Below, one piece after another: positions 1-32,000 of a DNA stretch of 32,000 nt (positions within the stretch are counted from its first letter, which is position 1; every line of letters starts with the position of its first letter). Source of the DNA: Halomicronema hongdechloris C2206. GTDB lineage: Bacteria; Cyanobacteriota; Cyanobacteriia; Phormidesmidales; Phormidesmidaceae. Both the position numbers and the translations under genes were made by a program. The stretch covers positions 1,500,001 through 1,532,000 of the forward strand of contig NZ_CP021983.2 in NCBI RefSeq assembly GCF_002075285.3, given 5' to 3'. Below the pieces are notes generated by a model, which had not been told where the DNA came from, searched no databases, and worked only from the letters and a program-made list of their open reading frames with translations.

Positions 1-1
1 T

Positions 2-1147
2 GCCCTACTGGAGGCGGCCCATCAGCGGGATATTCGTGTTGTCTTGGATGGCGTGTTTAATCACACCGGCCGCGGCTTTTTCTACTTCAACGACATTCTG
101 GAAAACGGTCCCCATTCTCCCTGGTTGGATTGGTTCAAGATCGAGGCCTGGCCCCTATCGGCCTACGATGGCTCCCTACCGGCCAACTATATTGGCTGGA
201 TCGGCAATCGGGCCCTGCCCGAATTTAACCACGATAACCCCGCCGTGCGGGAATACATCATGCGGGTGGGCGAACACTGGATTCGGGCCGGCATCGACGG
301 CTGGCGTCTGGATGTGCCCTTCGAGATAGCCACCGAGGGATTCTGGCAGGAATTTCGGCAACGGGTCAAGGCCCTTAACCCCGATGCCTATATCGTCGGG
401 GAAGTCTGGAAAGATGCTCGCCCCTGGCTAGATGGCACCCAGTTCGACGCGGTGATGAATTACCTGTTTACCGGCCCCACCATTGCCTATGTGGCTGGTC
501 CACGGGTGCAGATGGAATACGCAGAACTGCCCGATTATTATCCCTATCCGCCCCTCGATGCCCGAGGTTATGGAGACAAGATCCAACAGCTGCTGGAGCG
601 CTATCCCTGGGAGATTCAACTCAGCCAGCTGAACCTGCTGTCGAGCCATGACATTGCTCGGCTGTTATCGGTAGCTGGAGAGGACCAAGCCAGCTTAGCC
701 CTCGGCGTGCTATTGCAGATGACCTTCCCTGGAGCGCCCAGTGTCTACTACGGTGACGAGGTGGGCCTACCGGGGGGGCTCGATCCTGACTGTCGCCGCA
801 CCTTTCCCCCCCAAGCGCAGTGGAACCAAGAGATGCTGACCCTGCATCGAGGGCTGATTGCCCTGCGGCGAGCACATCCGGCCTTGCGAGTGGGGGGCTA
901 TGAGGTCTTAGCTGCTGAGGGAATGACCTATGTGTTCGCCCGGGTATTGCCCCAGGAACTCATCATCATTGCCGTGAATGCCGATGAGCAGCCCTCTCAA
1001 TTGACAGTGCCGTTTGCCCTGGATTGGTCTGAAGAGCTACCTCAGCAGCGGCTATTTGGTCAGGGCTCGGCCACCTGGCAACAGGGGACAGCCTCCCCCC
1101 AATTAGCCCTAGAGCTCCCGGCCCGCTCAGGATTAGTGCTGGGATAG
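2..1147 (+). CDS. GH13 alpha-amylase-family glycoside hydrolase (neopullulanase/cyclomaltodextrinase-like); N-terminus lies left of the window
   Basis: The frame is open from nt 2 and reads ALLEAAHQRDIRVVLDGVFNH (GH13 region I). Also present: GIDGWRLDVPFEI (region II, nucleophile Asp), YIVGEVW (region III, acid/base Glu) and LLSSHDIARL (region IV). The ATG at 44 is internal. Confidence 0.88.
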   Translation, partial: ALLEAAHQRDIRVVLDGVFNHTGRGFFYFNDILENGPHSPWLDWFKIEAWPLSAYDGSLPANYIGWIGNRALPEFNHDNPAVREYIMRVGEHWIRAGIDGWRLDVPFEIATEGFWQEFRQRVKALNPDAYIVGEVWKDARPWLDGTQFDAVMNYLFTGPTIAYVAGPRVQMEYAELPDYYPYPPLDARGYGDKIQQLLERYPWEIQLSQLNLLSSHDIARLLSVAGEDQASLALGVLLQMTFPGAPSVYYGDEVGLPGGLDPDCRRTFPPQAQWNQEMLTLHRGLIALRRAHPALRVGGYEVLAAEGMTYVFARVLPQELIIIAVNADEQPSQLTVPFALDWSEELPQQRLFGQGSATWQQGTASPQLALELPARSGLVLG

Positions 1148-1257
1148 GCTCCTGGGTATCTAGGGCCGGAGCTTGTCCGCGAGGACGGGGAAATTGGCGC
1201 TCTGCCTGATGCAACCACTGACCACTGCTCAAGGCCCACCCCAGTGCTAGCGTCAGG

Positions 1258-1530
1258 CTTACTCACGCGTTGAGCCTCCCGTAGATGAGTCGCTTTGAGG
1301 CAATATCTTCGGCTCTTGCAAATGCTAAAGCGGGTTCCGATGCCCCATCGATGGGCATAGTCGGCAATCGCTCGCTTCGACTTGAATTGCGTGACCCCAA
1401 TGAGCGGGGTACCGTCTTCCAAGCGCAAGGCGGCGACATAGCCCCACAGCCAGCGCTTTTTGCGTAGGACCTGAGGCTGAGCCGGCTGCAGATGGGCAAA
1501 GATTTTTGGCCGGCCGGCAGCGACGACCAT
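1258..1530 (-). pseudogene. C-terminal remnant of an IS4-family DDE transposase
   Basis: ORF 1060..1530(-) reads ...AIADYAHRWGIGTRFSICKSRRYCLKATHLREAQRVSK. This resembles the conserved IS4 C-terminal block Y-x2-RWxIE-x2-F-x2-LK-x-RGF-x-LE-x-THL. No N-terminal DDE part exists, because the next gene ends at 1561. The ORF tail overlapping the GH13 3' end is not homologous. Confidence 0.5.
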
Positions 1531-1560
1531 CGAAGAGACATCGGTTTATTTTCGGGACAA

Positions 1561-2655
1561 TTACCCGAGCGCGGCGGTTGTCGGTAGAGGCGGTTCTACC
1601 TCGCTGCCCAGTCGGGCGCGGTACAGATCTCCCACGCGGGCTTCCAGACGGGTCAGCGTTTGGGCGATGCGATCGAGCAGGTCGCTGGTGACCGGGTCCG
1701 TGAGCTGCCCCGAAAACTTAGCTGCATCCAAGGCTCCGGTTTGCAGGTCGCCTAAGGCCCGGCGCAAAATTTCCACCTCATCGCTGGACTGAATCCAGTT
1801 TTGCAGCGTGGCCAGGGCCTCACTGCCGATCGCCTGCCAGCTTACCTCTTCTCCAAAGGCACGCAGACGCATTTCTAGCTGCTCGATATGGGTTTCTTTC
1901 GCGGTGATGACTTCCGTGAAGACCGTCTTGGCTTCGGCGTCTGATACTTTGCCCAGATACTGGCGAAACGCCGCCTGAGTGTATCGCTCTCCCACCAGAG
2001 CGGTGTTAATGACATTGAGGATGTCCTGACGGTTGGACCCCCCCCAGCTCTCTGCCAGCTTCCACCAGTCGTACTCTTGGTCGTCCAGGTCGGGCAACGC
2101 CTCTCCCTCAATGGCGAGTCCCAACTGGCTGAGCAACACAGTCGTAAACAGGGGCAAATCCCCCGGACGACGTGATGTGATCAGAGGGCCGTCTACAACC
2201 ACTGGCTCATCGACGTAGGTGGCGCCTGCATTTTGCATATCCTTGCGGACGGAGTGGAACCCCGTGGCGCGGCGATCGCGCAATTGGTCAGCTTCCACCA
2301 GGACGTGCGGTGCGTGGCAGATGGCGGCAACCACCTTGCCCTGGGCCATGGCGTCCATAACGAGACGGACGGCTCGGTCGTTACGGCGAATCTTATCGGG
2401 AGCATGGCCTCCGGGAATCAGCACCGCATCAAAATCGTCAGACAAGACTTCAGTGGCGGTCGCGTCCGGCGAAACCGTGACCTTGCCTTTCTTTCCGGTA
2501 TATTCCTCATTCATACGGCTGCCCACCAGCACAATTTTGGCGTCTGTGCGCTTCAGTGCAGTGTAGGGCACCGTGAATTCTGAATCTTCAAAGCCACTCT
2601 CAATCAAAATGGCAATGCGTTTGGGGGTGGTTTCGGATGGTGTGGCGTAAGTCAT
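1561..2655 (-). CDS. DJ-1/PfpI-family (class I glutamine-amidotransferase-like) domain fused to a C-terminal ferritin-like/PA2169-type four-helix-bundle domain
   Basis: The N-terminal ~185 aa read KRIAILIESGFEDSEF...VLIPGGHAPD...VAAICHAPHVL (nucleophile-elbow Cys-His)...GPLITSRRPGDLP. The C-terminal ~170 aa are helical (ILNVINTALVGERYTQAAFRQYL...EILRRALGDLQTGALDAAKF...) and are only tentatively assigned. ATG at 2655 follows GAGGA. Confidence 0.8.
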   Translation of the reverse strand: MTYATPSETTPKRIAILIESGFEDSEFTVPYTALKRTDAKIVLVGSRMNEEYTGKKGKVTVSPDATATEVLSDDFDAVLIPGGHAPDKIRRNDRAVRLVMDAMAQGKVVAAICHAPHVLVEADQLRDRRATGFHSVRKDMQNAGATYVDEPVVVDGPLITSRRPGDLPLFTTVLLSQLGLAIEGEALPDLDDQEYDWWKLAESWGGSNRQDILNVINTALVGERYTQAAFRQYLGKVSDAEAKTVFTEVITAKETHIEQLEMRLRAFGEEVSWQAIGSEALATLQNWIQSSDEVEILRRALGDLQTGALDAAKFSGQLTDPVTSDLLDRIAQTLTRLEARVGDLYRARLGSEVEPPLPTTAALG

Positions 2656-2884
2656 AAGGGTCCTCAGCGATCGCGACTAACCAGTCGGACTCATCAGTAG
2701 GCTGTCAGCAGGCTGTCGAAGCGATCCTTCCGACCAGCAAACTGTCAATCTCCTGCCAGCACGGGGAATTAAGACTTCTAACAGTAGCCTGGGGCGACCT
2801 ACTTTTGGTGATGAGTGAATCCTACTAGGCCGATAGTAAATTGCTCGTCGCCATCTGCCTTCGGGCAAGCGGCAGAGATATTGA

Positions 2885-4174
2885 TTAAATAACTGTACCA
2901 TTTGGTAGAGTGGCGTCTTTGAGAACGGTGACAATGCCTTCGCGAATACAAAAGCCTTGCTTCTCGCAATCGGCTTCTTCAACCCGATCTTTATTGAGGA
3001 TTTTGACTTGGCAACCGATGCGAGCGTTCTTATCGATAATGGCGTTTTGAATGTCGCTGTGGCTGCCAATGCCTAACGGAACGGCATTGAGATCGCAATC
3101 GCTGCTGCGTTCAAAATCAGACTGATAATAGTCTGCTCCCATGACTAGGCTATTGCGCACTGTACAGCCGGAATCAATGCGAGTGCGGATGCCGATGACG
3201 GAGTTGTGAATTTCACAGTCCTTCAGGACGCAGCCTTCACTAATCATGGATTGAGTCACCTGACAGGCCAACTGTTTCGTCGGCGGCAAATAGCGGGCAC
3301 GGGTGTAAATGGGAGCATCGCGATCGTAGAAACTGAAGGGCGGATTGGGCTGTTTTACCAACGCCAAATTGGCATTGAAGAATGAATCAATGGTGCCAAT
3401 ATCTTCCCAATAGTCGTTGAAAAGATAGGCCTGTAAGTTAAATAAGTGTGCCGATCTCGGAATGATTTCCTTGCCAAAATCGGTGTATTCCGGTCGGCGA
3501 TTGAGCAACTCCATCAACACATTGCGCTTGAACACATAAATGCCCATCGAGGCAATGTAGGGCTTGATTTTGGCTTCCTCCGGTGACAATCCCAACGTCG
3601 TGGTGTCTACCTGCATGTGTCTCAAGGCTTCTCCGGTGGGTTTTTCGCTAAAGTCAACGATGCGCCCCTGACTGTTGATTTTCATCAGGCCAAAGCTGGA
3701 CGCCCGCTTTTCATCAATGGGTAAAACGGACAGTGTAATGTCAGCATTTGTCTCATGGTGATGCTGCACAAACTGTCGAAAATCCATGCGATATAAATGG
3801 TCACCCGACAGCACCAAATAATCATCCACATCCAGGTCACGAAATAACCAGAGATACTGTCTCACAGCATCTGCTGTTCCTTGAAACCATTGCTTGTTTT
3901 CAGGCGTTTGCTGCGCTGCCAAAACCTCAACAAAGCCCTGTTGAAATCCTGAAAATGCATAGGAACGCGAAATATGTTGATTCAGGGAGGCTGAATTAAA
4001 TTGCGTCAGCACATATATTTTTAAGACGTCCGAATTAATACAATTGCTAATCGGAATATCGATGAGGCGATGCTTTCCAGCCAGAGGCACAGCCGGTTTG
4101 GCGCGTACTTTTGTGAGCGGATATAAACGGGTCCCTGCGCCGCCGCCCAAGATGATGCCGAGTACTCTCTTCAC
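2885..4174 (-). CDS. glgC: Glucose-1-phosphate adenylyltransferase (ADP-glucose pyrophosphorylase)
   Basis: [48 protein letters not shown] is the canonical GlgC N-terminus. The C-terminus is a left-handed beta-helix. Length is 429 aa. GTG start is preceded by AGGAGG. Confidence 0.95.
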
Positions 4175-4433
4175 AGCGCCTCCTTACGATTTATCGCGTC
4201 AACTTATGAATCCTGGTGGCTTGGTCAAGATTGCTTCGATTAACGATTGCTCATCCCGACGACTTTTTGCCGTTTCTTTTTAATCTCCTCAGAAAAGCAT
4301 CAGGGCAGCATGGGTCAGAGGTTCTCTTGCTGACCATCCGCTTTCTCCAGCAGTGGAAGGTGACCATTTATGCAGGTGTCAGGATTATTAAATCGCACTG
4401 CGATCGCAGATGACATCCCACATCGGGCAGAGT

Positions 4434-4820
4434 TCAGTGGGGTTCCTGCCAGCGAGAGCGAACATCTCGGCGCGTTTGCTCCGAAACGACTCGCGCCTGT
4501 TCCGCCATCGCGTCCTGGTGGGCTACCTCACCGGCCAGATTTGCCTGTCGAAAATCCAGTTCTGACACCGTAGACCAGCGACCATAAACAATCAGCAATT
4601 CTGATACTTGATAATCCTGCGAAAGCTGTAGCAAGCTGGCATAGTCACGCACGTTTAACCGTGTCCAGTGCTGCAGGGCCCAGTCAATCCCACGGGAGAG
4701 CCATCGATTGACCCAGCGACTGCGGGACAAGACCCAGATGAAACCAATGCCTACCACAATTAGGCCAAGGCGCAGTAGATTGCTCTGGGATCCGGTGGTG
4801 TTCACAACCAGGGCACCCAT
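4434..4820 (-). CDS. Small membrane-anchored protein related to TM + RCK_C (TrkA-C) proteins, apparently lacking the RCK_C core
   Basis: N-terminal TM helix (LLRLGLIVVGIGFIWVL), then LNVRDYASLLQLSQDYQVSE joined directly to LIVYGRWSTVSELDFRQ...HQDAMAEQ. These look like the entry and exit segments of an RCK_C domain with the middle missing. Weak call. Confidence 0.35.
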   Translation of the reverse strand: MGALVVNTTGSQSNLLRLGLIVVGIGFIWVLSRSRWVNRWLSRGIDWALQHWTRLNVRDYASLLQLSQDYQVSELLIVYGRWSTVSELDFRQANLAGEVAHQDAMAEQARVVSEQTRRDVRSRWQEPH

Positions 4821-4904
4821 GACAGATTAGGGAGAAGGGGGAGGCGTGATGGACTGAACAGGTGACACAATCGACTTGCAATAGAGAAACTGCTCTATTG
4901 CTCA

Positions 4905-6554
4905 CTAGTCTAGGTTGGCAAAAAAGACGCCGTAGGGAGGAATTTCCAGGGTGTCATGATAGCTGCGATCGCTGCTGAACACCTCTTCTCCAGTGGGCTG
5001 ACAACGGGGGAAGCGTGACAGGTCTTGATACACCGTTTCAGGGCTGAGGTTGAACAAGCACAGCAATCGTTGTGTTTCGCACTGGCGCAGGAAACCAACT
5101 AAGCGATCGTCTGCCAACTCCAGCAGCTGTAGGTCCCCTGCCCTCAGGGCGAGTTGGTCTTGGCGCCAGTGAATCAGGCGGCGATATTTGTGCAGCAGAG
5201 AGTTGGGGTCAGCGTCCTGCACATCCACAGCCTGCTCCTGATGGTCAGTAGGAATCGGCAACCAGGGGACAGTCGCCTGGGTGAATCCGGCATTTGTGGC
5301 CTCTTTTAGCCAGGGCATGGGAGTACGGGAGCCGTCTCGACCAAGCACGTGGGGATAGCCCTGAATACCGTAGGGATCCTGCATTTTCTCGTAGGGGATA
5401 TCGGCCTGTGTCAGCCCCAATTCATCCCCCTGATAGATGCAGCAGCTACCTCGCAGAGAAATGATCAGCGCTGCAAACATATGGTCGAAGGCCTCTTGTA
5501 AGAAAGCCGTCGGTTGAGATTGACTCCAGCGGCTCTTGAGACGAGGAAAGTCATGGGTGCCGGCTGTCCAGCAAATGACCCCGTCCTCAAACAGTGTTTC
5601 GACTCGGCGAATCAACCCAGTGAGCCGGTGAGCCGTGAGGGGTGTATCTGTCATCAACGAAGAGTTGTAGGCCATGTGCAGGCGATCGCGGCCCTGGACA
5701 TACGCGCTAGACACCAACAACGTATCTTCTGCACTGCTGATTTCGGCCAGTGTCGTAGTGCCGGCATAGCGATCCATTAACTGACGAATGGGCCTGAGCA
5801 ACTCGACTGTTTGGGGTTGGCAAAAGTTGTAGAGGTTGATCTGCGAGAAAAATGGATCGTTGGGAGCTGCGCCAGCCGGACGAGGGACATCTGCCGGACG
5901 CATGGGATTATTTTGCAGGGAGGGATCGTGGGTAAAGAAGTTGACTACGTCCAGCCGAAACCCATCAACGCCCATCTCTAGCCAGAAGCGAGCGGTGTCT
6001 AAAATCGCGCTCACGACCTCCGGGTTGTACCAGTTGAGGTCAGGCTGGCTAACCAGAAAATTGTGGAGATAATACTGCTGACGTCGCGGCTCCCAGGCCC
6101 AGGCGCTACCCCCCAAGGTTGCTAGCCAATTATTGGGAGGGGTGCCATCGGGGTTGGGATCAGCCCATACATACCAGTCAGCTTTAGGATTATCACGGCT
6201 CTGACGACTTTCCACAAACCAGAGATGCTCATCCGAGGTATGATTCCACACCTGGTCAATCAAGACACGCAGACCGCGATCGTGGGCAGCGGTGAGAATG
6301 GCTTTAAAGTCATCCAGGGTGCCAAAAATGGGATCTACAGCCCGGTAATCGGAAATGTCGTAGCCGAAATCTTTCATCGGCGACTGAAAGAAGGGCGAGA
6401 TCCAGACGGCATCGACTCCCAAATCGGCAACATAGTCCAGCTTTTGTAAAATGCCGGGCAGATCGCCAATGCCATCTCCATTGCTGTCGAAGAAGCTGCG
6501 GGGATAAATCTGGTAGATGACGGCACTGCGCCACCAGTCGGTATGAGTCGCCAT
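4905..6554 (-). CDS. GH13 alpha-glucosidase / oligo-1,6-glucosidase-like enzyme (AglA-like)
   Basis: WWRSAVIYQIYPRSFFDSNGDGIGDLPGILQKLDYVADLGVDAVWISPFFQSPMKDFGYDISDY; DQVWNHTSDEH; GVDGFRLDVVNFF (nucleophile); TLAEISS (acid/base); GTHDFPRL. Length 549 aa. Confidence 0.9.
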   Translation of the reverse strand: MATHTDWWRSAVIYQIYPRSFFDSNGDGIGDLPGILQKLDYVADLGVDAVWISPFFQSPMKDFGYDISDYRAVDPIFGTLDDFKAILTAAHDRGLRVLIDQVWNHTSDEHLWFVESRQSRDNPKADWYVWADPNPDGTPPNNWLATLGGSAWAWEPRRQQYYLHNFLVSQPDLNWYNPEVVSAILDTARFWLEMGVDGFRLDVVNFFTHDPSLQNNPMRPADVPRPAGAAPNDPFFSQINLYNFCQPQTVELLRPIRQLMDRYAGTTTLAEISSAEDTLLVSSAYVQGRDRLHMAYNSSLMTDTPLTAHRLTGLIRRVETLFEDGVICWTAGTHDFPRLKSRWSQSQPTAFLQEAFDHMFAALIISLRGSCCIYQGDELGLTQADIPYEKMQDPYGIQGYPHVLGRDGSRTPMPWLKEATNAGFTQATVPWLPIPTDHQEQAVDVQDADPNSLLHKYRRLIHWRQDQLALRAGDLQLLELADDRLVGFLRQCETQRLLCLFNLSPETVYQDLSRFPRCQPTGEEVFSSDRSYHDTLEIPPYGVFFANLD

Positions 6555-6645
6555 CGATCAATACAAAAAGGTCCACTCGACAGTTGGGCAAAAATGGGGA
6601 CACCAGCTGGAATGCTCCCCTCGTTCACAGGCATTTACGCCTTCG

Positions 6646-7048
6646 TTAAGGTGGATGCCAGAATGCGCCCGGCGATCTGCCTATACCTCTGCCGGAACGC
6701 CGTAACGATACACAATACACAGCCGCAACGGGCGCTTCTGTCGGCATGACTTCCGCCTCCAGGATATAAACCGTACCGCCCTGTCGGAACGTTTGCATGG
6801 CAGCAATGTCTAACAGGTCACTATCACCAGGCTGGGGCGGGTCATGCTCAACCACAGGATTTCACATAAGCAGGGTCGTTGCCCATCGCTTGCAGTTGAG
6901 CAGTTGCCTCGTCCAACAAGTTTTTTAAGCGTATTGGGTCTTGCTGGATCTCGGGACCTGCAACGTGGGTAGGCAGGCAAATGGATACGGAGTCATCACT
7001 CGCTGACTGACTCAACTTTTGAAAGTCTGCCTGAGATAAAAAATCCAT
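6646..7048 (-). pseudogene. Internally deleted remnant of a baeRF3-like (bacterial archaeo-eukaryotic release-factor family) gene
   Basis: ORF 6848..7048(-) reads SVSICLPTHVAGPEIQQDPIRLKNLLDEA, an N-terminal signature of the family as I remember it. The overlapping ORF 6646..6855(-), in another frame, reads DLLDIAAMQTFRQGGTVYILEAEVMPTEAPVAAVY, which looks like the family C-terminus. About 250 codons that normally lie between the two are absent. Confidence 0.45.
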
Positions 7049-7248
7049 ACAGTTGGTTAAGCTTATCTGCTCTACTCTCTAGGCTAGTTAGGGATGGGAG
7101 GCATTGACTTCCGTCGGAAGGGGCTGTTGGTTTCTGTCACTGGATAGACTAATCGGAGCATCGCCCACCTTCCCCTTGCAATGGGTCAGGCGCTAGACGA
7201 CAATATGAAGGCGCTTAATGAGTGTCGTTGGGCATGGACTGACCCCCC

Positions 7249-9060
7249 ATGAAAGGTGCACCGAGGGCATGGTGGCGAGTTCCTGTTATCAACCGTCGGG
7301 ATTGGCAATGGGAAGACGCCAACGCCGCCACTCAGAACGGTGAATGGTGGCAAAATGCCATCATCTATCAGATCGCCCCCTGGAGCTTCCTGGATACAGA
7401 CGGTGATAGCAAGGGCGACCTCAATGGCATTGTGGAGCGGCTGGATTACATCGTCAGTCTGGGCGTAGATGCGATTTGGTTAACCCCAATCTATGCGTCA
7501 CCTATGGATGATTTTGGGTATGATGTCGCTGACATGCGCGCGATCGGGAGCGAGTTTGGCCGCATGGAGGACTTTCAATGCCTGCTGGACATCGCCCATG
7601 CCATGAAGCTAAAGGTGCTCGTGGATCAGATCTGGAATCATACCTCGGATGAACATCCCTGGTTCCAGGAAAGCCGCTCTAGCCGTGATAACCCCAAGGC
7701 AGATTGGTATGTCTGGGCCGAGCCGAAGCCGGACGGGTCACCTCCTAACAACTGGCTGTCTTCCCTGACGGGAGAGTGTGCCTGGAAGTGGGAGCCCCAG
7801 CGACAACAGTATTATTTTTTCAATTTTCTCGATAGTCAGCCGGATTTGAACTGGTATAACGACGATGTCGTCGCCGCCATTTTGCAACGAGCTAAATTCT
7901 GGTTAGACCTGGGCGTTGACGGCCTGCGGATTGATGCCGTTAACTATTTCTTGCATGACCGCAGGCTGCGTGATAATCCCCCCCGACCGCATGAAACTCC
8001 CTGGCCCGATGGGGTACCGCCCAATCATCCCATCGGTCAATCCATGCTGACCCACAACTTTAATCGACCAGAGACGCCTAATCGGCTGCGGCCTCTGCGG
8101 GAACTGGTGGATCGCTATCCCGGTGTGGTGACGCTGGGGGAAGTCACGCTCTGCGAAGATTCCATCAAACTAGCAAGTCGCTACACGCGGGGATGCGATC
8201 GCCTACATCTGGCTTATCACAGCGGGTTGCTGGTAGAACAACCGATGACGGCGTCCCTGATGCGGACTATTTTGGGGCGGGTGGCTAATCACTTTGCCGA
8301 TGGTGGCACCTGCTGGATTGTGGGCAATCACGACTACGGTCGTCTGCGATCGCGCTGGACGGGCAAGGATGTCAACGGGAATCCCTATCCCGACGAGTTT
8401 TATCGCATGATGGCGGCTCTGCTGCTTTCACTGCCGGGTGCCTTCTGCCTCTGGCAAGGCGATGAGCTGGGACTCCCGATCGCAGATATTCCTGGCGACA
8501 TTCCCCCCAGTGAACTCAAGGATCCTTTCGGGAAAGCACTATACCCGGACGTGGTGGGGCGAGACGGATCGCGAACGCCGATGCCCTGGACCGCCGATGC
8601 ACCCTGTGGCGGGTTTACTACAGCAGCGACCCCCTGGCTTCCTATTCCGGCGAGTCATCTGACGCGATCAGTGCATTCTCAGCACCGCAACACTAAGTCA
8701 CTGCTCAATACCTGGCGGCGATTGCTGCACTGGCGTAAAAACCAACCGGCCCTGGAAGCTGGCAAGCTGGCCTTACTGGAGGCGAATGACACGGTGCTGG
8801 CATTCAGACGTTACTATGCTGACCACAATTTGCTGTGCTTATTTAACATCAGCGATCGCCCTGCCTCTTATGTCCTGGAACTGTGTGACACCTGTGAAGT
8901 GGTGCGGCATCTAGAGTTTGACTTTGAGATTGACGAGAACTATGTCAAGCTGTCCCCCTACAGCGCCTTTTTTGGTCAACTCACATCACCGTCCAAACGT
9001 CTGGCTAACAACACATCTTATAATGACGATGGTTTGCCGGGATCACCGATTACACTCTGA
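7249..9060 (+). CDS. GH13 alpha-glucosidase paralog (AglA-like) with an N-terminal extension
   Basis: WWQNAIIYQIAPWSFLDTDGDSKGDLNGIVERLDYIVSLGVDAIWLTPIYASPMDDFGYDVADM; DQIWNHTSDEH; GVDGLRIDAVNYF; TLGEVTL; VGNHDYGRL. There is no alternative in-frame ATG between 7249 and the conserved core. Confidence 0.9.
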   Translation: MKGAPRAWWRVPVINRRDWQWEDANAATQNGEWWQNAIIYQIAPWSFLDTDGDSKGDLNGIVERLDYIVSLGVDAIWLTPIYASPMDDFGYDVADMRAIGSEFGRMEDFQCLLDIAHAMKLKVLVDQIWNHTSDEHPWFQESRSSRDNPKADWYVWAEPKPDGSPPNNWLSSLTGECAWKWEPQRQQYYFFNFLDSQPDLNWYNDDVVAAILQRAKFWLDLGVDGLRIDAVNYFLHDRRLRDNPPRPHETPWPDGVPPNHPIGQSMLTHNFNRPETPNRLRPLRELVDRYPGVVTLGEVTLCEDSIKLASRYTRGCDRLHLAYHSGLLVEQPMTASLMRTILGRVANHFADGGTCWIVGNHDYGRLRSRWTGKDVNGNPYPDEFYRMMAALLLSLPGAFCLWQGDELGLPIADIPGDIPPSELKDPFGKALYPDVVGRDGSRTPMPWTADAPCGGFTTAATPWLPIPASHLTRSVHSQHRNTKSLLNTWRRLLHWRKNQPALEAGKLALLEANDTVLAFRRYYADHNLLCLFNISDRPASYVLELCDTCEVVRHLEFDFEIDENYVKLSPYSAFFGQLTSPSKRLANNTSYNDDGLPGSPITL

Positions 9061-9131
9061 TCGTGGACGCCAACTTGGTCCAGGACACGATTCAGCTGCG
9101 TGGGGAGGCGACGGAGTATAGCTTAGGTGCC

Positions 9132-9470
9132 CTACCGGCTGGGAGTTCGCTGCACCGATTGAAATCGCCGCAGGGTAAGAAATTCTGAAGCAACCTGCAC
9201 GGCTAGAAGCACAAAGTAAGCCGTGAACACCAGAATAATGGCACCATCGCCCTGGACCACGGCCCAACCCAGCGCCACCAGCGGCGGCACCCCCCCCAAA
9301 AAATCTGTACTGACCCAAACCAATAGGTAAACCATCTCGGCAAGGGCTGCGGCAACTGGAAGGATGGCCCCAGTCGCCAGGTCCAGCCAGTAATGGCCAA
9401 GAACCTGGTGGCGATCCCAATAAAGACGTCGTTCTCGATCAGCAGGTGAGTACTCAGATCCATGATTCAT
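9132..9470 (-). CDS. Small hypothetical membrane protein (about 3 TM segments)
   Basis: 112-aa ORF with hydrophobic stretches ILPVAAALAEMVYLLVWV, GVPPLVALGWAVV and AIILVFTAYFVLLAVQV. No family recognised. Two longer overlapping ORFs in other frames look like GC-rich artefacts. Confidence 0.4.
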   Translation of the reverse strand: MNHGSEYSPADRERRLYWDRHQVLGHYWLDLATGAILPVAAALAEMVYLLVWVSTDFLGGVPPLVALGWAVVQGDGAIILVFTAYFVLLAVQVASEFLTLRRFQSVQRTPSR

Positions 9471-9551
9471 TCATTAACGTTGGGCCGTTGCCAGGGTCAT
9501 TGGCTAAGCCTCCCCATAGGGGCTAGACCCATCGCATTGGTGCAGGCCCGA

Positions 9552-9908
9552 TTACGGCTGTGACAGCGTCAACAAAAAGGCCAGATTCTCCGTCGCTTTC
9601 AGGGCATGGGGGGCGTGGGCTGGCATCACAATAAACACTCCGGCCTCCAAGGGAATCTCTTCCCCGACTAAGGTTAAGCTGCCTTGGCCGGCTAATCCTT
9701 GTACTACCGCATTACAGGTGGAGGTATGTTCTGAAATTTCGGTGCCTGCCGCCAGACAAAACAGCGTGTACTGGCAGCTGTCAGTGTTTAGCAGTACCTT
9801 GCTGAGCACACCCGATTGGGGATATTCGATATGGGCCTGTAGGTGGGTGTGGGTAGCGGTGAGGGAGAGGAGAGTATTAGCCATGGTAGTACGTGTGAAA
9901 CGGGACAA
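9552..9908 (-). CDS. Cupin-domain protein
   Basis: 118 aa. GTEISEHTSTCNAVVQGLAGQGSLTLVGEEIPLEAGVFIVMPAHAPHALKA matches the two-motif cupin pattern G-x5-H-x-H... / ...P-x3-H-x3-N-like. Confidence 0.7.
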   Translation of the reverse strand: MSRFTRTTMANTLLSLTATHTHLQAHIEYPQSGVLSKVLLNTDSCQYTLFCLAAGTEISEHTSTCNAVVQGLAGQGSLTLVGEEIPLEAGVFIVMPAHAPHALKATENLAFLLTLSQP

Positions 9909-9967
9909 GGAATGAGTCGGGGAGTCGGAGAGTGGTAGGGGCGGCTTCGCCCTGCTTAACTATCCCG

Positions 9968-10795
9968 CTATTCCCCAGCCTGCGCTTTCTTGGCGCCCAG
10001 GACAATGTAGCCTAACTCTTGGCGATGGCGGGTGAAGACACGGCGCATCTCCAGGATGCGCCGGCGTAGGATCGGGCGGGTGAGGAGGTTCCAGCCTAAC
10101 CTCAGGAGTGTGGCCAGCCCTTCTTCTTGGGCAATGCGGCGGGGATTGAGCAGGGCCATGGGGCCGGTGTCGTATTGCTCAATGGCGAGGCCAGCCTGTC
10201 GGCAGGTGGTGAGCCAGTCGTCGGTGCATAGGGGCTGGGCATTAACGCGGATGGTAGCGGCTAGTTCGCGCTGGATGGCGACGGCATCAGGACCGTCGAC
10301 CACCAGTTCGTGGCTGAGAAACTGTCCACCCGGTTTGATGCGATCGCATATGCCCTGCAAGATCTTGGCCTTGCCTGGGGCCGACTGCATGGTTAAAATC
10401 GCCTCGGCTAACACATAGTCAAACGAGTCAGAAATCTGCTCTAGGTGGAAAATGTCGCCCTCCAGGATCTGGACAGCATCCTCCACGCCAGCGGCGGTCA
10501 CGTTAGCCCGGGCCCGGGCCACACTGTCGGGATTTTTTTCCACGCCAACCACGGTCACACCATAGCGCTGGGCCAGAGCAATGGCGCTATAGCCAAAGCT
10601 AGCCGCTAGTTCCAGGACGGTGTCACCAGGTTGAAAGTTGGCCCAGGCAAAGAGCTGTTCAGTGGCTGCTCGACCACCAGGGCGTAGGGTTTGCTTCCCT
10701 GCTGCTGCCAATACCTGATGGCCGGGGGCAGTCTTGAGATTGAGGGGTGTCACGGTCATGGCCTTCACCAGGAGACGATGATCTAAGCTTGACAA
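9968..10795 (-). CDS. Class I SAM-dependent methyltransferase
   Basis: VLELAASFGYSAIALAQRYGVTVVGVEKNPDSVARARANV (motif I plus the acidic post-I residue), ILEGDIF and DYVLAEAIL. The 10795 start is TTG. The ATG at 10759 (MTVTPLNLK) is the more likely start. Confidence 0.85.
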   Translation of the reverse strand: MSSLDHRLLVKAMTVTPLNLKTAPGHQVLAAAGKQTLRPGGRAATEQLFAWANFQPGDTVLELAASFGYSAIALAQRYGVTVVGVEKNPDSVARARANVTAAGVEDAVQILEGDIFHLEQISDSFDYVLAEAILTMQSAPGKAKILQGICDRIKPGGQFLSHELVVDGPDAVAIQRELAATIRVNAQPLCTDDWLTTCRQAGLAIEQYDTGPMALLNPRRIAQEEGLATLLRLGWNLLTRPILRRRILEMRRVFTRHRQELGYIVLGAKKAQAGE

Positions 10796-10889
10796 ACATT
10801 CTCAATAGGCTCTATGAGGTAGCTCATACTGGGGCTAGCGACAATACCAGAAGCTATGCAACAGGTCTGTCGATCCATTCAGCTTAACG

Positions 10890-11618
10890 ATGTCTCGCCT
10901 AATTGACGCCGAACGGCTGCAGCGCATTGGGTTGTTTGCGGAGTTGGAGCCGTCGCTACTGGACTACTTAGCCGCCCAAAGTCAGCTGCTGACATATGCC
11001 CCCAACGAAAGTGTGTTTTATGAAGGGGATGCCTTACCAGCCTGTCTGTATCTGCTGGTGACCGGGAGCTTGCGTATTGCCAAGGTCGCCGACTCAGGCA
11101 AGGAGACCATTTTGCGACTGCTGCCTGCTGGAGAAGTGTTTGCCGCCCCCGCCCTGTTTGGCAATGGGCGAGCCCCAGCCACGGCGACGGCCATAGAGCC
11201 GGTCGAGGTGCTGACCGTGCAGCGGCAAGCCCTGCTAGAGGGGTTCCGTCAGGCCCCTGAGTTGGCATTGCATCTGTTAGTGGTGTTTAACCAGCGGTTG
11301 CAGCAACTGCATCATCGCGTGCATGGGCTGGCCTCAGAGCGAGCCATCGTGCGCTTGATTCACTACCTGGAACATTGCGCTGCCAACGCCGGCTTAGGAC
11401 CAGAACGGGAAGGAGAACCCAACCAGGCCGGTACACAATCCTTGCACCTCACCCATTACCAGATTGCCCGCAGCATCGGCATTACCTATGAAGAATGCGT
11501 GCGCCTATTTAAGCAGCTGAAACCTGCCGTCTCGTATCGGCGCGGTGGCAACGTTACCATCCTAGACTGGCAGCAGTTGCACGACATCGCCCAGCGCCAA
11601 TCTGAGGGAACGCTGTGA
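10890..11618 (+). CDS. Crp/Fnr-family transcriptional regulator
   Basis: The N-terminus is a cNMP-binding-like beta-roll (LFAELEPSLLDYLA...YEGDALPACLYLLVTGSLRIAKVADSGKETILRLLPAGEVFAAPALF). The C-terminus is an HTH (LTHYQIARSIGITYEECVRLFKQLK). It is divergent from the methyltransferase gene. Confidence 0.85.
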   Translation: MSRLIDAERLQRIGLFAELEPSLLDYLAAQSQLLTYAPNESVFYEGDALPACLYLLVTGSLRIAKVADSGKETILRLLPAGEVFAAPALFGNGRAPATATAIEPVEVLTVQRQALLEGFRQAPELALHLLVVFNQRLQQLHHRVHGLASERAIVRLIHYLEHCAANAGLGPEREGEPNQAGTQSLHLTHYQIARSIGITYEECVRLFKQLKPAVSYRRGGNVTILDWQQLHDIAQRQSEGTL

Positions 11619-11777
11619 ATCGGTACGACACCCTCTACAAGGCAAGGCCCGATTGGGAGCCCATTGGACCCTGATTGATGGCCAGCTTGCCTGTCAGTGG
11701 ATGGTTGACTGATGCCCCGGCGACAGTTGAATTGAGACGACCGTCGAGATTGGCATATTCCTCCTATTACCCCTACG

Positions 11778-11804
11778 CCCCCGGCCATGGCCGGGGGATT
11801 TTTG
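11778..11804 (+). terminator. Putative intrinsic terminator: perfect 20-nt palindrome followed by a T-run
   Basis: CCCCCGGCCATGGCCGGGGG (11778-11797) is its own reverse complement and is followed by ATTTTTG. It lies about 160 nt downstream of the Crp/Fnr stop codon. There is no T-run on the opposite strand. Confidence 0.5.
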
Positions 11805-11931
11805 ATGGCAGGGGATTGGTGTCGCTTCGGTAGGGGCTGCAAATTGGCTATCCCGACCATGCCTACCTGGTAAATTTTGAGCCATCATAGAGACAGGAGA
11901 GGAGCGGACAACGTCATGTTGCCCGTTCAAT

Positions 11932-13166
11932 GTGTTTTGTATGGTTCCCACCGACTCTCCCGCGACGTCGTCCCCTGCCTCGTTTCGGCAGCCAGGGCTG
12001 CACCGGTTCAAGGCCTTACTCAATCGATTGCGGCGCCGCACCCGCCGCTTTCTAACGGCCCATACCTTACCCCGCCTGGCAGATCGAGCCTGTCGGCTGT
12101 ATTGCCAAGGGGATGCCCAGGATAAGTGTCGGCGTTTGATGCGATCGCACATCCAGATCGATCCGCTGCAACTGCGTCGATTTTTTAGCACCTCCCTGGG
12201 CACCACCCTGTTGTCCTGGTTTGAGGAATTCTTTCATCTGCCGGCAGCCCAGGCTAGTCACGATAAAGAAGCGACAGTGGGTAACCTGCTGGTGCAGATG
12301 ATGGCAGACCCGGAGGGGGTGTCCCTGCTCACCCTGATGCGTCGCTTCCCCAAGACCGTGCAGATTAACCTGGACCAGTTACTGCTGACGGCTAAGCGGG
12401 TACAGCTGCTGCTGCAGGAAACCGAAGCCACCATCGATACCATTCGCGAGCTAGCAGCCATTGAGGCGGCGGCAGACCCCCCCGCGACCTTTGCCTCAGT
12501 CCCCGATCTACGGCAACCTGGTCCCTTCGCCATCGAGCAATCTACCCTGACGGTCGATCAGGGCGATGGAGACTGCCGCTGCTGCTTGCAGGTGGTCTGC
12601 TACCGGCCCCAGCCCCTGGCCCGGGAGTCCCGTACCCCTGGTGCTGCAATCCCATGGCCTCGCCTCCAGCCCAGAAGACCTGGAGAGCTATAGCCGTCAT
12701 CTGGCTTCCCACGGCTACTTCGTGGCCGTTCCCTGCCATGGTGGCAGCGATGTCAATCAGGTCCGGGCCATGCTGGCTGAGAACGGCCCACCGCTACCTA
12801 GCGGTGATGCATGGTCGCTCCCACATCCGCGATATGCAGCGCTTGATCCGGGGCCTGAATCTGAAGCTGCAAGGGCTGCCCCAGCTGCCTGCGAGCCAGG
12901 CGGAGACCCCCTTCGAGGGCTATACCAATGCCCTGATCCTGGCCTTTTTTCAGCAGTATTTGACGCCAATGGCTGCCCCGTCTTCCTACCTCAGGGCCAG
13001 TTATGCCGCCCACCTCAGTCAACCACCCTGCGATCTCTGGTTGATTGGCCCCGCCTCCGGCCAGGCCCTGGCGGAACGGCTGCAGGCTCTGGATTTGAGT
13101 CTGGTGACGGAGTTGATGGAATTCACGGCAGCCGCCGCCGATGACATCGAAAAGACGGGTGGTTGA
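11932..13166 (+). pseudogene. Decayed DUF1400 + dienelactone-hydrolase-type alpha/beta hydrolase gene (two frame changes and an internal deletion)
   Basis: Homology runs through three frames. Frame 1 holds DUF1400-like FSTSLGTTLLSWF...MADPEGVSLLTLMRRFPKTVQINLDQLLL...VPDLRQPGPFAIEQSTLTV. Frame 2 holds PLVLQSHGLASSPEDLESYSRHLASHGYFVAVPCHGGSDVNQVRAML. Frame 3 holds RYLAVMHGRSH...EGYTNALILAFFQQYL...YLRASYAAHLSQPP. The GHSxGG nucleophile region expected between the frame-2 and frame-3 blocks is missing. Confidence 0.6.
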
Positions 13167-14128
13167 GGCATAGCGGCAGCGTAGTGAACGATTGGAGGGA
13201 CCGGATCATGGGCCACGGTGAAGGGCGATTCAGCGGCGCGGATGGACTAGAGCTGTACTATCAGAGTTGGTATCCGGCCCCACCCATGCAGGCGGTTGTC
13301 GGGGTGGTACATGGCCTGGGCAGCCACGGCGGCCAGTTTACAACCGTGGTAGAGGGTCTGGTGACCGCTGGCTATGGCGTGTATGCCCTCGATCTGCGGG
13401 GCCACGGGCGCTCTCCCGGGCAGCGAGGATATATCCAGAGCTGGGGGGAATTCCGCCAGGATGTGCAGGCGTTCCAGCAGCGGATGGCCGCCTATCATCC
13501 TCAGCTTCCCTGTTTTCTATTGGGCCATAGCCTGGGGGCGATTATCCTGCTAGATCATGGCCTCCACTCTCCCCGGTTGTGGGTGGCAGATCCTAGCCTG
13601 GGCCGCCTGGGGGGCGTGATTGTCCTGGCCCCGGCCATCGGCCCGGTGGGGGTGTCGCCCTTGAAACTAGCTATTGGTAAGATCCTGTCCTGGTTATGGC
13701 CCCGCTTCACCCTGGATACCGGTATTCCGGAAGAGGCTGGCTCCCAGGATGCGGCGGTGGTGGCTGCCTACAGCGAGGATCCGCTGCGCCACCGCAAGGG
13801 CACGGCTCGCCTAGTGACGGAATTTATGCAGACGACTCAATGCCTACGGACGGATGTGAGGTGTTTTCCGGTACCATTGCTGATTTTGCAGGGTAGCCAA
13901 GACCGGGTAGCTCTGCCCCAGGGGAGTCGGCGGTTCTACCAGCAGCTGCAGTGGGGTGATGTGGAGTATCGAGAATATGCTGGCGCCTACCATGATCTGC
14001 ATAATGACGTCGTGGCAACTCAGGTAACGGCCGATATTTTGGAGTGGCTGGGGCGCCATCGCGGCATGCAACCCTGGTGTTATCGTCCCAATCTGTGCGA
14101 CCTAACCCGGTCCCGGGAAATAGGTTAG
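13163..14128 (+). CDS. Alpha/beta hydrolase, lysophospholipase / monoacylglycerol-lipase-like
   Basis: VGVVHGLGSHGGQFTTVVEGLVTAGYGVYALDLRGHGRS, nucleophile elbow LLGHSLGAI, and C-terminal AGAYHDLHND (catalytic His). The 13163 start is TTG. The ATG at 13208, preceded by GGAGGGA, is the more likely start. Confidence 0.85.
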   Translation: MRHSGSVVNDWRDRIMGHGEGRFSGADGLELYYQSWYPAPPMQAVVGVVHGLGSHGGQFTTVVEGLVTAGYGVYALDLRGHGRSPGQRGYIQSWGEFRQDVQAFQQRMAAYHPQLPCFLLGHSLGAIILLDHGLHSPRLWVADPSLGRLGGVIVLAPAIGPVGVSPLKLAIGKILSWLWPRFTLDTGIPEEAGSQDAAVVAAYSEDPLRHRKGTARLVTEFMQTTQCLRTDVRCFPVPLLILQGSQDRVALPQGSRRFYQQLQWGDVEYREYAGAYHDLHNDVVATQVTADILEWLGRHRGMQPWCYRPNLCDLTRSREIG

Positions 14129-14658
14129 CAATAACTACAAAGGAGTGCTGGGATTTCGACACCTAGTCGGTAGCTAATAGATACTAATGTTGGTGAGGCC
14201 ATCCAATTTGATTGGCTGGGGATAACTGTAAATGTACTGGGATGGGGAATAGACCGATACTATAATTTCAGCCCTTTACGCGGCTGGCTATCTCCATCGA
14301 AACCTGAAGAACCGTTAGAAAACTTCGTATTGACAAGAATGTTGACTGCGATCCCCAGGGAGTAATGGGTAGCCAAAACCCTATAAAAATAGGGATCCCG
14401 ACCGTTGGTTGTTAATTTTAGTTGTTACAAAAGTTGTTTGCGATACATGTCGATTGTGGGTGAGGTCAAGACGAGAAAGCTATACTAAAACTTAGAAGAA
14501 AAAGCCATCTATCTACATTATTCCAGGGCTTTTATTGCCGTATTAACGGATGCATTGAGGGATGTACTGAGGGATTTATCTCTCGACTTATAACCTGAAC
14601 AAATCCGATCAAAATGCCTGGAAAGGCTCCAATTCTAGAGCCGGACTTGGCATTACTC

Positions 14659-14686
14659 TTGTCTGGATTAGATTGTCTGGATTAGA
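14659..14686. repeat. Perfect tandem duplication of a 14-mer (TTGTCTGGATTAGA x2)
   Basis: Read directly: 14659-14672 and 14673-14686 are identical. Related half-motifs are TGCCTGGATAT at 14701 and TTGTCTGGGG at 15008. Confidence 0.9.
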
Positions 14687-14721
14687 GCTGATTTGCGAAT
14701 TGCCTGGATATTTCTCAGGGC

Positions 14722-14749
14722 ATAGATTTCAGGAGATAGATTTCAGGAG
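14722..14749. repeat. Perfect tandem duplication of a second 14-mer (ATAGATTTCAGGAG x2), followed by an imperfect 9-mer tandem
   Basis: Read directly: 14722-14735 and 14736-14749 are identical. Immediately after comes ACGGCAGCA/ACGGTAGCA (14751-14768). Confidence 0.9.
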
Positions 14750-14993
14750 AACGGCAGCAACGGTAGCAATTGATGTGAGCGTGCTGAAAAGGTAAGAGCG
14801 CTGGAATTCTGAATAGACCTGGCGCTGCAGTCTGCTTGAAATTGAGACATCCCATAGACCTGTGCTTGTGATGGGTGGTTTCCCCGATGCATCATCGCAT
14901 CCGGGGCTGATGTCGGTCGCAGTCGTCACTCTTTAACCTTGTCTACGTCCAAATCTGGACTTGGTATGGTTCGCTCCTCTCCCGGTTCGTTAT

Positions 14994-15014
14994 CAGACAA
15001 GGCGGCGTTGTCTG
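14994..15014. promoter_or_regulatory. Inverted repeat CAGACAA-N7-TTGTCTG upstream of the acyl-CoA synthetase gene (candidate operator)
   Basis: 7-bp perfect arms with spacer GGCGGCG, 43 nt upstream of the ATG at 15057. The arm sequence is the same TTGTCTG core as the tandem 14-mer at 14659-14686. Function is inferred only. Confidence 0.25.
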
Positions 15015-15056
15015 GGGCGACATGCATCGACCCATTGAGTCTGAGGTGATTGCCCC

Positions 15057-17123
15057 ATGGTCTCTGTCCCAACCATCTACTTTGCGTCCCTGCCGCCGGG
15101 GGATCTAATGAAAGCGATGACCTTGCTAGACCTGTTAGATCGAGCCTGCGATCGCACCCCCCATGATCAGGCCATCGGCCACTGGCAGCAGGGAGCCTGG
15201 CGGTTCCTGTCTAATCAGGCCCTGCGTACCGCTGCCGAAGAGGTGGCGTTGGGGTTGCACCAGGTGGGGCTACAGCGAGGAGACCGGGTGGCCCTGGTCA
15301 TGCACAGCCATGTCGACTTTGCGATCGCAGATCTAGGCTGTCTGCTGGCCGGGGTGGTGGACGTGCCCATCGACTTGACCCAGACCATCGAAAACATCCT
15401 GTTCATTGTGCAACATACCGAGGCCAAGGCCCTAATTATCTCGGACTTGGACCTGCTATATCAGCTGTTGCCCTACGTCTGGGAAGCCCCCAGTCTGCAA
15501 ACGGTGGTGGTGGCCCAGGTGCCGGAACCATGGGGGGAGGTGCGGCGGGGATTAATGGCAGCGGGAGACGGGGCTGATATTGGGCCGCTGCCGCCGCCAC
15601 AAGCCTGCTTGCAGATTCCCCACTTCCTCTGCGATAGCCAAGGGGGGCAGCCCTGTGCGGCGGTGCCATTACCCCAGTGCGTAAGCCTATATGCCCTGAA
15701 AGAGCTGCGGCAGTGGGGGCGCCAAACCTGGTCCCAGCAGGCAGTGATCAGCCTACGCCAGGCCATCCATCCTGAGGATGTGGCCACCATTCTCTACATC
15801 GCCAGCGACGGCTGGCGGCCCCACGGAGTAGTGCTCAGCCATGGCAATATCACTGCCAATGTGCTGGCGGCATTCTCCAGCTATCCGGATCTGCGCCCTG
15901 GTCCAGACGAGGTGGCACTACTGTTTCTGCCCCTGACCCACATTTTTGCCCGGGTATTTTTGTATGGTCACTTAGCCTATGGTCACAGCATTTATCTGTC
16001 CGATGCCAACCATTTGCTGAAACATCTGCGGCGGGTACAGCCCACCATTTTGATCACGGTGCCGCGGCTGTTGGAGAAACTGCACGAGCGCATTCTGGAG
16101 GCAGGCACCCACTTGGGTCGTTTCGATCAGGCGGTGTTGCGCTGGGCCCTGGGCCTGGGGCGACGGTTTCAGCCGGGGCAATCGCCCCAGGGACTCTATC
16201 GTCTGCAGTTGCAATTAGCCACGCGGTTGGTCTTTCATCGCTGGCGGATGTTGTTTGGCGGCCGCTTGCGGGCCTGCATCTGCGGCGGCGCTGCCCTGCG
16301 ACCAGAGCTGACCCGCCTATTTTCGGCGGCGGGAGTGCCAGTGCTGCAGGGCTATGGCCTCACAGAGGCGAGTGGGGTGCTGGCCTATAACCGCGGCCCC
16401 TACCAGCAGGCTGGTACCGTAGGGCTGCCGATTCCAGGGGCAGAGGTGGCCATCGGCGCCGATGGCGAGATCCTGGTGCGGGGGCCGTTTGTCATGCCGG
16501 GCTACTACCGGGATCCAGAAGCAACCGGCCAGGTCCTGGAGCCCGACGGCTGGCTGCATACGGGAGACTTAGGCAGCCTCTCCCCGGAGGGATTGCTCAC
16601 CATTACCGGGGTGAAAAAAGCCCGCTTCAAACTGTCTACCGGCAAGTATGTGTCGCCCCAGCCCTTGGAGGCCGAGATGATGCGATCGCAGCTGGTGGCC
16701 CATGCCATTGCCGTCGGCGCCAACCATAAGTTTTGCGGCATGTTGATTGTGCCAAATTGGGCCGTTCTCGCAGACCATGCCCAAGAGTGGGACCTGGATT
16801 TAAGCCAGCCCGATCGCTGTCGCCAGTCTCGCCTGCTCGGGATTTACCAGCGCCTGATCGATGCCGCTAACTGTCATCTACCCTACTGGTCTACAGTGCG
16901 CAGATTTCGGCTATTAGCGACCGAGTTGACCCGAGAAAACGGCCTGCTGCGGCCAGACGGCCAGGTAGACCGGCAGGCCGTCTGGAGACACTTTGCCACC
17001 GAGATTGCCGAGTTGTATGGGGACCAACCCATGCCTGAGGACCAGGCAGGAGATGAGATATCGACAGCAGATGCATCGACCCTCGGGGCCGAGCCTGTCC
17101 GGTGTATGCGCGAACATCGTTAA
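15057..17123 (+). CDS. Long-chain acyl-CoA synthetase-like AMP-dependent ligase (degenerate P-loop motif)
   Basis: Adenylate-forming core motifs are present: LFLPLTHIF, LQGYGLTEASGV, WLHTGDLG and GVKKARFKLSTGKYVSP. The expected YTSGTTGxPKG motif reads YIASDGWRPHG. The likely start is the ATG at 15108 (MKAMTLLDLLDRA), preceded by GGGGGA. Confidence 0.8.
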   Translation: MVSVPTIYFASLPPGDLMKAMTLLDLLDRACDRTPHDQAIGHWQQGAWRFLSNQALRTAAEEVALGLHQVGLQRGDRVALVMHSHVDFAIADLGCLLAGVVDVPIDLTQTIENILFIVQHTEAKALIISDLDLLYQLLPYVWEAPSLQTVVVAQVPEPWGEVRRGLMAAGDGADIGPLPPPQACLQIPHFLCDSQGGQPCAAVPLPQCVSLYALKELRQWGRQTWSQQAVISLRQAIHPEDVATILYIASDGWRPHGVVLSHGNITANVLAAFSSYPDLRPGPDEVALLFLPLTHIFARVFLYGHLAYGHSIYLSDANHLLKHLRRVQPTILITVPRLLEKLHERILEAGTHLGRFDQAVLRWALGLGRRFQPGQSPQGLYRLQLQLATRLVFHRWRMLFGGRLRACICGGAALRPELTRLFSAAGVPVLQGYGLTEASGVLAYNRGPYQQAGTVGLPIPGAEVAIGADGEILVRGPFVMPGYYRDPEATGQVLEPDGWLHTGDLGSLSPEGLLTITGVKKARFKLSTGKYVSPQPLEAEMMRSQLVAHAIAVGANHKFCGMLIVPNWAVLADHAQEWDLDLSQPDRCRQSRLLGIYQRLIDAANCHLPYWSTVRRFRLLATELTRENGLLRPDGQVDRQAVWRHFATEIAELYGDQPMPEDQAGDEISTADASTLGAEPVRCMREHR

Positions 17124-17129
17124 TGGGTC

Positions 17130-19316
17130 ATGGAGGACATCACCATGCATAAGCCATTCCGTACTGCCGCCGTGCTGGGGGCCGGGGTCATGGGGGCGCA
17201 GATTGCCGCCCATCTGGCCAATGCCGGTCTGACGGTGCACCTGCTGGACTTGCCAGGGAAGTCAGAACATCCCAATGACCTGGTGGAAGCGGCCTTCCAG
17301 AAGGCTAAAACCATGTCGCCGCCGATTTTCTACAGCCAGCAGGCGATGCAGCGGGTGATCCTGGGCAACTATGCCCAGCACTTCCAGCGCCTGGCCCAGG
17401 TGGACTGGGTGATCGAAGCGGTGGTGGAAAATCTGACGGTGAAGCAGGAATTGATGGCACGGCTGGAAAAAACCGTGGCGGCAGACGCGGTGATCTCCAC
17501 CAATACCAGTGGCCTGTCGATTCGGGCCATCGCCCGGGGCCGCTCCCAGAGCTTCCGCCGGCGGTTTTTGGGCACCCATTTCTTTAACCCACCTCGCTAT
17601 TTGAAGTTATTGGAACTGATTCCCACCGCTGACACCGAGCCGCAGCTGGTCGAGCGCCTGGCTAAGTTTAGCCGCTTGCGCCTAGGCAAGGGCATCGTGG
17701 TGGCCAAGGACACTCCCAACTTCATCGCCAACCGCATCGGCGTGTTTGTCTCCATGCTGGGGATTCGGGCCTTTACCGAGGGCGACTACACCATTGAGGA
17801 GATCGACACCCTCACGGGCACCCTGGTGGGGCGGCCCAAGTCGGCTACCTTCCGCACCGCCGATCTGGTGGGGCTGGATACCTTGCTGTACGTGGCTGAT
17901 AACCTCTACGCGGCCATCCCCCAGGATGAGCGCCGGCAGTGGTTCCAGATGCCAGAGCTATGCCGCCAGCTGGTGGAAACCGGTAGCCTCGGGGCCAAGT
18001 CGGGTCAGGGCTTCTACAAGAAGGTGGCTGGGGAAATTCGCTCCCTCAATCCCGACACCTTTGGCTATGAGGCACCCCGACCAATGCGGCTGGGCAATTT
18101 GGACACTATCGAGCAGCAGCCGGATCTGGGAGACCGGCTGCGCAGCCTCTACCGCCATCGGAGCCGAGCCGGTGACTTCTGCCGCCACTTGACCTTGGAA
18201 ACCTTGGCCTACAGCGCCAACCGGATTCCAGAAATTACCGATGACCCTAGGGCCATTGACCAAGCCCTGTGCTGGGGCTTTGGCTGGCAGTTGGGTCCCT
18301 TTCAGATCTGGGATGCCCTGGGATTTGACCTGGTGATTGAGGATATGCGCATGGCCGGGCTGTCCTTGCCAGCCTGGATCGAGACCATGCAGACCCGGGG
18401 GGCGACGGGCTTCTATGGGCCTGGCCCCAGTGTCTACCGGCCAGGAGAGGGCTATGTGGCCTGGCAGAAACCCGTCGATGAGCTGCACTTGGCTGAGATG
18501 ACGGCGGCTTCTCAAGCGACTCTCTGGCACAACCGTGAGGCCGCCCTGCTGGATCTGGGGGATGGGGTGGCGCTGCTGGAGTTTCGCTCTAAGGCCAATA
18601 CCCTCAGCACTCAGGTGATCGAGGGACTGGAGATGGCCCTGACGTGGCTGGCCAGCCACGATGATTACCACGGTTTGGTGATCGGCAATGAGGGGCCGAA
18701 CTTCTGCGTCGGCATCAACCTGGCGGAGGTGGGCAAGATCGCCCAGTGGGACAATCTGAATCCGTTTAGTCGCACCACGGTGCGAATCGCACAACTCCTG
18801 AGCCGCTTCCAAACCCTGATGCAGCAGATTCACTATTTCCCCAAGCCGATCGTGGCCGCCATTCAGGGGGGGGTCCTAGGAGGGGGGTGCGAGCTAGCCA
18901 TGGCCTGTCCCCAGGTGGTAGCCGCCGCCGAGACCTATATGGGCCTGGTGGAACTAGGTGGGCCTGATCCCGGCCGGGGGCGGCCTAATGGGCCTGCCCG
19001 CTGGGCTGCTAACCGGGCGATCACGCAGCATGCCAGCGATATTCTGCCCTGGCTGCAGCAGGCCTTTAAGACCGTGGGCATGGCTACCGTGGCCACTAGC
19101 GCCTACGAAGCCCAGGCGCTGGGATTCCTGAACCCCCAGGCTCAGGTGGTGATCAACAGTGACCGCCGCCTGTATGTGGCCAAGCAGGCAGTGCTTTGCC
19201 TGCATCACCGCGGCTATGCCCACCGCCGCGGCAGCCGATTCCGGTGCTGGGCAACCGGCCCGACCACCCTGGAGCACATGGCCTATGTGATGTACGAGGG
19301 CGGTTACATCAAGTGA
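17130..19316 (+). CDS. fadN: FadN-type bifunctional 3-hydroxyacyl-CoA dehydrogenase (N-terminal) / enoyl-CoA hydratase (C-terminal), frame-disrupted near the 3' end
   Basis: Rossmann motif AVLGAGVMGAQIAAHLANAG, HAD core THFFNPPRYLKLLELIP and DTPNFIANRIG, and ECH part KPIVAAIQGGVLGGGCELAMA...ETYMGLVELG. The ATG at 17145, preceded by GGAGGA, is the likely start. Conserved motifs near 18958-18996 and 19220-19258 are encoded out of frame. The stop at 19314-19316 is created by a 1-nt frame change, and the true C-terminus continues to 19506. Confidence 0.85.
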   Translation: MEDITMHKPFRTAAVLGAGVMGAQIAAHLANAGLTVHLLDLPGKSEHPNDLVEAAFQKAKTMSPPIFYSQQAMQRVILGNYAQHFQRLAQVDWVIEAVVENLTVKQELMARLEKTVAADAVISTNTSGLSIRAIARGRSQSFRRRFLGTHFFNPPRYLKLLELIPTADTEPQLVERLAKFSRLRLGKGIVVAKDTPNFIANRIGVFVSMLGIRAFTEGDYTIEEIDTLTGTLVGRPKSATFRTADLVGLDTLLYVADNLYAAIPQDERRQWFQMPELCRQLVETGSLGAKSGQGFYKKVAGEIRSLNPDTFGYEAPRPMRLGNLDTIEQQPDLGDRLRSLYRHRSRAGDFCRHLTLETLAYSANRIPEITDDPRAIDQALCWGFGWQLGPFQIWDALGFDLVIEDMRMAGLSLPAWIETMQTRGATGFYGPGPSVYRPGEGYVAWQKPVDELHLAEMTAASQATLWHNREAALLDLGDGVALLEFRSKANTLSTQVIEGLEMALTWLASHDDYHGLVIGNEGPNFCVGINLAEVGKIAQWDNLNPFSRTTVRIAQLLSRFQTLMQQIHYFPKPIVAAIQGGVLGGGCELAMACPQVVAAAETYMGLVELGGPDPGRGRPNGPARWAANRAITQHASDILPWLQQAFKTVGMATVATSAYEAQALGFLNPQAQVVINSDRRLYVAKQAVLCLHHRGYAHRRGSRFRCWATGPTTLEHMAYVMYEGGYIK

Positions 19317-19506
19317 CTACGACCGGGCCCTGGCCAATCGTCTGGCCTATGTCCTCAGCGGTGGCGATCTGACGGTGCCGGCATCGGTAGACGAGGACTA
19401 TCTGCTGGGCCTGGAGCGGGATAATTTTCTGCCCCTCATCGACGAGGCCAAGACCAAGGAGCGGATCCTGCATCTGCTGAAGACGAAGAAGCCGTTGAGG
19501 AATTGA
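19312..19506 (+). pseudogene. Detached C-terminal 64 codons of the FadN-type gene (frame +1 relative to the upstream ORF)
   Basis: This frame reads SDYDRALANRLAYVLSGGDLTVPASVDEDYLLGLERDNFLPLIDEAKTKERILHLLKTKKPLRN-stop. That is the canonical FadN/FadB C-terminal tail (…YLLxLERExF…KTxxRIxxxLxTxKPLRN). It ends 2 nt before the thiolase ATG at 19509. Confidence 0.65.
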
Positions 19507-19548
19507 CCATGGAAACCGCCTATATCGTCAAGCGCCGTCCGCACGGCG

Positions 19549-20697
19549 GTGGGCAAGGCCCCCCGGGGCACCCTGCGCCATACCCGCCCGCAGGATTTGG
19601 CCGTGGCAGCGGTGCGGGGAGCCTTGGCCCGAGTGCCGCAGCTGGTGTCTAACCAGATCGAGGATGTGATCCTGGGCTGTGCCATGCCCGAGGCAGAGCA
19701 GGGGTACAACCTGGGCCGGTTAGTAGCCCTGGGGGCGGGGTTGCCGGAGTCTGTCCCCGGGTGCACGGTGAACCGGCTGTGTTCCTCCGGGTTGCAGACC
19801 ATTGCCATGGCCACCCAGGCGGTGGCCTGGGGCCAGGCCCAGGTGATCGTAGCCGGTGGGGTCGAGTCCATGAGCCTGATTCCCATGGGAGGGCACCAGT
19901 TTTCTCCCCATGCCGAGCTGTTTGAGAAGCTGCCCCAGGCCTACATCACCATGGGCCTGACGGCAGAGAAGGTGGCGGAGCAGTTTCAGATTCCCCGCCC
20001 GGACCAGGATGCCTTCGGGTTGCGATCGCATCAGCGAGCCCTGGCCGCCATCGCCGCCGGTAAATTCAAGGACGAAATCGTCCCCGTCACCGTGCGAGAG
20101 ACCCACTACATCGATGGGCAACCTCAGACCCAGGACATCATCTTCGACACCGATGAAGGCCCCCGGACCGACACCAGCCTGGAGGCCCTGGCCCAGTTGC
20201 AGCCGGTGTTTAAGGCCAATGGCACCGTGACTGCGGGTACCTCGTCCCAGATGTCCGATGGAGCTGCCGCCACCCTGGTCATGGGGGAAAGCGCCATGGA
20301 GGCCCTGGGGATTCAGCCCCTGGCCCGACTGCTGGCCTTTGCCGTGGTGGGGGTTGCCCCTGAGATCATGGGCATTGGTCCGGTGATGGCGGTGCCCCAG
20401 GCCCTAGAGCAGGCGGGCTTGACTCTGGCCGACATCGACCTGATCGAACTGAATGAGGCCTTCGCCAGCCAGGCCCTGGCCGTGATCAAAGAGCTAGGCC
20501 TGAACTCGGAGATCGTCAACGTCAACGGTGGCGCCATCGCCCTGGGCCATCCCCTCGGTTGCACTGGGGCCAAACTCACTGCCACTTTGCTGCATGAGAT
20601 GCGCCGCCGTCGGGTCCGCTACGGCCTAGTCACCATGTGTGTCGGTGGCGGCATGGGGGCGGCAGGCATCTTTGAAAATCTGGCTCTGGAGGGTTAA
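19549..20697 (+). CDS. fadA: Acetyl-CoA C-acyltransferase (3-ketoacyl-CoA thiolase); N-terminal 13 codons are displaced into another frame
   Basis: NRLCSSGLQ (active-site Cys), NEAFASQ and [11 protein letters not shown]...CVGGGMG. The ATG at 19509 gives METAYIV, after which one extra A at 19530/19531 shifts the frame. Without it the sequence reads [22 protein letters not shown], the standard thiolase N-terminus. Confidence 0.9.
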
Positions 20698-20699
20698 CC

Positions 20700-23087
20700 A
20701 TGGTGCTGTTGATTGGGCTCAGTCTACTGCTGGCGTTGGTGCTGGTGTTCACCGTCCCGTTCTTACGGCGGCCCCTGATCAGCCGCTGGATTATGCGGGG
20801 AATTCGGGCCATGAAGCTACTGCCCCGCATTTCCGACACCGAGCGAGCCGCCATCGAAGCCGGCAATGTCTGGATAGAAGGGGAGTTTTTCACCGGCCAG
20901 CCCAATTTCGGGCGCATGTTGCAAGAGCCCTATCCAGAGTTGCCGCCAGCGGTGCAGGCATTTTTGCAGGGGCCGGTGGAGCAGGTCTGTGAGCTGGCTA
21001 GCGATTGGCAGATCTACCAGGGTAAGGACCTGCCACCTCAGGTCTGGCAGTACCTGAAGCAAGAGAAATTCTTCGGGTTGATGATTCCAGAGGAGTTTGG
21101 TGGCCTGGGCTTTTCCAACCTGGCCTACAGCGCCGTCATGGTGAAGCTGGCATCCCGCTCCTTTTCCTATGTGGCCACGGTGGGGGTGGCCAATTCTCTG
21201 GGGCCGGCCAAATTGCTGCTGCGCTACGGCACCCCGGAGCAAAAGGCCCGCTACCTGCCCCGGTTGGCCATCGGCGAGGAGATCCCCTGCTTTGCCTTGA
21301 CCGAACCCATGGCAGGCTCCGATGCGGCCAATCTATCGTCCCGCAGGCGAAGTATTCCAAGCAGAAGACGGTCAGCTCTACCTGCGGCTGAACTGGCAGA
21401 AGCGTTATATCACCCTGGGTGCGAGTTCGCAACTCTGTTGGGCCTGGCCTTCCGTCTCTATGATCCGGAGAATCTACTGGGCAAAGGCACCGAGTGGGGC
21501 ATTACCTGTGCCCTGGTGCCCACGCACCTGCCGGGGGTGCATCTGGATCGCCGCCACGACCCCATGGGGGTGCCCTTCTTCAACTCCCCCACCGAGGGCC
21601 ATGATGTCATCCTGCCAGTTGATCAGATTATTGGCGGCGTGGCGCAGGCCGGTCAGGGCTGGAAGATGTTAATGCAGACCTTGGCTGCCGGTCGCGGCAT
21701 CAGCTTCCCGGCTACCTGCAGTGGGGTGGCTCAGTTGGTGAGCCGAGTGACCAGTGCCCACGCCGTGGTGCGACAGCAGTTTGGCCTCTCCATTGGTCGC
21801 TTCGAGGGGATTGAGGCCCCCCTGGCCCGGATTGCCGGCCTCACCTATATCATTGATGCCACTCGCCATTACACCTGTGGGGCAGTCGACAAGGGGGAAC
21901 AGCCCGCGGTGGTTAGTGCGATCGCAAAATATACCACCACAGAACTGGCCCGCCAGATCATCAACGACGGCATGGATATCATGGGCGGGTCTGGCATCTG
22001 TCGTGGTCCCCACAACCTGCTGGCCCATATCTACACCGCTACCCCCATTTCCATCACCGTGGAAGGAGCCAACATCCTCACCCGTACCCTGATGATCTTT
22101 GGTCAGGGCGCCATCCGCTGCCATCCCTACCTCTACGGTGAGATCCAGGCCCTGGAGGCTGGCGATCTAGTCAACTTCGATCGACTGTTGTGGCGACACT
22201 TGGGCACCTTCTTGATGAATGGCCTACGCAGCCTGGGCCTGAGCCTGACCCAGGGGCAGCTTGTGTCCCCGCCAGTGCCAGGCCCCACCGCCCGCTACTA
22301 CCGCAAACTGACCTGGGCCGCCGCCCTGTTTGCCTGGCTCACCGATATTGCCCTGCTAGGCTACGGCGGTCGCCTCAAGCGCCAGGAAAATCTCACCGGT
22401 CGCTTCGCCGACGTTCTGTCCTGGCTCTACCTGGCCACCGCCACCCTACGTCGCTACCATGCCGAGGGCCAGCGCTCCGAGGCCCTGCCCCTGGTGGAGT
22501 GGTCCCTGCAGCATAGCCTGGCTCAGATCCAACAGGCCTGCCAAGGGGTGCTGAGCAACCTAGAGGTACCCATCGTCGGTAGCCTACTGCGCTGGACGCT
22601 ACTGCCCTGGTTGCGCCTCAATCCCATCGGTACCCCACCAGCCGATGAGCTAGGGAGTAACGTGGCTCAGGCCTTGCAACGGCCTGGAACCCTACGCCAG
22701 CACCTAACCGCAGGCATCTACGTCCCCTCAGACCCAGAGCAGGCCCTGGGCCGTTTGGACCATACCCTAGCCCAGGTACATCAAGCTGAGGCCATTCTGC
22801 GGAAGGTCAAAGGGGCAATAGCGGTCGGTCAATTACCTGCAGGCAAACCCCTACAGCGTCTGGACACTGCCCACGCCCAGCATCTAATTACTACCGCCGA
22901 ATATGCCTTAGTCAAGGAAGCGGCAGCCCTACGTTTGGCAGCAATTCAAGTGGATGCCTTCACCCTGGAGGAATACGAAGCCATTGGCATACCAGCAAAG
23001 CAGGGCAAGGCTGATTCAACGCTATTGACGACTTTTGCCAACACCTCGAACTGCAATGGCAACGAGCTTGCGCCAGTGACCAGATGA
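20700..23087 (+). CDS. fadE: FadE-type large acyl-CoA dehydrogenase (N-terminal TM anchor, ACAD core, DUF1974-like C-terminus), with an internally out-of-frame segment
   Basis: 795 aa. Collinear with E. coli FadE as I remember it: GQGWKMLMQTLAAGRGISFPA, ITVEGANILTRTLMIFGQGAIRCHPY and GGRLKRQENLTGRFADVLSWLYLA. Between about 21335 and 21427 the conserved block ...LRLNWQKRYITLGA is encoded in frame +1 (ORF 21322..21672). Confidence 0.85.
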   Translation: MVLLIGLSLLLALVLVFTVPFLRRPLISRWIMRGIRAMKLLPRISDTERAAIEAGNVWIEGEFFTGQPNFGRMLQEPYPELPPAVQAFLQGPVEQVCELASDWQIYQGKDLPPQVWQYLKQEKFFGLMIPEEFGGLGFSNLAYSAVMVKLASRSFSYVATVGVANSLGPAKLLLRYGTPEQKARYLPRLAIGEEIPCFALTEPMAGSDAANLSSRRRSIPSRRRSALPAAELAEALYHPGCEFATLLGLAFRLYDPENLLGKGTEWGITCALVPTHLPGVHLDRRHDPMGVPFFNSPTEGHDVILPVDQIIGGVAQAGQGWKMLMQTLAAGRGISFPATCSGVAQLVSRVTSAHAVVRQQFGLSIGRFEGIEAPLARIAGLTYIIDATRHYTCGAVDKGEQPAVVSAIAKYTTTELARQIINDGMDIMGGSGICRGPHNLLAHIYTATPISITVEGANILTRTLMIFGQGAIRCHPYLYGEIQALEAGDLVNFDRLLWRHLGTFLMNGLRSLGLSLTQGQLVSPPVPGPTARYYRKLTWAAALFAWLTDIALLGYGGRLKRQENLTGRFADVLSWLYLATATLRRYHAEGQRSEALPLVEWSLQHSLAQIQQACQGVLSNLEVPIVGSLLRWTLLPWLRLNPIGTPPADELGSNVAQALQRPGTLRQHLTAGIYVPSDPEQALGRLDHTLAQVHQAEAILRKVKGAIAVGQLPAGKPLQRLDTAHAQHLITTAEYALVKEAAALRLAAIQVDAFTLEEYEAIGIPAKQGKADSTLLTTFANTSNCNGNELAPVTR

Positions 23088-23552
23088 GGGGCAATCTGGA
23101 TCCTGTCGGGCATGGCTTGCTGAGAAAAGCTCTGCCTCTATTGTGGCTTTGCTACCGGACTTGATATTACGACCTGAGTGTTGGGTATAGCGACAGACTT
23201 CTAGGGCAGCAGCATAGGCTTCGCTACCGGCCAACGCTGAGGTGCTGTCGATTAATTCATGCAACTGGGTGATGGCAAAGAGGATGGGTTGGAGGGTTTC
23301 GAAGAGTTCCAGATCCCGTTGCATTTCTGGTAGGTCAAAGGTCTGTGGCAGCATGGCCCGATATTGTTGGGCCGTGTCTAGGGCTTTACGGACGAAGGCA
23401 CGATGGTAATCACCTAGTTTGACTAGAGACCGCCGTTCTGTTCCTTGCACTCCAATCAGGAATGACAGCTTCTGTCGAATGGTTGCGATCGCATGGATTA
23501 CATCCTGTTGATCGGCATCGGACAATACGGCACTCACTCGATTATCCTGCAT
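23022..23552 (-). CDS. Conserved hypothetical protein (helical, about 150-176 aa)
   Basis: ORF reads [51 protein letters not shown]...[20 protein letters not shown]...[13 protein letters not shown] have seen this pattern in uncharacterised bacterial proteins but cannot name the family. The 3' end overlaps the fadE 3' end by 66 nt. Confidence 0.5.
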
Positions 23553-23790
23553 TCCAGTCGTCTCCCTTCAGGCTTGCTAGTTCTAACATGCCCACGCCTG
23601 GCAGAAAGATCCCAAAGCCATCGCCATTGCCCGCCAAGTGTTGTGGCAGTAGCCATAGCAACCCACACACCCCATACCCACTGGTGCAGCCGTTACCCAG
23701 GCGAGTCCCGATCCCCACCAAGAGTCCTCCCCAGATCATAGCTGCTGGACTCAGCGGTGACTGTGGTGTAGACCTGGTTAACTGACAACC
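23542..23790 (-). pseudogene. Fragment of a YeeE/YedE-family (sulfur-compound transport) membrane protein gene
   Basis: [26 protein letters not shown] matches the GxRxxxGCTSGHGxCG signature of the family. The sequence degenerates after about 30 residues and the ORF is only 65-82 codons. It lies exactly at the compositional boundary. Confidence 0.5.
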
Positions 23791-24046
23791 TTAACCTAAG
23801 TAGTCTGTCAGCACTGAATTTTGGGCGCAACGAATTTCAAGGCGACCTCTAGACAGTATTTGCAGAAAACGGCAACTCCAAAATTGAAGCTTGACGTAAC
23901 ACTAGGTCGTCTATGACGATGAAGTTACTTCGCTTTGAGTAACCGCTTCTACACAAACGAAGTCGGCTTTCGCTTCGCTAATCTCTGAAAAAGCGGCTCG
24001 GATAACTGCAGGTTTTGCCTATATTCGAGTATAAAACTACAGACAC

Positions 24047-24733
24047 CTAAATCTGTCTGGACTGTCCATTAGAGGTAAGCTTCCTTCGAATAGAGGCCAA
24101 GCAAACAGTCCAGAAGAAAATGCAAATATTTAGGACAGCCAATAGCTTTGTGCCATCCTCTAACATGGCAGGAGTACCTTTTCCAGGTATAGGCAAGAGA
24201 TCTGAAATTCCCGACATGACTAGTAAAAGTGCTGAGAAAAGAAGTAACAAGTATGGAGTCGATAACAGAAACTTACGAAATGAAATTGAATAGCCAACTA
24301 GCAAGAAACCATATATCAAGTACGAAACTAATTTAGGAATTCCAATAAACACCTTTAGTATTAGCGTTAAACGAAATATATCATCTAGCACAAACAGGCC
24401 AAGTAAAAGGGAAGAAAAAAATGAAAATCGTTTCAAAAGATAAGCTTCTCGACTTAATGAAGCAAGAATTGCATAAGTAAAGCTGCAGATAGTTAGCGCT
24501 ATACACCACAAGACTTCAGAGACATTCGTAAAAAATCCATAGAGAGGGTAAGTATCCGTAAAAAAGTCAGCAAACAATGTACCGACGGAATGGCCACGAT
24601 CACCGCCACCAGTTTTTGCATAGAGACCAATAGCGAGAAAAATACCTACCCAGAAAAAGTTTAGGAGTAAGAAGATCTTACTCTCTCGAAAGAAAGCAAC
24701 ATATCTTTGACCATACTTTCTTTCCACAAGCAA
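24047..24733 (-). CDS. Hypothetical polytopic membrane protein (about 6 TM)
   Basis: 228-aa ORF with a TTG start and repeated hydrophobic segments (IFLLLNFFWVGIFLAIGLY, VLWCIALTICSFTYAILA, FSSLLLGLFVL, LVSYLIYGFLLVGYSI, YLLLLFSALLLVMSGI, LLAVLNICIFFWTVCLA). No family recognised. Confidence 0.5.
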   Translation of the reverse strand: MLVERKYGQRYVAFFRESKIFLLLNFFWVGIFLAIGLYAKTGGGDRGHSVGTLFADFFTDTYPLYGFFTNVSEVLWCIALTICSFTYAILASLSREAYLLKRFSFFSSLLLGLFVLDDIFRLTLILKVFIGIPKLVSYLIYGFLLVGYSISFRKFLLSTPYLLLLFSALLLVMSGISDLLPIPGKGTPAMLEDGTKLLAVLNICIFFWTVCLASIRRKLTSNGQSRQI

Positions 24734-24764
24734 AAAGTTAAAAATGAAATAAGACTACGGTGAG

Positions 24765-24799
24765 GCGTCATCAGATATCTATGCGTTATCAGATATCTA
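24765..24799. promoter_or_regulatory. Tandem 17-mer (18-bp period), each copy containing the palindrome AGATATCT; candidate operator upstream of the membrane-protein gene
   Basis: GCGTCATCAGATATCTA (24765-24781) and GCGTTATCAGATATCTA (24783-24799) differ at one position. They lie 32-66 nt upstream of the start at 24733 on the minus strand. Function is inferred only. Confidence 0.3.
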
Positions 24800-24939
24800 A
24801 AAATCTCAAATCCAACTCCTTCGAAGCAAGAAAACCTATACTAGGTCTAGCATAATCTCAGGTAATATTCTAGAGTTGACTTCACAAAGTTTCATTCCAC
24901 CCAACCCAAACAAACAACCCAAAGCACATAATGTTTTGT

Positions 24940-25704
24940 CTATTCTGCGGAGACACTGTAAAGGCCAAATTCACTTCGGAACTTAGCAGTTAACGGCCGA
25001 TAATTGAACAGACAAGCCTTAAATCTAAAAGCAATATGATCTGGGAAAATTATTTTCCTGAAGTTTCTATTATTATCACTGTGCATAACACTATAGATTG
25101 AGCCGATGAAAGGTAGAGGAAGTAGAGGAGTTCCCTGTTTAAGCATAATTTCTACAATATGTTTATGACTATTATGGTAATAACTATAGTCTATAAAATC
25201 ATCATCCGTACTAGGTGGAAGTTTGTGCAAATCGTATCGAATAATATTACTAGTCCCGCACCATTCATGAAAGTTTTTCCTATTCAAGTAGAGAACCTTT
25301 TCACCTTCAGGGTATACATAACCTTGCCTAAAGAACCAGCCATAGTTATCCGGATAACTTGAAACAAAGTTTGCCAGATGCTTACTCACACAATCATCAG
25401 CATCAACGTACATAGTATGAGTTGGATTAAATTTTGCTGCATGCAATAAACCAGCTAAATGCTTACGTCTTCTATCTACTCGCTGTACTTCAACACTATC
25501 TGGAATTGGGAAATCAACTGGAAGATATGTTAGGTTAGCATGCTCAAATTCAACTTTTGGCTTCTCATGGCAGACTGCAATGACTCTAAATTGATTTGAG
25601 GTTTGAGAGCATACCGACTTAATTGTTCGCTCAAATAATCCTTCAACAAGTTTCCACGACTTTGACACCTGTGCGCTTTTTATCGCAATTATGAAGACTA
25701 GCAT
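24940..25704 (-). CDS. GT-A-fold glycosyltransferase (GT2-like)
   Basis: 254 aa. The N-terminal beta-strand FIIAIKS is followed by SVCSQTSNQFRVIAVCHE, and there is a DxD motif YVDADDCV. Confidence 0.6.
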   Translation of the reverse strand: MLVFIIAIKSAQVSKSWKLVEGLFERTIKSVCSQTSNQFRVIAVCHEKPKVEFEHANLTYLPVDFPIPDSVEVQRVDRRRKHLAGLLHAAKFNPTHTMYVDADDCVSKHLANFVSSYPDNYGWFFRQGYVYPEGEKVLYLNRKNFHEWCGTSNIIRYDLHKLPPSTDDDFIDYSYYHNSHKHIVEIMLKQGTPLLPLPFIGSIYSVMHSDNNRNFRKIIFPDHIAFRFKACLFNYRPLTAKFRSEFGLYSVSAE

Positions 25705-26175
25705 AACTCAAATTTTGCAACTGCTCAACTGGGTTGACAAATTTAAACCCATTCCAGTAGAAGAGGCAGCAGCTTCCCAAGCATCTTGTATTCACTCAAT
25801 CAACCAAAGCGTAAGGATTTTAGGTGTTTTGATGTCTGGTTTCTCAATAAATTGGATTATCGAGAACATCCTGAAAAGCTCTCTACATAAGAGTTTTGAG
25901 GCAAGAGGGATAGGTGGTTGTGCAATTTCCCAACTCCTTAACATTTAAATGGGACTAATAAGTCAGAGGAAAATGCCTTCGCATCTGTATATTTTGCTTA
26001 TACCCTATGAAAAGGCCAAAACTTCTTATCTGCAAGAATTACAGTTGATTATTAAATACGCGGAAAATGGCAGTTCAATTGCCATTATTTTCTCTCAGTG
26101 AATCATGATGCACTCTCCATCTAAATCTTTAATATACTCATAACCTTATGCGGAATATCAAAATCAAAGCATTAA

Positions 26176-27276
26176 TTAAAAATACTCATTGTGTATATAT
26201 ATATCTTCCCCGTAAAAAAATTTCTTTTCAAAAACCCTGTTTATTCTTAATTTGCTTAAGGCAAGTGATCGATTGATTTTGTAATATTCAAATGCCATAC
26301 GGCTAATAGATAACAAACGCAACTGTTCTATTCGAGAGAATCCATGCCATTCTTGATAAGCTGCTGGAACCACCTTAGATAAAAACTCGCACCAATGTTG
26401 AGTTATTTTTTCATGCTTTATGCCCTGAGCACGAAAATTAGCATTTTCAATCATCCTCTGTCTCAACTCTAAATCATCACGAAGTCGAGTTATAGCGCCA
26501 ATTGTTTCATCTATAGAGGTTACCTCAAGATAGTCAAGCTCACTTTTTCGCTCAGCCCTATATGCTGATTCTGGCCCCAAAATAGCAGGCACACCAGCCA
26601 ACCAAGCATTGTATAGTTTCGACGCAGGTTTCCAAGGATATAGAGTACGTCGCCTAAAATTCCTGACAGCTAAAACAGCATCAATCATTGAGTAATTGCA
26701 CCATAGTTCAGGTTGATTTACTATCTTAAAATTTAGGCCTAACTCGTTAACTTTTTGTAACCATTGATGCTGGCGCAACTCTGGAGCCAAGTTGGTACGA
26801 TCTCTTCCAAAAAAGGCAATATTTTGGAATAAGTCCCCACGTGCAGGGTTTCTTGGCACTAGACCAGATTGAGTCCAAAAAGGAATGAAATAATCTCGCC
26901 AGCATGAGAGAAAAGGATGTCTATGTGTTGTTTGCCTAGGATTCTGCACTACGTGAATCTGAGCAAAAGGATGCCTTATTTTGTCACCCTGCAAACATAT
27001 TAATAATAACTGTTTACCCGGCTTTAAGTTGGATGGAAGTAATGATCGGTGAGAAATCAAAACTCCTACCTCTGGCAAAGTCGATGCCAGCTTGCACGGA
27101 AAGCCAATCTTATTAAGATTCAAATAAGTTTGTAAAGTCCAAGTATATGCACCAGTACCTGCACTAGCATTTTTTATTTTCCCATTTAGCCATGGCCAGA
27201 ATAGATTAACTTTCTCCGGCAAATTCTCTATAAGACTTGTCTCAGGGACATAAAAATAGATAGGAGGAAACGTCAT
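26176..27276 (-). CDS. Uncharacterised protein, possibly a GT-B-like glycosyltransferase
   Basis: 366 aa. The C-terminal half (DAVLAVRNF...WKPASKLYNAWLAGVPAILGPESAYR...YLEVTSIDETIGAITRLRDDLELRQRMIENA) has the look of a GT-B C-terminal Rossmann domain. No diagnostic motif was identified. Confidence 0.4.
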   Translation of the reverse strand: MTFPPIYFYVPETSLIENLPEKVNLFWPWLNGKIKNASAGTGAYTWTLQTYLNLNKIGFPCKLASTLPEVGVLISHRSLLPSNLKPGKQLLLICLQGDKIRHPFAQIHVVQNPRQTTHRHPFLSCWRDYFIPFWTQSGLVPRNPARGDLFQNIAFFGRDRTNLAPELRQHQWLQKVNELGLNFKIVNQPELWCNYSMIDAVLAVRNFRRRTLYPWKPASKLYNAWLAGVPAILGPESAYRAERKSELDYLEVTSIDETIGAITRLRDDLELRQRMIENANFRAQGIKHEKITQHWCEFLSKVVPAAYQEWHGFSRIEQLRLLSISRMAFEYYKINRSLALSKLRINRVFEKKFFYGEDIYIHNEYF

Positions 27277-27481
27277 TGCTCAATTGACTTAACGGCAATA
27301 GCTTTAAGCGGCTGCATAAAAGCTAAACTGATGCTTAGCATATTATCTCATCTAAATCTAGAGTAGCTTCTAAATAACTTTTATGGTAGACAATTGTCCT
27401 TGGTTTTCTTATTAGAACTGCTGGCTTCAACTTAGCAAGTATTTAGATTATTTTCCCTACATAACCGATTTTTTATAGGGT

Positions 27482-28657
27482 TTAGTCCTTTAAGAATGCC
27501 TTAAGTGTTTTGTTAAATTGAGAGAGCTCAAAATGCTTGCAGACTTCCTGGCGTAACCATTCCGGATTATATATTTTCTCATCAGAATATGTGCCTTTAA
27601 GAATTTCTATTAGCCTGGCTGCTATTTCTTCTTCATTGTCTGGATTAACTAGGCATCCAAGCTGGCCATTCAGGAGAGGATCAACTGAGCCATCTTGGTT
27701 TCCCGCTAATACAGGCTTGCCGGCCGCTAATGCTTCTAGATAAACAATCCCAAATCCTTCCCCTTTACTTGGCATGGCAAAAACATCGCACAGGCTATAG
27801 TGGTCGGGCAATTCTTCATCAGGCACAAACCCTGTCAGTGTCACACAATCTTGAATATCAAGCTCACGAATCATCGCTTCAACGCGAGATCGATCATCCC
27901 CTTTACCCACCAGAATATAGTGGACTTTTGGAATTTGTCGACGAATCTTAGGTAGCATCCTTAAGATTGTGTCATAGCCCTTGTAGTATGCGAATTTCTG
28001 CAGGCGTGTAACAGTTAAGATGATAGCCTGCTCAGGCTCTAAGCCATAACGTTCTAAGAGGTAGTGAGGTTTAGACTCAACTTTGAAGCGGCCAGGGTCA
28101 AAGGTATTTGGCAGGACACATATCTTTTTAGGTTCAAGATATCCTTCTGACAAGATGCGATCGCGCGTATAGCGACTAACAGCGATGACGCGCTCTGACC
28201 CTTGTAGCGCTTGTTTATAGGCAGAATTCTGAATATCCCAAGCTTCGATACCGTGCAGCACAATCCAGTACGGAATGTTCAACCATCGATGCAGCCAGTA
28301 GCACAACACGATGTAATAATTGATTTCGGTCGTCACAATGAGGCCAGGACGACGAATTAATGCATTAAAAAGAATAGTGGTGGCTGACAAGATAGTTCGA
28401 AACCGCCGCCGCCAACCATTCGTATCGCAGACTATCTCTCCAAACAGATAGAAACGAGTTTGAGGCAGAAAAGATAAATCATTCGTAGCATTAGCAATGT
28501 TCTGCTCGTATTTAAGAAACACACTGTAGTTGCTCTCAGGGTAAACTTTTTGAATTGCCTGAATTAGATGCGAGGAATAAACTTGTACTCCCCCCCTGAA
28601 TCCAAACAGGTTAGGAGCCAGAACGAAAATATGCTTTGGAGCAGAACAATCTGCCAT
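27482..28657 (-). CDS. GT4-family (GT-B, RfaG/WcaL-like) glycosyltransferase
   Basis: CDVFAMPSKGEGFGIVYLEALAAGKPVLAGNQDGSVDPL is the canonical GT4 E-x7-E region. The N-terminus reads FVLAPNLFGFRGGVQVY. Length 391 aa. Confidence 0.9.
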   Translation of the reverse strand: MADCSAPKHIFVLAPNLFGFRGGVQVYSSHLIQAIQKVYPESNYSVFLKYEQNIANATNDLSFLPQTRFYLFGEIVCDTNGWRRRFRTILSATTILFNALIRRPGLIVTTEINYYIVLCYWLHRWLNIPYWIVLHGIEAWDIQNSAYKQALQGSERVIAVSRYTRDRILSEGYLEPKKICVLPNTFDPGRFKVESKPHYLLERYGLEPEQAIILTVTRLQKFAYYKGYDTILRMLPKIRRQIPKVHYILVGKGDDRSRVEAMIRELDIQDCVTLTGFVPDEELPDHYSLCDVFAMPSKGEGFGIVYLEALAAGKPVLAGNQDGSVDPLLNGQLGCLVNPDNEEEIAARLIEILKGTYSDEKIYNPEWLRQEVCKHFELSQFNKTLKAFLKD

Positions 28658-28669
28658 GAAGCACCTCTA

Positions 28670-30367
28670 TTAAGTTGCAACAGGGATAGAACGCTTAATT
28701 AGAGAACTTCCGTCAAGGTGTCCTGGAATGTCTGCCCCCATTAAATCCAAGACTGTAGGAGCGAGATCAACAGCCTGTCCTTCGGGAAGACTAGAGTTCT
28801 CAGCGATTCCTGGTCCTTTTGCTAGCAGAAAGCCGCGAGATGTATGACCGCCAGGACGATAGTAGGTTAATGGACCAATACGCCCAAAATCAGGACTATC
28901 GATCACGTCTGTAGGTGTGTCGTGCCAGGAAACGACCAGATCAGCGTCGGGACGTTTAAAGTCGCTATAATCACCCTCAGGACGAGTCCGCGCGACTGAC
29001 TTGACGATCGGCTGATCAGTTCTTGCATCAGTCAGTCGGTATAGATATTCGGTCAACTCGTTGCAGATGGACTCATACTCTGAAGGCTTCACAATGCCAT
29101 CGCGATCACGTCCTGCTAAGTTAATACGGATAAATCCTTCAGCAACACCAGGTAAGGCAAATGCTTTCATTTGTGGCCACAAACGCTGATACCACATATT
29201 GGGCATCCAAGCTAAATCTTCTCCTTGCTTCAGAAGTTCATACGGGGAGGTTAATGCGGGATTAGGACCGGAATTCAGAAGTGAATCAAACTTACTCGGC
29301 ATCCACTTCTGTAGAAAACGCTTGATCGGGTTAGGATCGAAGCGCTGTTGCCAGACTTCTCCTGGCCATGTCTTCCGCTTTGGATTCGCGAATTGCTTAG
29401 GTGGTGTAGTCCCTAGCTTACCAGGAGCCAGTCCCACCTTCCCTGGGAAATTATATCGATACAAAAGTTCTGGCAAAAAGGCCATGTTGCATAGGTCAGC
29501 CATATTATTGGTGATGCCGTGAACCCCAAATACCAAAACATAGGTATCCTCAGAGATATCAGCCAGAATCTCTCCAACAGCTTTGTCGACATTTCTCATC
29601 GCTTCCACCATGGGATTTATCGAAGTATGAGATACTTTGGCCGAGTGGTGGAGTGGGTGATCTACTTCGCTGAAGTGTAAAAGATCATGCCCAGCAGAAT
29701 GAGTTTCACCAAAGACAGCAATAAACAAATCCCAAGAATCTTTGTTCAAGAAATCACGGCATACTTGAGCTCGTGTTGACACACTATCTTGAACGGATTT
29801 TTGTACCCACTCTACATAGTTTGGGTTCCACCAAACACCAAAGTCCCGTTTGAATAAAGGATTACGACCGTACTTTTTATTAATTTCTGGGAGAACACTA
29901 TCAGGTGTTGAATAGGGATCCATGTGGGAACCACTGTGGCTACCCCAAACTGAGATTTGAATACCATTGAAGTCTTCACTGACGCCAGACATTGGAACAT
30001 CAAACAGACCTACCTTATACTCAGCTCCGAGATCATAAAATGCCTGAAACTCCTGATAATCGTATCCTAGAGATTCGCCTTTATGGTTTCTATCTTGAGT
30101 AATTTGGTAATTCTCTGGATGGTACTTTGCGGTATCCCAATAGCCTGTTTTGCTGGGATAGCAACCTGTTGAGAAGATCACCCAGTTTCGCTCAGAGCAA
30201 ATTGTATCCGTTGCAGTCCCACATAAATCTACTTGAGTTTTGAGGCGTCCATAAGCGCCGCGATTACGTAACCCGCTCAAATTTGGTAGATGTCCTTGGG
30301 ATATTAAACGCTCAAGCAACACTGGGTCTGCTGCATCTAAACCAATAGCAATTACTTTTTTCTTCAT
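28670..30367 (-). CDS. Alkaline-phosphatase-superfamily enzyme (type I phosphodiesterase/nucleotide pyrophosphatase-like)
   Basis: MKKKVIAIGLDAADPVLLERLISQGHLPNLSGLRNRG is a typical family N-terminus with a metal-ligand Asp. Also present: FSTGCYPSKTG, VFGETHSAGHD, VFGVHG and YYRPGGHTSRGFLLAKGPGI. It is separated from the GT4 gene by 12 nt. Confidence 0.72.
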   Translation of the reverse strand: MKKKVIAIGLDAADPVLLERLISQGHLPNLSGLRNRGAYGRLKTQVDLCGTATDTICSERNWVIFSTGCYPSKTGYWDTAKYHPENYQITQDRNHKGESLGYDYQEFQAFYDLGAEYKVGLFDVPMSGVSEDFNGIQISVWGSHSGSHMDPYSTPDSVLPEINKKYGRNPLFKRDFGVWWNPNYVEWVQKSVQDSVSTRAQVCRDFLNKDSWDLFIAVFGETHSAGHDLLHFSEVDHPLHHSAKVSHTSINPMVEAMRNVDKAVGEILADISEDTYVLVFGVHGITNNMADLCNMAFLPELLYRYNFPGKVGLAPGKLGTTPPKQFANPKRKTWPGEVWQQRFDPNPIKRFLQKWMPSKFDSLLNSGPNPALTSPYELLKQGEDLAWMPNMWYQRLWPQMKAFALPGVAEGFIRINLAGRDRDGIVKPSEYESICNELTEYLYRLTDARTDQPIVKSVARTRPEGDYSDFKRPDADLVVSWHDTPTDVIDSPDFGRIGPLTYYRPGGHTSRGFLLAKGPGIAENSSLPEGQAVDLAPTVLDLMGADIPGHLDGSSLIKRSIPVAT

Positions 30368-30616
30368 AATATTCTCCTTATCAATTTCATTAACTCAAGA
30401 AGCATTAAGCTGCCATTGGGAGTTTATGCCTATAAACATAAATAGTTGAAGTTCTTGGCAACCAAAACGCTCTGTAGAAGTCTGGCAAATAAGTTGATAG
30501 ATAATCGCACTGTATTTATTCATCCTGGAGTTATCGCTTACTTACGAATTTAAATCACTTTCAAATCACTGCTCTCAATTAAAGTCTAATAATTCCGCAG
30601 TCTTCATGATCTACCT

Positions 30617-32000
30617 TCAGCTTACATCTCTAAAGCAATTAGCCCAAAATAAATTCTCTAATGGCAGGGGCTTCTTAAGTTGATATCCCTGAACATAAGG
30701 TATACCTAGTCTTTTGGCAACATCTAACATCAATTTCTTCTCAATTCCTTTGGCAATTATGGTGATTTTGGATGAATTGGCATGCTCAATAATATTCCTA
30801 AATTCTTGCAATCTAACTAGGCTTTTCATATGCAATTCCAATGACAAAAAACTGAGTTTAAAGTGGTAAATGCTAGTTTCTGGTAGCTGTCGGAGAAGCC
30901 CAGGATCACGAAAATCATCTAGAATAATGTTACAACCTATCTCTTCGATTTCGTGGGTCAAGCGAGCGACCGCATCTGGATAAGTTTTCGCCGCATGTTC
31001 AGGGATCTCAATCCAAAAATTCTCTGCAGGAAATTGATGTCGATTCAATAAATCAGAAAGAAAGACAGAGAAATACTGATCGCGTATGCTGGCCTGTGAC
31101 AGATTGATAGAGTAGTTTGCCTGACAGTTTTTTTGAGGTGATGATCTTTTGATTGAGTTGAATAGCGTTCGGATTACCCAGCGGTCAATTGTTTTGGTTA
31201 GTTCATAGTACTCAGCAATTGGCATGAAATCTTTTGGTAACAGAAGTCTCGTTGTAGGGGAATCGGAATTAAGTGTACAGGATAAGAGCCTGACTAATAC
31301 TTCATAGTTGAGTGGATCGTTTAGGCAATTATCAGTCGAGAAAATCGGTTGCTGGTATAAGCAGAAAAGATTATTCTCAAATCCCGACTCAATCTGATCA
31401 ATGACTGTCTTGCATTTATCCTTGCTAAGGCCACTCAAGGTAGTCTTACCGTAGTCTTTCAATCCCTTCCGAGCAATGAAAATTGGGCTAGATAATGTGC
31501 TAAAAAGGTATTCTCTTTCGCAGGCAAACAACAAATTTTTGTAAGGCTCTCGTTTTTCTCTAATTATATGCAACAATAACTTGCGTAAGTCATTAACTAT
31601 ATATAAAGGTAGCAATAAAGGTCGCTTCCAAGCGCTTGTACTTAATATGCGAATATAAAAGCGGCTTAGCCCAACACAACGTATTAAGGTAACTAAATAC
31701 TCTTTCTGAAGCCGTCCTTTAGGAATTTGATGGTAAACGACCATGGCTGGGTTATACCAAACTTCCCAGCCCGCTTTTCGGATATATAAGATGGCTTCTA
31801 AGTCTTCGCTGGCAAGGCCAGCAGCCTTACCTTTATTATTCAAGAATAATCGCCTAGGAACGCTTTGGAGCCACGCGTCTCGACGAACAACGAGTCCTGC
31901 TCCTGGTGGCAGAACCTTCGTATGTTGGTCGTAACGATGAGGATTTGGTCCTCGTTCGACAATGGCTAAGAAACAGGCAATATGTTTAAATTCCTCGGGT
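30617..32000 (-). CDS. Hps-type GT2 glycosyltransferase (C-terminal part visible) fused to a C-terminal EAL domain; 5' end lies beyond the window
   Basis: The listed ORF start at 31843 is an internal TTG, and the frame stays open to nt 32000. The upstream part reads PEEFKHIACFLAIVERGPNPHRYDQHTKVLPPGAGLVVRRDAWLQSVPRRLFLNNKGKAAGLASEDLEAILYIRKAGWEVWYNPAMVVYHQIPKGRL, a GT2/HpsE-like C-terminal half. EAL motifs follow: LYQQPIF, YEVLVRL, LLPKDFMPIAEYYELTKTIDRWV, SINLS, WIEIPE, ILDDFRDPG, FKLS, IIAKGIE and YVQGYQL. Confidence 0.8.
   Translation of the reverse strand, partial: PEEFKHIACFLAIVERGPNPHRYDQHTKVLPPGAGLVVRRDAWLQSVPRRLFLNNKGKAAGLASEDLEAILYIRKAGWEVWYNPAMVVYHQIPKGRLQKEYLVTLIRCVGLSRFYIRILSTSAWKRPLLLPLYIVNDLRKLLLHIIREKREPYKNLLFACEREYLFSTLSSPIFIARKGLKDYGKTTLSGLSKDKCKTVIDQIESGFENNLFCLYQQPIFSTDNCLNDPLNYEVLVRLLSCTLNSDSPTTRLLLPKDFMPIAEYYELTKTIDRWVIRTLFNSIKRSSPQKNCQANYSINLSQASIRDQYFSVFLSDLLNRHQFPAENFWIEIPEHAAKTYPDAVARLTHEIEEIGCNIILDDFRDPGLLRQLPETSIYHFKLSFLSLELHMKSLVRLQEFRNIIEHANSSKITIIAKGIEKKLMLDVAKRLGIPYVQGYQLKKPLPLENLFWANCFRDVS

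Follow-up and report, generated by a model that had tools for sequence, protein, structure and literature searches.

A conserved cyanobacterial beta-oxidation-type gene cluster in Halomicronema hongdechloris C2206, with frame breaks that probably reflect assembly errors

Cyanobacteria are commonly stated to have no beta-oxidation genes, a literature view that the initial annotation of this locus had reported correctly. Reviews from 2023 and 2025 describe such genes as 'never reported' in cyanobacteria, and labelling strategies for natural-product discovery rely on the absence of the pathway (PMC8252387). A four-gene cluster on the chromosome of Halomicronema hongdechloris C2206 contradicts the common statement, and its reading frames are broken in the deposited sequence. 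Is it then an oddity of one lineage that is being discarded, or one copy of a widespread and working set of genes? The locus was examined within a window of 32,000 nucleotides, the whole stretch of DNA analysed.

Gene content and spacing of the cluster

The C2206 chromosome was verified as the source by protein searches, in which the FadE and ligase ORFs were 100% identical to H. hongdechloris C2206 proteins, so the cyanobacterial background proposed from the sequence stands. Four co-directional genes for a ligase, a FadN-type protein, a thiolase and a FadE-type protein had been proposed at 15057-23087, and both the ORFs and their domain matches agree. As listed, the ORFs lie on the forward strand at 15057-17123 (688 aa), 17130-19316 (728 aa), 19549-20697 (382 aa) and 20700-23087 (795 aa). 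The published annotation covers the same operon as XM38_014270-014300, with names including fadA and fadE; the cluster had thus been annotated before and published in part.

The gene ends had to be corrected on account of approximately 10 frame-breaking indels in the deposited sequence relative to L001, the closest relative, in which the orthologous operon is intact (spacing of -8, +2 and +2 nt; 84.5% DNA identity). Of the gaps of 6, 2 and 2 nt first given, the one between thiolase and FadE holds as listed, and the one between FadN and thiolase holds in the frame-corrected sequence only, where the FadN stop (19504-19506) and the thiolase ATG (19509) are 2 nt apart. The 6-nt gap separates the ligase stop as annotated from the first ATG of FadN, but once the ligase tail is corrected an overlap is more likely: the ligase would end at 17152 and share 8 nt with a FadN gene starting at 17145, the arrangement seen in L001.

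The ligase gene (15057-17152, annotated end 17123; forward strand) encodes an acyl-CoA-synthetase-like ANL ligase with the Pfam domains AMP-binding and AMP-binding_C_3, 87% identical to the 706-aa ortholog in L001. A 1-nt deletion near 17093 puts its conserved C-terminal tail (ACPVYAR.SL..HGGHHH) out of frame, and this tail is recovered in frame 2. The GYGLTE, TGD and KLSTGKY motifs are retained. The P-loop is degenerate (YIASDGWRPHG) and varies among orthologs, and the protein scored below the cut-off in every specific NCBIfam FadD model, the best of the FadD-type models being FadD11 (200 bits versus a cut-off of 950). Because the ligase is divergent in these respects its product is uncertain, and a CoA rather than an ACP or AMP product would be predicted. 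Its relatives in the PDB are distant only. Searching proteins with the ligase as query turned up cyanobacterial orthologs only and brought none of its closest non-cyanobacterial relatives to light.

The FadN-type dehydrogenase/hydratase (17145-19506, annotated in truncated form as 17130-19316; forward strand) carries an N-terminal 3-hydroxyacyl-CoA dehydrogenase (3HCDH_N at residues 13-195, 3HCDH at 198-297) followed by a C-terminal enoyl-CoA hydratase (ECH, from residue 479) in one polypeptide, which is the FadN-type architecture. Indels at 18958 (-2), 18991 (-1), 19219, 19249 and 19263 (-1 each) and 19311 (+1) disrupt the frame, and the raw ORF is truncated by 62 residues and holds half of the ECH domain. 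The corrected protein aligns to NF052272 over positions 4-752 of 752; the cut-off of 999 bits was not reached (515 raw, 622.7 corrected), but NF052272 is of the 'exception' type and takes its name from Staphylococcus FadB, and missing its high cut-off says little on FadN-type membership.

For the 3-ketoacyl-CoA thiolase (FadA; 19509-20697, forward strand; Thiolase_N and Thiolase_C), the true ATG lies at 19509 (METAYIV), and a +1 insertion at approximately 19530 led to the annotated GTG start at 19549. The corrected protein is 90% identical to its L001 ortholog, contains the NRLCSSG, NEAF and GHPLGCTG motifs and scores 468 bits over the full TIGR01930 profile (cut-off 240.55), which places it in this subfamily of degradative thiolases (acetyl-CoA C-acyltransferase); the FadA equivalog models were not reached (419 versus 519).

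The last gene (20700-23087, forward strand) encodes a FadE-type long acyl-CoA dehydrogenase (Acyl-CoA_dh_N, _M, _1 and ACDH_C) that scores 940 bits raw and 998 bits corrected against PRK09463 (cut-off 600) and thus falls within that subfamily. Its N-terminus, MVLLIGLSLLLALVLVFTVPFL, is hydrophobic and consistent with a membrane anchor, as first suggested. An alignment with five orthologs revealed a scrambled stretch of approximately 27 residues in the middle domain, caused by a +1 at 21344 and a +2 at 21425; owing to this frameshift pair the Pfam match to the middle domain in the raw ORF is limited to positions 1-20 of 97, and the alternative frame restores GEVFQAEDGQLYLRLNWQKRYITLGA. Genes for ETF or ETF-quinone oxidoreductase were not found within the cluster.

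Distribution and descent

One genome per species was scanned for FadE relatives, which yielded 283. The best 80 of these are essentially all from cyanobacteria, of many orders, and the top 120 FadE matches with a source name are all cyanobacterial. The order ligase-FadN-thiolase-FadE is kept on one strand in approximately 55 species representatives out of the 283 FadE-bearing stretches, and among the best 80 loci nearly all with enough upstream DNA keep both the gene order and full-length FadN and thiolase. Unusual, lineage-specific retention, as the initial annotation had it, is therefore not borne out; the ortholog map shows such operons to be largely common and intact across cyanobacteria, with the same order in approximately 55 other species from many orders, and the cluster is not a lineage oddity. 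A neighbour-joining tree, in which the branches leading to the window and to L001 are equally long, is congruent with cyanobacterial orders and indicates that the operon was inherited vertically. Gene order, an upstream Hydrolase_4 gene and the taxonomy-like tree together place the region in a conserved cyanobacterial lipase/beta-oxidation cluster.

The composition of the operon is native. Five copies of HIP1 (GCGATCGC) lie exactly where they had been reported, at 15148, 15321, 16682, 20022 and 21918, and the whole window holds 17 copies versus 0.5 expected, with 5 in the 8.0-kb operon versus 10 in the 14.1 kb upstream. Across loci the median density is 1.29 per kb in operons versus 0.8 per kb in flanks. 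That the operon was recently acquired by horizontal transfer from outside the cyanobacteria might be suspected from the GC content of the operon (0.62 versus 0.56 in the flanks, approximately 5 points above the upstream flank) and from the resemblance of FadN to Firmicutes-type and of FadE to proteobacterial-type enzymes. However, a GC excess over the flanks is present in every cyanobacterial locus examined (median approximately +4 points), HIP1 density is host-like here and elsewhere, the best-matching proteins and loci are cyanobacterial and the tree follows cyanobacterial taxonomy. Transfer, as argued from GC, was rejected on the shared excess and the tree; an import is effectively refuted, and the original view that the operon is no fresh import holds.

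Expression and comparison with known systems

In a published proteome FadN (XM38_014280) was detected with three TMT peptides, with a log2 far-red/white ratio of +0.73 and of +1.02 after a shift from white to far-red light; it was the only one of the four proteins found, the ligase, thiolase and FadE being undetected. The closest described system is the four-gene beta-oxidation cluster of the cyanobacterium Chlorogloeopsis fritschii PCC 9212 (UYEDRAFT_05553-05556), described as 'enzymes required for beta-oxidation' and upregulated approximately 10-fold in far-red light (Ho et al. 2019; PMC6424891), which parallels the rise in FadN protein here. In PCC 6912, a sister strain, the genes (locus L030) follow the same order, with 62-70% identity for FadN, thiolase and FadE and approximately 42% for the ligase; the PCC 9212 genes are equated with this type of cluster from their number, their description and the corresponding locus in PCC 6912. 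Chlorogloeopsis differs in belonging to another order (Nostocales) and in its intact frames.

The fadN-fadA-fadE genes of Bacillus subtilis (FadR regulon; PMC5397183) have the same three-gene order and a dehydrogenase-then-hydratase FadN, and the best NCBIfam match here is the Firmicutes-type 'Staph_FadB', at full length. Unlike in B. subtilis, FadE here is an E. coli-like protein of approximately 800 aa with ACDH_C (only 88 bits to the Bacillus-type NF058590), the ligase lies within the operon, and a TetR-type FadR and etfBA are not nearby. The fad regulon of Escherichia coli (FadD, FadE, FadBA) covers the same four chemical steps, and its FadE, which has a hydrophobic N-terminus, shares a subfamily with the FadE here (above the PRK09463 and PRK13026 cut-offs), but there the genes are dispersed and FadB is hydratase-then-dehydrogenase. 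Within that subfamily the FadE here does not reach the model of the E. coli FadE equivalog (NF038187; 775 raw and 816 corrected versus 1300), and the ligase here is not FadD-like (127 versus 884). Fatty acid recycling by cyanobacterial Aas likewise starts from free fatty acids, but Aas loads them onto ACP for re-use, not breakdown. Aas belongs to the same ANL superfamily as the ligase and is of similar length, with a canonical P-loop (YTSGTTGxPKG versus YIASDGWRPHG in the ligase).

Frame breaks in the deposited sequence

As deposited, the four genes lack uninterrupted frames, with approximately 10 indels of lengths not divisible by three relative to the intact operon of L001. Several of these lie in short homopolymers, and some elsewhere. 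After frame correction, replacements at conserved sites are evenly divided (46 specific to the window versus 47 specific to L001), and the 142 out-of-frame codons, read in their original frame, show 29 synonymous-only versus 8 amino-acid-changing differences and 94.4% identity to L001, the mark of purifying selection. The corrected frames restore segments including VGLIPAGGGLM, GEVFQAEDGQLYLR and the C-terminal 62 residues of FadN, and hold no internal stops except one, located in the C-terminal tail of FadE, which is not conserved and aligns poorly. As replacements are not in excess and identity in the original frame is 94%, the small indels are probably errors or very recent; they are probably consensus errors of the 2019 hybrid 454/PacBio-RS/36-bp Solexa assembly, or else very recent damage, and living cells of the strain probably carry an intact operon. 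The assembly combined 17x 454, 14x PacBio RS and 41x 36-bp Solexa coverage with manual joining (PMC6416890). Near-identical strains that might show the true bases at the indel sites were sought in metagenome contigs by exact-pattern matching, and none was found. Indel groups that sum to a multiple of three were considered as proof of selection on real mutations and rejected, as the count (3 of 5 groups) is not significant (binomial approximately 0.21).

Damage of another kind is seen upstream in a DUF1400-type alpha/beta-hydrolase gene (11932-13166, forward strand), which is broken by a frameshift and a deletion of approximately 460 nt. The gene is spread over three frames and is missing approximately 153 residues, among them the nucleophile elbow (GYSFG) of its L006 ortholog; a tblastn search with that 554-aa protein gave matches in frame +1 (residues 7-237), frame +2 (234-289) and frame +3 (443-537), and the gap between the last two is empty. 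In 12 other loci the ortholog upstream of the operon is intact, and the gene in C2206 may be truly decayed.

This deletion is not explicable as a base-calling error, and it fits the alternative raised at the outset, that H. hongdechloris is in fact losing the cluster through real, recent, inactivating indels, accumulated for example in slow-growing photoautotrophic culture, which would make the operon a young array of pseudogenes. At least 11 frame-breaking events and the deletion are confined to 11.9-21.4 kb, approximately 8.5 kb of neighbouring genes have full-length domain matches, L001 has itself lost both hydrolase genes, some indels fall outside homopolymers, and three of the four core proteins escaped proteomic detection. 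At usual bacterial ratios of substitutions to indels, approximately 10 indels would be accompanied by dozens of substitutions. That expectation argues against loss, as do the absence of excess replacements on the window lineage, the synonymous-dominated differences in the out-of-frame segments and the lack of nonsense substitutions outside the FadE tail. FadN is moreover made as a protein and responds to light, and the sequencing technology was indel-prone. Loss could apply to this strain, but with constraint unrelaxed and an error-prone assembly it is disfavoured, and we regard it as unlikely. The region is more plausibly the H. hongdechloris copy of an old, vertically inherited lipid-breakdown cluster with indels that are most likely assembly errors, a reading in which we have reasonably good confidence. 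For C2206 the apparent frame damage is thus probably a matter of assembly quality, and caution is warranted before gene loss is inferred.

Predicted function

A lysophospholipase-like hydrolase had been placed just upstream of the operon, and an intact gene at 13163-14128 (forward strand) indeed matches Hydrolase_4 (PF12146, E = 2.7e-62), the family of monoacylglycerol-lipase/lysophospholipase-like alpha/beta-hydrolases; its translation contains a GHSLG motif. In 37 cyanobacterial loci an ortholog with 46-60% identity is encoded on the same strand as the ligase, 1-2 kb upstream of it. In the proposed scheme, one or two alpha/beta-hydrolases would release fatty acids from (lyso)lipids, the divergent acyl-CoA-synthetase-like ligase would activate them, and the membrane-associated FadE-type dehydrogenase, FadN-type hydratase/dehydrogenase and FadA thiolase would run beta-oxidation to acetyl-CoA. 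Expression of the cluster would rise when light energy is limiting, e.g. after a far-red shift, probably for the recycling of thylakoid lipid.

Beta-oxidation has been shown by biochemistry or tracer in no cyanobacterium, according to the literature, and labelling studies in other cyanobacterial strains argue against it (PMC8252387). That work, which suggests little fatty acid breakdown in the cyanobacteria tested, is also what would speak for a cluster acting on a special substrate (hydrocarbon- or phytol-derived acids, lipid-derived signals) or running in the reverse, synthetic direction, together with the lack of linked ETF genes and an atypical ligase with a degenerate P-loop that passes no FadD model. 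The tracer strains mostly lack the operon, however, though a Fischerella strain, which may carry it, was also used (PMC8252387). The FadE belongs with the long-chain, E. coli-like enzymes and is above a curated cut-off, two lipase-like hydrolases are linked to the cluster in many species, and induction in far-red light accompanies a reduction in lipid synthesis (PMC6424891), so a special or reverse role appears improbable. On balance we lean towards the view that the vertically inherited lipase and ligase-FadN-FadA-FadE cluster is a working beta-oxidation pathway, turned on when energy is limiting, for instance in far-red light, in a large subset of cyanobacteria (many lineages among Leptolyngbya-like forms, Nodosilinea, Nostocales, Pleurocapsales, Chroococcidiopsis and Acaryochloris). 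If this is true, the absence of beta-oxidation genes from the phylum, as given in reviews, is wrong for the operon-bearing lineages. The cluster is complete, syntenic and selectively maintained in dozens of species, and its expression is shown by one transcript study and one proteome; cyanobacterial fatty acid beta-oxidation is therefore directly testable in culturable strains.

Candidate regulatory features

A scan of the whole window against Rfam returned no families, and a promoter/terminator consensus scan of 13-24 kb found no more sites than in shuffled sequence and left the operon ends undefined. A CRP/FNR-family regulator (10890-11618, forward strand; cNMP_binding and HTH_Crp_2) has an ortholog of 86% identity in the corresponding position of L001 and no match near the operon in the other 80 loci; with linkage in the closest relative only, it was rejected as a conserved part of the cluster and is listed as a possible regulator. 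A conserved non-coding block, TTGTTACAAAAGTTGTTTGCGATACAT, followed by a -10-like TATACT hexamer at 14481-14486, occupies 14422-14486 on the forward strand and is a candidate operator/promoter, which would give a leader of approximately 570 nt. The core of this block is identical in L001 within an otherwise poorly conserved spacer and near-identical in Nodosilinea-group loci, and a TTTGCGA core is found at a similar distance in approximately 17 of the 59 upstream regions examined, including those of Nostocales.

Gene content and annotation of the operon

Four co-directional open reading frames are found on the + strand at 15057–23087, and the ORFs, Pfam domains and NCBIfam models bear out the initial annotation of four beta-oxidation-type genes with a hydrolase upstream. 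The first, an acyl-CoA-synthetase-like ligase (15057–17152), contains AMP-binding and AMP-binding_C_3 domains. FadN (17145–19506), a dehydrogenase-then-hydratase fusion, contains 3HCDH_N, 3HCDH and ECH domains, its nearest NCBIfam model being a Firmicutes-type dehydrogenase/crotonase. The thiolase FadA (19509–20697; Thiolase_N and Thiolase_C) matches TIGR01930, and FadE (20700–23087; Acyl-CoA_dh_N, _M, _1 and ACDH_C) scores 940 bits against the PRK09463 FadE-like subfamily (cut-off 600). Directly upstream lies a Hydrolase_4 alpha/beta-hydrolase (13163–14128). The feature exists as first described, a beta-oxidation-type operon of known kind in a cyanobacterium. FadN, FadA and FadE are in the same order as in the Bacillus subtilis operon (PMC5397183), and FadE is of the long type seen in Escherichia coli. 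No ETF genes are linked to the operon.

Proteins of Halomicronema hongdechloris C2206 match the FadE and ligase ORFs at 100% identity, and the window follows the gene order of the published proteome table (alpha-amylases, a rebM methyltransferase, a cAMP-binding regulator, two hypotheticals, then XM38_014270 to XM38_014300). [quoted passage not shown] Three TMT peptides were recorded for FadN, with a log2 far-red/white ratio of +0.73, or +1.02 after a white-to-far-red shift, and none for the ligase, thiolase or FadE in the same proteome (PMC6416890). In Chlorogloeopsis fritschii PCC 9212, Ho et al. found the genes UYEDRAFT_05553–05556, described as beta-oxidation enzymes, to be induced ∼10-fold in far-red light and 15- to 70-fold in rfpBC mutants (PMC6424891). 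The cluster is thus already annotated in its source genome and has been noticed before, and it has a published light-regulated ortholog.

In the pathway proposed here, lipase-like hydrolases would release fatty acids from the (lyso)lipids of membranes, the ligase would activate them, and FadE, FadN and FadA would run the cycle. The ligase retains the GYGLTE, TGD and KLSTGKY motifs. The canonical ATP P-loop of such enzymes is YTSGTTGxPKG; here it is degenerate (YIASDGWRPHG at 15819–15854, residues ∼255–266), and it varies across the orthologs in 58 loci (YIASETKRPKG, YIPGATGEPQG and others) while the remaining core motifs of ANL enzymes stay conserved. Because of this P-loop, and because the ligase passes none of the specific FadD models of NCBIfam, its acceptor, CoA or ACP, is only putative.

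Distribution and inheritance

When one genome was scanned for each species, 283 stretches proved to encode FadE relatives. The best 80 of these share 59–71% identity with FadE and are essentially all cyanobacterial, coming from Leptolyngbya-like, Nodosilinea, Elainellales, Oculatella and Stenomitos lineages, Nostocales (Calothrix, Fischerella, Chlorogloeopsis, Scytonematopsis), Chroococcidiopsis, Pleurocapsales (Xenococcus, Pleurocapsa, Hydrococcus), Acaryochloris, Thermosynechococcaceae, Symploca and Prochloraceae. The order ligase–FadN–thiolase–FadE is kept in nearly all loci with enough upstream DNA, with FadN and the thiolase aligning full length as single segments in nearly all of these. 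Among filamentous cyanobacteria with large genomes, the operon is nothing out of the ordinary; the initial annotation had inferred for this lineage an unusual fatty-acid degradation capacity, either retained or being lost, and such operons prove to be largely common and intact across many cyanobacterial orders. A Hydrolase_4 gene lies upstream in 37 loci and a DUF1400 hydrolase in 12, so the conserved unit comprises lipase(s) and the four core genes.

The sole long locus without the conserved order is L032 (Altericista sp. CCNU0014), in which FadE is present and the ligase, FadN and thiolase were not found within 10 kb upstream of it. Another locus (JAAUUT010000127.1), filed as "Candidatus Gracilibacteria," has the entire operon, with 23 copies of the cyanobacterial motif HIP1 in 16 kb, and clusters with Hydrococcus; most likely the contig is cyanobacterial and was mis-binned.

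In a neighbour-joining tree of FadN, FadA and FadE, sequences group by cyanobacterial order. The window contains 17 HIP1 sites (GCGATCGC) where 0.5 would be expected, and a recount matched exactly the five positions first reported within the operon. Across the cyanobacterial loci, HIP1 density in operons is at least that of the flanks, and operon GC is everywhere ∼4 points above them. Tree, HIP1 and GC speak for an old operon passed down vertically, with losses. A recent import is opposed by the order-wise tree, the HIP1 density and a GC excess common to all loci, and the earlier reading of the operon as no fresh import holds on both its host-like HIP1 density and the tree.

Cyanobacteria are indeed generally described as lacking beta-oxidation. 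A 2023 review states that classical gene sets were "never reported in cyanobacteria" (PMC10114076), and a 2025 paper that cyanobacteria do not contain fadB, fadE or fadI (PMC11730487); the wording of Figueiredo et al. implies that some do have the pathway (PMC8252387). The breadth of the cluster among cyanobacteria is under-appreciated. What makes the operon modestly interesting is that it conflicts with this widely repeated generalisation.

Candidate upstream control site

A conserved non-coding block, TTGTTACAAAAGTTGTTTGCGATACAT, lies at 14422–14448, ∼600 nt upstream of the ligase, and is followed ∼36 nt downstream by a TATACT/TATAAT hexamer (TATACT at 14481–14486). The block is common to the window, its closest relative L001 (about 3610–3680) and the Nodosilinea group. 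The conserved feature was seen in the upstream regions of L017, L021, L026, L049, L070, L020, L023, L027, L028, L034, L053, L062, L074 and L081; block and hexamer stand 320–930 nt upstream of the ligase start across loci. A TTTGCGA(A/T)A core spans Nodosilinea-like lineages to Nostocales. The block is a candidate operator/promoter and control site, with an unusually long leader.

Frame disruptions in the deposited sequence

Part of the interest is whether this strain's operon is damaged or only mis-assembled. L001, a 467-kb metagenome contig with 84.5% DNA identity across the operon, served as reference; its genes are intact (ligase, 706 aa; FadN, 788 aa; thiolase, 395 aa; FadE, 780 aa) and spaced by −8, +2 and +2 nt. 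Relative to it, the window contains indels that are not multiples of three at 17093 (−1), 18958 (−2), 18991 (−1), 19219, 19249 and 19263 (−1 each), 19311 (+1), 19530 (+1), 21344 (+1) and 21425 (+2). They throw the conserved ligase tail out of frame, scramble 11 and then ∼15 residues of the FadN hydratase domain, stop FadN 62 residues before its true end at 19506, cut the thiolase ATG (19509) off from its body and scramble ∼27 residues in the middle domain of FadE. Mending the frames by reference to L001 raised FadN from 515 to 623 bits, with the profile then covered full length, and the FadE family score from 940 to 998 bits. More damaged than these is the DUF1400 alpha/beta-hydrolase gene (11932–13166), split over three frames with one frameshift and missing ∼153 residues (290–442 of the ortholog), including the nucleophile elbow/catalytic serine motif. 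Both hydrolase genes are absent from L001.

The small indels are probably assembly errors. The genome is a hybrid assembly, with manual joining, of 17× 454, 14× PacBio RS and 41× 36-bp Solexa data, and its authors describe chimeras among the PacBio reads as well as small misassemblies (PMC6416890). Short homopolymers occur at several of the indel sites. That the indels are real and very recent is distinctly less probable, although they are limited to the cluster, the seven genes in 1–11.6 kb having full-length domain matches, and the ∼460-nt DUF1400 deletion cannot come from base-calling error. Against real damage, a relative-rate test of the frame-corrected proteins versus L001, with 35–80 cyanobacterial outgroups, counted 46 window-specific and 47 L001-specific replacements at conserved sites, so the window lineage is not accelerated. 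Read in the original frame, the 142 out-of-frame codons differ from L001 by 29 synonymous-only and 8 amino-acid-changing differences, and are 94.4% identical to it versus 86.8% elsewhere in the genes, a pattern indicating purifying selection in that frame until essentially now. The corrected frames have no internal stops except one in the poorly aligned, non-conserved FadE C-terminal tail. Three of five indel groups sum to a multiple of three, which is statistically unremarkable.

Two insertions break CGATCG-containing palindromes, at 21425–21426 (GCGA[GT]TCGC, an intact HIP1 in L001) and 17113–17115 (GCGCG[AAC]ATCG); these could come from early PacBio reads that were wrong at methylated sites, or could be genuine events at HIP1.

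Other features of the window

At 1060–1530 (−), between an amylase-family gene and a DJ-1/PfpI gene, a 156-aa ORF has no Pfam match; by sequence reading alone it resembles the C-terminal end of a transposase and is possibly an IS remnant. The stretch at 24000–32000 has low GC (0.37–0.46 versus about 0.56) and a single HIP1, and its minus strand encodes, besides several unassigned proteins, a group-1 glycosyltransferase and a member of the phosphodiesterase family. The stretch resembles an island for cell-surface polysaccharide with a different compositional history.

Follow-up and report, generated by a model that had tools for sequence, protein, structure and literature searches.

The right-hand end of the window (the whole 32,000-nucleotide stretch of Halomicronema hongdechloris C2206 DNA that was analysed) is occupied by a gene, hpsE-EAL, that codes for a GT2 glycosyltransferase joined to an EAL domain; it is followed by genes for an alkaline-phosphatase-superfamily (AlkP-like) protein and a GT4 glycosyltransferase, all within a low-GC island (Table 1). 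On translation, the minus-strand frame of hpsE-EAL runs from 31999 to 30617 as 460 codons without a stop and closes with a TAA/TAG-type stop at 30617-30619; the remaining two frames of the region are stop-rich. The encoded fragment matches residues 142-601 of P0001, a protein of 601 aa from the same strain, at 100% identity, so the gene is not dead just past nucleotide 32000: the full 601-aa open reading frame is recorded for C2206, and no stop or frameshift of the kind that would leave a dead GT2 fragment occurs there. The 5' 141 codons lie past the right window edge, and full-length scores come from P0001, which consists of an HpsE-family GT2, about 100 helical residues and a full-length EAL domain, in that order. 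The original prediction had claimed a covalent GT2-EAL fusion in a single open reading frame; the 460 open codons and the matches to both domain profiles confirm it, and all the peptide strings quoted there are found (PPGAGLVVRRDAWLQSVP, ASEDLEAILYIRKAGWEVWYNPAMVVYHQIP, LLLPLYIVNDLRKLLLHII, YEVLVR, SINLS, WIEIPE, ILDDFRDPG, FKLS, KGIE and VQGY). hpsE-EAL is a real, intact glycosyltransferase gene with a carboxy-terminal EAL domain.

Table 1. Features of hpsE-EAL and its surroundings in the window
Feature	Position	Strand	Evidence or remark
3' 1383 nt of hpsE-EAL	30617..31999	-	Codons 142-601 and stop of P0001
C-terminal half of GT-A/GT2 catalytic domain, residues 142-235	31718..31999	-	Pfam Glyco_tranf_2_3 and Glycos_transf_2 on P0001
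Helical connector, residues 236-340	31403..31717	-	Up to residue 315 part of HpsE model NF038302
EAL domain, residues 343-585	30668..31396	-	Pfam EAL PF00563, Foldseek, family conservation
Lys558 codon	30749..30751	-	Position of the catalytic-base/M2-ligand Glu (first E of EGVE) in active EAL phosphodiesterases
Downstream gene, 565-aa cytoplasmic alkaline-phosphatase-superfamily protein	28670..30367	-	PF01663, 45.9 bits (cut-off 23)
GT4 glycosyltransferase, 391 aa, third gene of conserved block	27482..28657	-	Pfam Glycos_transf_1, 119.7 bits
Low-GC island with EPS-type genes	24000..32000	.	GC 0.33-0.46; right boundary beyond window

The order hpsE-EAL, AlkP-like gene, GT4 gene is kept at two related loci, L081 (the closest relative among the matches listed) and L002, where the AlkP-like protein is 86.5% and 77% identical and the GT4 enzyme 79.5% and 75% identical, respectively. 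Upstream, L081 has only an unrelated glutamate-5-kinase-like fragment. The AlkP-like protein has no match among NCBIfam models or PDB sequences; of 80 loci among the matches listed, 19 have a homologue of it following an HpsE-family GT2 gene. The island itself is evident from base composition: GC drops from about 0.62 to about 0.37 at about 23.9-24.1 kb and stays at 0.33-0.46 up to the window end (about 0.40 in the island versus about 0.60, with 0.58-0.64 in the left flank), and individual genes in the island have a GC of 0.37-0.46 compared with 0.61 for fadE. Both the GC profile and the per-gene values bear out the foreign-looking EPS-type island proposed from the sequence, and the island was apparently acquired. 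The window contains no tRNA that could mark a tRNA-linked integration site, the island, searched against Rfam at gathering score, gave no hit to a c-di-GMP riboswitch or any other RNA, and a promoter and terminator scan gave nothing above shuffled expectation, with no terminator between hpsE-EAL and the next gene.

The glycosyltransferase part belongs, by sequence, to the HpsE family. P0001 scores 450 bits against the NCBIfam HpsE model NF038302 (cut-off 300), with residues 10-315 covering model positions 1-306 of 307, and the part of it encoded in the window reaches 219 bits by itself (fragment residues 1-174, model positions 133-306 of 307). The GT-A catalytic motifs are intact in P0001: the DxD motif (D103-D104-D105), outside the window, is present in 119 of the 120 members of the fused family, a set that comprises at least 120 clusters when sequences are grouped at 90% identity; the acceptor-side E206-D207, the only one of these motifs inside the window, forms part of a G202-L-A-S-E206-D207-L-E209 motif in which E206, D207 and E209 are invariant (120/120). 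HpsE of Nostoc punctiforme (Npun_F0070) has the GT-A domain and carboxy-terminal helices in common with P0001, with the DxD and G-L-A-S-E-D-L-E motifs invariant. The stretch between the two domains, previously described as a hydrophobic linker, turns out to be this conserved carboxy-terminal helical region of HpsE. AlphaFold2 (AF2) models it as helices at residues 240-261, 264-291, 297-329 and 334-349 (pLDDT about 76-93), which are amphipathic with a hydrophobic moment of up to 0.55, and in the whole model (pLDDT 86, pTM 0.87) continuous helices join the GT and EAL domains. No transmembrane segment is predicted in the connector; a transmembrane anchor is ruled out by a top Kyte-Doolittle 19-residue window of 1.40, below the threshold of 1.6, and by the position of the stretch inside the HpsE model.

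The carboxy terminus is a complete EAL domain, as the Pfam profile check of PF00563 indicates (108.8 bits, cut-off 31.3, model positions 3-236 of 236). Foldseek places it with the EAL domains of RbdA, FimX and MorA (TM 0.83-0.86, E 1e-16 to 1e-18). The residues of the c-di-GMP and M1 metal sites (Q358, E374, R378, N440, E472, D502, K522, E561 and Q578) are kept, including the metal-1/substrate set of active phosphodiesterases (E374, R378, N440, E472, D502, K522 and Q578), which is 92-100% conserved in the family; the E of EAL, R, N, ExxE, DD, K and Q reported as retained are all present in the C2206 sequence. Also as reported, the Asp of the K-x-D motif is Ser in the C2206 protein, at a site where the alignment is ambiguous, since that with MorA moves it by two residues. 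One catalytic assignment has to be corrected, namely the Glu of KGIE, which is the second, non-catalytic E: alignment of 'IIAKGIEKK' with four active phosphodiesterases (DosP 'vvaEGVEtk', MorA 'viaEGVEsq', PA3825 'ivaEGVEtp' and RbdA 'iaEFVEt') puts Lys558 at the base position. The spacing of position 558 (K522+36, Q578-20) agrees with K316/E352/Q372 of RocR, a numbering that we take to be that of Rao et al. 2008 and compared with P0001 by spacing only. In addition, loop 6 (DDFRDPGLLRQL) is 2-4 residues shorter than in DosP and MorA, reads 'DDFRD--PGLL' against 'DDFGTGYSSL' and lacks DFG(T/A)GYSS; it is highly variable across the 120 fused clusters. Under a published classification rule, EAL domains without the EGVE base are predicted to be inactive as phosphodiesterases (PMC12900916).

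The same division is seen throughout the fused family. Q358, R378, N440, K522 and Q578 are present in all 120 clusters, E374 in 119, D502 in 117, E472 in 110 and E561 in 108, and D413 and G579 are also among the invariant EAL residues. The residues required for catalysis alone are variable: D503 is found in 67 of the 120 clusters, E475 in 55, the Asp of KxD in 14 and Glu558 in five, position 558 being Lys in 102. The five clusters that do have Glu558 lack E472 and D503, and the complete catalytic set occurs in none of the 120. The EAL domain is under purifying selection (dN/dS 0.08-0.36 in unsaturated pairs), as is the GT2 domain, and is the fastest-evolving part of the protein, with a mean pairwise identity of 37% versus 68% for the GT domain and an identity to L081 of 51% versus 80-87% for the neighbouring genes.

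The architecture is not rare. At 90% identity it makes up at least 120 clusters, and it is carried by at least 38 species genomes, among them Leptolyngbya, Phormidesmis, Oscillatoria and Okeania types; relatives align with P0001 end to end (coverage 97-98%). Both domains are already automatically annotated at NCBI and JGI. Among the matches listed, the fusion is absent from Nostocales, and canonical unfused HpsE, about 320 aa long and without an EAL domain, is found in 42 loci of Nostocales, Coleofasciculus and Symploca. A neighbour-joining tree separates 39 fused from 42 unfused sequences cleanly and makes the fused clade monophyletic: the fusion arose once and has been widely retained. The only other fusions to HpsE-like GT2 domains that were seen are GT2-GT2, GT2-PhyH, GT2-pentapeptide and GT2-RTX; none involves another signalling domain.

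HpsE acts in the Wzx/Wzy-type 'hormogonium polysaccharide' (HPS) pathway, the source of slime for type-IV-pilus gliding, and assignment of hpsE-EAL to HPS follows from its family membership. HPS is needed for gliding motility (PMC12288463, PMC10581220), and a requirement of the genes themselves for a hormogonium or gliding polysaccharide and for motility has been established only for hpsEFG of N. punctiforme (PMC10581220, which also used an hpsE homologue of Leptolyngbya boryana, LBDG_29990). In most fused relatives, one or two unfused HpsE-family GT2 genes lie directly downstream, so that the fused gene opens a tandem array of such genes, as hpsE does in hpsEFG. Nostocales hps loci have adjacent hpsA-D pseudopilin genes, whereas the fused loci, among the matches listed, have none nearby. 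In C2206, neither hpsA-D nor a second HpsE-type GT2 gene occurs in the 8 kb downstream and, unlike canonical hpsE, hpsE-EAL lies in a low-GC island beside AlkP-like and GT4 genes. Because hpsA-D are missing from the available 8 kb and the island was apparently acquired, the polysaccharide made through hpsE-EAL may not be motility slime.

The pattern of retained and lost residues in P0001 is that of the degenerate EAL receptors: the protein lacks the base Glu, the loop 6 motif and the Asp of KxD, and keeps Q358, E374, R378, D413, N440, K522, E561 and Q578. FimX is among its best structural matches (TM 0.83-0.84). The two have NYEVL(V/L)RLL, IDRWVI and QGY nearly verbatim as well as the second E of EGVE, and in both the catalytic base is missing, being Pro in FimX and Lys in P0001. 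In FimX, however, the M1 ligands that the fused family keeps have been replaced (N by H, E by Q and DD by SQ). Also, FimX and LapD are GGDEF-EAL tandems that act on pili and on a periplasmic protease, respectively, whereas the EAL domain of P0001 is fused directly to an enzyme. A further, proposed likeness to FimX and LapD is output through an attached or partner module, with c-di-GMP binding predicted from the sequence.

Since the catalytic base is missing, the EAL domain most likely senses c-di-GMP rather than destroying it, and we consider it reasonably probable that this pseudo-EAL is a c-di-GMP sensor controlling a motility-slime glycosyltransferase. It would bind c-di-GMP, probably using a single metal at the M1 site that it retains, and have no useful rate of hydrolysis. 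The conserved helical connector would then relay occupancy to the GT-A domain or its partners, so that polysaccharide synthesis would track cellular c-di-GMP directly; the predicted allosteric control could be either activation or inhibition. The conserved Lys558 would substitute for the second metal, clamp the phosphate and freeze an enzyme-substrate complex into a receptor-ligand complex. A dedicated sensor of this kind, directly switching a cytoplasmic, non-processive Wzx/Wzy-pathway glycosyltransferase, is a tentative proposal with somewhat less than an even chance of being right.

The earlier suggestion had left room for hydrolysis, and the EAL domain could indeed be an active phosphodiesterase that serves as a local sink or trigger enzyme, lowering c-di-GMP where the polysaccharide is made. 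P0001 keeps E374, R378, N440, E472, E475, D502, D503, K522 and Q578, and its closest solved homologue in both sequence (E 2.9e-23) and PDB fold is the active phosphodiesterase RbdA (PA0861; PDB 8pps, 5xgb), which has the same E, R, N, ExxE, DD, K and Q and a likewise non-canonical loop 6 (DDFCAGMSSF). RbdA, however, has the catalytic Glu in E-F-V-E and K-I-D where P0001 has K-G-I-E, K-L-S and a shorter loop 6. The replacement of the base and M2 ligand by Lys in P0001 and most relatives, the short loop without G(T/A)GYSS, the Ser of KxD, the lack of a full catalytic set anywhere in the family and the inactivity predicted for domains without the EGVE base all weaken this reading, which we regard as rather unlikely. 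Because P0001 keeps E374, N440, E472, E475, D502, D503 and K522, and with them the whole M1 site and the two Asp of DD, it may nevertheless have residual or conditional hydrolysis.

A receptor role would also fail if the EAL domain bound no nucleotide and served instead in structure, oligomerisation or protein docking, as do EAL-like domains of the YdiV/BluF/CsrD type. Such a role would suit the least conserved region of the protein, which diverges faster than the neighbouring genes, and the high variability of loop 6, the canonical element of EAL dimerisation and regulation. Yet the invariant residues are nucleotide and metal contacts (Q358, E374, R378, D413, N440, D502, K522 and Q578-G579) and not a surface patch, and dN/dS is well under 1, which makes a non-binding module quite improbable. 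Assembly or annotation might have created the fusion artificially, or the gene might be decaying into a pseudogene in the C2206 genome, as could be suspected from the 5' end outside the window and from the low-GC, probably acquired island; the suspicion is hardly credible and effectively refuted, given a single open reading frame of 585-680 aa in at least 38 independent species genomes in addition to that of C2206, end-to-end alignment of the relatives, intact GT2 motifs and purifying selection on both domains.

Control of exopolysaccharide synthesis by c-di-GMP is known to act via PilZ domains, I-site GGDEF domains, GIL domains and intrinsic sites. The sensor role proposed for hpsE-EAL follows a logic similar to that of the c-di-GMP-controlled glycosyltransferases BcsA-PilZ, HfsJ, PelD/PelF and BgsA; the receptor module is here an EAL domain, in contrast to the PilZ domain, I-site GGDEF domain or intrinsic site of those systems. 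In the BcsA-PilZ cellulose synthase, a polysaccharide GT2 is directly coupled to a c-di-GMP-binding element (PMC10118264), and HfsJ of Caulobacter is allosterically activated by c-di-GMP (PMC8846402). BcsA is a membrane-embedded synthase, whereas P0001 would be a soluble or peripheral, non-processive GT-A enzyme. It does not resemble a BcsA-type PilZ-gated processive GT2, as a Pfam search matched neither PilZ nor GGDEF in P0001 and no 19-residue stretch of it reaches transmembrane-level hydropathy.

Full-text literature searches found nothing on HpsE with EAL, on GT-EAL proteins or on hormogonium polysaccharide tied to c-di-GMP, and no characterised GT2-EAL example, in agreement with the original prediction. 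That prediction would have lost its point had the architecture proved both widespread and functionally described; it is widespread, yet a functional description was not found in the literature, so just half of this holds. The novelty is modest, since both domains are ordinary, their combination is already in automatic annotation and the function is one that we infer. In the literature searched, however, no glycosyltransferase is described that itself carries a fused EAL-type receptor. If the proposed role is true, the Glu to Lys change at the base, with the M1 site intact, would be a clean natural conversion of an enzyme into a receptor.

c-di-GMP suppresses motility in cyanobacteria, and no molecular link between cyanobacterial c-di-GMP and HPS is reported in the literature searched. 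The fusion offers a directly testable link of this kind, carried by at least 38 species. If c-di-GMP sensing is borne out, hpsE-EAL would represent a new class of c-di-GMP effector and a one-protein link from the messenger to gliding slime in non-heterocystous filamentous cyanobacteria.

The GT2-EAL fusion is real. As originally predicted, both parts share a single minus-strand frame, which runs from 31999 to 30617 with 460 open codons and a stop at 30617-30619, and whose translation contains all of the peptide strings quoted earlier; stops are abundant in both other frames of this stretch. Fragment residues 1-174 match the HpsE model (NCBIfam NF038302, 307 positions) from position 133 to 306, and residues 202-444 form a complete EAL domain (Pfam: 108.8 bits, gathering score 31.3, model span 3-236 of 236). 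The original prediction had raised the possibility of a dead GT2 fragment beyond nt 32000. Instead, a protein search returned P0001, an H. hongdechloris C2206 protein of 601 aa that is 100% identical across the entire window fragment and is named 'EAL domain-containing protein/glycosyl transferase' by NCBI; the ORF therefore continues, intact, for 141 codons past the window edge. The full-length protein scores 450 bits on NF038302 (cut-off 300), which places the GT part in the HpsE family and leaves the C-terminal part in the EAL family.

The catalytic positions reported as retained are present in P0001 (E374, R378, N440, E472, E475, D502, D503, K522 and Q578), with one exception: the Glu of 'KGIE', taken for the catalytic Glu, is the second Glu of the EGVE motif. 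HMMER aligned the query to four phosphodiesterases with experimentally shown activity: its 'IIAKGIEKK' lies opposite 'vvaEGVEtk' in DosP, 'viaEGVEsq' in MorA, 'ivaEGVEtp' in PA3825 and 'iaEFVEt' in RbdA, so that the first Glu is Lys558 in P0001. This position is K522+36 and Q578-20, the same spacing as K316, E352 and Q372 of RocR (numbering attributed to Rao et al. 2008). Together, the alignments and the spacing place Lys558 at the position of the catalytic base and M2 ligand. EAL domains without the conserved EGVE catalytic base are predicted to be inactive as phosphodiesterases (Römling laboratory, PMC12900916). Loop 6 and the K-x-D site point the same way, to a putatively non-catalytic domain: loop 6 is shortened and has lost its motif (DDFRD--PGLL versus DDFGTGYSSL in DosP and MorA), and the K-x-D Asp is Ser, as had been seen, at a site where the alignment is ambiguous by two residues. 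Two defining features of an active class-I EAL phosphodiesterase, the EGVE base and loop 6, are thus missing.

The same pattern holds across the family, for which we aligned the 120 best clusters at 90% identity, all of them GT2-EAL proteins of about 580-700 aa. Q358, R378, N440, K522 and Q578 occur in 120/120 clusters each, E374 in 119, D502 in 117, E472 in 110 and E561 in 108 (plus Asp in 10); D503, an M2 ligand, is kept in 67, E475, the loop-6 anchor, in 55, and the K-x-D Asp in 14. None of the 120 carries the complete catalytic set. Position 558 is Lys in 102 and Glu in five (P0080, P0086, P0090, P0107 and P0111, of Dapis/Okeania type), and these five have lost E472 and D503, which suggests that sub-lineages differ in how catalysis was lost. 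The conserved residues are the ligand contacts, whereas those needed for chemistry alone vary; judged from the alignment, this pattern marks a former enzyme that has become a putative receptor. Sequence change is faster in the EAL domain than in the GT part (mean pairwise identity 37% for EAL, 54% for the helices and 68% for GT), yet the EAL domain is under purifying selection, with dN/dS of 0.08-0.36 for EAL and 0.06-0.32 for GT in pairs with unsaturated dS (Nei-Gojobori).

An AlphaFold2 model built from a 30-sequence family alignment (mean pLDDT 86, pTM 0.87) consists of a GT-A domain, four long helices and an EAL barrel, and its top Foldseek matches in the PDB are the EAL domains of RbdA/PA0861, FimX, MorA and RocR (TM 0.8-0.86 on target). 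The 'hydrophobic linker' of the original prediction does lie between GT and EAL, within the second helix, but belongs to the C-terminal region of HpsE itself, since NF038302 extends to residue 315. The connector helices are amphipathic, and a transmembrane segment was rejected (top 19-residue Kyte-Doolittle window 1.40, threshold 1.6).

Coordinates of features in the window, in P0001 and in contig L081
Feature	Sequence	Position	Strand	Detail
Alpha-amylase-family genes (three)	window	44-1147, 4905-6554, 7249-9060
glgC	window	2885-4174
CRP-family regulator	window	10890-11618	+	cNMP_binding + HTH_Crp_2
Acyl-CoA ligase; thiolase	window	within 15057-23087	+	688 aa; 382 aa
FadB-like 3-hydroxyacyl-CoA dehydrogenase/enoyl-CoA hydratase	window	within 15057-23087	+	728 aa
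FadE-type acyl-CoA dehydrogenase	window	within 15057-23087	+	795 aa; NF007000, 940 bits
Three island ORFs	window	24047-27276	-	228, 254, 366 aa
GT4, after PF01663 gene	window	27482-28657
PF01663 protein, directly after hpsE-EAL	window	28670-30367	-	565 aa
Lys558 codon	window	30749-30751	-	translation
Three-gene block	L081	1330-6315		counterpart of window 27482-31999
Glycos_transf_2	P0001	13-147		Pfam
Glyco_tranf_2_3	P0001	12-235		Pfam
EAL	P0001	343-585		Pfam
GT-A domain	P0001	10-235		AlphaFold2 model
Four long helices	P0001	240-261, 264-291, 297-329, 334-349		AlphaFold2 model
EAL barrel	P0001	353-585		AlphaFold2 model

A scan that sampled each GTDB species by one genome gave at least 525 HpsE relatives. 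Of the best 80, 38 encode GT2 and EAL in a single ORF of 585-680 aa; these belong to Leptolyngbya sp. PCC 6406, PCC 7375 and Heron Island J, Phormidesmis, Laspinema, Phormidium pseudopriestleyi, Oscillatoria, Okeania, Dapis, Almyronema, Sphaerothrix, a Xenococcaceae MAG and many marine MAGs. In the remaining 42, HpsE is about 320 aa long and has no EAL domain (Nostoc, Calothrix, Fischerella, Scytonema, Coleofasciculus, Symploca and others). When a neighbour-joining tree is built on the GT and helical part, a single bipartition sets all 39 fused sequences apart from all 42 unfused ones, which indicates that the fusion arose once and was then kept. HMMER, run exhaustively over 1.84 billion representatives at 50% identity, returned the fusion in about a dozen clusters; unfused HpsE-like GT2s came next, and no second type of signalling domain was fused to them. 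The other fusions were GT2-GT2, GT2-PhyH, GT2-pentapeptide and GT2-RTX; P0222, P0149 and P0212 are relatives with such C-terminal additions (PhyH dioxygenase, pentapeptide or RTX repeats).

Fused loci usually contain, in order, an Orn/Lys-decarboxylase-like gene, cbiT, hpsE-EAL, one or two unfused HpsE-family GT2 genes (present in most; 447-485 bits on NF038302), a PF01663 protein of about 555 aa (alkaline-phosphatase superfamily) and a hexapeptide acetyltransferase. In Nostocales loci, what lies upstream is instead the set of pseudopilin genes hpsA-D. L002 and L081 repeat the window's order of hpsE-EAL, PF01663 and GT4; L081, from a Logan assembly (SRR28089850), is the contig that carries P0002, the closest relative. 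Between L081 and the window, PF01663 is 86.5% and GT4 79.5% identical versus 57% for HpsE-EAL (GT 73.5%, helices 52%, EAL 51%); the fusion gene may either diverge much faster than its neighbours or have been exchanged. The window's PF01663 protein ('type I phosphodiesterase/nucleotide pyrophosphatase', alkaline-phosphatase superfamily) has no NCBIfam match and no sequence relative in the PDB. In 19 of 80 loci (16 fused, 3 unfused) a homologue lies downstream of HpsE-family GT2 genes, which marks the protein as a conserved partner of HpsE-type genes that has no name yet.

The description of a foreign-looking EPS island is justified by GC content, which is 0.33-0.46 between about 24.0 kb and the end of the window versus 0.58-0.64 to the left. 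At the left edge, GC drops sharply at 23900-24100 (about 0.62 before, about 0.37 after), and the island, of at least 8 kb, carries EPS-type genes. No tRNA was found in the window, no integrase in the island part inside it, and the scans gave no Rfam element and neither promoter nor terminator signals of significance. Three island ORFs have very weak or non-significant family matches; the 228-aa one also lies near HpsE-EAL in five loci (L001, L002, L028 and L030 among them). Elsewhere in the window, three alpha-amylase-family genes flanking glgC and a DJ-1/PfpI gene give 44-9060 the look of a glucan-metabolism neighbourhood. A CRP-family regulator lies a few kb upstream of a complete beta-oxidation-type cluster (GC 0.60-0.64); since beta-oxidation is generally regarded as absent from cyanobacteria, the cluster may be worth separate attention.

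We favour, with some confidence, a glycosyltransferase of HpsE type with a fused pseudo-EAL domain that would bind c-di-GMP, probably together with a single metal and with Lys558 standing in for the second; the conserved helices would then signal occupancy to the GT-A domain or to its partners. An active local phosphodiesterase would fit the many retained positions and is set against the missing EGVE base and loop 6; we consider it unlikely. A scaffold blind to the nucleotide would fit the fast divergence of the EAL part, is set against the conserved ligand contacts, and seems less likely still. An artefact or pseudogene, for which the truncation at the window edge left room, is hardly credible beside an intact protein under purifying selection.

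The proposed receptor resembles known systems. The NYEVL(V/L)RLL, IDRWVI and QGY motifs of the family are almost identical in FimX, a c-di-GMP receptor that likewise lacks the catalytic base (Pro there) and keeps the second Glu; unlike in FimX, the M1 site is full. The logic of the predicted receptor is that of FimX and LapD, from which it differs by the kept M1 site and the fusion to an enzyme. It is also that of BcsA-PilZ, although HpsE-EAL lacks a PilZ domain and does not belong to the membrane synthases. Gliding needs HPS (PMC12288463), motility in Leptolyngbya boryana is suppressed by a diguanylate cyclase (PMC10581220), and allosteric activation by c-di-GMP is possible for HfsJ, a non-processive GT (PMC8846402); these facts are compatible with either activation or inhibition of HpsE-EAL.

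A full-text literature search found no paper mentioning the HpsE/GT2-EAL architecture, in line with the original statement that no characterised example was known. Both domains are already auto-annotated in NCBI and JGI records. The parts of the fusion are ordinary and its function is one that we infer; it is widespread, uncharacterised and directly testable.
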